Source of the DNA: a virus
Lineage: Duplodnaviria; Heunggongvirae; Uroviricota; Caudoviricetes
Reading direction: 5' to 3' (one strand)
IMG/VR virus record: IMGVR_UViG_2547132415_000008
Span: 1 to 22,786 of that record
DNA length: 22,786 nt
In this document: piece after piece, positions 1 through 22,786 of the stretch
How positions within the stretch are numbered: position 1 is the first letter of the stretch
Layout: the number at the start of each line of letters is the position of its first letter
Translations under genes and position numbers: made by a program
The notes under the pieces: model-generated
What the model saw: only the letters and a program-made list of their open reading frames with translations
Told to the model about the DNA's origin: nothing
The model's database searches: none

Positions 1-344
1 CGGGAAGAGTTATGACAAGGCCAATGTGTAATGATGATGATGGAATGTTGATTTCTCAGGTCGTCGATTCCGTCATGTACATTGACAAGAAAGCCTTTGG
101 CATCCTCCTCAGCTACTACGCCCACGGCTCTTCCAAGCACGCCATTGCATCTTACTATCATCGCGTCGCAAGACCTCGCAAGATGTTATGCCGGGGCGGC
201 GGGCGCATTCAAAAACCATCGCTCGCAACCTGTCGACGGGAAGTTGACGAAATCCTCAATGCCTCGTTGTTTATGATTTACCCGGTTCTGGATAGTGCGT
301 TTAAAAACCGGAAACGTGTAGAGAAAATTAAACATGTAGCATAG
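1..344 (+). CDS. Late-gene antiterminator Q-like protein, 5'-partial (reading frame is open to the window edge)
   Basis: ORF 12..344 remains open in frame back to position 3, so the gene starts upstream of the window. It lies immediately upstream of a TTGACA promoter, tRNAs and the lysis cassette, the classic lambdoid Q position. Motifs CNDDDGMLI and LLSYYAHG resemble, from memory, phage 82/21-type Q proteins; not verified by search. Confidence 0.5.
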   Translation, partial: GRVMTRPMCNDDDGMLISQVVDSVMYIDKKAFGILLSYYAHGSSKHAIASYYHRVARPRKMLCRGGGRIQKPSLATCRREVDEILNASLFMIYPVLDSAFKNRKRVEKIKHVA

Positions 345-350
345 AACGTG

Positions 351-385
351 TTGACATCATTGAGCAAATGAGCAACACTATTCGC
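351..385 (+). promoter_or_regulatory. Candidate late promoter (pR'-like): perfect -35 TTGACA at 351..356, weak -10 candidates around 374..381
   Basis: TTGACA read directly 7 nt after the Q-like stop. The -10 element is poor (AACACT/CACTAT), as expected for a Q-modified late promoter but not decisive. Confidence 0.35.
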
Positions 386-389
386 ATAA

Positions 390-434
390 GCTGCCGTTAG
401 TGACTCTTAAGTTGCAACGGTGGCTTTTTTTATT
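390..434 (+). terminator. Hairpin plus T-tract, candidate tR'-like terminator for a short leader transcript
   Basis: GCTGCCGTT (390..398) pairs with AACGGTGGC (416..424), 9 bp with two G-T wobbles, followed by TTTTTTTATTT (425..435). The loop is large (17 nt), so stability is uncertain. Confidence 0.4.
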
Positions 435-435
435 T

Positions 436-510
436 GGGTCAGTCGTATAAAGGTCATTACGGAAGGCTGTTAACCTTCTTATCGTGGTTCGAGTCCACGC
501 TGTCCCGCCA
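436..510 (+). tRNA. tRNA-Asn (anticodon GTT)-like, 75 nt
   Basis: Hand-folded cloverleaf: acceptor GGGTCAG/CTGTCCC with one T-T mismatch; D-loop with GG; perfect anticodon stem GAAGG/CCTTC; loop CTGTTAA (U33, anticodon GTT, A37); T-arm CGTGG-TTCGAGT-CCACG; discriminator G; CCA. The acceptor mismatch and 3-bp D-stem leave open that it is degenerate. Confidence 0.55.
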
Positions 511-515
511 AATAT

Positions 516-591
516 GCTGGTTTAGCTCCAATGGTAGAGCGGTCGCCTTGTAAGCGAATGGGTAGCGGTTCAAGTCCGTTAACCAGCACCA
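516..591 (+). tRNA. tRNA-Thr (anticodon TGT)-like, 76 nt
   Basis: Hand-folded cloverleaf: perfect acceptor GCTGGTT/AACCAGC; D-arm GCTC/GAGC with GG in loop; anticodon stem with one G-A mismatch; loop CTTGTAA (anticodon TGT); T-arm AGCGG-TTCAAGT-CCGTT; discriminator A; CCA. Confidence 0.6.
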
Positions 592-709
592 TAACTGAGC
601 CGTAGCCACTGGATGTCCTGAATTCATCAGTGATAGTTATGCTGCGGTCTTCTTTTTCTCCCTTCCCAATATAAGAACTACGCAATCCGTTACTGGCGGA
701 GGCGTTGCT

Positions 710-925
710 ATGAAATCAATGGACAAAATCTCAACTGGCATTGCCTACGGAACATCCGCTGGTAGTGCGGGATACTGGTTTTTGCAGTGGTTGGATCAGG
801 TCAGTCCATCACAGTGGGCTGCGATTGGGGTGCTTGGAAGCCTTGTGTTGGGCTTTCTCACCTATCTGACAAATCTGTACTTCAAAATCAGAGAAGACAG
901 AAGAAAGGCTGCGAGAGGTGAATAA
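710..925 (+). CDS. S: Class II holin (pinholin, phage-21 S-type) with dual-start motif
   Basis: 71 aa beginning MKSMDK: Met1-Lys2 and Met4 give antiholin/holin dual starts. Two hydrophobic segments, the first Gly/Ala-rich (SAR-like). GGAGG 7 nt upstream. Stop overlaps the next start (TAATG). The sequence matches my recollection of phage 21 S. Confidence 0.9.
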
Positions 926-1422
926 TGCCTCCATCATTACGAAAAGCCGTTGCTGCGGCTATTGGTGGCGGAGCAATTGCTATAGCATCAGTGTTAATCA
1001 CTGGCCCAAGTGGTAACGATGGTCTGGAAGGTGTCAGCTACATACCATACAAAGATATCGTTGGTGTATGGACTGTATGTCACGGGCATACCGGAAAAGA
1101 CATCATGCTCGGTAAAACGTATACCGAAGCAGAATGCAAAGCCCTCCTGAATAAAGACCTTGCCACTGTCGCCAGACAAATTAACCCGTACATCAAAGTC
1201 GATATACCGGAAACAACGCGCGGCGCTCTTTACTCGTTCGTTTACAACGTGGGTGCTGGCAATTTCAGAACATCGACGCTTCTTCGCAAAATAAACCAGG
1301 GCGATATCAAAGGCGCATGTGATCAGCTGCGTCGCTGGACATACGCTGGCGGTAAGCAATGGAAAGGCCTGATGACTCGTCGTGAGATTGAGCGTGAAGT
1401 CTGTTTATGGGGGAAGCAATGA
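925..1422 (+). CDS. R: SAR endolysin (signal-arrest-release lysozyme, T4-lysozyme/GH24-like fold)
   Basis: 165 aa; N-terminal Gly/Ala-rich weakly hydrophobic segment [20 protein letters not shown] typical of a SAR domain, followed by a lysozyme-like domain. Immediately follows the pinholin with coupled start. Confidence 0.9.
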
Positions 1423-1811
1423 AGATCCACTACAAGATAATTATCTTCGCGTTCGCATTGAGCGTACTGGGCGTCATCGTTTGGTCAGCAAGCCATTATC
1501 ACGATAAGTATCAGGCGGAACGGCTACGCGCAGATGCTGCCGAGCAGAACGCCAACGCCGCCGAAGCGATCACCGCCAACGTCATTCGGTCTGTGAACAT
1601 CATCAACGCCATTGCAGAGGCCAACCAGGATGCAAAGAACCAGATCACACTGGAGTCACAGGGAGCCCAAGCAGATATCAAAGTGGCTGTTGCGGATGAT
1701 GATTGCGCTGTTCGTATCGTTCCTTCTGGCGCAGTTAAGCGGTTGCACGAATACGCGAACGGTATACGTGTCGGTGCCGGTCGTTCCGTTACCAGCCAGT
1801 CTGACGGATGA
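1419..1811 (+). CDS. Rz: i-spanin (Rz-like), N-terminal transmembrane segment plus Ala/Gln-rich periplasmic helix
   Basis: ATG at 1419 overlaps the endolysin stop (ATGA); an alternative in-frame ATG is at 1407. Start of protein [22 protein letters not shown] is a membrane anchor; position after endolysin. Confidence 0.7.
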
Positions 1812-1974
1812 AACACCCCGGCCAGATTTACCCGACCCGTTTACGTGGGGAGCCAGCCTTAACCTGAATGTTGCGTTGTTGTCAGCGTTAGCACAGTGCA
1901 ACAGGGATAAGGCTGATATCAGGACTTTTGAGAAAAACAGGGCAGCACAAACTAATGGCACGATTAAACGTTGA
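1696..1974 (+). CDS. Rz1: o-spanin (Rz1-like outer-membrane lipoprotein), begins inside Rz in another frame and extends past the Rz stop
   Basis: Tandem ATG at 1696/1699 inside ORF 1612..1974. Signal peptide [17 protein letters not shown] with lipobox LSGC; proline-rich mature region with a Cys. The 3' end is uncertain because the ORF is long for an Rz1. Confidence 0.55.
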   Translation: MMIALFVSFLLAQLSGCTNTRTVYVSVPVVPLPASLTDETPRPDLPDPFTWGASLNLNVALLSALAQCNRDKADIRTFEKNRAAQTNGTIKR

Positions 1975-2224
1975 AGTTATCCCACCAGACAGCGAAACGA
2001 TGAACGGGATTTTTGCAGAGATTGAACGTAAATATGCGCATCAGCCGTTGCGCCAAAAGTTATCGATGAAATGCAACGCGAAGCGGCGCGCCTTGTACGG
2101 CGAGCGACAAACACGAAGGTTACGTTCGTTCGGGACTGACATTACAGAAGCTCCTTTGATAAGGGGCTTCGATAATGTCACTAAGAGGAAAAATTCATGG
2201 CAAAACCGGACTGGGAGGCCATAG
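1955..2224 (+). CDS. Hypothetical small protein between lysis and packaging modules (weak call)
   Basis: ORF 1928..2224 in the track starts at TTG; in-frame ATGs at 1955 and 2000. No good ribosome-binding site; overlaps the Rz1 end and the terS start. May be non-coding. Confidence 0.2.
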   Translation: MARLNVEVIPPDSETMNGIFAEIERKYAHQPLRQKLSMKCNAKRRALYGERQTRRLRSFGTDITEAPLIRGFDNVTKRKNSWQNRTGRP

Positions 2225-2946
2225 AATCGGCATACCGGGCCGGAGTCCTTAGCCTCCGTGATATAGGCGAGAAATACGGCGTAACAGAAGGGGCTATCAG
2301 GAAGAGGGCTAAAAAGCTTGGTTGGGTACGCAGTGGCGGTACGCAGGTTTGCAAAAATGGTACGCAAAAAAGAAAAGTGCGTACCAGCAGAAAGCCTGCC
2401 ATTACTGGCCTTACACAAAAAGGTACGCAACCAAAAACAGAAGCTACACCGGATACGAAACCGATACGCGGAATGCGTACCGATCCCCCGACTAACCCAT
2501 TCCAACCCGGTAACCAGCAGGCATTAAAACACGGTGGTTATGCCCGTCGCCTTCTGCTCAAAGATGAGGTGATAGAGGACGCTAAAGCGTTGACGCTCGA
2601 GGACGAATTATTTCGCCTTCGTGCTAACAACCTTGTCGCTGCAGAGAATATTGGTCGGTGGCTGGTGTCGCTGGAAGATGCTAATGGGGACCAGGAAAGG
2701 AAGATGCTGATGGAAAATATCAGCGCCGCCGAGAAAGCAATGATGCGCAATACAGTTCGTATTGAGTCCATCGTTGGCACGCTTGCGACGGTAGGAAAAA
2801 TATTTGCTGATACAGCCTACCGCAAGGCCGCCACTGATAAGGTGTCTCTGGAGGCTGATCGTCTTCGCCGTGATGCAGGTATTGATGATGGCAATGGAGA
2901 GCGTGACCTCAATGACTTCTACTCTGACATCCAAACCGACGCTTAA
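2197..2946 (+). CDS. Terminase small subunit (N-terminal helix-turn-helix DNA-binding domain)
   Basis: Strong RBS AGAGGA 7 nt upstream of ATG 2197, with an in-frame stop just before it. N-terminal LSLRDIGEKYGVTEGAIRKRAKKLGW is HTH-like. Located directly upstream of the large terminase. Confidence 0.8.
   Translation: MAKPDWEAIESAYRAGVLSLRDIGEKYGVTEGAIRKRAKKLGWVRSGGTQVCKNGTQKRKVRTSRKPAITGLTQKGTQPKTEATPDTKPIRGMRTDPPTNPFQPGNQQALKHGGYARRLLLKDEVIEDAKALTLEDELFRLRANNLVAAENIGRWLVSLEDANGDQERKMLMENISAAEKAMMRNTVRIESIVGTLATVGKIFADTAYRKAATDKVSLEADRLRRDAGIDDGNGERDLNDFYSDIQTDA
2325..2481. repeat. Cluster of six copies of the 8-bp motif GGTACGCA / TGCGTACC inside the small terminase gene; candidate pac or terminase recognition site
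   Basis: Read directly: GGTACGCA at 2325, 2338, 2359 and 2422; reverse complement TGCGTACC at 2378 and 2474. Encodes a repeated GTQ-containing basic linker. Confidence 0.5.
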
Positions 2947-4315
2947 TCCGGCTTTACGTAGTTTCTGGACTACGCGGGCACGTAACAAAGTGCTTTATGG
3001 TGGCCGGTCATCGTCAAAATCATGGGATGCCGCTGGCATTGCCATATTTCTGTCGAATAAATACACTCTGCGTTTTTGTTGTGCCCGTCAGATCCAGAAC
3101 AAAATCGAAGAGTCGGTGTATACCCTGCTCAAAATTCAGATAGACAGGTTTGGCCTGCGGCACCGTTTCCGTATTCTGAACAACAAAATCATTAACCGGG
3201 TTACTGGCTCGGAATTTGTTTTTTATGGATTATGGCGCAACATCGAAGAAATTAAGTCACTGGAGGGGATCGATGTGTTGTGGCTGGAAGAAGCCCACGC
3301 ACTGACGGAATACCAGTGGAAAATTCTGGAGCCAACGATCCGTAAAGAGGGGTCGGAATGCTGGTTCATATTCAACCCCGGACTTGTTACTGATTTCGTC
3401 TGGCGCAACTTCGTTGTTGATCCGCCCGAAGGCACTCTCATCCGCAAAATTAACTATGACGAAAATCCGTTTCTGTCTGACACCATGCTTAAGGTTATCG
3501 ACGCGGCGCGACGCCGTGATCCGGATGGTTTTAAACATGTGTATGAGGGCGTTCCGGAGTCTGATGATGATGCGGCAATCATCAAACTGTCCTGGATAGA
3601 AGCCGCAGTGGATGCGCACAAAACGTTAAATTTCGAACCCAGTGGAAGAAAGCGTATTGGCTTTGACGTGGCTGACAGTGGTACAGATAAGTGCGCTAAC
3701 GTTTACCGTCACGGATCCGTTGTTTTCTGGGCCGACGAATGGAAGGCCAAAGAAGATGAATTACTGAAGAGCTGCCAGCGTACTTATCAGGCGGCGCTGG
3801 AGCGTGAAGCAGATATTGTTTACGACTCTATCGGTGTTGGTGCGTCTGCCGGTGCTAAATTCTCTGAAATTAACGCTGACCGGAAGAGCGAGAATGCATA
3901 CGCGAGACGAGTGAATTACCAGAGGTTTAACGCCGGTGCTGGTGTGCATGAGCCAGATGACGAATACAACGGCATCCCCAACAAAGACTTTTTCGCAAAT
4001 CTTAAGGCTCAGGCATGGTGGCTGGTGGCTGACCGTTTCAGAAATACGTTTAACGCCATTAACAACGGAGAACAGTATCCTGTGGATGAGCTGATCAGCA
4101 TAGATTCTAGTTGTCCGTTGCTTGAAAAGCTGAAACTGGAACTGACAACACCTCATCGCGATTTTGACCGTAACGGACGTGTGATGGTCGAAAGTAAAAA
4201 AGACCTCGCAAAACGCGAGATACCGTCACCAAACGTTGCTGACGCATTCATTATGGCCTTCGCGCCAATTGATACATCGCTGGATATCTGGGAACAGCTG
4301 GGGAGACAGGCCTGA
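2894..4315 (+). CDS. Terminase large subunit (ATPase plus nuclease)
   Basis: Walker A-like YGGRSSSKSWD near the N-terminus; acidic nuclease-type motifs downstream; size about 470 aa. Start uncertain (ATG 2894 or 2912; the track ORF begins at 2804), overlapping the terS 3' end. Stop overlaps the portal start (TGATG). Confidence 0.85.
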   Translation: MESVTSMTSTLTSKPTLNPALRSFWTTRARNKVLYGGRSSSKSWDAAGIAIFLSNKYTLRFCCARQIQNKIEESVYTLLKIQIDRFGLRHRFRILNNKIINRVTGSEFVFYGLWRNIEEIKSLEGIDVLWLEEAHALTEYQWKILEPTIRKEGSECWFIFNPGLVTDFVWRNFVVDPPEGTLIRKINYDENPFLSDTMLKVIDAARRRDPDGFKHVYEGVPESDDDAAIIKLSWIEAAVDAHKTLNFEPSGRKRIGFDVADSGTDKCANVYRHGSVVFWADEWKAKEDELLKSCQRTYQAALEREADIVYDSIGVGASAGAKFSEINADRKSENAYARRVNYQRFNAGAGVHEPDDEYNGIPNKDFFANLKAQAWWLVADRFRNTFNAINNGEQYPVDELISIDSSCPLLEKLKLELTTPHRDFDRNGRVMVESKKDLAKREIPSPNVADAFIMAFAPIDTSLDIWEQLGRQA

Positions 4316-5781
4316 TGGCACGAAACAAACAAGCCCTGCGGCGAACTGCGCAGGCCACAGCTGATGGTTATGAGAATTTTATTGCCCGCGTAGGGATGCA
4401 GACACCTAACCAGCACTCAGCATCCACCTACCGGGCTAATTTCACCAGTCGTAACCGCATGCTGGTGGAATGGTCCTATCGTTCGTCCTGGATCATCGGC
4501 GAAGCGGTCGATGCTATCCCGGATGATATGACCCGCAAAGGCATTCGCATCACTTCGGAAATTGATGCAAAAGATCGCGGCATTCTCGAATCACAACTGG
4601 ATGAGTTGCAAATCTGGGATGCGCTGAATGACGTGCTGAAATGGTCGCGCCTCTACGGCGGCGCGGTGGGTTTCATCATGATTGAGGGGCAGGCACCAAT
4701 GACCCCGCTGCGACCCGAAACCATCGGTAAGGGCAAGTTTAAGGGGATTCTCCCGCTCGACCGCTGGATGATTGACCCGGTACTGACCCGCCGCATTAAA
4801 GATATGGGGCCGGACCTGGGTAAACCTGAGTTTTACGATGTGGTGACCACAGCAACGGGAATTCCTGCCTGGCGCATTCATCACAGTCGCCTGATTCGCT
4901 TTGATGGCGTCACGCTGCCATTTCAGCAGAAGATGACCGAGAACGAATGGGGAATGTCGGTTGTAGAGCGTATCTGGGATCGTCTTACCGCGTTCGACAG
5001 CGCTACTGTCGGCGCGGCGCAGCTGGTCTACAAGGCGCATCTGCGCACCTACAGCGTGGAGAAGCTACGCGAGCTTATCGCACTTGGTGGTCCTGCGTAT
5101 GAAGCGTTGCTGAAGAATATCGACCTGATTCGACAGTTCCAGAGCAATGAAGGTATGACGCTCATGGACTCGCGGGATAAGTTTGAAACGCATCAGTACA
5201 GCTTCAGTGGTCTGGATGACATCCTTTCGCAGTTTGCAGAACAGATTAGTGGCGCTGTTGGTATCCCACTGGTGCGGTTGTTCGGACAGTCCCCGAAAGG
5301 ATTTTCTACCGGCGATGCAGACCTTGCCAACTATTACGACCGGGTAAGCTCGTTACAGGAGAGGCGTTTACGTCTTCCGGTGCGGCGGATACTGGACATC
5401 ATGCATCGTTCGGAGCTTGGCAAGCCGCTGCCGGACGATTTCACGTTTGAGTTTAACCCGCTCTGGCAAATGTCTGATGTCGATCGCTCAACGGTGGCGT
5501 TAAACACTACCAACGCAATCAGTACGGCGCTGGGTGATGGTCTGATGACACTGAAAGCCGCTATGACTGATTTGCGCGAAAATTCTGACGTAACCGGCAT
5601 CGGGGCATCCATTACCGACGAGGACATCGAGAATGCCGAAGATGAAGCGCCGCCCGGCATCGGCGAATCTGATGACGAACCGCAGGAACCGTCAGGCGGA
5701 AATCCGCTATCGAACCAGCCTACGCAGGATAGCGCGGGCGGTCGGAGACATCGTAAATGGTCGCTACGATGGTTCAAATGA
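4315..5781 (+). CDS. Portal protein
   Basis: 488 aa immediately after terL with coupled start and GGGGAGACAGG upstream. Acidic C-terminal tail (DEDIENAEDEAPPGIGESDDEPQEP) typical of portals. Position and size. Confidence 0.8.
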   Translation: MARNKQALRRTAQATADGYENFIARVGMQTPNQHSASTYRANFTSRNRMLVEWSYRSSWIIGEAVDAIPDDMTRKGIRITSEIDAKDRGILESQLDELQIWDALNDVLKWSRLYGGAVGFIMIEGQAPMTPLRPETIGKGKFKGILPLDRWMIDPVLTRRIKDMGPDLGKPEFYDVVTTATGIPAWRIHHSRLIRFDGVTLPFQQKMTENEWGMSVVERIWDRLTAFDSATVGAAQLVYKAHLRTYSVEKLRELIALGGPAYEALLKNIDLIRQFQSNEGMTLMDSRDKFETHQYSFSGLDDILSQFAEQISGAVGIPLVRLFGQSPKGFSTGDADLANYYDRVSSLQERRLRLPVRRILDIMHRSELGKPLPDDFTFEFNPLWQMSDVDRSTVALNTTNAISTALGDGLMTLKAAMTDLRENSDVTGIGASITDEDIENAEDEAPPGIGESDDEPQEPSGGNPLSNQPTQDSAGGRRHRKWSLRWFK

Positions 5782-6406
5782 CAGTATCACGGAAATTATT
5801 GAGGCGCTGGAACGCTACAGTGAAATCATCACCCCCTGGGCGACAAAGGTCGCGGAAAACTTTACTGCGGACCTAACCCGGCAGAACGAGAAAGTTTGGC
5901 GGCAACACAGCAAGAACATCAGTCGCGAGCTCCGCAATCTTGTGGAAAGCGCTCCTGTGGGCCAGGTGATGCAATCCATCATCGCCGAACAGGTCAAGTA
6001 CATCAAATCGCTCCCCCTCGAGGCGGCTGACAGGGTGTACGACATCCAGAATCGGGCGACAGAAGCTGTTGTGACCGGTGGGAGAGCAGAATATTTTGCT
6101 AAAGAAATAGCCGCATCGGGTGATATAGCAAAGTCCAGAGCTGACCTGATTGCCCGTACTGAACTTGGACGTGCAACCGGCGCGCTGGATCAGGCGCGTG
6201 CGCTGTCAATTGGTTCGAATGGTTATATCTGGCGTACAGCCGAAGATGGTGACGTCAGGCATTCTCATCGGGAAATGGAAGGTAAATTTGTCGAATGGGG
6301 CAAACCTCCAACGCTTGACGGCATGACCGGTCACGCTGGCGAGCTCCCGAATTGTCGCTGTTATAAAGAAATCGTTTTTCCCACCTCCCAATCTTATCCC
6401 GCCTGA
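5633..6406 (+). CDS. Head morphogenesis protein (SPP1 gp7 / Mu F-like)
   Basis: 257 aa following the portal; basic N-terminus, and the conserved-looking C-terminus SNGYIWRTAEDGDVRHSHREMEGK resembles minor head protein family signatures from memory. The start overlaps the portal by about 149 nt; a later start at 5642 or 5672 is possible. Confidence 0.65.
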   Translation: MPKMKRRPASANLMTNRRNRQAEIRYRTSLRRIARAVGDIVNGRYDGSNDSITEIIEALERYSEIITPWATKVAENFTADLTRQNEKVWRQHSKNISRELRNLVESAPVGQVMQSIIAEQVKYIKSLPLEAADRVYDIQNRATEAVVTGGRAEYFAKEIAASGDIAKSRADLIARTELGRATGALDQARALSIGSNGYIWRTAEDGDVRHSHREMEGKFVEWGKPPTLDGMTGHAGELPNCRCYKEIVFPTSQSYPA

Positions 6407-6420
6407 ATCGCAGGTAACAC

Positions 6421-7641
6421 ATGAAATATTTTTTCAATACCCGGCTGGGGGAAACCCGCTATCAGCTGGCTGACGGCTCGTTGCTGTGCAGAGACGTGCC
6501 GATAGGACGAACAGGTAAGCAGCTCTATGGTGCTGATGACCTGCCAAAACTGAAACCCGATAAGTTCGGTGAAATAGTCGTCACGCGTTCTCCTGAGCAG
6601 GTATTCCATCCGGCCACGCTTGCCTCATTCGAAGGGATGAGCATCACGATTCTGCATCCTGAAGATGAAAACGGGAATGTGCGGCTGGTAAATCCCGAGA
6701 ACTGGAAAGAGCTTGCTGTCGGGCACCTCCAGAATGTTCGGCGCGGGACGGGTGAGCTGTCTGATTTGATGCTGGCTGACCTTATCGTCAAAGACGAAAA
6801 CGCCATTCAGCTTATCGAAGATGGCCTGCGCGAAGTGTCGTGCGGCTATGACGCGGAGTACGAGCAGACCGAGCCAGGTAAAGCTGAGCAGGTCGATATT
6901 ACCGGAAACCATGTGGCTCTTGTCCCTAAAGGCAGAGCCGGAAATCGTTGTGCAATTGGAGACAGAGACACAATGGCAAATCAAAAGAAAAGCTGGTGGA
7001 ACCGCATGCGTGCGGCCATCAAGACAGGAGATGCCGACACCATGAACGAACTGGTGGAGTCGGCTCCCGCATCGGTTACAGGAGATGAGGGGGATTTGCC
7101 GCAGGGCGTTAATCTCAATATCAACCTGTCCCCGCAGCAACCACTACCGGACAAAGCACCAGAGATGGGGGGAGGTCCAACCGGCGACAGTGATGATGAC
7201 CTCAAAACATTACTGAAAGCCCTGCTGGCTAAGCTGGAAGGAAATGCCACGGGCGATAACGACAATAAGTCTGACGATAATCCGACCGGTGACGGCGAGG
7301 ACGATGAAGAGGAAACCACGATTACTGGTGACTCAGCCTGGCGTGCCGAAGTTATCGTTCCGGGTATCGATCTGAGCCGTAAGATGAAACCGACCGCGTT
7401 CAAACGCGAGGTTCTGGCTTCTGCTGACAAAACACTGGTTCGCCAGATAGTCGGTGATGCGGATATCCGCAAATTACCGAAACAATCGGTCGACATGGCG
7501 TTTAATGCCGTATCTGAGATTGCCAAAGGGCGAAACACCCGCGCCACCACCGGCGATGCACAGCGCCCAAACATGGGCATGACCAGCATCGCTTCCCTGA
7601 ACAAACAAAACGCTGAATTCTGGGCAAACCGTAAAGGGTAA
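6421..7641 (+). CDS. Putative scaffolding / prohead-processing protein with acidic low-complexity central tract
   Basis: 406 aa between morphogenesis and capsid genes; central D/E/G-rich tract; coiled-coil-like C-terminal part. Function by position only. Confidence 0.45.
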   Translation: MKYFFNTRLGETRYQLADGSLLCRDVPIGRTGKQLYGADDLPKLKPDKFGEIVVTRSPEQVFHPATLASFEGMSITILHPEDENGNVRLVNPENWKELAVGHLQNVRRGTGELSDLMLADLIVKDENAIQLIEDGLREVSCGYDAEYEQTEPGKAEQVDITGNHVALVPKGRAGNRCAIGDRDTMANQKKSWWNRMRAAIKTGDADTMNELVESAPASVTGDEGDLPQGVNLNINLSPQQPLPDKAPEMGGGPTGDSDDDLKTLLKALLAKLEGNATGDNDNKSDDNPTGDGEDDEEETTITGDSAWRAEVIVPGIDLSRKMKPTAFKREVLASADKTLVRQIVGDADIRKLPKQSVDMAFNAVSEIAKGRNTRATTGDAQRPNMGMTSIASLNKQNAEFWANRKG

Positions 7642-7644
7642 AAA

Positions 7645-8151
7645 ATGAATAATGTATTTCTGTACCGGATGCCTGTTGGCATTGCCGGGGCTGTCTCTCG
7701 CCCGCAGGACTTAACCGTCGAACCGGTGGTCCTTAAATCCGATAACGCCTTCGCTGCCTATGGGCTGGCTGGTAAATACGATGATGACGGTTTTTTCGTG
7801 CCGCTGGCAGATGGTGATACCGCAGACAAGGTGAAGGGGATCTACGTGCGCCCTTATCCGACCACGTCGCAGCCGGACATGGTTCGCCAGGTGGGGAGTG
7901 GCAAGAACTTCCCGGGCGACGCCATGAAGCGTGGCTACGTGACCGTTAATCTCGGTTCTGATTTTGATGCCAGCACCATCAAAAAAGGCGACCCGGTATA
8001 CGTTGTCGTCTCCACTGATGAATCCATCAAAGTGCCGCTGGGTGGATTCATGGCCACGTCAGTCAGTGGCAAAAACGTGGTGCTGACCAACGCTGAATTC
8101 ACAGGTGCCGGTGATGCTGACGGCAATGCAGAGATTTCCTGGAAGATTTAA
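7645..8151 (+). CDS. Capsid-associated protein (decoration or scaffold-like), function uncertain
   Basis: 168 aa, RBS AAGGG upstream, immediately precedes the major capsid gene. Confidence 0.4.
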   Translation: MNNVFLYRMPVGIAGAVSRPQDLTVEPVVLKSDNAFAAYGLAGKYDDDGFFVPLADGDTADKVKGIYVRPYPTTSQPDMVRQVGSGKNFPGDAMKRGYVTVNLGSDFDASTIKKGDPVYVVVSTDESIKVPLGGFMATSVSGKNVVLTNAEFTGAGDADGNAEISWKI

Positions 8152-8162
8152 GGAACAGACGA

Positions 8163-9104
8163 ATGATTACTTTTGATCAGGCAACCGTTGACAGCTCTGG
8201 TGCCTTTCTCATCGGGGAGCTGGAGCGACTCGACCAGACGCTGAACCTGCCACTGGTGGGGTACACCTGGACCCGCGATATTCAGTTGCGTGAAGATGTC
8301 TCTATCGCAGATGACATTTCCAGCTGGACGAATACCAGCTTCGCCGCTGCGGGTACTGGTGCAAATCCGAATGGCAAAAACTGGGTAGGCAAAGACTCAA
8401 CTGCTATTGCTGGCGTAAACGTGGATATCGGCAAATCCGGTAACCCGCTGAACCTGTGGGGGATGGAACTTGGCTGGACGGTCATAGAATTGCAGGCTGC
8501 TCAGCAGGTCGGCCGCCCGATTGATACGCAGAAGTATGACGGTATGCAACTGAAATGGCAGATGGATAACGATGAACAGGTATATGTTGGCGATTCCGCA
8601 TTAAACCTGAAAGGCCTTGTTACCCTGGACGGCGTGCCTGTCAACAACGCTGCCAAAACGTGGGCAACCTCAACACCGGACGAAATCCGCGCAAGTATTA
8701 ACCAGGTGCTGTCTGATGCGTGGGCCGCTTCCGGTTACTCTGTGGTTCCGCGTGATTTGCTGATCCCGCCTGAGCAGTTTGCTCTGTTGTCCAGCATCAT
8801 CGTTTCATCTGCGGGTAACCAGTCCCTGTTGACGTACCTTCAGACCAACACCATCAGCTATCACCAGAACGGTGTTCCGCTGAATATCCGCGCGGTTAAA
8901 TGGCTGAAAGGCCGTGGTGTGGGGAATAAGGATCGTATGGTTGCGTACACCAACGATAAAAAATATGTCCGCTACCCGCTGGTTCCGCTTCAGAGTGTGC
9001 CGGTGCAGTATCGCGGTCTGTATCAGATCGTCACTTACTACGGCAAGCTGGGTGCAGTCGAGCCAGTGTACAAAGAAACCATTTCGTACGTTGATGGCAT
9101 TTAA
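8163..9104 (+). CDS. Major capsid protein
   Basis: 313 aa, RBS AAGGA upstream, position after scaffold-like genes and before the head-tail joining genes; followed by a GC-rich hairpin. Confidence 0.65.
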   Translation: MITFDQATVDSSGAFLIGELERLDQTLNLPLVGYTWTRDIQLREDVSIADDISSWTNTSFAAAGTGANPNGKNWVGKDSTAIAGVNVDIGKSGNPLNLWGMELGWTVIELQAAQQVGRPIDTQKYDGMQLKWQMDNDEQVYVGDSALNLKGLVTLDGVPVNNAAKTWATSTPDEIRASINQVLSDAWAASGYSVVPRDLLIPPEQFALLSSIIVSSAGNQSLLTYLQTNTISYHQNGVPLNIRAVKWLKGRGVGNKDRMVAYTNDKKYVRYPLVPLQSVPVQYRGLYQIVTYYGKLGAVEPVYKETISYVDGI

Positions 9105-9144
9105 CAGCCATATGGCCCCTGGCGGGGCCATTAAGGATGACCCG

Positions 9145-9366
9145 ATGGCAAAAAATAATGCAGTAATACACGTACATACCCCGTTTGTGCTCACGCTTCC
9201 CGACGGTTCACGGCGCGAGTTTGTTAAAGGCCGTCATGCTGTGGAGGAAGACGTTGCCACGCACTGGTTCACTCGTGCGCACGCGGAAGTATCCGTTGGC
9301 AAAGCCACAGACGCGCGTAACGAGGTAAAAAATGCCAAAGAATCAAAGTCTGCCAGCGGTAAGTGA
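9145..9366 (+). CDS. Small head-associated protein (hypothetical)
   Basis: Internal ATG of track ORF 8914..9366 with RBS AAGGA 6 nt upstream; 73 aa. The upstream part of the track ORF overlaps the capsid gene and was discarded. Confidence 0.4.
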
Positions 9367-9739
9367 TTTTCGCCGCGACTTCCCGCAGTTTGCTGACCCT
9401 GCCAAATATCCCGAAGCGCAAATCCAGTTTCGTCTGAATCTGGCCGATGAACTGCTGAGCGAAAACGTCACCAGCAAAAAGTTGTTTCCGTACTTTGCCG
9501 GATTGTTCGTTGCACACTACATGACGCTCTGGGCGGCAGACAGCCGGGCGATGCTGGCTGGTGGTCCGGGCGGTTCAACCAATGGTGTTCAGTCCTCAAA
9601 GTCCGTGGATAAGGTAAGCGTCAGTTATGACACCAGCGCGACGCTGAATCCTGATGCAGGTTTCTGGAATAACACCCGATATGGCGCTGAATTTTATCAG
9701 TTGATCACGATGTTCGGTGCAGGTGGTCGCCAGCTATGA
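9332..9739 (+). CDS. Head-tail connector / head completion protein (hypothetical)
   Basis: 135 aa, RBS GAGG upstream; position between capsid and tail genes. Confidence 0.45.
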
Positions 9740-10290
9740 GTTTCAAAAGCGGTGTAACAACGAGGGTGGATAACGCTAAGGCCATTCTGGATGCGCTCAG
9801 GTCGTTAACCCAAAAAGATGTGCTGGTCGGCATCCCTTCGGAAGACAGCGGGCGGGATGATGTTCCGTTTGGTAATGCGGGCATCGGTTACCTCAACGAA
9901 TACGGCTCACCAGAGCAGAATATCCCGCCACGACCTCACCTGGTCCCCGGCGTTAAATCGGCAGAAGAGCAGACGGTGCCGCAGCTCAAAGCCGCGGCGC
10001 AGGCTGCACTTGATGGTAATGCTGCGGGAGCAGAAAGTGCACTCAACCGTGCCGGAACGCTGGCCGTTAATGGCGTCAGGCGTTACATGACCATTACCGG
10101 CTTTACGCCGCTTGCTGACAGTACTGTTGAAGCCCGGGCTCGTAGGGGGCGCAAGGGGGCAACAATGGAACTTGCCCGGCGTGCTGCTGGCGAATCTCCG
10201 GGAACCGATCTGGCGAAACCATTAATTGATACCGGGCAATATCGCAGAGCGATTACCCATGTTGTGAGGGATAAAGATGCCGACTCTTGA
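9736..10290 (+). CDS. Head-tail joining protein (hypothetical)
   Basis: 184 aa; start overlaps previous stop; RBS AGGTGG upstream. Confidence 0.45.
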
Positions 10291-10666
10291 TGTAACAGAT
10301 GTGCTTTTTGACCCCGATTTTTGCGACTTCAATTTGTGGGTAACACGCCGTGTGCAAACGGTGGATGAGGACGGGATCGGCAGCGACAGCGAAGTTAAAA
10401 AGCAGTTTGCCGGAGTCGTTACTGTTGATCGCTCTCTGGAAAACCGTCGTATGCAGGCCGGGCAGGTAATCAGTGGTGCAATTCTGATTGTGACGACTGA
10501 GCGACTGACGCAGGGACAGACTGGCCGTGATGCCGATATCGTGACGTATCAGGGCCGTGATTATCGTGTGACCTTCGTCGACCCGTATACAGCTTATGGT
10601 GCCGGATTCGTTCAGGCGCATTGTGAGTTGCTGCCGTTTGATGGGGGAATTCCGGTTGAGCAATAA
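10277..10666 (+). CDS. Head-tail joining / tail completion protein (hypothetical)
   Basis: 129 aa; RBS GTGAGGG upstream; overlaps previous gene by 14 nt. Confidence 0.45.
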   Translation: MPTLDVTDVLFDPDFCDFNLWVTRRVQTVDEDGIGSDSEVKKQFAGVVTVDRSLENRRMQAGQVISGAILIVTTERLTQGQTGRDADIVTYQGRDYRVTFVDPYTAYGAGFVQAHCELLPFDGGIPVEQ

Positions 10667-11204
10667 CACCAGCACAGAGCGCGGATGGCTGATACCAACC
10701 AGTGGCGATCCGGATTATGACGAAGCGCTCGACAGGCTGTTAAGCCAGTGGATGCGTAACGTTTCCGGTCTGTCTGCCGGGATGGTTCGTCCGCGCTGGC
10801 AGAAAGAGCAACCGCCACTGCTACCGGCTGAAACGAACTGGTGTGCGTTTGGGGTTATCGGATGGTCAGGTGATGACAGCCCGGCATTCACCAGACAGAC
10901 CGATGATGGCTCTCAGCTCTGGCGGCATGAAACGATTGAGTGTATGGCTTCGTTTTATGGACCGGCGGGGATGGTGTATGCGTCCCGGTTTCGTGACGGT
11001 ATATCTGTGCCGCAGAACAATGCAGCACTGAATGCGCTGGGGCTGTCTCTTGGCGATTACACAGGTCTGACTCCCTTCCCTGAACTTATTAATCAGCAAT
11101 GGGTCCGCCGCTACGATATGACGGTGCGCCTGCGCCGGAAGGTTGTGCGCGAGTACGGTATTAAATCGCTGGTGGAAGCACCAGTCATCTTTTTCGGAGA
11201 TTAA
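10641..11204 (+). CDS. Tail completion / sheath-terminator-like protein (hypothetical)
   Basis: The track ORF begins at 10596 but overlaps the previous gene by 70 nt; the internal ATG at 10641 (or TTG 10656 after GGGGGAA) is the more likely start. Confidence 0.45.
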   Translation: MGEFRLSNNTSTERGWLIPTSGDPDYDEALDRLLSQWMRNVSGLSAGMVRPRWQKEQPPLLPAETNWCAFGVIGWSGDDSPAFTRQTDDGSQLWRHETIECMASFYGPAGMVYASRFRDGISVPQNNAALNALGLSLGDYTGLTPFPELINQQWVRRYDMTVRLRRKVVREYGIKSLVEAPVIFFGD

Positions 11205-11207
11205 GCT

Positions 11208-12353
11208 ATGGCACAGGGCTTGCCTGTATCAAACGTTGTTAATGTTGATGTGATCATGTCGCCGCGTGCAGCATCAGGGCGAAATTTTGGTGCATTACTC
11301 ATTCTCGGCCCGTCCACAATCATTCCGGTAAGTGAGCGCATTCGTCGTTATTCTGCCGCGGAAGATATTGGAAAAGATTTTGGCGTGGAATCACCAGAAT
11401 ATAAGGCTGCGCAGGTGTTTTTCTCACAATCACCGAAACCTCAGGAGGTTTTTGTTGGTCGTTGGGTGAAAACGAAGGGAGACAGCGAACAGGCCACGCC
11501 TGAGACGCTGGAGCAGGCTGTGAATGCCATGCTCGATTATACTTCATGGTATGGGCTGGGGATTGCAGACGATGCAGATATTCCGGATGCAGACTGGCTG
11601 AAAGTGGCTGCGGCGATTGAATCCTCTTCTGTAAGCCGTATTCTGGCGATTACGACAAGCGATGAGAAATGCCTGCAGACTGCATCCAGCGATGATTTGG
11701 CATCAAAACTGAAAACCGCCGGATATTCACGCAGTTTTATTCAATATTCATCGGGTAATAAATACGCTGCGTTATCTGCATTTGGCCTGGCATTCACGGT
11801 TAATTTCAATGGCAGTAATACCGCGATTACGCTCAAGTTTAAGCAGGAGCCGGGTGTCGGGTATGAAACACTGACAGTCAGCCAGGCATCGGCACTTGAT
11901 GCAAAAAACTGCAATGTATTCGTGTACTACCAGAATGATACGGCTATCCTCCAGCAGGGAGTGATGGCTAACGGCGATTTCTTTGATGAACGCCACGGCC
12001 TGGACTGGTTACAGAATTATGTGCAGACCAACCTCTATAACCTGCTTTATACCAGCACCACGAAAGTTCCCCAGACTGAAGCCGGTATTACCCGACTGTT
12101 ATCAAATGTAGAAAAATCACTGGATCAGGCCGTTCAGAATGGACTGATTGCTCCGGGCGTATGGAACGGTGGCGACCTTGGTCAGTTGTCATCAGGTGAC
12201 ACGCTGCCCAAAGGTTATTACGTATACGCCCAGCCGCTGGATGAACAGGCACAATCAGAACGTGAAGCCCGTAAGGCTCCGGTGATTCAGGCTGCAATAA
12301 AACTTGCAGGCGCGGTTCATTACGCTGACGTACAGATTAACGTTGTTCGCTAA
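11208..12353 (+). CDS. Tail sheath protein (contractile tail)
   Basis: 381 aa with RBS GGAGA upstream, followed directly by a 146-aa tube-like gene, a chaperone with frameshift, and a tape measure gene: canonical myovirus order. Confidence 0.7.
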
Positions 12354-12363
12354 GGGGAAGTGA

Positions 12364-12804
12364 ATGTCTACCTATTCTTTTATGGATGTCACTGCGACGC
12401 TGACCGGGCCGACCGGTTCGATTGACCTCGGGTACGGTTCGGCAAGTTCTGAAGAGGGGATTGTGGTTGCGATGGGCGGTCCTAAAAACACCATGACCAT
12501 CGGTGCTGATGGCGAAGTGATGCACAGCCTCCATGCAGATAAAAGCGGGACGATTACCGTTAACCTTCTGAAGACATCACCGACAAATAAAAAATTGTCG
12601 CTGGCGTATAACGCACAGAGCCAGTCTTCTGCCACATGGGGGAATAACGTTATCGTGATCCGCAACAAGGTCAGCGGCGACATCATCACGGCACGCAGTG
12701 TTGCGTTCCAGAAACAACCGGATAACGCCAACGCTAAAACCGGTAATACGATGCCGTGGGTGTTTGACTGCGGCAAGATTGACCAGGTTCTCGGGGAGTT
12801 TTAA
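12364..12804 (+). CDS. Tail tube protein
   Basis: 146 aa, RBS GGGGAAG upstream, between sheath and chaperone genes. Confidence 0.65.
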   Translation: MSTYSFMDVTATLTGPTGSIDLGYGSASSEEGIVVAMGGPKNTMTIGADGEVMHSLHADKSGTITVNLLKTSPTNKKLSLAYNAQSQSSATWGNNVIVIRNKVSGDIITARSVAFQKQPDNANAKTGNTMPWVFDCGKIDQVLGEF

Positions 12805-12807
12805 TAC

Positions 12808-13260
12808 ATGGAATTCGAAATTAAAGGCGTGAAATATCGCGCGGCAAAACTCAGCGTTTTTGACCAGCTGAAAGTGACCCGTAAACTTCTGCCGGTACTG
12901 GCGGGAATGATGTCAGATTTCGGGAGCATTCGCTCCCGTTTGCCTGCTGACGGCAAAATCGACACCGTGAAATTCGAGCAGTTAAAACCGGTGTTTGAAA
13001 CCATGCTCCCGCGTATCGCTGAGGAACTGTCTTCCCTGACCGAAGATGACACCGATGCGATTATTCATCCCTGTCTTGCGGTGGTATCGCGGCGTCATAT
13101 GGACGGATGGGTGCCGGTATTTACCCATGGCGAACTGATGTTTGATGATATTGACTTGCTGGTCATGCTTCATCTGGTGGCGCGGGTGGTCGCCGATTCG
13201 CTGGGAAATTTTTTGCCTACACCCCTTACCAGCACGACGCAGAGCCTGCAACAGGGCTGA
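12808..13260 (+). CDS. Tail assembly chaperone (short form)
   Basis: 150 aa immediately upstream of the tape measure gene; slippery heptamer T TTT TTG near its 3' end; RBS GGGGAG upstream. Confidence 0.65.
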   Translation: MEFEIKGVKYRAAKLSVFDQLKVTRKLLPVLAGMMSDFGSIRSRLPADGKIDTVKFEQLKPVFETMLPRIAEELSSLTEDDTDAIIHPCLAVVSRRHMDGWVPVFTHGELMFDDIDLLVMLHLVARVVADSLGNFLPTPLTSTTQSLQQG

Positions 13261-13457
13261 CGTTTAACAGCCTGCCGGACGGGCTGTCCTACCTTCTCAA
13301 TCCGGTTGACGCCGGGTTAATTCCTTATACAGCACTTAAAGATGGCTCTGTCGATTTGTACGACATTGCTCTCTTAAATGACCATCTGGCGGTAAAAGCG
13401 GATAACCAGCGGCGCATTGAGAAATGGAGAGAGGATAATGAACGCCGAGACTATTAA
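13215..13457 (+). CDS. -1 frameshift extension of the tail assembly chaperone (long form, G-T-like product), 81 codons with no ATG
   Basis: The -1 frame is open from 13215 to TAA at 13455..13457 (AYTPYQHDAEPATGLTFNSLPDGLSYLLNPVDAGLIPYTALKDGSVDLYDIALLNDHLAVKADNQRRIEKWREDNERRDY) and is entered at T TTT TTG (13209..13215). Confidence 0.6.
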   Translation, partial: AYTPYQHDAEPATGLTFNSLPDGLSYLLNPVDAGLIPYTALKDGSVDLYDIALLNDHLAVKADNQRRIEKWREDNERRDY

Positions 13458-15426
13458 AGATTTCCTCGTCTCGCTTGGCTTCAGTGTGGATGATGCAGGA
13501 GCGAAAAAATTCGGTTCTGTCCTCGCCGGTACAACTGCAAATGTCATCAAAATGGGGCTGGCCGTCGAAGGAGCTGCGCTGTCCGTGGTGGCCTTCACGG
13601 CTAAGATCGCCTCCGGTCTGGATAATCTTTACTGGGCGTCACAGCGCACCGGCGCGACAGTCCAGGGAATTCAGTCTATTGGCTATGCGGTTTCGCAGGT
13701 TGGCGGCAGCGTGGACGCTGCGCGATCTTCTCTGGAAAACCTCTCCCGGTTTATTCGTAATAATCCCGGGGCGGAGGGATTTCTGAATCGCCTGGGCGTA
13801 CAGACCCGTGATGCCAGCGGTAACATGCGTGACATGGCCGCTATCTTTACGGGCGTTGGACAGAAACTCAGCAGCATGCCGTATTACCGGGCTAACCAGT
13901 ATGCGCAGATGCTGGGCATTGACGAAAATACCCTTATGGCGATGCGCCGGGGTGTGGGTGGCTTCTCCGGGCAGTACAGCGCAATGGCGAAAGCTATCGG
14001 CTTCAATGCTGACGAGGCGGCCAGAAGCTCCAACAAATTTATGACCTCCCTGCGTGAGTTTAGCGCGATGGCAGGCATGGCCCGTGACAAAATCGGCTCT
14101 AATCTTGCGGGTGGGCTTGCAGGTTCGCTGGACACCCTGCGCCGCCATATCCTGGACAACTTCCCTCGTATCGAGCAGACCCTGACGAAAGCCATAAAAG
14201 GCATTCTGGCGCTCGGGGATATTATCGGGCGGCTGTTCTTCAGACTGATTGAGGGGACATCAGGCCTTATCACCTGGTGGCAATCGCTGGATAAGCAAAC
14301 GCGGGAGTTGATCTCGCTGTTTGGCGCACTGACGATTGCGCTGCGCATTCTGAACAGTACGTTCTGGATGTCGCCGGTTGGCCTCATTACCGCGCTGGCG
14401 GCGGGGATTGCCCTCCTGTGGGAGGACTATCAGACCTGGAAGGAAGGCGGCGACAGCCTGATTGACTGGGGCAAGTGGAAACCGGAGGTCGATGCCGCGC
14501 TGAAGATGGTTCGTGACCTTAAAACGACCGTTAACGACCTGGCGAAAGCGCTGGCGAAACTACTCAATATTGACCCCAAATCATGGTCCCTGAAGTGGGA
14601 TTTCAGCAACTTCATCGACCAGATGGGCGAATTCAGCAAAATGCTGAACATGATCGCCGACCTGCTCAACGCTATCAAAGATGGCCGCTGGGCTGATGCC
14701 GTCAGCATCGGCAAACAGATACTTAATCAGGGCAGCGAAAATCCGTCAGCGATGCCGATGGTTACAGACAGCGCTAACAGTACTGCCGACTGGATTAAAG
14801 AGCACTGGGGATTCGATCCCCGCAGTGTGGGCCGGACGGTACGCGGCTGGTTTGGTGATGATGAGCCGGAACAACATGCACAGGCTACGAAACGAGGAGA
14901 ACGGAATAACAATCCGGGAAACCTTAATTTTGCTGGTCAGGCGGGGGCTTCTCTTGAACGCCCGGGCGGGCGATTTGCCAGATTCGAAACTGCCTTTGAT
15001 GGATTACGGGCTCTTGCTCGTCAGTTAATGTTGTACGCCGGACGGGGAATAAACAGCGTGGAGAAAATTGTCTCTACCTGGGCGCCTGCGTCTGATAATA
15101 ACAACACAACTGCGTATATCAGGGCTGTATCGCAACGACTGGGAGTGGATCCCCGGGCTGCCCTGAATATGAGCGATCCGCAAACCATGTCAGCATTGAT
15201 GAGCAGCATTATCCAGCATGAGAATGGAAGAAATATCTATTCCCGAGAGCTGATTAATAAGGCTGCCGTGGCGGGAATTAGTGGCAAAGTGACAGAGGTT
15301 AACCAGCAAAATACCTACCACATTTACGGTGGCGGAGATCCGCACGCTGTCGGTAATGAGGTTGCACGTCGGCAACAGTCTGCAAATGCTCAGGTCATGC
15401 GAAGTAATCAGGTGAGGGTGGGTTAG
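13438..15426 (+). CDS. Tail tape measure protein
   Basis: ATG 13438 preceded by GGAGAGAGG (the track ORF starts at 13417). 663 aa; a long Ala/Leu/Gly-rich helical protein downstream of the frameshifted chaperone; hydrophobic central segment; distinct C-terminal domain. Confidence 0.75.
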   Translation: MNAETIKDFLVSLGFSVDDAGAKKFGSVLAGTTANVIKMGLAVEGAALSVVAFTAKIASGLDNLYWASQRTGATVQGIQSIGYAVSQVGGSVDAARSSLENLSRFIRNNPGAEGFLNRLGVQTRDASGNMRDMAAIFTGVGQKLSSMPYYRANQYAQMLGIDENTLMAMRRGVGGFSGQYSAMAKAIGFNADEAARSSNKFMTSLREFSAMAGMARDKIGSNLAGGLAGSLDTLRRHILDNFPRIEQTLTKAIKGILALGDIIGRLFFRLIEGTSGLITWWQSLDKQTRELISLFGALTIALRILNSTFWMSPVGLITALAAGIALLWEDYQTWKEGGDSLIDWGKWKPEVDAALKMVRDLKTTVNDLAKALAKLLNIDPKSWSLKWDFSNFIDQMGEFSKMLNMIADLLNAIKDGRWADAVSIGKQILNQGSENPSAMPMVTDSANSTADWIKEHWGFDPRSVGRTVRGWFGDDEPEQHAQATKRGERNNNPGNLNFAGQAGASLERPGGRFARFETAFDGLRALARQLMLYAGRGINSVEKIVSTWAPASDNNNTTAYIRAVSQRLGVDPRAALNMSDPQTMSALMSSIIQHENGRNIYSRELINKAAVAGISGKVTEVNQQNTYHIYGGGDPHAVGNEVARRQQSANAQVMRSNQVRVG

Positions 15427-16013
15427 TGGATATTCTCTCTACACTTTTTCATCAGCAGAGCAGAAAAATAGGAATGATTGTTCCCAGTGTTGTTATTTCA
15501 GAGAAGCATACAGATATGCTTGAAATAACCGAGCATCCGGTAGAGGTCGGGGCCGCTGTCGCTGATCATGCCTATAAAAAACCGTCAGAAGTGGTGATGG
15601 AGGTTGGTTTCGCCGGTGGCGGCGCATTGCTGGATTTTGCCAGTAACCTGACGGCTACCAGCCTGCTCGGCCTGAGTCCTCAGCAGACGTATCAGGAGCT
15701 ACTGGATCTGCAGGAAAGCCGTATCCCCTTCGATGTGGTAACCGGTAAACGGCTGTACAGCAACATGTTGATCCGGGCGCTGGAAGTGACGACGGACAAG
15801 ACAACCGAAAACGTCCTGTCCGCCGTCCTCACCCTGAGGGAGGTCATTATCTCCCGGACACAGCAGATTACCGTCGCGGATAAAACCAACATGAAGGAAG
15901 GGGCCAGCACGTCGGCGGTACAGAACAGCGGCAACAAAACCACAAAACCTCCAGATACTTCACTGCTGAAAAGCATCACGGGTAACGTGGCGTCATTACT
16001 GGGGGGCGGCTAA
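15426..16013 (+). CDS. Tail/baseplate-associated protein (hypothetical), probable GTG start
   Basis: GTG at 15426 overlaps the tape measure stop (TAGTG) with GAGGGTGGG upstream; 195 aa. An alternative ATG at 15474 has no spacer after its RBS. Confidence 0.45.
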   Translation: MDILSTLFHQQSRKIGMIVPSVVISEKHTDMLEITEHPVEVGAAVADHAYKKPSEVVMEVGFAGGGALLDFASNLTATSLLGLSPQQTYQELLDLQESRIPFDVVTGKRLYSNMLIRALEVTTDKTTENVLSAVLTLREVIISRTQQITVADKTNMKEGASTSAVQNSGNKTTKPPDTSLLKSITGNVASLLGGG

Positions 16014-16315
16014 TGACAATTCAGGAAATTCCGCTGACAGCGGACAACCAGCAGTTCAGCATCGTCCTGGGTGGTGTCACCTGGCGGATTAGCATCATAT
16101 GGCGCGATCTGTACTGGATTATGGACCTGCAGAACGACAGAGGGGAGCCGGTAATCTCCGGTATTCCTCTCGTCACTGGTGCTGACCTGCTGGCGCAGTA
16201 CGCCTGTATGGGGCTTGGTTTTAAGCTGGTGGTGGTCTGTGATGACAACACACAGGATTACCCCACAAAAACTGACCTGGGCGGTCGCAGCCATTTACTG
16301 GTATCAACGGAGTAA
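16013..16315 (+). CDS. Small tail/baseplate protein (hypothetical)
   Basis: 100 aa; start overlaps previous stop (TAATG). Confidence 0.45.
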   Translation: MTIQEIPLTADNQQFSIVLGGVTWRISIIWRDLYWIMDLQNDRGEPVISGIPLVTGADLLAQYACMGLGFKLVVVCDDNTQDYPTKTDLGGRSHLLVSTE

Positions 16316-16317
16316 GC

Positions 16318-17379
16318 ATGTCACAGAACTGGATGAGACATTTCGAGCTGCAGCTTGTGGACGGGAACGGTCAGGGAATTGAGCTAAGTGATTTTAAAGT
16401 CACCTTTACGATCGACTGGTTCAACATCAGCAGCGCGTCCCGGGTAGGGACTATCAAAATTTATAACCTCTCGGCAGATACTGTGAACCGAATCACCGGG
16501 CAGGAGTTTTCGAAAGTGCGTCTGATTGCCGGTTACGACGGTATCGCGCCGGAGGTGTCGGCAAGCGACGTCGGGACCGTGCGGGAAGTTGACGCGGCGG
16601 ACGTGGGTCAGAGTGATGGCCGCAACTACGGACTGATTTTCAGCGGTGAAATTCGCTACTCGGTCACAGGAAAAGACAGTCCGGTTGATTCCTACGTCCT
16701 GATTCAGGCAGCAGATACTGATCTGGCTTTTGCCACCAGTATAACCTCACAGACGCTGGCTGCCGGTTACACGGTCGCTGATGTAAACCGTGCGCTGATG
16801 AAAGACTTCGAAGCCAAAGGCGCGACCGAAGGCCTGACGCCTGAAATGCCTGCTACTGTATTCCCCCGGGGGCGGGTACTCTTTGGCATGACGCGGCATC
16901 TAATGGATAACGTAGCCGGGCAATGTGGCGCAACATGGCAATTCGTGGACGGTCAGCGCCAGATGGTGGCGAATAACGAATATGTTCATGAAGCGATTGT
17001 GCTCAACAGCGCTACCGGGCTTATTGGCATGCCGCAGCAGACTATCGGTAACGGCGTAAACGTCCGCGCGCTTATTAATCCGAACATCCGGGTTAACGGA
17101 CTTATTCAGCTGGATCAGGCTTCCGTGTATCGTACCGCCTTGTCGAACAACGATATTGCGATGGCTGGTGGTCAGATCACCGACCAGAACACGGATGGAA
17201 ATATCACGCTAAGCGGCACCACATCGCAGCCTGCCAGCATCGCAACGGATGGCGTTTATATTGTGCGCGGGATTATGTACACTGGCGACACAAGGGGCCA
17301 GGCGTGGTACATGGATATGATGTGCGAAGCGCGTGGCGCGGCGGATCTGTATACGCGATCGGCTTTGCAAAGGGGATGA
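16318..17379 (+). CDS. Baseplate hub / tail protein (hypothetical)
   Basis: 353 aa; RBS GGAG upstream; position after tape measure and small tail proteins. Confidence 0.5.
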   Translation: MSQNWMRHFELQLVDGNGQGIELSDFKVTFTIDWFNISSASRVGTIKIYNLSADTVNRITGQEFSKVRLIAGYDGIAPEVSASDVGTVREVDAADVGQSDGRNYGLIFSGEIRYSVTGKDSPVDSYVLIQAADTDLAFATSITSQTLAAGYTVADVNRALMKDFEAKGATEGLTPEMPATVFPRGRVLFGMTRHLMDNVAGQCGATWQFVDGQRQMVANNEYVHEAIVLNSATGLIGMPQQTIGNGVNVRALINPNIRVNGLIQLDQASVYRTALSNNDIAMAGGQITDQNTDGNITLSGTTSQPASIATDGVYIVRGIMYTGDTRGQAWYMDMMCEARGAADLYTRSALQRG

Positions 17380-17382
17380 GCA

Positions 17383-17724
17383 ATGAGGGGTATTATTTTT
17401 CTGTTAGCTGTCTTTTCTGCGTGCAGCGCGTGGGCGGATGGCTTCACGGTTAAATGCGGTGGCTACACTATGGTTGCAAACCAGGGCGAGTTATCGACTA
17501 TCAACGGTGAAAGAGTTACCTCTCAAAAAATCACCGAACTGGGTACCAATGGTTTGAAAGTAGACATGGGGCTTATGCCTGCCAAAGACGGTAACAACTA
17601 CGGCTTTGAATACATTCGTCGCCCTGGTACCGAAACGCGATTCCTGAATATCCAGCTTCTGCAGAACAGCATGGATGCGCCGAAAATCATCGGATCTTTC
17701 CCTTGTAAAAAAGTGGCTGGGTGA
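17383..17724 (+). CDS. Small secreted protein or lipoprotein with N-terminal signal peptide (moron candidate)
   Basis: 113 aa; MRGIIFLLAVFSACSAWADG has a hydrophobic core, a lipobox-like FSAC and an AWA-DG signal peptidase I site. Two further Cys in the mature part. Not expected for a virion tail component. Confidence 0.6.
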   Translation: MRGIIFLLAVFSACSAWADGFTVKCGGYTMVANQGELSTINGERVTSQKITELGTNGLKVDMGLMPAKDGNNYGFEYIRRPGTETRFLNIQLLQNSMDAPKIIGSFPCKKVAG

Positions 17725-17750
17725 AGGTAACCTGAAATTCGTAACGCCTG

Positions 17751-17789
17751 AAAAACAACAAAATGTGCTCTAAAAACTGTTGTTTTTTG
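17751..17789 (+). terminator. AT-rich hairpin with T-run, weak candidate terminator upstream of the cassette
   Basis: AAAAACAACA (17751..17760) pairs with TGTTGTTTTT (17778..17787); loop is 17 nt; T-run follows. Weak. Confidence 0.3.
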
Positions 17790-17809
17790 AGACGAGCGAT
17801 TACACTGCA

Positions 17810-17850
17810 CTGACTTTTTGATGGTGGATTGCCATCGATATGCTACTTCA
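17810..17850 (+). promoter_or_regulatory. Possible cassette promoter (TTGATG -35-like at 17818..17823, TATGCT -10-like at 17839..17844)
   Basis: Hexamers read by eye; spacing is 15 bp, which is suboptimal. Low confidence. Confidence 0.2.
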
Positions 17851-17873
17851 TTAAAGCCAGGAATAACTAAAAC

Positions 17874-18605
17874 ATGAGTTTAGCGCAGCCAAAATCAGGA
17901 GAACTGTTAGATCTTCTGACTCCTTCATTAACTAAGGGTGAAAACCTTCTGAGTGAGTTTGAAATCCATCGAATCATTCGTGAAGCGAAGAAACTACCTG
18001 AACGTTATCAGGGGCTATCAATTGAAGGCTTAGCTAAGCTTGTTCTTGGTGAAATAGATGAAGGATGTTCACTCTGTGAGCGGGGGTTGAGAATAGCGCC
18101 TAACGATCCAGTTTCTTTTTGTAACTATACGATTGCGCTGCGTAACTTAGGTTTGCATGCTCGCCAGTATGTGATGATTCAGAAAGCATCTGATTCACTT
18201 AATCCAACGATATTGGCTGAGGTTGCTACAATTTCTGCATACTGGGTTGATATCGATTTGCTTGAAAAGGTGATGCCGATGCTAACTGCAATGGAAGTAC
18301 CGCGCCCTGAAGATATGGGCAAATGGTATGACACGCTCAATTATCTGCATACCCAAAAAGATCATGCTCAGGAGCTAAAAACTATTGGGCGGCTCATGAT
18401 GAACGTTGCAGAAAAGTACCGCGCTCGTCTTGCTGGCGCTCATGCTTTTTATGTAATGTCAGAACTTGATACGCTGTTCGTTGAAGTCAAAACAGACGAT
18501 CCAGTGCTTCTTTCGCAGATGAATAATGCCTTGGCTGATGAGATTATTATTGCGGGGCTTGCGGATTCAGAATGCGTCGGATGCTTTGAAGCCGGGGAAC
18601 TCTAA
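17874..18605 (+). CDS. Cassette gene A: uncharacterised 243-aa protein, helical, TPR-like segment and two CxxC motifs
   Basis: ATG 17874 with AGGAATAA upstream. Lower GC than flanking tail genes by eye. CSLC near residue 64 and CVGC near residue 232; segment GLRIAPNDPVSFCNYTIALRNLGLHARQYVMIQKA looks TPR-like. Stop overlaps gene B start (TAATG). Confidence 0.7.
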   Translation: MSLAQPKSGELLDLLTPSLTKGENLLSEFEIHRIIREAKKLPERYQGLSIEGLAKLVLGEIDEGCSLCERGLRIAPNDPVSFCNYTIALRNLGLHARQYVMIQKASDSLNPTILAEVATISAYWVDIDLLEKVMPMLTAMEVPRPEDMGKWYDTLNYLHTQKDHAQELKTIGRLMMNVAEKYRARLAGAHAFYVMSELDTLFVEVKTDDPVLLSQMNNALADEIIIAGLADSECVGCFEAGEL

Positions 18606-19033
18606 TGTCGGTTGAGCATACCTGTTTTCTTGAATTGGCTAAGCATTCCCTGGCTCTAAACGGTGAGATGTGGACGAGAAATGCTATTAGCCGAGCATAC
18701 TATGGTATGTACCATTCCGCCTTACGGATCACCAACAATCTGGTACCGACCGCTACACAAGATGGTGAAAAACTAAAAGGTGGAGTTCACATGCGAGTCT
18801 ATACGGCCTTTTGTAGTGGTGAGGCAGCTGCACTTAACGATGTTGATGTTAACGCAGTAAAGAAAATCGGCGTTAAACTGAAAATGACGCATGCCCAACG
18901 TGTTAATTCTGATTACAAGCTTGAGCGGAAAATCAACCGGATTACCGCGAGAAGTGTAATTCTGGATGCGGAAGAGGTCGATGCAATCGTTAATCAATTA
19001 CTGAAGATTGGTGATGACTCGTTAACTGCATAA
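18605..19033 (+). CDS. Cassette gene B: uncharacterised 142-aa protein with HEPN-like R-x6-H motif (RAYYGMYH)
   Basis: Translationally coupled to gene A; low GC by eye; followed 22 nt later by a strong intrinsic terminator. Motif RAYYGMYHSALRI resembles the HEPN helix signature from memory; unverified. Confidence 0.7.
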   Translation: MSVEHTCFLELAKHSLALNGEMWTRNAISRAYYGMYHSALRITNNLVPTATQDGEKLKGGVHMRVYTAFCSGEAAALNDVDVNAVKKIGVKLKMTHAQRVNSDYKLERKINRITARSVILDAEEVDAIVNQLLKIGDDSLTA

Positions 19034-19054
19034 GCTGAAATTTCTCAAAATTCA

Positions 19055-19078
19055 AACCCGCCACTTGGCGGGTTTTTT
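19055..19078 (+). terminator. Rho-independent terminator closing the cassette
   Basis: AACCCGCC (19055..19062), loop ACTT, GGCGGGTT (19067..19074): 8-bp GC-rich stem followed by TTTT. Confidence 0.8.
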
Positions 19079-19097
19079 GCTTTCTGGAGCCTACTAA

Positions 19098-19850
19098 ATG
19101 GCAGTATCTGACCAGACCCGCAGCGGCGACCTTGCCGAAACATTTAAATCTGAACGGGAAACAACAAAGAACCAGATCCGTGTCGCCTTGCCTGGCATTA
19201 TTCAGTCATTCGATCCTGACGCGGTGACGGCGGTTGTGCAGCCAGCTATCCGGTCAGTTGAAAAGGATAACGACGGTAACCGCATTACCAAAAATTACCC
19301 ATTGCTGGTGGATGTGCCAGTGGTATTCCCGCGCGGCGGAGGCTGTACGTTGACTTTTCCGGTAAAAGCTGGGGATGAGTGTCTTGTCGTTTTTGCCGAT
19401 CGTTGTATTGATTTCTGGTGGCAGAGCGGCGGGATACAGGAGACGGTTGATGACAGAATGCATGATTTATCGGATGCGTTTTGTATTGTCGGTCCCCAGT
19501 CGCAGGCTAGGAAGATTAGCGGTATTAATACCAGTGCCACACAGTTGCGTAGTGACGACGGCAGCACCTATTTTGAGCTTAATCCTGATACCAGGAAAAT
19601 TAAAATTGTCGCTCCGGGGGGGCTTGATGTGGTTGCCCCCCTGGCTGATTTTTCTGAGAAAGTAACCATTCATGGCCTGTTAACCTGGATGGGGGGCATG
19701 GTGGGGTCTGTGGTTTCTGGTGTGGCTTCAAAAATCACTGGTGCTGTTGAGTTTTTGGGGAGCGTGAAGGCTAACGGCAAGCCAATCGATGATACGCACA
19801 CTCATGGCGGTGTTCAGCGCGGTGGAAGCAATACCGATGGGGTAAACTGA
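19098..19850 (+). CDS. Baseplate central spike / assembly protein (gpV-like)
   Basis: 250 aa; RBS GGAG 8 nt upstream; followed by coupled baseplate wedge genes; Gly-rich C-terminus. Confidence 0.55.
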   Translation: MAVSDQTRSGDLAETFKSERETTKNQIRVALPGIIQSFDPDAVTAVVQPAIRSVEKDNDGNRITKNYPLLVDVPVVFPRGGGCTLTFPVKAGDECLVVFADRCIDFWWQSGGIQETVDDRMHDLSDAFCIVGPQSQARKISGINTSATQLRSDDGSTYFELNPDTRKIKIVAPGGLDVVAPLADFSEKVTIHGLLTWMGGMVGSVVSGVASKITGAVEFLGSVKANGKPIDDTHTHGGVQRGGSNTDGVN

Positions 19851-20203
19851 TGCGATACAGACGTGAAGACGCCGATGGCGATTACACCTTTGGCAGCGGT
19901 GATGACACCTGGCTGATTAACTCACCGGAGGCCGTGGCGCAGGCGGTAAAAACGCGATTCGAATTGTGGTATGGGCAATGGTTTCTCGACACCACCGAGG
20001 GGACTCCGTGGATCCAGTCCGTACTCGGTAAGCAGAAGCCGGAAACCTACAACCTGGCGATCCGTAAGCGCATCCTCGAAACGCGGGGCGTTAAATCAAT
20101 CCTCTCTTTCAATACGACAGTGGATACCACGACCCGACGTGTCATGTTTTCCGCTGAAATCGACACTCTTTATGGAATAACGACTGTTACATCGGAGGCG
20201 TAA
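19850..20203 (+). CDS. Baseplate wedge protein (gpW / gp25-like)
   Basis: 117 aa; start overlaps previous stop (TGATG); size and position typical of the small baseplate wedge subunit preceding a J-like gene. Confidence 0.55.
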   Translation: MRYRREDADGDYTFGSGDDTWLINSPEAVAQAVKTRFELWYGQWFLDTTEGTPWIQSVLGKQKPETYNLAIRKRILETRGVKSILSFNTTVDTTTRRVMFSAEIDTLYGITTVTSEA

Positions 20204-21402
20204 TGGCTCTGAACCTTGATTCTCTCGGTTTATCTGCAAAGGTAACCGCGGAGGGGATCAGTGCGCCTGATTATCAGACGATACTCAGCACCCTGATTGG
20301 CTATTTTCAGCAGATTTATGGCAGTGATGCCTACCTCGAACCGGACAGCAAAGACGGCCAGATGGTGGCTCTGATGGCGCTGGCGATTCATGATGCCAAT
20401 AATATGGCGATAACTGTCTACAACTGTTTTTCACCGGCAACCGGCTATGGGGCTGCACTGACCAGTAACGTGAAAATAAATGGTATTTCACGTAAAGGCG
20501 CAACGAATTCTACGGTTGATTTGCTTCTTACAGGAACTGCCGGAACAACCATCATTAATGGCAGCGTGAAAGACAGTAATAATGTGATATGGCGTTTGCC
20601 TGCTTCAGTGGTGGTCGGCGTGGATGGTACAGTGATGGCGACCGCAACATGTTCCGTCAGTGGTGCAGTGGCGGCGCTGGCTGGAACTATCACTGAAATT
20701 AATACGCCAACCCGTGGCTGGGTTTCGGTAACTAATCCTGCTGCGGCTACTGTGGGCACTCCGGCAGAAACTGACGCTGAGTTACGTATCCGCCAGTCGC
20801 AAAGTGTTGCGTTGCCATCAATAACCCCATTTGAAGCACTGGATGGTGCTGTTTCTAATGTTACCGGTGTAACCCGCCACAAACTCTATGAAAACGATAC
20901 TGGTTCGGAGGACGGTAACGGGTTACCGCCACACTCTGTTGCTGTAATTGTGGATGGCGGTGATGTGACGGATATTGCTCAGGCTATCAGAGGGAATAAA
21001 GGCCAGGGGACAGCCACTCACGGTACAACATCCGTTACGGTTCCGGATAAATACGGCAATCCCCATGTAATCAAATTCTCGCGTTCCAGTGATGTACCTG
21101 TTTATGCCCGGATTAAATTAAAAGTTTTTACGGGTTATACCTCACAGATAGGGCAGCAGATCCAGCAGGCTATTTCCGACTATATCAATAGTCTGATGAT
21201 TGGTGATTCGGTCCTTTTAAGTCGCATTTACTCACCGGCGAATCTTGGCGTGGTGAGTGGCGGGAATGCACGCTATTACGATATTCAGGAACTGACGATT
21301 GGGAAATCCCCGGGGGCTTTGTCGTCATCAAACATTGATATCAGATACAACGAATCTGCGTCCTGTACCCCGGAAAATATCGTTATAACGGTGGAGTCAT
21401 GA
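20203..21402 (+). CDS. Baseplate J-like protein
   Basis: 399 aa; coupled start (TAATG); size and position between the W-like gene and the tail-fibre-proximal gene. Confidence 0.65.
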   Translation: MALNLDSLGLSAKVTAEGISAPDYQTILSTLIGYFQQIYGSDAYLEPDSKDGQMVALMALAIHDANNMAITVYNCFSPATGYGAALTSNVKINGISRKGATNSTVDLLLTGTAGTTIINGSVKDSNNVIWRLPASVVVGVDGTVMATATCSVSGAVAALAGTITEINTPTRGWVSVTNPAAATVGTPAETDAELRIRQSQSVALPSITPFEALDGAVSNVTGVTRHKLYENDTGSEDGNGLPPHSVAVIVDGGDVTDIAQAIRGNKGQGTATHGTTSVTVPDKYGNPHVIKFSRSSDVPVYARIKLKVFTGYTSQIGQQIQQAISDYINSLMIGDSVLLSRIYSPANLGVVSGGNARYYDIQELTIGKSPGALSSSNIDIRYNESASCTPENIVITVES

Positions 21403-22079
21403 GCAAATATACCGAACTAATCACGAACTACCACGCCACCAAACCTAAATTTCTTGCACATGTTGATCTGATGACCCGGCCGCTTATTGATGTTGCGGCG
21501 GCCACCAGAGGGCTGATTACTGCATTTGATATTGACTCTGCGGTTGGTGTGCAACTTGACATTCTGGGATTGTGGATCGGACGTAGCCGTGTTGTCAGCC
21601 AGCCTATCTCAGGTGTCTATTTCAGCTGGGATACCGACGGGCTTGGATATGATCAGGGTGTATGGCATGGGCCATACGATCCTGATTCCGGATACATGTA
21701 CCTCAGCGATGAAACTTATCGTGTCATCCTTAAAGCGAAGATTGCGATTAATAACTGGGACGGACGGAATGATTCGCTTCCAGCAATTCTTGACGCTGCA
21801 ACAGCAGGATCCGGGCTGCGAATGCAGATAGTCGATAACCAGGACATGACGATATCGGTCTGGGTCTTTCCTGATACTGATATTTCAGATGTATCGCGTG
21901 AGTTAATTGCGGCAATTAAACAGGGGTATCTAACAGTAAAAGCCGCCGGGGTATGGGCGGGGGGCATTGAAACACCTTCGGTGGAAACTCCATCTGAAGG
22001 CTCTAAATTTTTTGGTTTTGATATGGATAACGAATTCATCAGTGGTTTTGATGTAGGGGCATGGGGAGTATTACTCTGA
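21399..22079 (+). CDS. Baseplate / tail-fibre-attachment protein (gpI-like, hypothetical)
   Basis: 226 aa; ATGA overlap with the J-like gene; precedes the tail fibre gene. Confidence 0.5.
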
Positions 22080-22777
22080 TGGCGAAAAATGACTTTAAAG
22101 CGTTTGCAACTGATCGAAATGCCAATGTTATGTCGCAGGAGGAATGGGAAGCGTTGCCTGCGCTTATATCCGGATTTACAGCAGGGAAAGCATCCAGTGC
22201 GCAAGTCAATAAGGTTATTCGGCAGGCCAGCTTTATTGCTGCAGCTCTGGCCCAGTTTGTAAGTGATAAAACGCAACGGGATGTGCTTGATAATGGTGAT
22301 CTGCCCGGTTTTGTTGAATTGCTGGGATCGGGGTTTGCTGTTGAATACCTGAGCCGCAAGAATCCGTTTGGCGATATCAAATCGGATGGCACGGTGAAAA
22401 CGGCTCTCGAAAACCTTGGTTTGGGAGAAGCAGCTAAAAGGAATGTAGGTACAGGGGCGAATCAGATACCTGATATGAGCCTGTTCGCGTCAAGTAATAC
22501 CGCAACGGCTGCTGCGCAAAAATTTCCGTCTGGATTAATTTTACAGTGCGGTCAGTTGAATGGCTCCCCTAATGTATCTTCAACATACGGGATGAGGTTC
22601 CCGATGACATTCTCAAGAGTCCTTGCTGTCACAGTTACATTGAACGTTACTGGCGCGGCAGGGCAGCCGACTGTATCGGCGACAAATGTCCAGAACACTG
22701 GATTTAATATTACAGTGTCGCCCGGTTCAGGATATGGTTCATCTGCTGATGCGTATTACATTGCAATGGGATATTAA
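22079..22777 (+). CDS. Tail fibre protein (short, Ala/Gly/Ser/Thr-rich)
   Basis: ATG 22079 overlaps the previous stop (TGATG); the track ORF starts at 22061. 232 aa, compositionally fibre-like, ending 9 nt before the window edge. Confidence 0.55.
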
Positions 22778-22786
22778 CGAAATGTC

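Follow-up and report, generated by a model that had tools for sequence, protein, structure and literature searches.

A tRNA-Asn/tRNA-Thr gene pair is annotated in phages 21, Sf6, SfI and BTP1. The annotation is correct and ordinary; GenBank has had it since the records of phage 21 and Sf6, and several genome papers comment on it: both tRNAs of SfI were found with tRNAscan-SE (PMC3636060), the epsilon34 paper noted that a Salmonella prophage has this pair too, and the paper on phage L states that some P22-like phages have tRNAs here, leaving undecided whether these are processed out of late mRNA or have a promoter of their own (PMC8022706). The literature searched for functional work on this pair gave genome descriptions only.

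In coliphage 21 (OL657228; CPT_21_64 and CPT_21_65) and in SfI (JX509734) the pair lies after the terminator tR' and before an S21-type holin gene. P22-like phages (Sf6, BTP1, SPN9CC and others) carry it at the same place in the late leader, with a lambda-S-type holin gene downstream in the case of Sf6, and phage L has a tRNA-Asn gene at the same place although its Q and Q-binding element are unlike those of phage 21 (PMC8022706). In the Klebsiella phage ST16-OXA48phi5.2 an Asn-Phe-Thr-Arg array likewise lies between the Q and holin genes, but here the Q differs and a homologue of the phage 21 tR' is missing. The Klebsiella-phage Asn and Thr genes are homologues of the pair: they share its conserved non-pairs and show compensatory changes in their stems. 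Arrays of other lambdoid phages between the Q and lysis (or stx) genes differ in their tRNA sets and numbers; Stx phages carry an ileZ-argN-argO set. The two anticodons of the pair also occur together, in adjacent or near-adjacent tRNA-Asn and tRNA-Thr genes, in P1 and N4-like phages, which are unrelated phage types with a different transcription context. The P1 pair lies downstream of the C1-controlled P1ban/P2ban promoters and not in a Q-dependent late leader.

The window analysed here is a 22,786-nt stretch of DNA from a lambdoid prophage of enterobacterial origin. Positions 330–720 share 99.7% identity with Shigella phage SfI and 97.7% with coliphage 21, and positions 387–653 share about 97% with Sf6, BTP1 and numerous P22-like phages of Salmonella; both tRNA-Asn and tRNA-Thr are marked in most of the annotated records among these matches. 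The tRNA-Asn gene is identical to those of phage 21, Sf6 and SfI. The tRNA-Thr gene is identical to that of SfI and one base off those of phage 21 and Sf6 (G26 here, A26 in theirs), and the spacer between the two genes reads AATAT here and AACAT in phage 21. The pair in the window is the phage 21/SfI/Sf6 tRNA-Asn/tRNA-Thr pair itself and not a variant of it, and it is already known. A reading made earlier from the sequence alone (the sequence-only reading) had described tRNAs at this position as a known feature of lambdoid prophages, and phages 21, Sf6, SfI, BTP1 and L and the Salmonella prophage bear this out.

The rest of the window is a mosaic unlike SfI or phage 21. Its terminase, head and contractile-tail genes match E. 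coli phages such as vB_EcoM-611R5 at 97.7% identity, and a mosaic junction relative to related prophages falls in the spanin region, near 1600–1616. The whole mosaic was not found at high identity among complete E. coli genomes or phage records. The tRNA cassette is widespread: matches occurred in 855 of 5,426 complete E. coli genomes (about 16%), nearly always on the chromosome, and in many Salmonella and Shigella phages. Among the matches listed, RefSeq E. coli genomes carry PGAP annotations of tRNA-Asn and tRNA-Thr. Species-representative genomes gave six matches, in Escherichia sp., E. albertii, Phytobacter, Shimwellia and two metagenome-assembled (MAG) contigs; the latter, assigned to the non-enterobacterial genera Segatella and Collinsella, were taken as binning errors.

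Gene calls and identity elements of the tRNA pair

ARAGORN found two tRNA genes in the window and no more, both on the plus strand: tRNA-Asn at 436–510 (75 nt, anticodon GTT, that is GUU) and tRNA-Thr at 516–591 (76 nt, anticodon TGT, that is UGU), separated by the 5-nt spacer at 511–515. These are the coordinates at which the sequence-only reading had placed two adjacent tRNA-like genes with the same anticodons. Infernal with the Rfam tRNA model (RF00005; gathering score 29 bits) also called both, so that neither predictor returned a pseudogene call or missed a gene. The tRNA-Asn gene scored 55.3 bits (E 1.2e-9, positions 436–507) and the tRNA-Thr gene 61.2 bits (E 2.9e-11, positions 516–588), each covering model positions 1–71 of 71, and a permissive Rfam scan (E<=1) of 300–760 yielded no family besides the two tRNAs. 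As had also been claimed, the CCA end is encoded in both genes, at 508–510 and 589–591. Single-sequence folding did not distinguish tRNA-Asn (z = -1.7) or tRNA-Thr (z = -1.5) from shuffles, and the minimum-free-energy folds of both were non-cloverleaf or marginal structures. Weak single-sequence folding energy is usual for tRNAs; folding energy is therefore uninformative here, and the case for tRNA identity is made by the covariance-model scores together with the covariation described below. We are highly confident that 436–510 and 516–591 are genuine tRNA genes.

Two reverse-strand open reading frames that run across the tRNAs (457–627 and 479–685) were taken as spurious. A few phage records have a 'hypothetical protein' annotated over the tRNA region.

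The tRNA-Asn has a 4-nt variable loop, discriminator G73 and two non-pairs, U4·U69 in the acceptor stem and U13·U22 in the D stem. The tRNA-Thr has G1:C72 and C2:G71 at the end of its acceptor stem, discriminator A73, the non-pair G27·A43 at the top of its anticodon stem and a C at position 14. The T-T and G-A mismatches that had been spotted by eye in the first and second gene correspond to U4·U69 and G27·A43, respectively; the accompanying count of one mismatch per tRNA holds for the stems of tRNA-Thr but not for tRNA-Asn, where U13·U22 is a second. All the nucleotides that serve tertiary interactions (U8, A14, G18 G19, U33, purine 37, T54-Psi55-C56 and A58) are present in tRNA-Asn, and tRNA-Thr has the same set except at position 14, near-universally A in tRNAs, where it has C (T in a few variants of the gene, A in others). 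Published homologues of tRNA-Thr likewise have C14.

The identity elements used by the host synthetases are in place. Those of E. coli AsnRS are the anticodon bases G34 U35 U36 and the discriminator G73; here GUU stands within the loop CUGUUAA and G73 precedes the CCA end, and among the 18 distinct variants of the gene aligned below the anticodon is GUU in all 18 and the discriminator G in 17 (T in the variant L036). For E. coli ThrRS they are G1:C72, C2:G71, G35 and U36, and the corresponding features of tRNA-Thr are found in 17 of 18 variants (G1:C72), in 18 of 18 (C2:G71) and without exception (anticodon UGU).

The E. coli K-12 genes asnT and thrU have the same anticodons, identical 7-nt anticodon loops (CUGUUAA and CUUGUAA) and the same discriminators (G73 and A73), and thrU also has the same first two acceptor pairs. 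Over their full length the genes are much less alike, tRNA-Asn agreeing with asnT at 48/76 positions (63%) and tRNA-Thr with thrU at 54/76 (71%), and the stem mismatches and C14 are features of the phage tRNAs and not of asnT or thrU. We rejected recent capture of the host genes on the strength of this 63–71% identity. The tRNA-Asn is closer to the host glyT (54/75), and its D arm (UCGUAUAA.GG..AUUAC) and 4-nt variable loop are glyT-like. The tRNA-Thr agrees with its P1 counterpart at 62/76 positions and with that of an N4-like phage at 66/76, the latter with an identical acceptor stem, but in the P1 and N4-like Thr genes position 14 is the normal A and 27:43 is paired. The Asn genes of these phages belong to another lineage, with 45–48/76 agreement with the tRNA-Asn of the window.

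Conservation and covariation

A search pattern taken from the 3' end of the Thr gene retrieved 120 viral contigs, each of which was run through ARAGORN. The Asn-Thr pair was present in 110, and a few had longer arrays (Asn-Phe-Thr-Arg in Klebsiella phages, and Asn-Tyr-Thr-Ser). The tRNA-Asn sequence of the window is the dominant variant, found in 79 of the 120 contigs. For tRNA-Thr two variants dominate, in 20 and 75 contigs; they differ at position 26, and the window has one of them.

Covariation was scored on gap-free alignments of 18 distinct variants per tRNA, with 500 shuffles and slid registers as controls. The cloverleaf, with stems of 7, 4, 5 and 5 bp, pairs 89.4% of the alignment cells for tRNA-Asn and 94.4% for tRNA-Thr, compared with 20–55% in the slid registers. 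Changes on both sides of a pair were found in three Asn stem pairs and six Thr stem pairs; the Asn double changes come from a single Klebsiella-phage lineage and so represent few independent events. For both tRNAs the covariation score exceeded all 500 shuffles and every slid register.

The non-pairs of the two tRNAs are conserved as well. U4·U69 is present in 14 of the 18 Asn variants (U·C in two others and U·G in one) and is retained in the copy L099, in which the D, anticodon and T arms all differ completely. U13·U22 is present in every Asn variant of this architecture, and G27·A43 in all 16 of the lambdoid-type Thr variants. The anticodon is the same in every Asn and every Thr variant (a singleton Asn variant, L111, has a loop change at positions 32–33), the T-loop, G18 G19 and U8 vary little or not at all, and every aligned variant keeps the CCA end.

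Were the genes decaying pseudogenes, passive passengers between Q and the lysis genes, their mismatches would be signs of that decay. Each tRNA does have a stem mismatch, tRNA-Thr lacks A14, and the single-sequence folds are no better than shuffles (z about -1.6). Damaged copies also occur sporadically, some singleton variants having additional mismatches or 1-nt deletions; the second gene of ST64T/L has been rewritten and lost its ARAGORN call, and phages with the same late genes manage without the cassette. However, both covariance-model scores stand at roughly double the Rfam threshold, 79 Asn copies and 95 Thr copies (two variants, one base apart) among the 120 contigs have the dominant sequence, and the constancy of the anticodons, the T-loop, G18 G19, U8 and the CCA ends is not that of a relic. 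Since the mismatches are conserved, and not scattered, and the stems are kept paired by compensatory double changes, the pattern points to tRNA-like selection and not to decay. As judged from these alignments, both genes are under selection as tRNAs and the mismatches are family features; the pseudogene reading appears largely refuted by conservation and covariation, and we consider it very improbable.

Late-operon setting

All elements of a Q21-type late antitermination unit, each on the plus strand, are present downstream of a Q-like protein domain. The Q21-type late antiterminator gene starts to the left of the window, and its C-terminal 110 codons occupy 12–344 (PHROG 943, 'anti-termination protein Q-like', E 5.8e-56). 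They correspond to the phage 21 antiterminator CDS and end with the same stop, TAG at 342–344. Positions 330–440 are 100% identical to the phage 21 region that comprises pR', the Q-binding element, the pause element and tR'. By this identity the late promoter pR' lies at 351–379 (−35 TTGACA at 351–356, −10 AACACT at 374–379), with the Q-binding element, ATTGAGCA + AATGAGCA, inside it at 359–374. The late transcription start, at 386, and the sigma-dependent pause element TAAGCTG, at 387–393, were mapped from the phage 21 annotation. The intrinsic terminator tR' (388–435), a hairpin followed by TTTTTTTATTT, ends on the base before the start of tRNA-Asn and folds with −20.2 kcal/mol (z = −6.1; none of 200 shuffles was as stable). 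The phage 21 record cites Yin et al. 2019 (PMID 31455742) for pR' and PMID 1704887 for the terminator, and the function ascribed here to the unit follows from the phage 21 work cited in that record (PMID 1704887, 31455742 and 31663818). A consensus promoter and terminator scan of 1–1000 detected neither pR' nor tR', the latter because its stem is interrupted, and the sole promoter-like match of a sigma-70 scan upstream of the tRNAs was a marginal one at 12–41, inside the Q gene.

The first protein gene of the late operon, 119 nt downstream of the tRNA pair, is an S21-type holin/antiholin gene at 710–925 (PHROG holin, E 2.8e-35), which matches the S21 CDS of phage 21, where the product is annotated as a pinholin. 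It is followed on the same strand by an endolysin gene at 925–1422 (PHROG 7, E 1e-68; annotated as a SAR endolysin in phage 21), an Rz-like spanin ORF at 1419–1811 and an overlapping Rz1-like ORF ending at 1974 (PHROG 214, 456 and 3001, 'Rz-like spanin'). Genes for the terminase subunits, portal, head and contractile tail come next, all on the plus strand. The placement of the tRNAs between a late promoter and the lysis genes, also part of the sequence-only reading, is thus upheld.

Between tRNA-Thr and the holin gene, positions 597–651 form a hairpin on the plus strand (−19.8 kcal/mol, z = −2.6) that makes up the last part of the conserved block. Its region is conserved, up to about 653, in most of about 110 viral contigs, and the right flank from there on exists in two versions among the viral contigs, with Sf6 diverging from the window at this point. 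One diverged copy of the hairpin shows a compensatory G-C to A-U change. We can only guess that the hairpin might act as a 3' processing signal or as a 5' stabiliser of the late mRNA. The hairpin and a T-run (597–665) were considered as a second intrinsic terminator and rejected as such, the T-run being absent from most homologous copies.

Because the tRNAs lie behind tR', their transcription should depend on Q antitermination. By analogy with phage 21 we infer that they would be made only when Q antitermination is on and would then be cut from the late transcript. For the homologous genes of BTP1, at which RNA-seq signal is seen, the transcriptome study keeps 'the two tRNA genes' apart from its list of highly expressed prophage genes, and the lytic operon is described as starting directly after the tRNAs (PMC7067206); by analogy this is consistent with expression and excision of the tRNAs but is not proof of either.

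Possible roles of the pair

The sequence-only reading had suggested that the tRNAs may supply codons used by late or accessory genes. Codon frequencies in 28 of the window's late genes (6,870 codons) were set against those in 37 K-12 genes (14,775 codons), a host baseline drawn from a single 50-kb K-12 segment, and in the late genes of the tRNA-free lambda. ACA occurs 12.2 times per 1000 codons in the late genes of the window, 1.9-fold more than in the K-12 sample (6.5; p = 3.5e-5), and Asn codons together occur 47.5 times, a 1.3-fold excess over 35.5; the lambda late genes are host-like in both respects (8.1 and 35.8). For ACG the values are 18.0 in the window, 11.9 in K-12 and 27.4 in lambda, and for all Thr codons they are 66.1, 52.0 and 69.8. 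Related observations have been published for SfI, with ACA at 17.3 versus 7.1 (PMC3636060), and for the capsid gene of phage L, in which 24 of 25 Asn codons are AAC (PMC8022706). However, several codons are enriched above ACA, namely AGG (6.2-fold), AGA (5.0-fold), CGG (2.7-fold) and ATA (2.0-fold), and ARAGORN found no tRNA for any of these among the tRNA genes of the window. E. coli itself has tRNA-Asn genes, asnT among them, with four copies in K-12. In addition, the structural genes of vB_EcoM-611R5 are the same (97.7% identity over 4262–22430) and it has no tRNA gene, so the cassette is not needed for these structural genes. The part of the suggestion that survives is the excess of ACA and Asn codons over the host sample; the stronger enrichment of AGA, AGG and ATA and the tRNA-free 611R5 speak against the rest, and a codon-supply role for the late genes is weakly supported. 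To judge from these sequence comparisons, the cassette is an accessory module that moves on its own, apart from the genes it would benefit.

The explanation we favour, and consider probable, is that the pair is co-transcribed with the late operon in a Q-dependent manner, excised by host RNases, charged by host enzymes and used for a modest, general boost of Asn and Thr decoding during virion synthesis. Polymerase starting from pR' (about 386) would normally halt at tR', as has been shown for phage 21, with which the window is identical here. A Q21-type protein loading at the Q-binding and pause elements would allow readthrough of tR' into the tRNAs, and the same transcript would go on to cover the genes for lysis, head and tail. 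The tRNAs would then be released by RNase P and 3'-end nucleases of the host. CCA addition would be unneeded because CCA is encoded, and host AsnRS and ThrRS should charge the products because their known identity elements are present. The missing A14 of tRNA-Thr and the conserved stem mismatch in each tRNA weigh on the other side, since they may affect charging. The outcome would be extra decoding of AAC/AAU and ACA/ACG while virion proteins are made in bulk, a benefit that would be accessory and general, neither essential nor tailored to these late genes.

A different function would follow if the phage tRNAs replaced host tRNA-Asn and tRNA-Thr that had been cut or inactivated by tRNA-targeting nucleases, whether host abortive-infection systems, colicins or contact-dependent toxins. 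The divergent tRNA bodies, together with U4·U69, G27·A43 and C14, would then make the phage tRNAs poor substrates for those nucleases. The distance of both genes from asnT and thrU would suit such a role, as would the retention of U4·U69 in L099 despite its otherwise different arms and the recurrence of Asn(GUU) with Thr(UGU) in unrelated coliphages (P1 and an N4-like phage), where the Thr genes are related to that of the window. Colicin E5 cleaves tRNA-Asn. It is also on a list of tRNA-depleting enzymes whose action phage tRNAs have been proposed to offset; the nuclease-evasion signature proposed in that work, however, consists of anticodon-loop mutations (PMC10264068). Both anticodon loops here are identical to the host's, so this signature is absent. 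Late expression behind tR' would furthermore be poor timing for a counter-defence, which has to act early, and no tRNA-Thr(UGU)-specific nuclease is known to us in these hosts. The literature searched yielded no experiment on such a counter-defence role for the pair, which we regard as unlikely.

Alternatively, tR', the tRNAs and the hairpin might serve mainly as punctuation of the late transcript, with decoding secondary. Excision by RNase P and RNase E would remove the terminator leader and set the 5' end of the late mRNA, which the 597–651 hairpin would cap, setting its stability or translation. The conserved mobile block does run from the transcription start (about 387) through the hairpin to about 653 and is about 97% identical among phages with different downstream holin genes; other tRNA sets (Asn-Phe-Thr-Arg and Asn-Tyr-Thr-Ser) occupy the same place in other lambdoid and Klebsiella phages, and the BTP1 lytic-operon start set by RNA-seq directly after the tRNAs (PMC7067206) would be where such processing puts it. 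But invariant anticodons, correct discriminators and synthetase identity pairs would not be required for punctuation, yet they are kept, and late operons of this type work without a tRNA in lambda, P22 (according to PMC8022706) and vB_EcoM-611R5. The case for the hairpin itself is thin, consisting of one compensatory pair and a z of −2.6, and we doubt that processing is the main function. The more specific proposition that the odd features and the fixed tR'-Asn-Thr-hairpin block are adaptive, as toxin-resistant tRNAs or as a module for the 5' end and stability of late mRNA, has in our view a slim chance of being correct. If either the toxin-resistance or the processing reading were true, the tRNAs would do more than merely supplement codons, and the conserved mismatches are the place to look should their role be other than codon supply.

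Affinities of the two tRNA genes and Asn codon usage

The tRNA-Asn(GTT) gene (positions 436-510) is identical at 54 of 75 positions to glyT, the E. coli tRNA-Gly(UCC) gene (L004:474-548, in an E. coli record), and at 48 of 76 positions to asnT, the host tRNA-Asn gene; glyT is therefore nearer to the phage gene than asnT is. The phage tRNA-Asn and glyT also have in common a UCGUAUAA.GG..AUUAC D arm and a variable loop of four nucleotides. These likenesses hint that the phage tRNA-Asn is a Gly-type scaffold that carries an Asn anticodon and discriminator.

By alignment, the counterpart of the tRNA-Thr(TGT) gene (516-591) in phage ST64T lies at about 1287-1358 of its record (L006). In this second tRNA gene of ST64T and of phage L the Thr-type acceptor and T arms are retained while the anticodon arm has been rewritten. 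ARAGORN makes no call on the gene in either phage, and the phage L paper (PMC8022706) reports it as Leu(UAA) on the basis of tRNAscan-SE. Either it is a derivative whose anticodon has been switched, or the copy is damaged.

Counted with the correct codons, Asn codons occur at 47.5 per 1000 in the late genes of the window versus 35.5 per 1000 in a sample of K-12 genes. For anticodon GUU, the genome characterisation of SfI (PMC3636060) had examined the use of codon 'CAA' and detected no bias; we note that GUU reads AAC and AAU, and that CAA is a Gln codon.

This enterobacterial phage tRNA-Asn also occurs on short contigs (L134 and L138) in metagenome-assembled genomes named Segatella copri and Collinsella sp., a placement that most likely reflects binning error in these public assemblies.

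The hairpin downstream of tRNA-Thr

Directly 3' of tRNA-Thr, a hairpin at 597-651 forms the final element of the tR'-Asn-Thr block (tR' being the late terminator). It is conserved there across the majority of about 110 viral contigs; in one diverged copy a G-C pair has become A-U, a compensatory change. The boundary of the block falls at about 653, beyond which the viral contigs display two versions of the flank, one being the S21-holin flank of the window and the other that of Sf6. The window has a T-run 3' of the hairpin; because this run is not conserved, we ruled out the hairpin and T-run as a general terminator.

A mosaic junction in the spanin region and a putative accessory-gene insert in the baseplate cluster

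Inside the spanin region (1419-1974) lies a mosaic junction at about 1600-1616, to the left of which the window matches phage 21 and SfI; rightward from 1599/1616, related E. coli prophages match it at 98.7%. Compared with that of SfI, the Rz-like ORF stops early, at 1811, and the Rz1-like ORF extends beyond this end to 1974, so the spanin genes are overlapped rather than embedded.

Within the baseplate gene cluster, two ORFs of 243 and 142 aa (17874-19033) are situated between hub-side genes and a gpV-like spike gene (19098-19850). Neither ORF has a match in Pfam, their PHROG matches are solely to families of unknown function, and a search of a defence library returned a single, insignificant match (HEPN, E 0.009). 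The GC content of this stretch is about 0.445 versus about 0.53 in its surroundings, and the related phage vB_EcoM-611R5 has a single, different ORF in place of the pair. The two ORFs look like an accessory-gene insert.

Follow-up and report, generated by a model that had tools for sequence, protein, structure and literature searches.

Which factor reads the short direct and inverted repeats in the small-terminase gene (terS) of this prophage, and do they form its pac site? The window, i.e. the whole stretch of 22,786 bp that was analyzed, contains the 8-mer GGTACGCA six times within 157 bp (2325-2481). The original prediction took these copies for a candidate pac site of a headful phage. With a probability of roughly 0.75, we consider the array to be a set of recognition sites for the HTH of TerS which together form the pac site.

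The repeat array and the constraint acting on it

An exact search of the window agreed with the predicted arrangement of four direct and two inverted copies inside terS, and no further copy of GGTACGCA was found outside 2325-2481 (Table 1). In 100 dinucleotide-preserving shuffles the 8-mer occurred 0.56 times on average and three times at most, and six copies were reached in none of them (0/100); counted over the window, in line with the check named in the original prediction, the 8-mer is confined to the cluster. The 7-mer core GTACGCA was found seven times in the window, six of them inside the terS cluster, where base composition gives an expectation of 0.019 copies per 157 bp (Poisson P(≥6) ~7e-14). 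For L096, a near-complete, closely related E. coli prophage of 41.5 kb, nine GTACGCA copies were counted, six in terS and three as scattered singles, and no second cluster was present outside terS. Allowing one mismatch in the 8-mer added no site within the cluster, whereas alignment with relatives identified two decayed copies, both of which are intact in Klebsiella phages.

In gene coordinates of terS, the first group of sites lies at nt 129, 142, 163 and 182 with a decayed copy at nt 150, and the second at nt 226 and 278. The spacing (13, 8, 13, 19 and more) is without helical phasing. The base directly 3' of the sites is most commonly A, and A-rich runs follow sites 3 and 5.

Table 1. Coordinates of the packaging genes, TerS segments and motif copies in the window.
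Feature	Position	Strand	Basis and remarks
terS (small terminase), 249 aa	2197..2946	+	ORF list, translation; PHROG 370 'terminase small subunit', E 9e-95
N-terminal three-helix HTH, aa 1-45 (helices 6-15, 20-27, 31-41)	2197..2331	+	AlphaFold2
Putative recognition helix EGAIRKRAKKL, aa 31-41	2287..2319	+	E31 and R35 co-vary with motif bases 5-6
Site 1, GGTACGCA	2325..2332	+	exact search; read as W-V-R
Disordered basic linker, ~aa 46-104	2332..2508	+	AlphaFold2, composition; carries the motif array
Site 2, GGTACGCA	2338..2345	+	exact search; read as G-T-Q
Decayed site, GGTTTGCA	2346..2353	+	aligned to intact GGTACGCA of Klebsiella phage relatives
Site 3, GGTACGCA	2359..2366	+	exact search; read as G-T-Q; followed by an A-tract
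Site 4, inverted; + strand TGCGTACC	2378..2385	-	exact search; read as V-R-T
Decayed site, CTTACACA	2410..2417	+	aligned to CGTACGCA in ST405-OXA48phi1.2 and Chronis
Site 5, GGTACGCA	2422..2429	+	exact search; read as G-T-Q
Site 6, inverted; + strand TGCGTACC	2474..2481	-	exact search; read as M-R-T
terL (large terminase)	2912..4315	+	Pfam Terminase_3, E 4.5e-38; overlaps the end of terS

The copies fall into two forward reading frames or are read in reverse, giving W-V-R, G-T-Q and x-R-T. When the synonymous codons of terS were resampled, GTACGCA occurred 0.83 times on average compared to six times in the gene itself, and none of 2000 resamples reached six; for five other terS genes the outcome was similar. 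Given the reading in several frames and in reverse together with the codon resampling, the constraint on the motif acts on the DNA rather than on the peptide.

Conservation of the array and co-variation with the recognition helix

In Klebsiella phages with ~88% nucleotide identity, 6-8 copies have been retained at this location, with indels of 12-nt units. Among the IMG/VR relatives, all 80 carry 4-9 motif copies at approximately gene nt 130-300, with one extra isolated copy at nt 574; for one truncated locus, the six copies were scored outside the ORF call. The flanks of these 80 loci (~4.4 kb) contain almost no copies. SEN34, HK639, ST11-VIM1phi8.1 and Erwinia phage 59 have only the N-terminal HTH in common with the TerS studied here, and each carries three to four GTACGCA directly after it. 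RothC, which has its C-terminal domain in common with Chronis and a different N-terminal domain, is devoid of GTACGCA and contains TGCGAAT repeats instead. The motif goes with the HTH rather than with the remainder of terS. At E ≤ 1e-5, 2231 TerS homologues were found, and the N-terminal profile alone matched 562 IMG/VR stretches. This terS family is found widely among Escherichia and Klebsiella prophages, and relatives with the HTH module in common occur in phages of Salmonella, Erwinia and Pseudomonas. A contig scan with the pattern GTACGCAN{1,9}GTACGCA was dropped, as chance pairs and unrelated tandem repeats of non-enteric genomes dominated its output, and an HTH anchor was present at only 1 of 120 loci.

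The N-terminal HTH was modelled by AlphaFold2 with a pLDDT of 81-89 in full-length TerS and a mean of 80.6 for the domain alone; aa 17-41 gave weak Pfam matches to Sigma70_r4 and HTH_AsnC. In the full model, the disordered linker (aa 48-104) covers the array exactly; it has a pLDDT of 30-39 and no secondary structure, and aa 43-104 contain 13 K+R versus 3 D+E. The segment coding for the HTH and the array are less than 100 bp apart and are thus inherited together. Long helices were modelled for aa 107-226. Foldseek searches of the PDB with the full model returned coiled-coil look-alikes only, without any match at E ≤ 0.001. For the HTH-only model, the neighbours were almost all HTH DNA-binding domains, of which none was significant, and no terminase was among the top 50. 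TerS had no meaningful phmmer match in the PDB.

For the comparison of helix and word, 238 related loci were used and counts refer to distinct N-terminal sequences. Of the distinct sequences with the recognition-helix pair E31/R35, all 58 have GTACGCA; GTATCCA accompanies the pair H/N in 45 of 46, and GTAACCA the pair H/L in 27 of 28. The sites occupy the same positions, and the rule holds over unrelated C-terminal domains of terS. For instance, Erwinia phage 59 (helix TEGGIRKRAK) has GTACGCA four times and BHUENT3 (NHATILKRAN) has GTAACCA four times, at homologous positions including the inverted copy. Similarly, L250 (TEGAIRKRAK) carries GTACGCA and USP_18 (THGAINKRAK) carries GTATCCA, both at anchor nt 166/181/193. 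Since related phages change the word and the recognition helix together, the array very probably represents docking sites of the TerS HTH. Linkage alone would give some association of helix and word, but not a concerted change of every copy. Conserved words which co-vary with helix residues seem to imply direct base readout. The emphasis of the original prediction on a palindromic GTAC core was misplaced: the site is asymmetric and best written GGTAnnCA, because the words of the sister specificity classes, GTATCCA and GTAACCA, lack GTAC.

Packaging type and known packaging systems

The terL ORF opens at 2804, and the start listed in Table 1 was taken from the RefSeq annotation of a near-identical prophage of E. 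coli strain P4 (NZ_CP072688). TerL and Sf6 TerL (gp2) have 36% identity over 458 aa (E 4e-86), and PDB 4idh, which is Sf6 gp2, was matched with E 7.5e-79. The Pfam matches of the TerL described here are Terminase_3 and Terminase_3C only, the GpA family not being among them, and the predicted Walker-A motif GGRSSSKS is present. By homology, TerL would belong to the Sf6-type headful group, and Sf6 is counted among the headful pac phages in a review (PMC9611059). Erwinia phage 59, which has the same HTH-plus-repeat module, was described as experimentally headful (PMC7317114). The headful packaging proposed originally fits both observations.

Downstream of terS, the genes for TerL, portal, a Mu-F-like protein and the major capsid follow. 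A search for the lambda cos-like sequence GGGCGGCGACCT with ≤ 2 mismatches gave no hit near terS; the only matches, at 12167 and 19121, have two mismatches and are at chance level, which agrees with the claim that no lambda-type cos precedes terS. The records of the virion-sequenced relatives Mulock, RCIP0034/0098, PDP110P2, Erwinia phage 59 and HK639 start near the beginning of terS or terL. These starts were rejected as packaging ends, as they look annotator-chosen, and for Erwinia phage 59 this is stated explicitly (PMC7317114). Of the features generally expected of a pac site, the following were found: a position within terS, where the packaging/head operon begins, a cognate large terminase that by homology falls in a headful clade, and a recognition sequence that forms no other cluster in the window or in L096. 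No paper describing this array was found; literature on the motif and 'terminase' comprised primers and RBS tables only, and the Mulock genome announcement contains no packaging data, whereas reads of Mulock are publicly deposited (SRR8771457).

The layout resembles that of P1 pac, while motif and protein family differ. P1 pac consists of seven hexanucleotide repeats (PMC11260489). In both cases, copies of a short word form two groups within the first third of the small-terminase gene and closely follow a region coding for an N-terminal HTH or HTH-like segment. The P1 hexamers TGATCA/G are located at pacA nt 194-228 and 324-347 and flank the annotated cleavage sites (~nt 276-285), and the 8-mers of the array are located at terS nt 129-189 and 226-285; the gap between the groups is ~90 bp in P1 and 36 bp here. 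The P1 repeat includes a Dam site, whereas GGTACGCA has no GATC, making Dam control impossible here. P1 pac also has an annotated IHF site; here none lies between the groups, and the IHF consensus WATCAANNNNTTR had no match with ≤ 1 mismatch in 2150-2650. TerL is of Sf6 type in contrast to PacB of P1, and blastp of TerS against PacA gave no significant similarity (best E 0.30 over 12 aa).

The R sites in cosB of the lambda family are recognized by the N-terminal winged HTH of gpNu1. Repeated sites read by the N-terminal HTH of the small terminase are common to this family and, probably, to the phage described here. Matched changes of recognition helix and site reportedly define packaging specificity in the classes lambda, 21 and N15. 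However, phages of this family use cos, with cosN adjacent, and have a TerL of GpA type, whereas Terminase_3 of Sf6 type and no cos-like sequence were found here, and the sites are inside the terS coding sequence, unlike those of cosB.

In SPP1/SF6, according to two reviews (PMC4737164, PMC9611059), packaging is headful, the pac region (pacL/pacR) is at the 5' end of the terS gene region, and an oligomeric TerS, the G1P ring, contacts several places on the DNA with peripheral HTHs. Recognition in systems of this type goes through weak HTH contacts that are independent of sequence, on intrinsically bent DNA. The array differs by its discrete, conserved 8-bp words that co-vary with helix residues, which argue for base readout; A-rich runs after sites 3 and 5 could add bending. 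P22, a headful phage of enterobacteria, also has pac inside the terS coding sequence (PMC9611059, PMC11260489), but as a single asymmetric 22-bp site in gene 3, in contrast to the 6-9 short sites here, and the TerS proteins of the two are unrelated. A wobble-mutated pac has been made for P22 (PMC11260489).

Alternative explanations, proposed mechanism and significance

The HTH of TerS might bind the array for gene regulation, e.g. autoregulation of terS/terL or late-operon dosage, and not for packaging initiation. This is improbable, although the sites are inside the terS-terL transcription unit, the co-variation shows only that a factor with such a recognition helix reads them, and a regulatory role of TerS was suggested for SPP1-like phages in a review (PMC4737164). 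A promoter and terminator scan gave nothing above chance in the array, and no promoter-like site is in or near it. In its location in terS and its two-part arrangement of repeats, the array agrees with established pac sites, e.g. that of P1. In addition, HTH and array are together joined to C-terminal terS domains of several unrelated kinds, and the two TerL that were compared differ in family, being of Sf6 type here and of 933W type in Erwinia phage 59. Due to these varied C-terminal domains and TerL families, a portable packaging-recognition module fits better than an operon-specific operator.

Slightly less probable still is that another DNA-binding protein, either of the phage or a host nucleoid protein, reads the sites and that their association with the terS HTH reflects linkage only. 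The HTH coding region does adjoin the array and both recombine as one block. However, the phages with this block are otherwise mosaic, their hosts are Escherichia, Klebsiella, Salmonella, Erwinia and Pseudomonas, and they have no other protein evidently in common; the changes of all copies track two residues of the predicted recognition helix, and the host IHF consensus is absent.

A hairpin of the inverted copies in mRNA or single-stranded DNA, modulating translation of terS or terL, is very unlikely. The RNA fold of 2315-2495 has -58.2 kcal/mol (z = -3.52) with a 9-bp stem GGUACGCA/UGCGUACC, and the last direct and the inverted copy change compensatorily between Erwinia phage 59 and BHUENT3. 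Against this, direct copies (4-7) outnumber inverted ones (1-2), and the SEN34, USP_18 and L250 types have three direct copies; an inverted copy was not found in USP_18 and L250, and the inverted match of SEN34 is only a partial GCGTAC 6-mer. A hairpin also leaves the concerted change of the unpaired direct copies unexplained, and Rfam gave no match at E ≤ 1. Least probable of all is that a peptide repeat (GTQ/VRK) or slipped-strand duplication generated the repeats as a by-product without DNA-level function, which, despite a repetitive linker of low complexity and relatives with duplicated and lost 12-nt units, is effectively refuted by frame, orientation, codon resampling and the recurrence of the motif in unrelated, non-repetitive protein contexts (SEN34, Erwinia phage 59), and Tandem Repeats Finder reported no tandem array in 2100-2700.

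The reading of the array as a pac site is backed because selection on the motif acts on the DNA and the cluster has the same place in every relative examined, because the motif co-varies with the recognition helix of the HTH encoded directly upstream, and because TerL is of the Sf6 headful type and Erwinia phage 59 is reported as headful. The candidate put forward in the original prediction thereby gained support. Each copy of GGTACGCA would be a binding site for the N-terminal HTH of TerS, and the copies jointly would be the element by which the pac site is recognized. Via its long C-terminal helices, TerS is expected to oligomerize into a ring, with each subunit contributing an HTH on a flexible basic tether of ~60 residues. 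Several HTHs could then dock base-specifically on neighbouring 8-bp sites with a spacing of 8-21 bp and in mixed orientation. The docked TerS would tag the phage DNA concatemer and bring in TerL of Sf6 type, which would introduce the first cut near the array, followed by headful packaging. We infer TerS binding, the oligomeric state, the position of the cut and the requirement of the array for packaging.

According to two reviews (PMC9611059, PMC4737164), binding of pac by TerS of known pac phages is weak in vitro and shows little preference for sequence, and TerS specificity is explained by neither the wrapping nor the threading model. Base-specific docking on multiple sites would be unusual among the pac systems studied. 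As a tentative extension, the 5' segment of terS (~300 bp) may be a portable and self-contained packaging-specificity cassette with a readable residue-base code. It would consist of the HTH gene segment and, directly downstream in the linker-coding DNA, its own array of 8-bp targets, a composition to which we give slightly less than even odds. Just as tentatively, it would recombine onto unrelated TerS oligomerization domains, having been seen with TerL of both Sf6 and 933W type. The code itself, equally uncertain, could pair E/R, H/N and H/L at residues 31/35 with CG, TC and AC at site bases 5-6. If it is true, TerS with E31H/R35N is expected to prefer arrays of GGTATCCA, and H/L variants those of GGTAACCA.

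Few pac sites are defined, and that of ES18 is still undefined (PMC11260489). The array is a promising model for sequence-specific pac recognition, and its three natural specificity classes with matched changes of helix and site, i.e. two residues and two bases, offer an experimental handle. If the cassette exists, the base-specific docking of multiple HTHs would for the first time be predictable from sequence for a pac system, and the long-disputed model of a 'ring of HTHs on an array of sites' would become directly testable and potentially reprogrammable. With a defined pac site, one could predict where lateral or generalized transduction by these prophages in clinical E. coli and Klebsiella starts and in which direction it runs, and packageable vectors could be designed.

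Copies of the motif and their conservation

An exact search of the whole 22,786-bp window confirmed the original prediction, returning four direct and two inverted copies of GGTACGCA within 2325-2481 and no copy outside the array. Dinucleotide-preserving shuffles of the window contained 0.56 copies on average and never attained six. The 7-mer core GTACGCA was found seven times, with six occurrences in the array, where 0.019 are expected by base composition in 157 bp (Poisson P(≥6) ~7e-14). The closely related, nearly complete E. coli strain P4 prophage (L096, 41.5 kb) carries nine, six in terS and three as isolated singles. A-rich runs follow sites 3 and 5 of the window.

Features of the array, its surroundings and the compared sequences
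Feature	Position	Remark
Left group	2325, 2338, (2346), 2359; inverted 2378	exact direct copies + strand, inverted copy - strand; brackets, decayed
Right group	(2410), 2422; inverted 2474	as for left group
Decayed copies	2346-2353, 2410-2417	intact in Klebsiella phage relatives
Array within terS	2325-2481	terS nt 129-285, aa 43-95
terS	2197-2946	PHROG 370 'terminase small subunit', E 9e-95
terL / terS 3' end overlap	2912-2946	~35 nt
98-aa ORF across terS start	1928-2224	PHROG 12811 (function unknown), E 4.6e-17
Mosaic joints	2137-2236	on both sides of terS start
Tail module	11208-22079	myovirus-like
Chronis terS	L005:1558-2298	Klebsiella phage
RothC terS	L006:455-1195	TGCGAAT words at L006:562-645
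BHUENT3 sites	L012:2174-2222	GGTAACCA
USP_18 sites	L093, anchor nt 166-200	GGTATCCA
VT2-Sakai terS words	L009:1636-1695	gene nt 136-195
P1 pacA region	L258:6723-6883	compared with VT2-Sakai
Bacteroidetes array	L306:5084-5314	uncultured contig

Klebsiella phages of ~88% nucleotide identity (ST16-OXA48phi5.2, GZ7, ST512-KPC3phi13.5, ST405-OXA48phi1.2 and Chronis) carry 6-8 core copies in the same place, and their arrays vary by indels of 12-nt units. All 80 IMG/VR loci found with a profile of the N-terminus have 4-9 copies at about terS nt 130-300 (one locus is truncated, and its six copies were counted outside the ORF call); one has an additional isolated copy at terS nt 574, and the flanks (~4.4 kb per locus) contain almost none. 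A consensus of GGTACGCA(A) emerged from 113 distinct site contexts: G stood at -1 in 82%, and A was the most frequent base 3' of the core. A genome-wide pattern scan, which itself failed, brought up a 14-bp tandem array of at least 15 copies containing GTACGCA in an uncultured Bacteroidetes contig, unrelated to terS.

Direct copies read W-V-R in one frame and G-T-Q in another, and reverse copies read V-R-T and M-R-T. Tandem Repeats Finder reported no tandem array in the region. For codon resampling, the protein was held constant and synonymous codons were drawn according to the codon usage of the window (2000 resamples). GTACGCA then occurred 0.83 times on average and four times at most, and none of the resamples reached the observed six; five further motif-bearing terS genes gave the same outcome. 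The constraint on the array acts on DNA, not on peptide.

The TerS modules and the words that accompany them

In the AlphaFold2 model of TerS, aa 1-45 form a confident three-helix HTH (helices 6-15, 20-27 and 31-41; pLDDT 81-89), aa 48-104 are disordered (pLDDT 30-39) and aa 107-226 form long helices. The array essentially coincides with the disordered basic linker (13 K+R versus 3 D+E). Downstream of terS lie a Terminase_3 large terminase, a Phage_portal_3 (DUF1073) portal, a Mu-F-like head protein, DUF2213 and the major capsid protein; upstream are lysozyme and spanin.

terL is taken to start at 2912, as RefSeq annotates its E. coli P4 homologue, although the reading frame is already open from 2804; among relatives, terL starts are annotated variously. 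The PHROG 12811 match of the 98-aa ORF spans only 36 residues, and this ORF overlaps the Rz-like spanin ORF region. At the mosaic joints, homology to the Klebsiella phages starts ~57-60 bp upstream of the terS ATG (query positions 238-241), and the match of E. coli APEC37 to the lysis region extends to 2236, 40 nt into terS, and is lost beyond. Recombination between modules may use the conserved 5' codons of terS (MAKPDWEAIE..AYRAG) as a linker. The tail module encodes a DUF3383 sheath-like protein, a tape measure with lytic transglycosylase, baseplate J/gp47 and DUF2612, consistent with the description of the Klebsiella myophage Mulock; in the related E. coli P4 prophage a myovirus-like tail is joined to a lambdoid early/lysis region (Rac-like recET, Q antiterminator).

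SEN34 (Salmonella), HK639 (coliphage), ST11-VIM1phi8.1 (Klebsiella) and vB_EhrS_59 (Erwinia) have only the first ~45 TerS residues in common with the window; their C-terminal domains are unrelated, and in each of them 3-4 GTACGCA directly follow the HTH segment. Klebsiella phage RothC has a Chronis-type C-terminal domain and an N-terminal domain unlike that of the window TerS; its terS contains no GTACGCA, and TGCGAAT occurs five to six times in the equivalent linker-coding position, including two TGCGAATTCGCA palindromes. By these comparisons, the motif follows the HTH module and not the remainder of TerS. Compared with the window and RothC genes, Chronis terS is a natural chimera, with the window-type HTH and array (lacking the last inverted site) to about aa 92, after KPIRG, and a RothC-type C-terminal domain beyond. 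This joint would mark the boundary of an exchangeable recognition cassette.

The homologous terS genes of Erwinia phage 59 and BHUENT3 differ in helix and word together: V-T-E-G-G-I-R-K-R-A-K accompanies GTACGCA at nt 178, 190, 203 and inverted 218, and V-N-H-A-T-I-L-K-R-A-N accompanies GTAACCA at nt 175, 187, 200 and inverted 215, the same two bases being changed in four of four sites. At anchor nt 166, 181 and 193, GGTATCCA stands in Pseudomonas phage USP_18 (T-H-G-A-I-N-K) and GGTACGCA in its relative L250 (T-E-G-A-I-R-K), as in SEN34; the encoded peptide shifts along with the word, V-S being replaced by V-R. A de novo search for the top 7-mer within 240 nt after the HTH, with no motif supplied, sorted 238 loci cleanly by recognition helix. 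When only distinct N-terminal sequences were counted, the residue pairs E31/R35, H/N and H/L were accompanied by GTACGCA (58 of 58), GTATCCA (45 of 46) and GTAACCA (27 of 28), respectively. GGTTCGC of FBPa19 (L095) is probably a further sister word. No clear repeated word was found for Orimi01 (SHVSIHKRAK) or for some further variants of the helix, and judging from these, more specificity classes appear to remain beyond those decoded.

These apparent specificity switches, made in concert, are the strongest evidence. HTH codons and array are inherited jointly because they are physically linked; linkage is insufficient for every copy changing to the same new word, which requires one reader with altered specificity. 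For this reader the recognition helix encoded next to the array suggests itself, and the TerS HTH very probably reads the GGTACGCA sites. The palindromic GTAC core pointed out originally is incidental, as the frame GGTAnnCA common to the classes shows.

Packaging type and known systems

Over 458 residues TerL shares 36% identity with gp2 of Shigella phage Sf6 (E 4e-86), which is also its best PDB match (4idh). A review counts Sf6 among headful pac phages (PMC9611059). PB1-like Pseudomonas phages are also TerL relatives (54% identity). As originally claimed, no lambda-type cos sequence was found near terS. In Erwinia phage 59 this HTH-plus-GTACGCA cassette is combined with a '933W-type' TerL; the phage is described as headful on experimental grounds (PMC7317114).

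By layout, the nearest analogue is P1 pac, cited as 'seven hexanucleotide repeats' (PMC11260489). Its TGATCA/G hexamers, at pacA nt 194, 201, 213, 228 and 324, 336, 347, lie on either side of an IHF site and the annotated cleavage sites (~nt 276-285), and an HTH-like N-terminal segment precedes them all. The window differs in its word, which has no Dam site, in lacking an IHF match in the array region, in a TerS without detectable relation to PacA and in its Sf6-type TerL. By logic, the nearest analogue is cosB of the lambda family, in which the HTH of gpNu1 reads repeated R sites and specificity classes exist; those are cos systems with GpA-type TerL. P22 has a single 22-bp site instead of an array. 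The array also contrasts with the HTHs of SPP1/SF6, which according to a passage in PMC4737164 bind with little sequence specificity.

Stx-converting phages of the 933W/Sakai type, which are medically important, have (C/T)GATCAT four times in terS, spaced exactly 12 nt apart (located in VT2-Sakai) and encoding IDHEIDHKTDHEIDHD. These words directly follow an N-terminal domain with weak similarity to PacA of P1 (pairwise E 0.011, 25% over 96 aa), and they look like a P1-style pac site with Dam sites.

Proposed docking of TerS and alternative explanations

Every solved phage TerS forms a ring (PMC9611059), and by likeness TerS is presumed to do so through its C-terminal helices, each subunit exposing its HTH on a tether that is long, flexible and basic. 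Multiple HTHs would dock onto neighbouring sites, and TerL would be recruited, cut nearby and start the headful series. The sites are irregularly spaced and mixed in orientation, as fits flexible tethers and not a rigid array, and A-richness after sites 3 and 5, like the 3' A preference across relatives, may help bending. The data show the array, selection on its DNA and its co-variation with the helix; binding by TerS, its stoichiometry, the cut position and the necessity of the array for packaging are what we infer.

A TerS-bound operator serving regulation instead of packaging is improbable: no promoter-like site was found near the array, and the cassette is portable over terS backbones and occurs with two TerL families. 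Slightly less probable still is a different protein as reader, since an IHF match is absent and the phages with this cassette, mosaic in other respects, have hosts in five genera. An mRNA hairpin formed by the inverted copies is very improbable; the fold is real (z = -3.5) but a necessary by-product of those copies, and it explains neither the surplus of direct copies nor the types where a full inverted copy was not found. A by-product of peptide repetition or slippage, the least probable of all, was ruled out by the two frames and the reverse reading, codon resampling and recurrence with unrelated C-terminal domains.

The originally proposed pac site thus has strong comparative support from conservation, HTH association and helix co-variation, and we put the probability that the array consists of TerS-HTH docking sites forming the pac site of a headful phage at about 0.75. 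In the literature covered, which was incomplete, no description of this array or of the pac site of this terS family was found. The comparisons support a multi-repeat pac site inside terS, a kind already known; the new element would be the code relating helix residues to site bases, readable over three natural specificity classes.

Follow-up and report, generated by a model that had tools for sequence, protein, structure and literature searches.

A probable -1 frameshift gives a long form of the tail assembly chaperone in a SEN34-like temperate myophage of Escherichia coli

The tail assembly chaperone gene that begins at position 12808 of the stretch of phage DNA analysed here (22,786 nucleotides, hereafter the window) very probably belongs to a SEN34-like (Brunovirus-type) temperate myophage or prophage of E. 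coli, and a long form of its product would arise by a -1 frameshift near its 3′ end. This assignment draws on sequence comparison, namely the anatomy of the locus, the family assignments of its two reading frames, the conservation of slip site and frame among relatives, and the occurrence of in-frame fusions elsewhere; from it we infer that the slippage is ribosomal. The mechanism is a textbook one and the frameshift has already been annotated in homologous genes, and the window is an ordinary, well-supported further case.

The chaperone gene lies among the genes for the contractile tail, which are arranged as follows.

11208..12353, + strand: tail sheath gene (phrog_205, DUF3383)
12364..12804, + strand: tube gene (KPP10_Orf10)
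12808..13260, + strand: short tail assembly chaperone gene (G-like, TAC-N), 150 aa, with stop TGA at 13258..13260
13438..15426, + strand: tape measure protein gene, 662 aa (phrog_2276, E 4.6e-283)

The product of 12808..13260 matches Pfam Phage_TAC_15 (2e-30) and phrog_1688 'tail assembly chaperone' (1.8e-64). As in G/GT-type systems, the upstream open reading frame (ORF) is a tail assembly chaperone, and its location, in the order sheath, tube, chaperone, tape measure protein, is that of the G/GT type. Elsewhere the window has the character of a phage late region, with genes for lysozyme, large terminase, portal, Mu-F-like protein, capsid, and baseplate. ATG 13438 is the likely start of the tape measure gene, as it is preceded by GGAGAGAGGA; the ORF listing offers an alternative in-frame TTG upstream (13417), and the start assigned by PGAP in a 99% identical E. 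coli record corresponds to 13438 of the window. The nearest phage records are the E. coli phages vB_EcoM-689R2 and relatives (97%), followed by Yersinia phage YP3 (81%) and Salmonella phage SEN34 (genus Brunovirus; 80%), and 346 of 5,426 complete E. coli genomes contain the region by DNA search.

The elements of the frameshift itself overlap the 3′ end of the chaperone gene and extend into the tape measure gene.

13203..13215, + strand: slippery tract G GGA AAT TTT TTG, three overlapping in-phase heptamers
13203..13209, + strand: heptamer G GGA AAT, in phase
13206..13212, + strand: heptamer A AAT TTT, in phase
13209..13215, + strand: heptamer T TTT TTG, in phase, with TTG as codon 136
13215..13457, + strand: -1 frame extension (T-like part), 80 sense codons, with stop TAA at 13455..13457
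13323..13439, + strand: DUF6889 core, a small helical domain (Pfam PF21829, phrog_4364, model helices)

The zero-frame codons from 13201 read CTG GGA AAT TTT TTG CCT, which puts T TTT TTG in the X XXY YYZ phase. An earlier note, made by a model from the DNA letters, had placed this heptamer at 13209..13215, 15 codons ahead of the chaperone stop, and both the phase and the codon numbers (136 for TTG, 151 for the stop, with 14 sense codons between them) agree with that placement. A slippery heptamer close to the chaperone gene's 3′ end, as expected for the G/GT type, is thus present together with two overlapping heptamers. The latter, G GGA AAT and A AAT TTT, are both in phase and had been overlooked in the earlier note.

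In-phase XXXYYYZ heptamers also occur as background in the window, where the 28 + strand genes contain 21 of them. Outside the tract, these are accompanied by at most 17 open -1 codons, with a single exception at 16001. That heptamer, G GGG GGC, was considered as a second frameshift site and rejected as a chance occurrence, since its -1 frame merely enters the next gene, which has its own ATG; it is absent from SEN34 and YP3.

The -1 frame is free of stops from 13155 to the TAA at 13455..13457. It contains neither ATG nor GTG, and its sole classical start, TTG 13356, lies within the conserved domain. The frame ends 20 nt into the tape measure gene, whose ATG is located in the 3′ end of the extension and whose ribosome-binding site is inside the extension coding sequence. 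The locus therefore has the overlapping -1 ORF, devoid of its own initiation signal and reaching the tape measure gene, that is characteristic of the G/GT type. The earlier description of a -1 frame without ATG that ends at 13457 inside the start of the tape measure gene holds, with 80 sense codons plus the stop. Re-reading of G 13215 gives these 80 sense codons and, with 12808..13215, a fusion of 216 aa; the figure of about 217 aa given before was near in length, the exact size being one residue smaller.

Both parts of the predicted fusion belong to recognized families. The -1 frame matches Pfam DUF6889 (PF21829; E 2.1e-20), at residues 57-95 of the ORF translated from 13155, and phrog_4364 (4e-23). 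When the modelled 216-aa fusion was searched as a whole, Phage_TAC_15 matched residues 6-136 with 103.8 bits (cut-off 22) and DUF6889 matched residues 173-211 with 70.6 bits (cut-off 23.9), so that the two families occur collinearly and each above its gathering score.

Conservation was assessed in 80 fetched loci, one per bacterial species (L004-L083), whose chaperones are 38-90% identical to that of the window; 80 viral contigs and three annotated records served as additional comparison material. The -1 frame holds a homologue of the extension in all fetched loci but two, L040 and L083, both visibly decayed, and the extension is 75-78 aa long in 75 of the 80. Interruption of the -1 frame in related phages, which the earlier note had named as grounds for rejecting the frameshift, is thus not seen in these relatives. 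The borders of the alignments fall at the slip site, where the chaperone stops at residue 136 and the extension starts at residue 1.

Heptamers and codons were counted over 79 distinct species-level loci, whose chaperone identity to the window is 45-90%. An in-phase T TTT TTK is kept in 77 of them (TTTTTTG in 72, TTTTTTT in four, TTTTTTA in one), so that the heptamer and the open -1 frame are both conserved in diverged relatives, as in the G/GT type. Codon choice at the site is strongly constrained: Phe is TTT in 78/78 cases (54% elsewhere in the same genes), Asn is AAT in 73/73 (41%), Leu is TTG in 73/74 (11%), and Gly is GGA in 72/79 (8%); the loci are related and these are counts of non-independent events, but the contrast with flanking codons is clear nonetheless. 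Neighbouring conserved codons vary normally, as exemplified by Asp130 (GAT 42, GAC 34). Where Asn is replaced, the substitutes use GGT, AGT, or GAT, which means that the final T of the codon is kept. Conservation at the synonymous positions of the slip site is therefore far above the codon usage of the same genes.

The frame of codon-position variability changes at the same place. Just upstream of the site, mean nucleotide entropy at the three codon positions is 0.57/0.36/1.13 in frame 0; with the -1 frame as reference, the values are 0.97/0.75/1.31 for the overlap and 0.71/0.60/1.41 downstream of it. The wobble signal thus switches frame at the heptamer, rather than at the chaperone stop or at a later start. 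In one Salmonella locus (L022), the T run is broken (AAT ATT TTG), while G GGA AAT is kept and the -1 ORF with the extension is intact. Gene order, slip-site conservation, and the uninterrupted -1 frame all agree with a G/GT-type -1 frameshift in a contractile-tail chaperone gene, as had been proposed from the window itself.

Fusions of the two domains in a single frame occur in distant relatives. A HMMER search with the extension returned mostly stand-alone ORFs of 40-90 aa, together with several proteins, about 190-210 aa long, with the domain at the C terminus; these directly follow a separate short Phage_TAC_15 gene (L164, L165/L166, L168). These in-frame long proteins themselves match Phage_TAC_15 plus DUF6889, and they are collinear with the window across the modelled junction (SLGNFL-AYTPYQ in the window; SLARFL-AYEPIE and SLARFF-TYAPVP in the natural fusions). 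As the natural fusions stand beside short genes, some lineages make the short and the long form from two genes, and by sequence these two-gene lineages appear to have just the two forms that the frameshift model predicts. Two kinds of match in the same list were set aside. The giant proteins P0135, P0148, and P0180 are PEGA-repeat proteins in which weak repeats were summed, and are spurious; P0121, with a siroheme-synthase-like N terminus joined to DUF6889, is probably a chimeric assembly.

The structure of the long form was predicted with AlphaFold2 for P0001, a 97% identical version in which a run of seven T places the two parts in frame, with an alignment of seven natural fusions; a larger alignment that mixed short and long proteins with extension-only ones was misaligned and left out. 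The model has a mean pLDDT of 81 and a pTM of 0.74. Its chaperone fold resembles the HK97 chaperone, and the last chaperone helix (117-136) ends at the junction. The 10-residue blocks over 141-160 average pLDDT values of 51-52, with residues 145-155 below 50, and a confident small helical domain follows at residues 157-212, with helices 160-168, 175-179, and 184-212 (pLDDT 86-92). The stretch between the two domains corresponds to the following segment of the window.

13215..13271, + strand: probable flexible linker, approximately residues 137-155 (P0001 model; junction at the helix end)

Conservation of this linker is moderate, with the pattern AR(T)P(R)QRDA..P. In the model, the long form is a chaperone with a folded helical domain carried on a flexible linker.

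Elements that might stimulate the slip were sought on both sides of the tract. The earlier note had suggested folding 13216..13300 in search of a downstream RNA structure, and none was found: this segment folds no better than its shuffles (z -0.81), RNAalifold on 80 relatives found no structure (mean z of +1..+60, +0.32), and Rfam has no match. The conserved hairpin or pseudoknot that lies 5-9 nt past the heptamer in the IS3/IS911 and dnaX types therefore has no counterpart here. An 8-bp hairpin at about 13267..13288 was rejected as a stimulator, as it begins 51 nt past the site. Upstream of the tract, one candidate is present.

13184..13190, + strand: candidate upstream Shine-Dalgarno-like stimulator, GGGTGGT (inferred)

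In 69 of 79 loci, the 30 nt upstream of the tract contain a Shine-Dalgarno-like pentamer, mostly GGTGG (in CGG GTG GTN), compared with 10% of 30-nt control windows in the same genes; the pentamer lies 10 or 13 nt ahead of G GGA AAT. Arg in this stretch is encoded by CGG in 52/72 cases vs 19% elsewhere in the same genes. Upstream GGTGG may thus contribute to the slip, although the signal is confounded by the conserved residues R-V-V.

In the mechanism that we propose, most ribosomes would stop at TGA 13258 and give the 150-aa short form, and a minority would slip back by one nucleotide on G GGA AAT TTT TTG (13203..13215), most probably at T TTT TTG, where tRNA-Phe would occupy the P site and tRNA-Leu the A site. 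Reading in the -1 frame would then continue to 13457 and give the 216-aa long form, which would consist of the chaperone domain, a linker of about 20 residues, and the small helical DUF6889 domain. If the analogy with lambda G/GT and P2 E/E+E′ holds, the two forms would both coat the tape measure protein via their common N-terminal domain, and the extension would recruit the tube protein. The slip frequency would set the short:long ratio, with no downstream RNA structure involved.

The junction would show which heptamer is used: a long form with ...SLGNFLAYTPYQHDAEPATGLTFNSLPDGLSYLLNPVDAGLIPYTALK (Leu at residue 136) would point to T TTT TTG, and one with ...SLGNFFAYTPYQ... (Phe at residue 136) to A AAT TTT, to G GGA AAT, or to slippage during transcription. 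A productive slip on A AAT TTT and/or G GGA AAT instead of T TTT TTG, with a long form containing ...GNFFAYTP... and not ...GNFLAYTP..., is an appreciable possibility, albeit one that we hold to be somewhat doubtful. In E. coli reporters, U_UU.U_UU.G is outside the efficient motifs, an A-site UUY shifts better than UUR, and R_RR.U_UU.Y is among the efficient motifs, which favours A AAT TTT (PMC4066793); by this ranking, slip could occur mainly on that heptamer. The retention of GGA at 72/79 against a baseline of 8%, and the classical spacing of 10-13 nt between GGTGG and G GGA AAT, point in the same direction. So do some of the heptamers that more distant phages carry in the corresponding place.

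Acinetobacter Ab105-1phi: G GGA AAT and A AAT TTT
Bordetella IFTN9: G GGA AAT only
Burkholderia Magia: C CCT TTT
Ralstonia PY059YO380: G GGT TTT / T TTT TTC
Providencia PSTCR3: T TTT TTT

Ab105-1phi has only the two upstream heptamers, and both Bordetella IFTN9 and the Salmonella locus with the broken T run have only G GGA AAT, yet the -1 ORF is intact in all three. However, T TTT TTK is the sole heptamer found in nearly all enterobacterial relatives (77/79), the replacement of Asn by Gly, Ser, or Asp (GGT, AGT, GAT) destroys the other two heptamers and leaves T TTT TTK in place, and P2 slips on GGT TTT TTG, where T TTT TTG is the only heptamer. The other heptamers at the homologous position, together with the Salmonella locus, indicate that the position of the slip is conserved and the motif interchangeable. 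A more elaborate reading would take the whole 13-nt composite tract as the conserved unit, with its three slip sites and the Shine-Dalgarno-like GGTGG setting the short:long ratio without RNA structure; the subset retained would vary between lineages (G GGA AAT alone, A AAT TTT, T TTT TTK, or C CCT TTT), and other lineages would have swapped recoding for gene duplication, with a short copy and an in-frame long copy. We consider this unlikely; if true, it would offer a natural series on the tuning of frameshift efficiency and on the gain and loss of recoding.

Slippage on T TTT TTG by the ribosome, which is the reading preferred here, has to be weighed against two explanations that dispense with translational frameshifting. 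RNA polymerase might add one U at the run of six T, so that a fraction of the mRNA with T7 encodes the fusion in frame. The conserved element is indeed a homopolymer run, of six T or of seven where the last base is T, and versions with T7 (P0001) and T5 (P0003) exist in public assemblies; these are most simply explained as homopolymer errors. Efficient transcriptional slippage in bacteria usually requires about 8-9 or more A or T in a row, and the locus has no such long homopolymer: the run is T6 in the window, T7 in a few relatives, and absent in some, as there is no long run in Magia (C CCT TTT) or in Bordetella IFTN9 (G GGA AAT ACT). Moreover, the identical site of P2 is treated as translational in the literature (PMC3091744). 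Transcriptional slippage is accordingly very improbable as the source of the long form.

Least probable of all is that DUF6889 is the product of a separate small gene of 54 aa from CTG (13284 of the window), or of re-initiation past the chaperone stop, with no frameshift at all. Annotation gives reason to entertain it, as PGAP calls a 'DUF6889 family protein' coding sequence (CDS) in hundreds of E. coli genomes and most database entries are the stand-alone ORFs of 40-90 aa described above; the -1 frame has no usable start, and PGAP falls back on CTG. ATG and GTG are absent, however, and the CTG positions lack a Shine-Dalgarno sequence; the CTG at 13257 is not conserved, being TTA in SEN34. In addition, conservation and periodicity in the -1 frame begin at the heptamer, 23 codons 5′ of the PGAP start and 5′ of the chaperone stop, natural fusions carry both domains in frame, and other annotators either leave the region blank or join it as a frameshift product.

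A close parallel among characterized systems is P2 E/E+E′, which shifts at TTTTTTG, likewise without a hairpin (PMC3091744). P2 and the window share an identical T TTT TTG in the same phase, near the chaperone 3′ end and between the tube and tape measure genes, and the P2 -1 extension likewise ends a few nucleotides inside the tape measure gene. In the P2 record, GGT TTT TTG was confirmed to be in phase. The two differ in the number of heptamers (one in P2, GGT TTT TTG; three overlapping in the window) and of zero-frame codons after the site (6 in P2, 14 in the window); the P2 frameshift has been demonstrated experimentally, whereas that of the window is predicted from sequence comparison. The proteins also differ, with P2 E assigned to Phage_TAC_7 and E′ to Phage_P2_GpE, in contrast to Phage_TAC_15 plus DUF6889 for the window fusion. 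BLASTP of the window extension against P2 E′ gave no alignment; homology between the two was rejected on this result and on the different Pfam families, the similar ending (WRE...) being no evidence for it. The pair in the window thus appears to work like P2 E/E+E′ from outside the P2 protein family.

Lambda G/GT resembles the window in having a two-form chaperone made by a -1 slip. The lambda slip site is G GGA AAG, from which G GGA AAT of the window differs in the last base only. Lambda has a non-contractile tail and chaperones of other protein families, whereas the partner of the window extension would, by analogy, be the tube protein of a sheathed tail. PMC5009743 describes the proportion of the lambda forms and what they do in tail assembly.

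Homologues of the window pair have been annotated as frameshifted before. Klebsiella phage Mulock (MN098327) has a 'tape measure chaperone frameshift product' that is a homologue with 64.5% identity over the extension (tblastn) and the same GGGAAATTTTTTG tract as the window. Burkholderia phage Magia (MT701587) has a homologue with 42% identity over the extension (tblastn), with C CCT TTT at the homologous position. Both deposits carry a joined frameshift CDS that was annotated by prediction, and, according to its announcement, a programmed frameshift was identified in Magia (PMC7883833). In the Vandenendeviridae and Andersonviridae (phage Adele), the usual annotation places a hypothetical gene 3′ of the chaperone gene; the region has been re-read as a -1 frameshift extension, given that its -1 frame is free of interruptions and that a T-rich motif is conserved (PMC12846349). 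The Adele motif is GTTTTT and the phage families are other than that of the window, but the annotation situation is alike.

Within the lineage of the window, the joined CDS is absent from the E. coli, SEN34, and YP3 records. The SEN34 and YP3 records have a 177-nt gap where the extension lies, and RefSeq E. coli records, of which one was inspected closely, give the 'DUF6889 family protein' a CDS of its own that begins at CTG and is sometimes named 'NTP pyrophosphohydrolase'. No frameshift is mentioned in the SEN34 paper, and the papers searched contain no mention of DUF6889 or Phage_TAC_15. The RefSeq, SEN34, and YP3 annotations should become one chaperone gene with a joined frameshift product, and a role can be assigned to DUF6889 as the C-terminal (T-like) domain of long-form Phage_TAC_15 chaperones. 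SEN34-like temperate myophages are one more lineage for the textbook mechanism, and their relatives provide a modest comparative series of alternative slip motifs, together with a frameshift-free, two-gene version.

Distant metagenomic relatives carry two tandem Phage_TAC_15 genes, the second of which is fused in frame to DUF6889, at the following loci:

L164, 2499..3630, tandem Phage_TAC_15 genes
L165, 2489..3630, tandem Phage_TAC_15 genes
L166, 577..1718, tandem Phage_TAC_15 genes
L168, 231..1285, tandem Phage_TAC_15 genes

The two paralogues are strongly diverged from each other, and in L164–L166 no obvious tape measure gene is present 3′ of the tandem chaperone genes. The Phage_TAC_15 and Phage_TAC_15–DUF6889 genes constitute a short/long chaperone pair that is encoded without a frameshift.

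In the window, the −1 extension ends slightly further downstream than in the aligned relatives. The −1 frame codon at 13446..13448 is CGA, whereas the aligned sequences of E. coli 22KM0354, Salmonella phage SEN34, and Yersinia phage YP3 have TGA, and the extension is consequently three codons longer (…NERRDY), reaching TAA at 13455..13457. In the E. coli record NZ_CP151071.1 (L001), the RefSeq (PGAP) annotation treats the extension as a gene of its own, encoding a "DUF6889 family protein" of 54 aa, the start of which is a CTG codon at the equivalent window position:

Window 13284..13448 (L001 2977..3141), PGAP DUF6889 CDS of NZ_CP151071.1

The same ORF is labeled "NTP pyrophosphohydrolase" in some records. 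Both labels look like annotation artefacts that arise where the frameshift is unrecognised.

Certain database sequences differ from the window in the T run of the slippery tract. In the 213-aa protein P0001 (16 member sequences), the T run is longer by one base, resulting in an in-frame fusion, and in the 152-aa protein P0003 (24 members), it is shorter by one base, resulting in a +1 frame tail. Both derive from public read-set assemblies and are, apart from T-run length, near-identical to the chaperone gene of the window. These length differences are most simply explained as homopolymer sequencing errors; the alternative is that they reflect real length heterogeneity of the T run. A different variant occurs in Salmonella enterica strain s1 (L022 1860..2150), in which the T run is interrupted (AAT ATT TTG), whereas G GGA AAT and the entire −1 extension are preserved. 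The interruption is either a recent inactivating mutation in a prophage or a sign that G GGA AAT is sufficient alone.

The window (13184..13192) and phage P2 (L169 670..677) share an octamer, GGTGGTCG, 5′ of their slippery sites, even though their proteins are unrelated. The distance from the end of the octamer is 10 nt to G GGA AAT in the window and 1 nt to T TTT TTG in P2. The octamer may be a Shine–Dalgarno-like stimulator, or may be a coincidence of Val-Val codons.

A further in-phase heptamer, G GGG GGC, is present at 16001..16007 in the Dit-like gene (15426..16013), one codon 5′ of the stop, and its −1 frame is that of the next gene (16013..16315, Pam3_gp18-like). Neither SEN34 nor YP3 conserves this heptamer, and its occurrence is therefore probably due to chance.

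Within the C-terminal third of the tape measure protein (13438..15426) lies a region that resembles lytic transglycosylases (phrog_873 and phrog_7182, residues ~474–650), and "lytic transglycosylase" is the PGAP name for the entire protein. As for ORF calling, the ORF at 2197..2946, upstream of the large terminase gene (2804..4315, TTG start at 2804), overlaps that gene at length, and the portal gene (4315..5781) has a long overlap with the Mu-F-like gene (5633..6406). The real starts are probably located further downstream.

Follow-up and report, generated by a model that had tools for sequence, protein, structure and literature searches.

Why does a temperate myophage keep a gene for an exported protein between two genes of its baseplate, and what might such a protein do in the envelope of the host? 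The gene in question, given here the working name sm, lies between the baseplate hub gene and the spike gene of an SEN34-like E. coli prophage. The first-pass annotation of this DNA had described the product as an exported protein, and had suggested a moron for superinfection exclusion or lysogenic conversion, similar to Cor or Llp, which would form one accessory islet with the cassette downstream. This overall reading survives in part. The product is exported and accessory, and relatives carry defence cargo nearby, but the likeness to Cor and Llp, the status of moron and the single islet with the cassette did not hold.

The window (the whole stretch of 22,786 nucleotides that was analysed) covers the late region of a temperate, lambdoid myophage belonging to the SEN34 type (genus Brunovirus and relatives). 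Near-identical copies of it occur in E. coli chromosomes, for example that of strain SM107 at 99.5%, and the related phages include Yersinia phage YP3, Escherichia phages vB_EcoM-689R2, -606R2 and -611R5, Salmonella phage SEN34, and Klebsiella phages Mulock and GZ7. The window contains the C-terminal part of the gene for the Q antiterminator, two tRNA genes, the genes of a holin, a SAR endolysin, an i-spanin and an o-spanin, the last as an embedded gene, and the terminase, portal and capsid genes. A sheath-like protein, a tube and a chaperone were assigned via family matches in related loci. A Dit-like baseplate protein and a plug resembling Pam3 gp18 lie between the tape measure and the hub gene, the hub is likened to E217 gp41, and a sheath-initiator-like protein and a Baseplate_J protein are encoded downstream of the spike. 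The main features around sm are the following.

12-344, C-terminal part of the Q antiterminator gene
925-1422, SAR endolysin
1407-1811, i-spanin
13417-15426, tape measure (TMP)
16318..17379, + strand, baseplate hub gene (353 aa; Pfam E217_GP41, PHROG 196 'baseplate hub'), adjoining sm upstream
17370..17376, + strand, Shine-Dalgarno sequence AAGGGGA of sm, read from the sequence within the hub coding sequence, 6 nt before the ATG
17383..17724, + strand, sm, the gene under study (113-aa precursor; phrog_3443 match, E 2.1e-47)
19098..19850, + strand, baseplate spike gene (family match E 5e-44; C-terminal GpV Apex motif; RefSeq 'membrane-puncturing spike protein')

The open reading frame of sm, as read from the sequence, runs on the + strand from an ATG at 17383 to a TGA at 17722-17724 and encodes 113 aa. 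Judged from its sequence, it is a real gene that codes for a secreted protein. The hub stop codon occupies 17377-17379, and 3 nt separate it from the ATG of sm; in relatives, sm overlaps or abuts the hub stop codon. The 3' end of the hub gene carries the ribosome-binding site of sm, and this position of the Shine-Dalgarno sequence implies that sm is co-translated with the late tail operon. A scan of the + strand from 16300 to 19200 found no sigma-70-like promoter, neither for sm nor for the cassette, and no terminator directly after sm. With Q at the start of the window and no promoter for sm, the gene is most simply a late gene transcribed along with those of the tail. Exclusion usually takes place in the lysogen, and expression of sm there is unsupported because the scan found no promoter.

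The N-terminus of the protein reads MRGIIFLLAVFSAC-SAWA, followed by DG, and the precursor can be divided as follows.

17383..17436, + strand, signal peptide of sm (residues 1-18, MRGIIFLLAVFSACSAWA), assigned from homologue conservation counts and a hydrophobicity comparison
17437..17721, + strand, mature domain of sm (95 aa, 10.3 kDa, pI 8.7), a predicted eight-stranded beta-barrel
17455..17457, + strand, codon of Cys25, in the first beta-strand, present in 92 of 92 homologues and invariant also in alignments A1 and A2
17704..17706, + strand, codon of Cys108, invariant, in the last beta-strand as assigned from the model

R2 provides the charge of the n-region, the hydrophobic core extends from I4 to A13, and A16-W17-A18 precedes D19-G20, with the predicted cut of signal peptidase I (SPase I) after A18. 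The sequence therefore has what is expected of a Sec/SPase I substrate, namely a charged n-region, an h-region of about 7-15 residues, and small residues at -3 and -1. When hydropathy was compared across the window's 28 main + strand genes, only sm, the SAR endolysin and the i-spanin plausibly have a comparably hydrophobic N-terminus; the fourth match is a terminase ORF read from a doubtful upstream TTG start. The signal peptide is kept as a feature in more than 100 homologues, with a sequence that itself varies freely. All full-length homologues examined, down to 26% identity, have K/R in the n-region, a hydrophobic core and a small-x-small site, and this conserved layout bears out the earlier claim of an exported product with an N-terminal signal sequence. 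Twenty homologues translated from other genomes (28-65% identity) carry unrelated signal sequences of the same layout, and both cysteines of the mature domain are invariant among them. A signal sequence that drifts while its layout and the cysteines are kept points to a genuine SPase I signal peptide and a periplasmic disulfide. The cleavage site AWA-DG is also as the first-pass annotation had described it. In an alignment of 92 homologues, A18 is present in all 92 and A16 in 89, Cys25 and Cys108 are each found in 92/92, and the mature N-terminus is conserved as G-[FY]-T-x-x-C-G.

The same annotation had noticed a lipobox-like FSAC. The motif is indeed present at residues 11-14 of the window allele, in the context VFSAC, but it is specific to this allele: Cys14 occurs in 6 of the 92 aligned homologues, and the others have F, S or Y at this position. 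A bacterial lipoprotein processed by signal peptidase II (SPase II) is recognised by the lipobox [LVI][ASTVI][GAS]C, whose cysteine is conserved and ends up as residue +1, and the sm family keeps no such cysteine. Because Cys14 is rare, and A16, A18, Cys25 and Cys108 are near-invariant or invariant, the signal of the family is of the SPase I type. The predicted product of sm is most likely a soluble periplasmic protein cut by signal peptidase I, and not a lipoprotein of the Cor/Llp type. In the window allele taken by itself, SPase II might still act at Cys14.

The best-conserved motifs of the mature domain are INGExVTSQK, DGNxYGF and LNVQLLxxxMDAP. An AlphaFold2 model built from a 58-sequence alignment (pLDDT 85.2, pTM 0.69) has an N-terminal helix, which is the signal peptide, followed by eight beta-strands, with a mature part that is all-beta. 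A disulfide between Cys25 and Cys108 probably closes the modelled barrel. The fold matches to this model scored as follows.

Avidins, about 8
Cap15 barrel, 7.9
Brucella PhiA, 7.1
T6SS immunity protein BtaiB, 6.9
PliC, 6.4-6.8

Avidins and designed barrels outscore PliC, and the match to PliC is for this reason not specific. The predicted fold class is common among periplasmic binders and inhibitors, and it gives no function.

Searches of Pfam, NCBIfam, PADLOC and PDB with the single sequence and with a profile gave no match for sm. The PADLOC models of known anti-phage defence returned 0 families at E up to 0.01, a BFVD search was empty, and the sole PHROG match, phrog_3443, is of uncharacterised function. 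In a collection of 5.8 billion proteins, 380 clusters match the single sequence and 725 match the profile. The named matches are all from Enterobacterales and are all called 'hypothetical' or 'secreted protein', none with a Pfam domain. The family is narrow, since clustering at 50% leaves 34 representatives. Literature searches on SEN34, Mulock, exclusion, and the locus tags and accessions found no study of the protein, and no virion proteomics for any phage that carries sm. Each test of family membership was negative, and sm stands outside the Spackle, gp15, PliC/PhiA and T6SS-immunity families. By kind, sm encodes a phage-borne exported accessory protein of the tail cluster, from a family for which no literature was found.

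A protein encoded between two baseplate genes might be expected in the particle. In phage Pam3, for which the structure of the baseplate has been solved, the plug gp18, the hub gp19 and the spike gp20 are encoded on consecutive genes, in a baseplate of six proteins in total (PMC11633184). In Providencia phage PSTCR3, a sewage isolate, the hub and spike genes overlap with nothing between them, and Hafnia phage yong1, with a hub 77% identical, has a different exported protein in slot 1, which is the site directly after the hub gene. A virion protein of the Pam3/E217-type baseplates would be expected in the solved baseplates and in all relatives, which is not the case for sm. The earlier reading, in which the protein is not a tail component, agrees with this: a place in the virion is very unlikely, given the adjacent hub and spike genes of Pam3 (PMC11633184), of PSTCR3 and of 3 out of 39 genomes. 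These comparisons indicate that sm is dispensable for the baseplate and non-structural. A role of sm in lysis was considered and rejected, as the lysis set of the window is complete without it (holin, SAR endolysin, i-spanin and embedded o-spanin).

The distribution of sm was followed using the hub protein as a probe, which gave 45 loci from species-level genomes with hub identities of 44-97%, 39 of them assessable. A full-length homologue of sm is found within a few nt of the hub stop in 33 of the 39 (hub identity about 48-97%), and seven loci have hub, sm and spike without cargo. In three loci (L042, L049 and L053) nothing separates the hub from the spike, in two only the last 18-25 codons of sm are left behind a different exported gene, and in one a lipoprotein takes the place of sm. 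With the sm protein as probe, the hub is immediately upstream in 79 of 80 viral contigs, the exception (L126) being a tandem duplication of the hub 3' end together with sm, and between 65 and 1397 nt separate sm from the spike. A free-standing sm away from the hub gene was never found among the genomes and viral contigs surveyed.

A moron is known by a promoter and terminator of its own, a patchy distribution and a deviant base composition. Instead, sm begins 3 nt after the hub stop, has no promoter or terminator of its own, follows the hub in 33/39 genomes and 79/80 contigs, and has an intermediate base composition (GC 48%, GC3 0.53). The gene is a conserved gene of the tail operon and not a recently acquired add-on, so the earlier label of moron does not fit. 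Its presence or absence in related prophages, which the first-pass annotation had named as a check, gives a mixed answer: presence at 33 of 39 loci is not the patchiness of a moron, and absence from three of the 39 hub-spike pairs agrees with an accessory gene. Directly beyond sm, the situation is different.

17716..19053, + strand, variable cargo slot, holding a 243-aa gene (17874-18605) and a 142-aa HEPN-like gene (18605-19033)
19054..19075, + strand, hairpin rich in G+C with a T run after it, forming the conserved right junction of the cargo slot immediately ahead of the spike gene

Junction mapping places the break in homology between the window and its relatives at about 17712-17716, in the last codons of sm, and its resumption at 19054. 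The swappable unit is therefore about 17716-19053, and the islet of 17383..19080 that had been proposed to join sm with the cassette comes apart at this break. The alleles of sm and the cargo also reassort. In L010 and L011 the cassette is the same (88-94% identity) but sm is just 58-62% identical, and one and the same sm allele of Salmonella can precede a PhdYeFM-Fic pair or a cassette whose two genes match those of the window in size (243 and 142 aa); sm and the cassette are unlinked because these loci combine them independently. The cargo slot has a GC content of 44% and a GC3 of 0.38-0.41, compared with 53-54% and 0.61 in the tail genes for TMP, Dit, plug and hub. It is patchy, low in GC and upstream of the terminator at the right junction, and it is the actual moron of this locus. 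The late transcription complex modified by Q presumably reads through the terminator hairpin at 19054..19075. Rfam searches and RNA folding of the intergenic regions gave sub-threshold terminator-like matches at 19003-19090 and one stray snoRNA match, and found no unusual RNA structure. In relatives, the slot holds HEPN-like pairs, a Fic toxin-antitoxin pair, DUF4282 membrane proteins and signal-anchored proteins, one of its proteins matching a 'Sie-like' PHROG. The accessory setting that had been supposed for sm is thus supported, as relatives carry envelope and defence cargo at this place.

In spite of its conserved position, sm is highly variable. Beside hubs that are at least 92% identical to that of the window, sm is 52, 52, 52, 54, 54, 58, 62, 63, 65, 67, 75, 96, 97 or 99% identical; in the same range of hub identity, L017 keeps a 3' remnant of sm only and L008 lacks the gene. 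Loci with a diverged sm can have plug, Dit, spike and W at 98-100% identity, and in one example sm is 54% identical beside neighbours at 97-99%. The sm type of 689R2 is 54% identical to the window allele, and a Salmonella type is at 27%. The homology of the hub gene to L008 and L012 stops at 17325-17346, and the hub 3' end is the left recombination anchor in the exchange of sm alleles. A median dN/dS of 0.15 over 51 pairs within allele lineages shows purifying selection on the mature domain.

Slot 1 also exchanges whole modules. Mutually homologous lipoproteins (domain Y) stand in for sm in L008, L027 and L028, and in L017 and Hafnia phage yong1 its place is taken by domain Z, on its own and with a signal peptide. 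L028 carries an N-terminal lipoprotein domain X in addition to Y. Domain X recurs in lipoproteins of 284-296 aa that end in the sm barrel (P0147, P0286, P0297, P0301 and P0303), and P0147 follows the hub directly, as does its relative P0302. In P0304, by our reading of the sequences, X is fused to Z. The combinations on the shared lipoprotein N-domain are X-sm, X-Y and X-Z. Through these swaps, slot 1 always encodes an envelope-exported protein built of interchangeable modules. Copies of sm can also be stacked. In Serratia aquatilis (L038), the hub is followed by a tandem array of four intact sm paralogues and one broken copy; the prophage is decaying and has lost its spike to an IS element, which lies after the array. 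Two further loci have two copies, and arrays were seen in 3 of 144 loci. The pattern of the locus suggests the signatures of a conflict or immunity locus.

Taken together, it is very probable that sm encodes a Sec-exported, soluble protein of about 10 kDa, cut by SPase I after Ala18 and folded as a predicted barrel, and that sm is a conserved, non-structural late gene of the tail operon in SEN34-like temperate myophages from Enterobacterales, at slot 1, dependent on Q and not a moron. The function is a more tentative matter. Our preferred reading, to which we give somewhat less than an even chance, is that sm would act as a periplasmic entry-blocking or immunity-like accessory factor, that is, in superinfection exclusion in the broad sense. 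The protein would sit in the periplasm where the infecting tail tip emerges past the outer membrane, and would bind either a component of the tail tip or an envelope component that the tail requires. Further injections would be blocked, so that the infected or lysogenic cell and its kin would be protected, and the different alleles and modules would represent different specificities. A periplasmic protective or exclusion factor acting on incoming tails would be expected to show what is seen here: export, a gene that is dispensable, alleles that turn over under purifying selection, modules swapped with lipoprotein anchors, copies stacked in tandem, and survival of the gene in a decaying prophage. 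Several points count against it. In Pfam, NCBIfam, PADLOC and PDB, sm has no homology to characterised exclusion proteins, and a protein that is soluble in the periplasm could not mask a receptor on the cell surface. Its alleles track neither the type of TMP lysin domain nor the spike, and no partner was found. Across 16 loci, the co-variation of sm with its neighbours was highest for the adjacent genes (Spearman rho 0.77 for the hub, 0.64 for the spike and 0.46 for the TMP C-terminus), a ranking that linkage alone would give. By analogy with T6SS immunity proteins and the effectors they neutralise, slot 1 as a whole may be a polymorphic 'periplasmic immunity' locus, in which the sm barrel, Y and Z, each soluble or tethered through X, would neutralise the tail tips of particular contractile phages or tailocins, and the swapping and stacking of alleles would set who infects whom among lysogens of Enterobacterales. 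We regard this more specific version as doubtful.

The readings that compete with an entry-blocking factor begin with the tail itself. The end of the TMP in the window matches the catalytic domain of the endolysin of phage Enc34 (PDB 7q47, E 1.5e-13), and this lysozyme-fold domain raises the question of whether sm is its cognate inhibitor. The barrel would then bind the C-terminal lysozyme-like domain of an incoming TMP, or would protect the producer from lysis from without, as in the pairing of T4 Sp with gp5 or of PliC, MliC and PhiA with lysozymes, and late co-expression of sm with the tail genes would fit protection during the build-up of progeny. However, phage YP3 has a 96%-identical sm and yet a different C-terminal domain of the TMP, L005 has a 98%-identical TMP domain and yet a 54%-identical sm, and relatives with a TMP of the SLT type also carry sm or X-sm. 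The match to the PliC fold does not help, since avidins and designed barrels score higher. MliC/PliC inhibitors carry signature loops that enter the active site of the lysozyme; no profile of that family matched sm, and in our own reading its sequence appears to lack the motifs of the family. The idea of a specific lysin inhibitor was demoted because the Enc34-like domain and sm show no association, and we now think it quite unlikely. A factor of lysogenic conversion or host fitness unrelated to phages, such as a protein that binds a small ligand or a host-derived antimicrobial in the periplasm, is unlikely as well, if a little less so. The avidin- or lipocalin-like barrel is a common scaffold for ligand binding, sm is kept and amplified in the degraded Serratia prophage, and it is widespread in Salmonella, Klebsiella and E. 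coli. Set against this, sm is found only beside the hub gene, never alone, it has no promoter of its own, and its extreme allelic turnover and replacement by unrelated exported modules fit a conflict locus better than a housekeeping benefit.

The two other readings are of much lower probability than these. An outer-membrane lipoprotein that blocks the phage receptor, in the manner of Cor (phi80, N15, T1) or Llp (T5), is highly improbable. The window allele has its VFSAC, and true lipoproteins do occur in slot 1 of some relatives (LTSC, LSGC and the X-sm fusions), but the rare Cys14 stands against an invariant A-x-A site, and it also lies one residue before the positions that the PROSITE lipobox rule allows (15-35). 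No profile or fold links sm to any named family. That sm is a genuine component of the baseplate or of tail assembly, with a hydrophobic N-terminus that is not a secretion signal, is the least probable of all. Its position between two baseplate genes, its translational coupling to the hub and its conservation in about 85% of lineages would suit such a component; against it are the canonical cleavable signal with the conserved cysteine pair, the lack of sm in isolates such as PSTCR3, which are complete phages with the same baseplate, the adjacent hub and spike genes and six baseplate proteins of Pam3 (PMC11633184), the unrelated exported proteins that replace sm, and its divergence beside nearly identical neighbours. 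The probability left after these readings and the entry-blocking factor falls to something else.

Comparison with known systems places the entry-blocking reading of sm among several precedents. Spackle of phage T4 (Sp, gene 61.3) is a periplasmic protein of about 10 kDa, encoded by a myophage, Sec-exported and cut by SPase I, which acts on the incoming tail tip; it is helical, is made early and has the gp5 lysozyme as its target. The product of sm is like Sp in location and size, whereas it is a predicted beta-barrel from a late operon, with alleles that do not co-vary with the tail lysin, and Pfam and PDB sequence searches gave no sequence link between the two. HK97 gp15 is a superinfection-exclusion moron in the tail cluster, with an inner-membrane product, an independent transcription unit and a patchy distribution. 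The setting is alike, an envelope-targeted accessory gene among the tail genes of a lambdoid temperate phage, but the sm product is predicted to be soluble, no promoter was found for the gene, and about 85% of lineages conserve it. Cor and Llp are lipoproteins that block FhuA. They share with sm that they are small exported proteins encoded beside tail or receptor-binding genes; unlike them, sm has no conserved lipobox and no profile or fold link to named families, and the likeness that had been drawn to them falls with Cys14 at 6/92, phrog_3443 as the only match, and empty Pfam and NCBIfam searches. In fold class and polymorphism, sm resembles PliC, PhiA and the T6SS immunity proteins. The immunity proteins to T6SS cell-wall effectors and the polymorphic immunity arrays are an analogy only, with no cognate toxin-immunity pairing seen for sm.

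The family is by no means rare. Of 5426 complete E. coli genomes, 288 have detectable DNA of sm, and the index of a contig collection lists one Salmonella allele in 1175 blocks. A query with the stretch from hub to spike matched 336 prophage copies in E. coli. Prophages of the SEN34 type are common in E. coli, Salmonella, Klebsiella, Serratia, Yersinia and Pantoea, and nearly all of them encode a predicted secreted sm protein. Whatever its function, the annotation is corrected to that of a secreted protein, not a lipoprotein, which lies outside the downstream defence cassette, and the exact site of cargo insertion (about 17716 to 19053) of a defence hotspot in the tail operon is now defined. 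If the periplasmic block to entry is true, sm would represent a new and very widespread family of exclusion proteins acting at the passage of the tail tip through the periplasm, a poorly understood step. Its allelic series would then be a natural map of specificity, and the presence of sm would matter for the host range of phage therapy in Klebsiella and E. coli.

The stretch between the end of the small exported-protein gene and the baseplate spike gene, about 17716-19053, is a defence or cargo hotspot within the baseplate operon, since the two-gene cassette that occupies it in the window is exchanged in relatives for varied cargo or for nothing. The features concerned are the following:

17874-19033, two-gene cassette
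19054-19075, strong G+C-rich terminator hairpin, directly before the spike gene

The true moron here is the two-gene cassette, which has a low GC content and a patchy distribution across relatives. Its first gene encodes a 243-aa product with a weak TPR match, and the second a 142-aa product with a weak match to HEPN_IX (E 0.0094). In relatives, the slot is either empty or holds a PhdYeFM-Fic TA pair, a DUF4282 protein, signal-anchored proteins or a 'Sie-like' protein. The terminator hairpin, which is kept in relatives, marks the exact right edge of the slot, and Q antitermination presumably carries late transcription past it.

On the left side, the small exported-protein gene directly after the baseplate hub gene occurs in extra copies in several related loci. 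In L126 (2063-3342), the hub 3' end and the small gene are duplicated together in tandem, with two different alleles, and in L121 a second small-gene copy (3457-3747) is degraded; from these two cases, the 3' end of the hub gene looks like a recombination anchor for allele exchange. The largest set lies in Serratia aquatilis:

L038 5092-7745 (NZ_CP173186.1), tandem array of the small gene, directly after the hub gene

Of the five copies in this array, four are intact and one is frameshifted, and all have a signal peptide. An IS256-type transposase follows, and the spike gene is absent. The signal peptide can be lost through annotation, as the database starts of SEN34_20 (L002 4001-4342) and yong1 gp67 (L142 3556-4032) lie at internal codons, 4109 and 3622, of full ORFs that begin at TTG 4001 and ATG 3556, respectively.

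Exchange also reaches the tape-measure protein (TMP), and the left part of the window carries two tRNA genes and a complete lysis cassette (710-1974):

436-591, tRNA-Asn (GTT) and tRNA-Thr (TGT) genes, after the Q antiterminator gene and before the holin gene
710-925, holin
925-1422, SAR-type endolysin
1407-1811, i-spanin
1612-1974 (frame), embedded o-spanin with lipobox LSGC, start probably near 1696
14884-15292, lysozyme-fold domain at the C-terminal end of the TMP (residues about 490-625)

The TMP domain has relatives in the endolysin of phage Enc34 (PDB 7q47, E 1.5e-13) and in Gp29 (PDB 9vvp). Among close relatives, its place is taken either by an SLT domain or by a domain unrelated to it, and therefore the TMP lytic domain is itself swapped.

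Two hub copies that are 92-97% identical (L016, L052) bear the labels 'Chryseobacterium sp. 18061' and 'Bacillus sp.', the latter on a contig of 255 bp, probably through contamination or mislabelling, because such sources are implausible for an enterobacterial prophage. A further hub copy, under the label 'Elizabethkingia phage EKP1' (H79), is 46.5% identical, with a 44-nt DNA stretch at 93% identity. A distant relative, Burkholderia phage Magia (L144, hub 31% identical), encodes gp21 (3457-3828, -) between hub and spike on the opposite strand; this protein of 123 aa also has a signal peptide. Exported-protein genes may be attracted to the hub-spike junction more generally.

Follow-up and report, generated by a model that had tools for sequence, protein, structure and literature searches.

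A HEPN-protein gene pair in a variable tail-region slot of Brunovirus-like Escherichia coli prophages is a candidate toxin-antitoxin or abortive-infection module

Introduction

The AF0298-like HEPN-T (UPF0332) proteins, represented by structure 2hsb, are classical HEPN proteins encoded on archaeal or thermophile chromosomes, and usually constitute the toxin of MNT-HEPN modules, in which the partner is a minimal nucleotidyltransferase (MNT). Type VII toxin-antitoxin (TA) modules of the HepT-MntA kind are exemplified by SO_3166/SO_3165 from Shewanella (5yep) and by the HEPN/MNT pair from Aphanizomenon (7ae2). [quoted passage not shown] For the AF0298-like branch, it has been hypothesised that this insert His provides an alternative active site, and some HEPN domains are considered to be non-catalytic binders (Anantharaman et al. 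2013, PMC3710099).

AbiV of Lactococcus, a small HEPN protein and a structural neighbour of AF0298, is a metal-independent rRNase in a TA-type abortive-infection (Abi) system (10.1101/2024.05.05.592566), and its antitoxin is an RNA (abiV2, type III TA). HEPN abortive-infection proteins are also encoded by prophages, and both HepS of Gifsy-1 (PMC13043305) and Tha of S. aureus prophages (PMC11087260) are triggered by a phage tail protein and show how a prophage carries such a toxin without self-harm. Each is a single protein with the canonical RX4-6H motif and no partner gene. A further validated two-gene system from E. coli, DS-28 (DefensePredictor), consists of a HEPN nuclease and a ~250-aa protein of unassigned function. 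Here, a gene pair located in the tail region of an E. coli prophage is compared with these systems.

Results and discussion

Genetic context and composition of the cassette

The window, i.e. the whole stretch of 22,786 nucleotides analysed, represents a Brunovirus (SEN34)-like E. coli prophage. Two genes in its tail region, A (17874..18605, + strand, 243 aa) and B (18605..19033, + strand, 142 aa), both with an ATG start, had been described in an earlier note as a translationally coupled, AT-rich cassette between baseplate hub and spike genes. The positions of both ORFs matched exactly, and the coupling was confirmed as a one-base overlap between the stop codon of A and the start codon of B (cTAATGt, 18603-18607). 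The baseplate central spike gene (19098..19850, + strand), which encodes a PF18352 N-terminal domain and an Apex motif and is labelled membrane-puncturing spike protein in RefSeq, does adjoin the pair on the right, but the left neighbour is not the hub gene. It is g113 (17383..17724, + strand, 113 aa), a member of phrog_3443, a family without assigned function, and it lies 3' of the baseplate hub gene (16318..17379, + strand; phrog_196 'baseplate hub', E = 1.2e-88, with a weak PF22759 match). g113 is constantly present after the hub gene, though its sequence is mosaic among relatives. A gap of 149 bp (17725-17873), also as described, separates g113 from A.

Genes A and B have the lowest GC and GC3 among the 29 genes of the window. 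Their GC contents are 0.440 and 0.441, as compared with 0.519 +/- 0.027 for the other 27 genes (z -2.96 and -2.92), and their GC3 values are 0.377 and 0.413, as compared with 0.553 +/- 0.059 (z -2.97 and -2.37), placing both genes ~3 sd from the others. A lower GC occurs in just 1.7% of the 1160-bp sliding windows, all of which overlap the cassette itself, and the minimum-GC window begins at 17751. The leave-one-out synonymous-codon scores of A (-1.21) and B (-1.20) are low, but several structural genes equal them. Hence, the predicted AT-richness was borne out, and the cassette deviates in GC and GC3 but does not have a distinct codon dialect.

Comparison with relatives carrying different cargo defined a replaceable slot at positions 17716-19053, as the left homology to these relatives stops at 17712-17715. 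The slot begins with a non-coding leader (17716..17873, + strand; left breakpoint ~17715), which travels with the cassette. When cassette alleles with A proteins 61-93% identical to that of the window were compared, conserved blocks were seen in the leader, namely a hairpin and T-run, a ATTACACTGC box, TTTTGAnGG, TTGCCnTC and an AGGAA ribosome-binding site. The leader may therefore be read, from its sequence, as the putative regulatory region of the cassette. The A/T-rich hairpin that had been noted in the gap (17751..17787, + strand) has 10-bp perfect arms (17751-17760 and 17778-17787) and a 17-nt loop, and runs into a T-tract. It is partly kept as AAAACG/CGTTTT in 69%-identity alleles, and may act as a weak terminator or insulator, or in regulation. 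Taken in full, the gap folds no better than shuffled sequence (z -1.19). Promoter-like hexamers had likewise been reported in the gap, but a consensus scan of its + strand revealed no sigma-70-like consensus site. The cassette may share a transcript with the late tail genes, and it is presumed to be expressed in the lysogen.

An intrinsic terminator (19054..19084, + strand) with a stem at 19054-19075 (9 pairs, 6 G-C) followed by a T-run was found downstream of B, and folds with -18 kcal/mol (z -2.96). As homology to the other-cargo relatives L001, L003 and L004 restarts at 19054/19055, this hairpin is backbone DNA that forms the right edge of the slot. The strong terminator thought to close the cassette is thus present, but belongs to the phage backbone. 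An Rfam scan of 17300-19300 gave only sub-threshold terminator look-alikes. With respect to the promoter and terminator that a moron would carry, the cassette has the conserved leader without a sigma-70 consensus, and the terminator is shared backbone.

Gene B encodes a HEPN-fold protein

A fold search assigned B to the HEPN fold, AF0298/UPF0332 (HEPN-T) type, with the four-helix up-and-down HEPN bundle, and its nearest structural neighbours are AF0298, TT1696 and sacsin. The relationship lies below Pfam and NCBIfam detection. A profile of B matched only 2hsb, weakly (E = 0.15; 18% identity) and with both motifs aligned, and no Pfam match of B to PF05168 was obtained at E <= 0.01. Some members of the B family are named UPF0332 by JGI.

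Residues H37, H62, R99, D103 and Y104 are invariant in 46/46 distinct B sequences, down to ~25% identity, and the E2348/69 allele, which does not conform to the search pattern, retains them too. Conservation of residues 25-33 over loci L011-L044, on the other hand, is partly an artefact of that pattern. The canonical Rx4-6H motif is absent from B, which has R99-V-N-S-D-Y104 with an invariant Arg and, at the position of the His, an invariant Tyr. However, a GGxH62xR motif is located between helix 21-43 and helix 61-71, as described for the AF0298-like branch. B probably dimerises and cuts RNA through a non-canonical site.

AbiV has the same nearest structural neighbours as B, and like B is from a branch where Rx4-6H is not strictly retained. 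By analogy, AbiV is the best experimental precedent for such HEPNs as abortive-infection RNases. It differs from B in that L. lactis AbiV has RNHKSKH, no sequence similarity between the two proteins is detectable (PADLOC gave no AbiV match), and the proposed partner of B is a protein and not an RNA. HepS and Tha resemble B as HEPN proteins in prophage accessory slots, but neither has a sequence relationship to B, and HepS was rejected as a relative, being a solo gene with the canonical motif and no sequence match. DS-28 has the reverse gene order and a HEPN with canonical RNSVAH; it was also rejected, as the A and B profiles score negative bits against both DS-28 proteins.

Gene A encodes a repeat protein with no recognisable antitoxin domain

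The partner of B differs from that of AF0298/UPF0332 proteins, being a 243-aa protein in which a TPR-like helical array (residues ~7-181) is followed by a beta-beta-alpha-beta domain at the C-terminus (186-240). Residues 141-170 form a hypervariable segment. Searches of Pfam and NCBIfam and the fold search found no HTH, RHH or AbrB domain in A of the kind with which a type II antitoxin binds DNA and autoregulates its operon. More generally, no domain typical of antitoxins, whether DNA-binding, nucleotidyltransferase or other, is recognisable in A, which counts against a TA reading. A profile of the C-terminal domain gave only spurious matches in the PDB (a designed helical repeat and an IMP nucleotidase). 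The possibility that this domain is a degenerate MNT was rejected, since it includes no G[SG]/DxD motifs and had no nucleotidyltransferase match in the PDB profile search or the fold search of A. As the A-B pair lacks an MNT antitoxin gene beside B, and B lacks the catalytic His, it differs from HepT-MntA in both components, and neutralisation of B, if any, would more likely proceed by binding than by AMPylation. We propose that A is an antitoxin and/or an infection sensor.

Neither protein had a significant match in Pfam or NCBIfam, and in PHROGs both belong to families without assigned function. In PADLOC-DB v2.0.0, nothing was significant (A, PDC-M71B, E = 0.037; B, HEPN_IX, E = 0.009). Divergent alleles reached HEPN_IX at best with a marginal 1.6e-4, and no system was assignable. 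Literature searches under the UniProt accessions, RefSeq accessions and PHROG ids of A and B returned no paper, and no signature peptides or accessions of either protein were present in the accessible part of the DefensePredictor supplements. Thus, Pfam, NCBIfam, PADLOC and the searchable literature hold no named system for the pair, and the earlier note had not matched it to one either. The view that neither protein is a virion component also stands, as B is a HEPN protein, A is TPR-like, and neither has a likeness to baseplate or fibre-assembly proteins.

Distribution and mobility of the A-B pair

Brunovirus-like prophages occur in ~6.5% of complete E. coli genomes. This tail module was found in 355 E. 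coli genomes, of which only 33 carry the cassette and a further 19 have divergent alleles, such that the A-B pair is missing from at least 85% of the prophages with the same tail module. The related isolated phages SEN34 and vB_EcoM-689R2 do not have the pair, and Yersinia phage YP3 has an A-family gene but no B gene in this slot. When positions 17725-19097 were used as the query, 214 partial E. coli matches were found, but the coding region alone was found in the 33 genomes only; the partial matches are probably due to the non-coding ends of the query, e.g. the backbone terminator segment.

The slot of relatives is occupied by different cargo, including a YafO-family toxin pair, a possible solo HEPN and further genes without assigned role. 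Three deeply divergent A-B alleles also occupy it, and EPEC E2348/69 holds a divergent A-B allele. The suspected hotspot is therefore variable, and the presence or absence of the cassette among collinear relatives (breakpoints ~17715 and 19054), together with the other cargo in the slot and the deviant GC and GC3 (z ~-3), upholds the earlier idea of a moron.

The pair is found in other positions in unrelated prophages, including siphophage prophages. It follows the tape-measure gene of a lambdoid prophage in Lelliottia, precedes this gene in Klebsiella, and in phage Chronis occupies the early (nin-like) accessory region, the kind of region in which HepS and Tha are also carried. Free-standing copies occur among housekeeping genes, either between ABC-transporter genes or between an MFS-transporter gene and mutS, and integrases, repressors and defence-type genes were seen to neighbour distant copies. 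The A-B pair, in contrast to AF0298/UPF0332, is found on mobile elements of Proteobacteria.

Strict linkage of A and B was observed over ~80 loci and extends to identities of about 25% for B and 15% for A. B is the next gene in every case for close A genes, and for nearly all distant B genes an A-family ORF of 244-335 aa lies directly upstream, either abutting or overlapping B. Among 741 pairs, A is the faster-diverging protein in 98%. The A-B pair is best explained as an autonomous, horizontally mobile module, and as a moron in the hypervariable slot of this prophage.

Proposed function of the A-B pair

A HEPN gene translationally coupled to an upstream partner is the classic toxin-antitoxin or abortive-infection layout. 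Two small, co-directional, overlapping and co-inherited genes (TAATG; ~80 loci) are also a type II TA trait, and an overlapping order with the partner first and the HEPN gene second is common to A-B, type II and HEPN-MNT modules. We consider it moderately likely that B functions as an RNase toxin with A as its antitoxin or sensor, the two serving abortive infection or addiction. The earlier proposal of a defence, abortive-infection or TA module is therefore supported as a candidate by the combination of a HEPN protein with a coupled partner, the mobility of the pair, and the variable slot. In such a module, A would be translated just ahead of B on one mRNA, bind B and keep it inactive. The active site of B would be formed by R99 and by H62 from the helix-2/helix-3 insert, aided by H37, D103 and Y104, in place of Rx4-6H. 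The fast-evolving TPR array of A, chiefly residues 141-170, may sense a phage or stress signal and release B, and active B would then halt translation, so that infection by a competing phage is aborted or cells from which the element has been lost are killed. In this scheme, the trigger, the neutralising role of A, and the toxicity and RNase activity of B are all predicted.

The fit to the AF0298-like active site, the linkage, the fast divergence of A, the mobility, the YafO pair in the slot and the low GC are in keeping with the TA or Abi function. Against it are the missing canonical catalytic His of B, the absence of an upstream consensus promoter and the marginal nature of the PADLOC HEPN_IX matches.

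A more specific version of the same function is tentative and has a rather low probability. The pair would then represent an unnamed HEPN immune family widespread in Proteobacteria, with A as both inhibitor and direct receptor of a phage protein, the 141-170 patch setting specificity, allele swapping in the slot as the footprint of an arms race, and B cutting RNA via a non-canonical H62/R99/Y104 site. If so, a solo A, such as that of YP3, would be a captured antitoxin serving counter-defence.

If confirmed, the TA or Abi function would introduce a new class of HEPN-toxin partner, with a TPR/small-domain protein instead of an MNT, RnlB or RNA antitoxin. It would also make the cassette a convenient system in which to study the 'alternative-histidine' active site found across UPF0332/AF0298 proteins, a large branch, and the hub/spike junction of Brunovirus-like prophages would be a newly recognised cargo hotspot. 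As a divergent allele is present in the model pathogen EPEC E2348/69, genetics is easy, and the small size (~1.3 kb) and self-contained nature of the cassette make it simple to assay.

Addiction and defence roles are mutually compatible. A pure addiction module that stabilises the prophage and has no defence role, with B as the toxin and A as a labile antitoxin such that cells losing the element die, is nevertheless unlikely. It would share the overlap and linkage of the genes with the TA or Abi module, the free-standing copies between housekeeping genes resemble selfish TA cassettes, and a toxin of a known TA family (YafO) is found in the same slot of other prophages. However, the deep divergence of A alleles within a single slot, together with the hypervariable patch, fits an arms-race sensor better, and many prophage TA/HEPN modules have proved to be defensive, e.g. 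HepS (PMC13043305), Tha (PMC11087260) and AbiV.

It is similarly doubtful that B is a HEPN without catalytic activity and serves to bind RNA or a nucleotide. A and B would then not be a toxin system, but a regulatory or accessory pair of benefit to the phage, which could, for instance, adjust host or phage translation at a late stage of infection or exclude superinfecting phages without killing the cell. The missing His of Rx4-6H (R99-x4-Y104) and the existence of non-catalytic HEPN binders (Anantharaman et al. 2013, PMC3710099) are consistent with this, as is the co-orientation of the cassette within late tail genes without a consensus promoter, which makes late expression with the tail possible. 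On the other hand, five polar or charged residues are invariant (to ~25% identity), as in a catalytic site, and match the alternative site proposed for the branch. In addition, the conserved non-coding leader moves with the cassette, and the free-standing chromosomal copies serve no phage.

Phages can produce antitoxin mimics, such as Dmd of T4, which acts against RnlA/LsoA. A counter-defence function, with the phage using A-B against host systems, e.g. with A as an antitoxin mimic neutralising host HEPN toxins, would account for the solo A-family gene in the slot of Yersinia phage YP3. It is very improbable, as B accompanies A in ~80 loci, the pair occurs outside phages too, and loss of B explains the YP3 gene equally well. 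The LsoA-Dmd structure 5hy3 appeared among the structural search results.

TPR proteins are frequent chaperones, and the hub-spike location and shared orientation would suit A and B as virion or tail-assembly factors, e.g. A as a tail-type-specific TPR chaperone for the spike or fibres, but this reading, to which we assign hardly any probability, is effectively refuted by the distribution, since at least 85% of the prophages that share the module lack the pair, as do SEN34 and vB_EcoM-689R2, only A is present in YP3, the pair is found at other positions in siphophages as well as in an early region and outside phages, and the proteins have foreign GC and no structural matches to tail proteins.

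Position and base composition of the A-B cassette

The window corresponds to the structural-gene arm of a contractile-tailed E. coli prophage of the Brunovirus (Salmonella phage SEN34) type. Its genes run in the order tape measure, Dit-like, a 100-aa gene, baseplate hub, the 113-aa g113, A, B and central spike, followed by those for a gp25-like sheath initiator, baseplate J and DUF2612. The earlier note had placed the two-gene cassette between the hub and spike genes; it does lie before the spike gene, but g113 separates A from the hub gene. In the mechanical ORF list, A (17874..18605, + strand, 243 aa) and B (18605..19033, + strand, 142 aa) both have ATG starts, and the junction reads cTAATGt, with one base common to the stop of A and the start of B, in agreement with the coordinates and TAATG overlap originally reported. 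The claimed 149-bp gap upstream of A also agrees with the ORF ends, the preceding gene stopping at 17724. The spike gene starts at 19098.

The GC content of A (0.440) and B (0.441), and their GC3 (0.377 and 0.413, respectively), are the lowest in the window, being 2.4 to 3.0 sd under the means for the 27 other window genes (0.519 +/- 0.027 and 0.553 +/- 0.059), and a sliding profile shows a GC dip at ~17600-19200. The expected departure from the flanks was thus found in base composition but not in codon choice, for which a synonymous-codon likelihood measure was low for A and B, yet neither was an outlier.

Cargo replacement between g113 and the spike gene

Cassette DNA that is 100% identical occurs in several E. 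coli chromosomes, e.g. that of strain WAT, where both proteins (WP_000050470.1 and WP_000110002.1) are annotated as 'hypothetical protein'. In related phages both flanks match and the middle does not, and in pairwise alignments the breakpoints fall at 17712-17715 on the left and 19054/19055 on the right. The tail module is present in 355 of 5426 complete E. coli genomes, only 33 of which include the A-B coding region; the slot (17716-19053) also holds other cargo, and the hub-spike junction is therefore variable and the cassette not universal.

Occupants of the slot include a 190-aa DUF2335 membrane protein and, in SEN34, a 138-aa gene that could not be confidently assigned to a family, where a second annotated ORF (77 aa) overlaps the g113 homologue. 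In E. coli 98201 (NZ_CP173561.1; positions 1608-2598 of comparison locus L078), a 190-aa ORF precedes a gene for a type II toxin of the YafO family (Pfam E = 4e-17), and hence a second, unrelated toxin-type pair uses the hotspot. Phage vB_EcoM-689R2 (L001, 1915-2427) carries a 170-aa ORF, also found in L004, that had no match in Pfam or PADLOC; its RNNLFH is a canonical Rx4H motif and it may be a solo HEPN protein.

Two further pairs of the same shape are divergent alleles of the A-B family, with strong profile matches (1e-38 to 1e-45). The OkiPb01683-type allele (L079, 1562-2715; 12 complete E. coli genomes) is 31% identical in A and 48% in B. In the EPEC E2348/69-type allele (L081, 1545-2697, NZ_CP059840.2; 7 complete E. 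coli genomes), encoding WP_000113597.1 and WP_001123212.1, B is 29% identical and A barely alignable. IMG/VR contigs carry slot alleles with A 61-100% identical to that of the window. Since A identity does not track backbone identity (in L069, hub and g113 are both 97% identical, A 69% and B 71%), this pattern reflects allele replacement rather than co-divergence.

The g113 gene (17383-17724, phrog_3443) is always present between the hub gene and the slot and is itself mosaic, with 54-99% aa identity in contigs where the hub is 96-100% identical and 26-35% where the backbone is more distant. The start of the variable region may thus lie inside g113.

Leader and terminator

Given these breakpoints, the terminator belongs to the backbone and the 149-bp leader to the cassette. 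The terminator, with 9 pairs (6 G-C), a 4-nt loop and a T-run, is real (-18 kcal/mol, z -2.96), but as homology resumes at 19054/19055 it is not the cassette end it had been taken for. This strong intrinsic terminator (19054-19084) stands within a co-directional string of tail genes just upstream of the spike gene and is kept in relatives with different cargo. Expression of the downstream baseplate genes would therefore involve read-through, antitermination or a separate promoter.

The hairpin described in the gap corresponds to a perfect 10-bp A/T-rich inverted repeat (17751-17787), but the promoter-like hexamers were not upheld, as a sigma-70 consensus scan of the + strand of the gap found no site. 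The gap as a whole folds no better than shuffled sequence (z -1.19), and the leader matched no Rfam family. Across alleles with A 61-93% identical to that of the window, the 150-bp leader is kept together with the cassette, its conserved blocks being the hairpin plus T-run, ATTACACTGC, TTTTGAnGG, TTGCCnTC and an AGGAA ribosome-binding site; the Lelliottia copy is preceded by a related box, TATTAAACTGC. From this, we infer that the leader probably carries the cassette's own expression signals.

Linkage and spread of the A-B pair

B immediately follows A at every locus with a close A, and a genome-wide B-profile scan returned 34 loci. The genera with distant B genes (25-35% identity) include Providencia, Morganella, Shewanella, Azonexus, Methylocaldum, Yersinia, Proteus, Xenorhabdus, Serratia, Pararobbsia and Glomeribacter. 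In almost every case, an ORF of 244-335 aa abuts or overlaps the distant B gene on its upstream side, and this ORF groups with the A family on iterated search.

Relative to the tape-measure gene, the pair lies downstream in a lambdoid siphophage of Lelliottia and upstream in Klebsiella siphophages, and a Serratia prophage has it close to its end. In the lambdoid-type Klebsiella phage vB_Kpn_Chronis (gp57-gp58; L083, 3267-4423; A 26%, B 49% identity), it is found in the early nin-like accessory region and not in a tail module. As a free-standing two-gene insertion, the pair also lies between ABC-transporter genes in Pseudomonadales, and in Pararobbsia it separates an MFS-transporter gene from mutS. 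A-B is thus a unit, and mobile, though rare among sequenced phage isolates and essentially absent from plasmids. The sole plasmid match is an unannotated remnant on a Salmonella conjugative plasmid (CP049309.1, 304514-304648), in which just the final 45 codons of B are matched (93% identity).

Among the genes neighbouring 20 distant loci are five integrases, S24 repressors, CII, and portal and tail genes, and some neighbours match PADLOC models for SoFic, MzaA, DRT reverse transcriptase, PD-T4-6, methyltransferases and a type IV REase-like helicase. This raw list is suggestive of a defence-associated setting.

Features of proteins A and B

B matched no Pfam or NCBIfam family and, marginally, PADLOC HEPN_IX; some relatives are named 'UPF0332 family' by JGI. 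Its motif is R99-VNSD-Y104, and the histidine of Rx4-6H is absent. The AF0298-like HEPN-T family and AbiV similarly retain the R and have lost the H, and it has been proposed that an additional conserved His, located in the helix 2/3 insert, completes an alternative active site in these proteins (PMC3710099). In B, this insert contains GGxH62xR. No change at H37, H62, R99, D103 or Y104 is seen across 46 distinct family members, which reach down to ~25% identity; residues 25-33 are also invariant, partly by construction, as that stretch was the search pattern for those loci. The E2348/69 allele (RNTISRAYY), which falls outside the search pattern, retains all key residues. AbiV, with which B has structural neighbours in common, is a metal-independent rRNase of a TA-type abortive-infection system (10.1101/2024.05.05.592566).

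A matched no family in Pfam, NCBIfam or PADLOC, and no recognisable antitoxin domain was seen in it; in a profile search of the PDB, TPR proteins matched residues ~50-110. A scan of 1.84 billion representative proteins gave full-length relatives of 236-276 aa, all without domain fusions, which form a few dozen groups when clustered at 50% identity, the remaining matches being long generic TPR proteins aligned over the repeat region only. A evolves faster than B: in 98% of the 741 locus pairs compared, identity is higher for B than for A. Variability is concentrated at residues 141-170 and 191-200, while residues 41-50 (LPERYQGLSI) and the remaining N-terminus are conserved.

Predicted function of the A-B pair

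On balance, we lean towards A-B being a toxin-antitoxin/abortive-infection module. On this model, B would dimerise and act as a HEPN RNase via the alternative, non-canonical H62/R99 site predicted here, and A, translated first and coupled to B, would both inhibit B and, by way of its variable TPR surface, serve as the sensor. This reading draws on B's fold and conserved polar residues, the order and overlap of the genes, the strict A-B linkage over deep divergence, the faster evolution of A with its hypervariable patch, the selfish mobility that extends to free-standing copies, the YafO-family toxin pair in the same slot, and the precedents of the prophage HEPN abortive-infection proteins HepS, Tha and AbiV. 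The defence-type module suggested in the earlier note is accordingly the best-supported reading.

The remaining probability falls mostly to three alternatives. Pure addiction is compatible with the selfish mobility of the pair, and the hypervariable patch of A and its deep allelic diversification in one slot speak rather for a sensing system. A non-catalytic regulatory role would accommodate the missing Rx4-6H histidine, with the invariance of H62 and R99 on the other side. Counter-defence is one explanation for phage YP3 (L002, 2095-2895, PV092592.1), where the same slot holds an A-family gene that is intact (266 aa; E = 1e-56 with the broad-family profile) and is followed not by B but by only 123 bp leading up to the spike gene; this solo A could be a captured antitoxin, or the cassette minus a lost B, and B follows every close A. 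A virion role is very unlikely despite the position among tail genes, given the other genomic contexts of the pair.

Comparison with known systems

A-B has no nucleotidyltransferase and is not an HEPN-MNT module. AbiV was excluded, as the partner in A-B is a protein and no sequence match to AbiV was seen, and HepS and Tha differ from A-B in its two genes and non-canonical motif, which rule them out. DS-28, the two-gene HEPN system of DefensePredictor, was rejected on negative scores. As the pair is not covered by PADLOC v2 models, Pfam, NCBIfam, RefSeq names or the searchable literature, it would represent a HEPN toxin module whose partner belongs to a new class. HEPN-based candidates are already numerous and the function is predicted from sequence; A-B is a credible, widespread and easily tested candidate with a predicted non-canonical active site, and its slot is a new prophage hotspot.

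Overlapping ORFs in the packaging/head region

Two pairs of + strand neighbours from this region, listed mechanically as ORFs 2197-2946 / 2804-4315 and 4315-5781 / 5633-6406, each overlap by >140 nt. The true starts are probably not the upstream-most codons; otherwise the overlap may be programmed.

Follow-up and report, generated by a model that had tools for sequence, protein, structure and literature searches.

HEPN ribonucleases recur as effectors in bacterial immune systems; examples are Cas13, Csm6, HepT, AbiV, and HepS. According to a 2013 survey of the HEPN superfamily, the Rx4-6H motif spans the junction between core helix 3 and the loop that leads to helix 4, and an accessory acidic residue, usually arranged as E-x3-[KR], lies in helix 2 (PMC3710099). 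The survey accepts families without the motif His within the superfamily, and some HEPN domains that lack the catalytic His are thought to be noncatalytic (PMC3710099). In the HEPN-T family (PF05168), "D replaces conserved H" (PMC3710099, Table 1), and AF0298-like proteins as well as AbiV have a second strongly conserved His, contributed by an insert between helices 2 and 3, that could form an alternative active site (PMC3710099). HEPN-T proteins either stand alone or are fused to MNT, and the original HEPN genes are typically located beside MNT genes (PMC3710099). The literature that we searched reports no biochemical function for 2HSB, the AF0298 structure, and no established activity for the large AF0298/UPF0332 branch without the catalytic His.

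Two experimentally studied HEPN proteins provide reference points. The nearest structures of AbiV include 2HSB, 1UFB, and 3O10; its R91-x5-H97 motif is found in a flexible middle segment and not at the canonical site, and the protein degrades rRNA in vitro (10.1101/2024.05.05.592566). HepS, in turn, sets the example of a HEPN effector that stays inactive until a phage structural protein triggers it (PMC13043305).

The locus described here lies in a 22,786-nucleotide stretch of DNA, analyzed as a whole and referred to below as the window, which represents the region of tail and baseplate genes in an Escherichia coli prophage, a relative of Salmonella phage SEN34 (Brunovirus). The early and regulatory genes of the SEN34-like E. 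coli prophage are of the lambda type, and its integration site in strain WAT adjoins torT. The cassette under study and its elements are as follows.

17727 to 19053, plus strand: cassette of variable cargo with conserved prophage sequence on either side.
17874 to 18605, plus strand: gene A, 243 aa, putative antitoxin or sensor partner of B.
18605 to 19033, plus strand: gene B, 142 aa, stand-alone HEPN-domain protein, AF0298-like (PF05168/UPF0332), putative RNA-targeting effector.
19054 to 19085, plus strand: intrinsic terminator, a 9-bp G+C-rich stem followed by a T run, part of the conserved right flank.

The cassette spans about 1.33 kb and contains only genes A and B. It is flanked on the left by the baseplate hub gene and a 113-aa open reading frame (ORF) and on the right by the spike gene. 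Comparison to phages SEN34 and YP3 and to related prophages of E. coli shows that homology on the left ends between positions 17711 and 17726, just 3' of the stop codon of the conserved 113-aa ORF, which has an apparent signal peptide. On the right, homology restarts at 19052 to 19056, where the stem of the terminator hairpin begins, and this holds for prophages with other cargo as well. The GC content of the cassette is 40 to 46%, versus 50 to 56% for the flanks, and the cassette cargo is present in 32 of the 353 E. coli genomes that have both flanks. Other prophages have different genes at the same site: in L047, a divergent A-B allele whose products are 256 and 131 aa long; in L049, an A-like gene with an unannotated B-like ORF downstream of it; in L048, a 190-aa protein with a YafO-family toxin; and, in further prophages, either a DUF4282 protein or small hypothetical proteins of other kinds. 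Yersinia phage YP3 has an A-like gene without B at this position. Given the low GC content, the patchy presence, and the other cargo found there, the hub-spike junction is a cargo hotspot within the late operon.

The terminator hairpin (19054 to 19075) has a predicted folding energy of -17.1 kcal/mol (z = -3.7), a stability reached by none of 200 shuffled sequences. A Q-family antiterminator is encoded by the prophage; thus, the terminator should halt only transcripts begun inside the cargo. This arrangement of cargo and terminator is the classic "moron" layout. A second hairpin, at 17745 to 17800, was considered as a terminator and rejected as weak (z = -1.8). A promoter scan of the plus strand found no sigma-70 consensus promoter upstream of A, so the pair may not be expressed in the lysogen.

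A single base is common to the stop codon of A and the start codon of B (TAATG), an overlap consistent with translational coupling. The initial annotation had proposed that B is translated together with a larger partner, and the locus bears this out: the 243-aa A lies directly upstream with the one-base overlap, and the pair is strongly conserved. Such coupling fits the idea of an effector accompanied by an antitoxin or a sensor. To describe the pair beyond the window, we surveyed 43 loci with a B-like protein, which came from contigs representing one genome per species and from look-ups in metagenomes. An A-family ORF was found directly upstream of B in 22 loci in the first pass and in 38 of the 43 at profile convergence; an iterative profile of this kind could in principle over-include repeat proteins, and the one used here recovered only ORFs adjoining B. 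Spacing between the two genes in the other loci ranges from -35 to +16 nt, and the upstream ORFs are mostly 244 to 335 aa long, with a few fragments of 72 to 128 aa. For the partners of B proteins that are 32 to 40% identical to the window B, homology to A is detected by BLASTP (1e-24) and by hhalign (96%). In L010, similarity between A and the 249-aa ORF upstream of the B-like gene is not detectable (hhalign probability, 1.5%), and in L042 the partner is not recovered by the iterative A profile; A is therefore not universal as a partner among B-like loci. No nucleotidyltransferase partner was found in the 43 loci, and no Pfam nucleotidyltransferase match was obtained for the 11 partners tested.

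The A-B pair is present in Enterobacterales, Shewanella, Betaproteobacteria, Methylococcales, and one Cytophagales metagenome-assembled genome (MAG). It resides in myovirus-type and lambda-like tail clusters of several prophage types, and its neighbors elsewhere include Ogr/Delta, YafO, Fic, KilA-N, or SNIPE genes. One site adjoins the conjugation gene trbL, and in both Beta- and Gammaproteobacteria the pair forms a solitary insertion flanked by housekeeping genes (MFS-mutS and macB-opuA). Isolated phage genomes rarely carry either gene: a B-like gene was found in three records and an A-like gene in one. These contexts bear on whether A and B might be tail or baseplate assembly factors of the prophage, as their location between the hub and spike genes and their orientation, which is that of the late operon, would allow. 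We regard this as extremely improbable, given that closely related prophages lack the pair or have unrelated cargo at the site, that the GC content of the cassette is atypical, and that the pair is also found in tail clusters of the siphovirus type, within early regions, and at sites that are not part of a prophage. Moreover, we know of no structural role for the HEPN fold in virions.

Protein A has TPR-like helical repeats from about residue 7 to residue 181 and a small beta-beta-alpha-beta C-terminal domain at residues 186 to 240. We found no enzyme fold in A and no conserved constellation of residues that looks catalytic, and neither A nor the A-B pair matched any of the PADLOC defense systems. 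Only a handful of residues are conserved across the A family, versus about ten near-invariant polar or aromatic residues in B. In 17 of 18 loci, divergence is faster for A than for B, with a mean identity to the window pair of 28% for A and 37% for B. The A family, and its fixed tie to a His-less HEPN branch, is not described in the libraries or literature that we searched. Taken together, A and B form a tight, co-oriented, overlapping, mobile, and patchily distributed two-gene module; because this overlapping mobile pair combines a fast-evolving nonenzymatic A with an enzyme-like B, its pattern is, at the level of sequence, the signature of a toxin-antitoxin or abortive-infection module.

Gene B is hardly recognizable from its own sequence. 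RefSeq annotates both A and B as "hypothetical protein," and the PHROG that contains B has no assigned function. With the B sequence alone, Pfam and NCBIfam gave no match, phmmer found no match among PDB sequences, and PADLOC returned one weak match, to HEPN_IX (E = 0.0094). A narrow profile of the B family retrieved only 2hsb from the PDB (E = 0.14). Close homologs (48 to 88% identity) occur in Enterobacterales, some of them labeled "UPF0332 family" by JGI, and an exhaustive search with the B-family profile recovered 1,128 representative proteins at an E value of ≤1e-3, nearly all of 115 to 150 aa. For the family tests and for motif conservation we used a sample of 73 B relatives (E ≤ 3e-9). 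In this sample, 24 of the 73 match the Pfam HEPN family PF05168 (best E value, 1.4e-7) and 28 match the PADLOC model HEPN_IX. A profile built from the 73 relatives matches the PDB sequences 9xbd (1.6e-10), 9xbc (2.1e-9), and AF0298/2hsb (1.6e-6); the link to the PDB is significant only with this wider profile and not with B alone or with the narrow one. Foldseek ranks the HEPN structures for B in the same order as the profile search, with weaker statistics, and an AlphaFold2 model of B has helices at residues 21 to 40, 61 to 71, and 82 to 104.

The profile matches and their agreement with Foldseek make the assignment of B as a stand-alone protein with the HEPN fold well supported. B had been proposed to be a stand-alone HEPN protein from its sequence, pending profile and structure comparisons, and both comparisons now sustain that proposal. 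B is about 18% identical to 2HSB and itself falls below the Pfam threshold; its similarity is to recognized HEPN families, and by every feature that could be tested it is placed in the AF0298-like HEPN-T branch of the superfamily. B itself is thus a new member of a known HEPN family, for which the label "HEPN-domain protein" would be possible. The PADLOC system PDC-M05B was rejected as the identity of the pair: only 2 of the 73 B relatives match it, and A matches no PDC-M05 component. PADLOC-DB holds an AbiV model, and this model is not among the PADLOC matches of the 73 relatives at an E value of ≤0.01.

We next consider which residues of B may form an active site. The relevant positions are as follows.

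18665 to 18679, plus strand: E21-x3-R25, at the N terminus of helix 2, matching the accessory E-x3-[KR].
18692 to 18715, plus strand: R30-AYYGMY-H37, in the middle to C-terminal part of helix 2, which is not the canonical catalytic position.
18779 to 18790, plus strand: H62, at the start of the insert helix (61 to 71), candidate substitute catalytic His.
18899 to 18916, plus strand: R99-V-N-S-D103-Y104, at the C-terminal end of helix 3 (82 to 104), the canonical motif position.

At the end of helix 3, where the canonical R-x4-6-H would be expected, B reads R99-VNSD-Y104, with an invariant Arg and no His. R99 and Y104 are each present in all 73 relatives, and D103 is present in 72; this stretch aligns with RNRSDY in 9xbd and with REESDY in 2hsb. 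As in HEPN-T, the motif Arg is retained and the His is replaced, with an Asp nearby. The conserved His of the insert has its counterpart, by sequence position, in H62, which is kept in 72 of the 73 relatives and aligns with a His in both 9xbd ("SSH") and AF0298 ("KTH"). The accessory acidic residue of helix 2 is represented by E21, followed by R25 in the E-x3-[KR] arrangement, each of them present in 73 of 73. In the profile alignments, H62, R99, D103, and Y104 are identical in both 9xbd and 2hsb. Since the 2013 survey accepts families without the motif His, its absence does not exclude B from the superfamily; as far as alignments can tell, E21/R25, H62, R99, D103, and Y104, which B shares with its solved relatives, correspond to the alternative active site put forward for HEPN proteins of the AF0298-like group (PMC3710099). 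In addition, 9xbc differs from 9xbd by a Tyr-to-Phe change at the residue aligned with Y104, which suggests that the depositors regard that Tyr as functionally important. A literature search for 9XBD and 9XBC found no paper on these entries. Full-text searches for "HEPN" with "UPF0332" or "COG1895," and for WP_000110002 and WP_000050470, likewise found nothing, and the two accessions are not among the DefensePredictor supplement entries listed. The DefensePredictor DS-28 HEPN protein is a different protein of 163 aa.

The catalytic residues had first been placed elsewhere. The initial annotation read residues 30 to 37, RAYYGMYH within NAISRAYYGMYHSALRI, as an R-x6-H HEPN signature in a helical context. 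The string is present, and it does lie in a helix (21 to 40 in the AlphaFold2 model). Yet the pattern is at chance level and sits in the wrong helix, that is, in helix 2 instead of at the end of helix 3, where the canonical motif is found (PMC3710099). R30-H37 is the sole R-x4-6-H in B, and at least one such match arises in 57% of residue shuffles of B, so its occurrence has no statistical weight.

Some arguments do favor a HEPN RNase with R30 and H37 as the catalytic pair, as R30 is conserved in 70 of the 73 relatives and H37 in 72, the two residues are seven positions apart and hence on one helical face, and alternative active sites are known in HEPN families (PMC3710099). We nevertheless consider such a dyad very unlikely. 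In the profile alignments, AF0298 (2hsb) has a Thr at position 30 and 9xbd has a Tyr at position 37, whereas both retain H62, R99, D103, and Y104. Moreover, the topology of an up-down bundle would turn E21/R25, where helix 2 begins, toward R99-Y104, where helix 3 ends; H37, 16 residues further on, should therefore sit at the far end of helix 2, opposite the E21/R25-R99 cluster. The R30-x6-H37 element is probably a conserved feature of helix 2 in this family, either structural or substrate contacting, rather than a catalytic motif. The initial annotation thus named the correct fold on grounds that prove unsound. The R30A and H37A mutants proposed with it are probably the wrong ones to test, given that these residues are not kept across the solved relatives and lie in the wrong helix; the informative positions are H62, R99, D103, Y104, and E21. 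The analysis thereby corrects the choice of residues to mutate in B.

The reading that we favor, with a probability of roughly 0.6, is that B is an AF0298-type HEPN protein within a mobile A-B module that has a toxin-antitoxin or abortive-infection role. B is probably an RNA-targeting toxin. It would dimerize like other HEPN proteins and would bind or cleave RNA without metal ions, at a site built from R99, D103, and Y104 at the end of helix 3, H62 in the insert between helices 2 and 3, and E21 and R25 where helix 2 begins, and would thereby bring translation to a halt. As the first product of the shared transcript, A may keep B inactive in the manner of a protein antitoxin. Instead of restraining B, or besides doing so, A may use its repeat surface to sense a phage or stress cue, for example, a phage protein. 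Once released, B would arrest translation, and the lysogen population might be protected or the element stabilized.

The main rival to this reading, which we consider unlikely, is that B is a noncatalytic HEPN protein, acting as an RNA or nucleotide binder, an adaptor, or a regulator, and that A carries the activity or is regulated by B. Noncatalytic roles have been proposed for MtlR, for the HEPN domain of human sacsin, and for nucleotidyltransferase C-terminal domains. B does lack the canonical catalytic His, as do some HEPN domains thought to be noncatalytic (PMC3710099). However, the near-invariant polar or aromatic residues of B persist in relatives with as little as about 25% identity, a pattern that points to a defined site and not to a plain binding surface, and A, without an enzyme fold or a catalytic-looking constellation, is a poor candidate for the activity. 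AbiV, a structural neighbor from the same clade, is an active RNase; thus, by analogy, a HEPN protein of the structural neighborhood of B can be one (10.1101/2024.05.05.592566).

The A-B pair could also be a plain addiction or selfish toxin-antitoxin module, or counter-defense cargo, with no phage protection for the host, and A could even be the toxin and B the antidote. Stand-alone inserts among housekeeping genes and beside trbL are what selfish toxin-antitoxin modules would leave, and the A-like gene of YP3, without B at the site, is as an orphan antitoxin or a counter-defense gene might appear. We regard this alternative, too, as rather doubtful. The gene order, with the fast-evolving binder first and the conserved enzyme-like protein second, fits B as the toxin, and the pair strongly prefers prophage cargo sites with other toxin modules, as do prophage defense genes such as hepS (PMC13043305). 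Even so, the present computed evidence does not separate addiction from defense.

In its broadest form, the favored reading would make A-B an undescribed, widespread immune or toxin-antitoxin family, spanning Proteobacteria and at least one Bacteroidota MAG, in which a fast-evolving TPR-like A restrains its partner and senses phage and the HEPN protein acts through the H62/R99/D103/Y104 site. We offer this full version tentatively, as a possibility and not as an expectation. If it is true, it would give the large His-less "UPF0332" HEPN clade its first functional assignment and partner logic, and it would make the baseplate hub-spike junction of SEN34-like prophages a new defense hotspot. The pair in an E. 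coli prophage offers a tractable system for the putative RNase activity of the alternative His/Arg/Tyr site, for the role of the nonenzymatic repeat partner as antitoxin, sensor, or both, and for the possible status of the junction as a defense hotspot. While a HEPN fold is unsurprising for prophage cargo, a conserved undescribed partner and a noncanonical site make the pair a reasonable experimental target.

Among known systems, B has its motif anatomy in common with the AF0298-like HEPN-T proteins (PF05168; UPF0332; 2HSB, 9XBD/9XBC). Unlike the MNT-linked HEPN proteins, however, its branch is tied to a TPR-like partner. In the type VII system HepT-MntA, an MNT antitoxin gene is adjacent to the HEPN gene, whereas the B loci lack such a gene and have the TPR-like gene upstream. 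HepT-MntA also has an R-x4-H-x-Y motif with an AMP-accepting Tyr; B has R99-x3-D-Y104, in which the Tyr is invariant and the His is absent. With no MNT partner and no R-x4-H-x-Y motif, B does not represent a HepT-MntA system, and neutralization of B by AMPylation is not expected.

AbiV, an anti-phage effector of Lactococcus, has the same nearest structures as B (2HSB, 1UFB, and 3O10), and its functional His is likewise placed in an insert between core helices and not at the canonical site. It is about 200 aa long and is neutralized by an RNA antitoxin, abiV2 (type III), in contrast to the 142-aa B and its protein partner. Without sequence membership in that family, and with a protein rather than an RNA as its partner, B is not an AbiV, and the likeness is structural and functional only. 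HepS, a solo abortive-infection HEPN protein of the Salmonella Gifsy-1 prophage, is like B an accessory gene of an Enterobacteriaceae prophage (PMC13043305). Yet HepS has a canonical R100-H105 motif, no partner gene, and a tetrameric assembly (PMC13043305), whereas B is noncanonical and comes with A. HepS is not among the PDB sequence matches of B, and its canonical motif and solitary action set it apart from B.

The closest parallel to the pairing itself is AbiU2, whose HEPN gene is found in an operon with a Sel1-repeat gene and so joins a HEPN protein with a helical-repeat protein, as A-B does (PMC3710099, Table 1). This pairing is a comparative-genomic prediction (PMC3710099). AbiU2 keeps the canonical Rx4-6H, unlike B, and no sequence relationship between the two was found. 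Overall, the A-B module is a novel form of a known type of system; for a HEPN gene paired with a helical-repeat gene, AbiU2-Sel1 is one comparative-genomic precedent.

The junction between the baseplate hub and spike genes (17727-19053 in the window; compared loci L047-L050) is a cargo hotspot. Within common flanks, the site is occupied by divergent alleles of the A-B pair, by a 190-aa protein together with a YafO-family toxin, by a DUF4282 protein, or by small hypothetical proteins. A conserved terminator (19054-19075) marks the right border of the hotspot, and around its left border are found:

17383-17724, plus strand: 113-aa ORF matching PHROG 3443 (unknown function)
17745-17800, plus strand: hairpin rich in A/T with a T run after it, within the cassette close to its left end

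The hairpin is weak (-10.4 kcal/mol, z -1.8). All related prophages retain the 113-aa ORF, with the baseplate hub gene on one side of it and the hotspot on the other; therefore, it belongs to the flank rather than to the cassette. The ORF appears in one RefSeq record as "STY1065/STY2022 family phage-derived protein," and its N-terminus, judged by eye, looks like a putative signal peptide with a lipobox (LLAVFSAC).

Relatives of A and B are present at the hub-spike site of other genomes, as follows:

Locus L049 (NZ_HG994850.1, about 1334161-1334556, minus strand), 1971-2366: B-like HEPN ORF (HMM E = 5.7e-27)
Locus L002 (Yersinia phage YP3, PV092592.1), 3595-4395: A-family gene, 266 aa (E = 4e-19)

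The first of these, which is absent from the RefSeq annotation, sits 3' of an annotated A-like gene. The YP3 gene occupies the same site as the cassette, and no B-like gene follows it there; it may be an orphan partner, for example an antitoxin-like counter-defence gene, or what is left of a decayed module. The pair is also found in another prophage type (L006/L007, 2121-4441); there it immediately follows a YafO-toxin pair, with the tape-measure gene just downstream and a Fic gene close by, as part of a stack of toxin-type morons.

A predicted 243-aa protein from a 2,132-bp ENA contig (P0022) shares 89% identity with B across 65% of the length of B and also has FAD/NAD-binding Pfam domains. 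A true B fusion is disfavoured here, and the contig is probably chimeric or misassembled.

Among the sequence matches of the wide B-family profile (alignment A3) are two recent PDB entries, 9xbd and 9xbc, both titled "HEPN domain-containing protein." The former reads RNRSDY and the latter RNRSDF, a Tyr-to-Phe difference at the residue aligned with the invariant Y104 of B, which suggests ongoing work on the equivalent tyrosine; a literature search on these entries found no paper.

Upstream of A, distant cassettes carry a promoter-like TTGAAA-17 nt-TAAACT with an inverted repeat, ATTRCC...GGYAAT, inside the spacer:

Locus L004, about 7150-7190: promoter-like site with inverted repeat
Locus L009, about 7210-7250: promoter-like site with inverted repeat
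Locus L015, about 4180-4220: promoter-like site with inverted repeat

The clean inverted repeat is missing from the window's copy of the site. The arrangement in these distant cassettes resembles the operator of an autoregulated toxin-antitoxin system.

Follow-up and report, generated by a model that had tools for sequence, protein, structure and literature searches.

A TPR-like protein and a HEPN-fold protein are encoded as a mobile gene pair in a cargo hotspot of Escherichia coli prophages

The window, i.e., the whole stretch of 22,786 nt analysed here, represents an E. coli prophage, and strain WAT and many other genomes are 99.9% identical to it over the region tested. In the annotated region, lambdoid early and lysis genes are fused to a myovirus-type tail module, and two adjacent genes, here termed A and B, are located between the baseplate hub region and the spike gene. 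Two tRNAs are the sole Rfam matches in the window; their genes lie in tandem at 436-588 on the plus strand and are annotated in the WAT prophage as tRNA-Asn and tRNA-Thr downstream of the Q antiterminator gene. The features of the tail module and of the segment around gene A are the following.

13417-15426: tape measure/transglycosylase gene, followed by genes for baseplate proteins
16318-17379: hub gene, upstream of the 113-aa ORF
17383-17724, plus strand: 113-aa ORF with a signal-peptide/lipobox-like N-terminus (MRGIIFLLAVFSAC...); phrog_3443, unknown function
17727-19053, plus strand: variable cargo segment of the prophage hotspot, holding only the leader, gene A, and gene B
17727-17873, plus strand: cassette leader and putative regulatory region, read from the sequence
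about 17751-17788: AT-rich inverted repeat in the leader of the window allele
17801-17806: -10-like TACACT in the leader
17860-17863: AGGA ribosome-binding site upstream of gene A
17874-18605, plus strand: gene A, 243-aa acidic TPR-like protein; WP_000050470; phrog_22649
17892-18353, plus strand: TPR-like domain of A, residues 7-160, all-helical with nine helices
18066-18077, plus strand: CSLC (C65, C68), residues 65-68, within TPR helix 61-74; not conserved
18357-18593, plus strand: small, compact C-terminal domain of A, residues 162-240, alpha-beta-beta-alpha-beta
18573-18584, plus strand: CVGC (C234, C237), residues 234-237, on the terminal beta-strand 234-240
18605-19033, plus strand: gene B, 142-aa HEPN-fold protein; WP_000110002; phrog_5176; JGI name "UPF0332 family"
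19054-19085, plus strand: strong intrinsic terminator in the gap between B and the spike gene, with a hairpin at 19054-19075 (9-bp stem with six GC pairs) and a T-rich tail
19098-19850, plus strand: spike gene, followed by the sheath initiator and a gp47-like baseplate J gene

The 113-aa ORF is a conserved phage-backbone gene that adjoins the hotspot, and its DNA is 92.7% identical to that of Yersinia phage YP3. It could encode a secreted or lipoprotein moron, e.g., a superinfection exclusion factor.

The segment with genes A and B is delimited by abrupt changes in sequence similarity. In blastn comparisons with loci that carry other cargo (L009, L010, and L012), the similarity is lost at about 17714-17726 and regained from 19054 onwards. 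On the left, the segment borders on the stop codon of the 113-aa ORF (17724), and on the right, on the foot of the terminator hairpin. The GC content across the A-B segment is 40-46%, compared with 50-56% in the flanks. These flanks are present in 353 E. coli genomes, with this A-B allele in only 32-33 of them, and elsewhere the hotspot is occupied by a YafO-family toxin pair, a DUF2335 protein, a DUF4282 protein, or a 170-aa hypothetical protein. Because of its low GC content, its sharp boundaries, the alternative cargo at the same site, and the terminator downstream, the A-B pair reads as a moron, i.e., as accessory cargo that is mobile across phage sites. Diverged A-B alleles occupy the same slot in L010 (A 31% and B 48% identity), L011 (A 30% and B 37%), and E2348/69 (L012) and L062, in which A is recognisable only by profile. 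In other phages, the pair was located elsewhere: Klebsiella siphovirus prophages carry it between the genes for the tail assembly chaperone and the tape measure protein, Klebsiella phage Chronis has it in the nin region, and in L064 it follows the tail fibre genes. Its carriers seem to be mainly temperate phages and prophages.

Three further observations concern the distribution of the pair. The hotspot itself, as judged from the comparison of 17727-19053 with L009-L012 and L059-L062, is sharply bounded and holds at least four deeply diverged A-B alleles in the approximately 353 E. coli prophages. A distant A-B pair in L071 (4001-5149) lies at an apparently non-prophage chromosomal site between uvrC/pgsA-like genes and the gene for an 878-aa SMC_N/AAA_23 protein, a neighbourhood that may be a small defence islet. 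Another distant pair is located in Klebsiella phage ST405-OXA48phi1.3 (L073, 2780-3896), where it is flanked by the tail chaperone region and the tape measure gene, and the annotation of its B gene as two short ORFs suggests either a mis-annotation or a frameshifted B.

The transcriptional context combines a variable leader with a constant terminator. A consensus scan of the plus strand in the window allele detected no sigma-70 promoter upstream of A. Seven other loci (L002, L006, L015, L048, L050, L051, and L072), which represent different phages and sites, have a promoter-like TTGAAG/A-N17-TACACT about 80-125 nt upstream of A; most of them have a TTACC...GGTAA palindrome in the spacer, and four of the seven contain a GC hairpin with a T-run in the leader before the A start codon. 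Palindrome and hairpin with T-run look like a putative operator plus attenuator that travel with the cassette. Of this arrangement, just the TACACT is retained in the window allele, whose inverted repeat is a different, AT-rich one. The terminator downstream of B belongs to the conserved right flank and is present whatever the cargo type. For the distal tail genes to be transcribed late, antitermination of the Q type is presumably required, and a Q antiterminator gene is annotated in the prophage that carries this terminator.

The product of gene A is named "hypothetical protein" in all public sources. The 243-aa protein is a full-length match to phrog_22649, with homologues in 26 clusters from Enterobacterales, and a profile search yielded 353 proteins at E<1e-3, of which about 60 among the 150 matches listed are full-length relatives (215-285 aa). 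Pairwise dN/dS ratios of 0.05-0.17 at dS values of up to about 0.6 document strong purifying selection, and a test for positive selection gave low ratios across the whole gene and every region tested, with no arms-race signature among close alleles. Judged from its sequence relatives, gene A is a genuine conserved gene.

The earlier note on this DNA, made from the sequence alone, had described A as a helical, acidic protein with a TPR-like segment and no recognisable catalytic motif, and all of this holds. The AF2 model of A (pLDDT 90.5, pTM 0.87) has the right-handed alpha-alpha superhelix of TPR proteins, with a canonical TPR junction (...CERGLRIAPNDPVSFCNYTIALRNLG...) at residues 68-93. The TPR_17 match of the window protein in Pfam (15.4 bits) is below the cutoff of 24.4, but family members match TPR_1/2/8/14 with E values down to 5.7e-9, and many long TPR proteins align with the family profile at positions of approximately 42-112. 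A probably holds at least one or two true TPR repeats, and its other helices are TPR-like by fold only. Sequence searches of PDB, Pfam, NCBIfam, and PADLOC with A returned nothing beyond TPR, and no family of PADLOC-DB v2 (2023) is common to more than one of the 65 representatives. For the C-terminal domain, there was no match to Pfam, to PDB sequences, or to a known family; a designed repeat protein and chemoreceptor (MCP) fragments that were hit with the profile of this domain in the PDB sequences were discarded as spurious helical matches. A fold search of BFVD retrieved two uncultured siphovirus proteins with the whole architecture (TM 0.66-0.68), which bear no functional names.

Only N217, which sits in an L..LN..L helix, and F238 are conserved in at least 90% of the 65 representatives of A, both of them in the C-terminal domain. 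Because almost no polar residues are invariant family-wide, A is probably non-enzymatic. The protein is acidic (pI 4.84, net charge -13; family median pI 4.9), with the negative charge concentrated in residues 111-243. The best-conserved part family-wide is the N-terminus (residues 1-45) and not the C-terminal domain. Taken alone, A is a fairly ordinary TPR-type adaptor, and the interest of the finding rests on the A-B pair.

In the AF2 model of B (pLDDT 91.4), four helices form an up-and-down HEPN bundle. The nine best Foldseek matches in the PDB are all HEPN domains (probability up to 1.0, TM up to 0.6), and the matches to B comprise 2hsb (AF0298), 1ufb (TT1696), 2q00 (SSO P95883), 1wty, the HEPN domain of sacsin, and HEPN-MNT complexes (8xeh). 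A profile search aligned AF0298 (2hsb) at both signature helices, with a marginal E value of 0.15. No family in NCBIfam, Pfam, or PADLOC was matched by B above threshold; PF05168 is hit below threshold by 6 of 28 family members, and 10 of the 28 weakly match the PADLOC model HEPN_IX (best E 5.5e-4), which represents the HEPN effector of type IX retrons (DefensePredictor supplement). The predicted structure assigns B to the HEPN fold and, within it, to the AF0298/UPF0332 (HEPN-T) type.

The conserved residues of B are R25, R30, Y32, Y33, H62, R99, D103, and Y104. The canonical Rx4-6H at the start of the last core helix is absent; R30-x6-H37 is placed in another helix, and some members lack H37. 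Instead, B carries the motif R99-VNS-D103-Y104 (R-x3-D-Y), with H62 and H96 conserved elsewhere, and R99, D103, Y104, and H62 are kept in 38 of 38 sequences examined, including those at 23-27% identity. In the AF0298 HEPN-T clade, Asp replaces His, and another conserved His could complete an alternative active site (Anantharaman et al., PMC3710099). The site formed by R99, D103, Y104, and H62 would fit a preserved active site of this type, and the AF0298 clade (PDB 2hsb) is both the best structural and the best profile match of B, the two having R-x3-D-Y and a separate conserved His in common. They differ in that sequence similarity is marginal, that an additional segment, GGxHxR, is conserved in B, and that the distribution of B is phage/enterobacterial. 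B is mildly basic (pI 8.55) and under purifying selection (dN/dS 0.03-0.07). By analogy, it is probably an RNase or an RNA-binding toxin; its catalytic activity is uncertain because it lacks the canonical Rx4-6H, and no AF0298-type HEPN-T protein is known to us to have been validated biochemically as an RNase.

Genes A and B are obligately paired. The start codon of B overlaps the stop codon of the upstream gene A by 1 nt (TAATG), an arrangement that suggests translational coupling. In the 43 IMG/VR loci found via B, an A-family ORF abuts or overlaps the B start wherever the upstream DNA suffices, and B lies downstream in every locus found via A. Downstream of each of six distant A members (profile E 1e-5 to 1e-11) lies a 124- to 127-aa ORF of the B family (E 1e-10 to 1e-18), which in one of these loci (L063) is cut by the contig end; four distant A members used as search queries retrieved no related loci in viral contigs. 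The two genes are neighbours in each of the 42 unique pairs, whose identities fall to about 16% (A) and 23% (B). The two partners have also co-diverged: their pairwise identity matrices correlate with r = 0.967, no partner swapping was seen, and B is the more conserved partner in 95.5% of the comparisons. The data support the view that A and B constitute an autonomous, mobile module of two genes in which A is the non-catalytic partner and B the HEPN protein. The earlier proposal of a binding or regulatory role of A beside B has, with the HEPN fold of B and the invariant adjacency, become the best reading, and that of an antitoxin partner is plausible.

An exact-sequence look-up places the 243-aa A and the 142-aa B in one 90%-identity cluster, which is not expected of unrelated sequences. 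The cause is probably an artefact or a gene call in the collection that is fused or reads through.

Among known systems, the HEPN-MNT modules (HEPN-T/PF05168 or HepT/DUF86 with MNT, e.g., HepT-MntA of Shewanella; PDB 7bxo/6m6u/8xeh) are similar in the combination of a small HEPN protein with an upstream partner gene. HEPN-T proteins are classically the toxin halves of such pairs (PMC3710099), the nearest structures of B are HEPN-T proteins and HEPN-MNT complexes, and B shares the conserved C-terminal Tyr of most MNT-associated HEPN domains (Anantharaman et al., PMC3710099). However, A is a TPR plus small alpha/beta protein and not a nucleotidyltransferase: it has no GS...DxD or G[SG]...DxD motif, no NTase fold, and no NTase match in Pfam. 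Neutralisation by AMPylation is therefore excluded, and an assignment of A-B to the HEPN-MNT modules was rejected.

A precedent for operons of HEPN and TPR-type repeat genes with a predicted defence function is provided by the families LA2681 ("in operon with TPR") and AbiU2 ("in operon with Sel1 repeats") (Anantharaman et al. 2013). Unlike B, these families keep Rx4-6H, and they have not been described as prophage hotspot cargo; a Pfam scan of the B family with E values up to 1 gave no match to either model. The type IX retron effector is the only defence-database model touched by members of the B family, but neither a reverse transcriptase nor msr/msd is found near the cassette. The HEPN systems DS-11, 28, 29, and 38, which DefensePredictor validated, were rejected as counterparts, with different sequences and architectures.

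Prophage-borne HEPN abortive-infection proteins are known from other phages, i.e., HepS of Gifsy-1, a single-protein system with a canonical R100-H105 and no partner gene (PMC13043305), and Tha of Staphylococcus aureus phages, which is inhibited by the small antisense-encoded Ith (PMC11087260). HepS, Tha, and the RemAIN HEPN nuclease are accessory effectors of temperate phages that are inactive until a phage structural protein is sensed, which is the functional model proposed for A-B. HepS and Tha have no TPR partner, unlike B, and neither was among the matches of B (the profile search of PDB sequences gave only 2hsb, and none of the best 50 Foldseek matches has a HepS label); identity of A-B with HepS or Tha was rejected, both being single HEPN proteins unrelated in sequence. 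The A-B pair is not described in Rousset 2022 or in the 2026 domain-centric paper, and our literature and accession searches returned no description of it; Brenes & Laub 2025, on E. coli prophage defences, was outside the comparison.

On balance, we are inclined to regard A as the non-enzymatic partner and B as the effector of a mobile two-gene toxin or defence module in a prophage hotspot, which we hold with a little more than even confidence. By analogy with HEPN-MNT, RnlAB, and the prophage HEPN abortive-infection proteins HepS and Tha, we infer that the acidic A would bind the basic B and hold it inactive in the lysogen. A would stand where MNT sits in the HEPN-MNT modules and would act by binding and not by enzymatic modification. 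One candidate B-binding surface is the small C-terminal alpha/beta domain with N217 and F238, the sole near-invariant residues, a choice that is weakened by the N-terminus being the best-conserved part of A. The TPR groove may accommodate a cue, either a protein or a peptide, that an infecting phage supplies, or the cue may be that A itself is lost. Once released or activated, B would damage or sequester RNA and arrest translation, and the outcome may be abortive infection or a response of the toxin-antitoxin type, or the death of cells losing the cassette. This reading is weakened by the non-canonical motif of B, by the negative scan for a sigma-70 promoter upstream of A in this allele, and by dN/dS ratios that show no positive selection.

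A more specific version of this explanation, which we consider less likely than not, is that A is a minimal, NTPase-free pattern-recognition subunit. Its TPR groove would recognise a phage protein and allosterically release or activate an AF0298-type HEPN RNase, and the diverged hotspot alleles would represent alternative specificities.

Among the alternatives, a plain type II toxin-antitoxin system is unlikely; it differs from the explanation we favour only in whether the TPR domain has its own ligand. A would then be a labile antitoxin that only neutralises B, the pair would serve prophage stabilisation or host shut-off, and no phage protein would be sensed. The antitoxin-first order with overlapping stop and start codons, the acidic A beside a basic B, their strict co-inheritance, the YafO-family toxin pair at the same hotspot in other strains, and the classical toxin role of HEPN-T in HEPN-MNT pairs (PMC3710099) are all compatible with such a system. 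A is, however, much larger (243 aa) than B and built on a ligand-binding repeat fold, it lacks an RHH, HTH, AbrB, or other DNA-binding domain, and neither protein matches a toxin or antitoxin model of NCBIfam or Pfam.

We regard it as rather improbable that B is an inert, binding-only HEPN protein and that the pair has a purpose other than toxin-based defence, e.g., in anti-defence or in the regulation of nucleotide signalling or of RNA from host or phage. Phage morons also encode counter-defence genes, which would suit this alternative, as would the missing canonical Rx4-6H of B. HEPN domains without this motif may be non-catalytic binders (Anantharaman et al., PMC3710099). On the other hand, the retention of R99, D103, Y104, and H62 in every B sequence examined fits an AF0298-type active site, and the cassette is found mainly in temperate phages and prophages, where defence cargo is usual.

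A function of A and B as accessories of tail morphogenesis within a structural operon, e.g., of A as a TPR chaperone for baseplate or spike assembly, would be in line with the location of the pair on the same strand between the baseplate hub and spike genes and with its position next to the tape measure gene in Klebsiella prophages, but is highly improbable: about 320 of the 353 E. coli prophages with the same flanks carry unrelated cargo instead of this allele, the GC content of A-B differs from that of the structural genes, the similarity to prophages with other cargo stops at the end of the 113-aa ORF (17724) and resumes at 19054, and a structural or assembly role is rejected since A-B also occurs at unrelated genomic positions such as the nin region of Chronis and a chromosomal site.

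Equally poor are the prospects of the zinc site that the earlier note had suggested, in which CSLC and CVGC together form a four-Cys site linking the N- and C-terminal parts of A. Both CxxC motifs are present in this allele, at residues 65-68 and 234-237, and all four Cys occur together in 9 of 26 close homologues. Within this group, C65 is kept in 13, C68 in 18, C234 in 25, and C237 in 13 sequences, with C65 replaced by Y, F, A, I, S, or T, C68 by L or M, and C237 by Y or F, and the losses are uncoupled (e.g., the patterns ACCCC, CCCCY, and YLGCF). Among the 65 representatives, the counts are 7 (C65), 25 (C68), 23 (C234), and 3 (C237); C234 is conserved only in the close group, C237 is mostly F or Y, and the four positions are mostly occupied by the hydrophobic residues I, V, L, F, and Y, which marks them as probable buried hydrophobic positions. 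The predicted structure of A alone, whose confident fold was built without any metal, lends the site no support either: helix 61-74 has C65 and C68 in its middle, and the last strand carries C234 and C237 at a distance of three residues (AF2 model, DSSP), so that the side chains of the latter two would face opposite sides of the sheet, which argues against a convergence of the Cys residues. With the four-Cys site, the designation of A as a metal-binding sensor falls as well.

The explanation of A-B as a toxin or defence module with a binding partner and a HEPN effector would have consequences beyond this prophage. If A-B is active, it would provide the first known functional handle on the AF0298/UPF0332 HEPN-T clade, whose catalytic status has been questioned since 2013, and would indicate that a TPR binding protein can take the place of a nucleotidyltransferase in the control of a HEPN toxin. 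A compact sensor-effector pair of only 1.2 kb would thereby be added to the prophage-borne defences. If the TPR domain does sense phage proteins, the pair would represent a new two-protein immune module with a repeat-protein sensor in place of the MNT antitoxin. The hub/spike junction is a sharply bounded hotspot that would be useful for mining further cargo of E. coli prophages.
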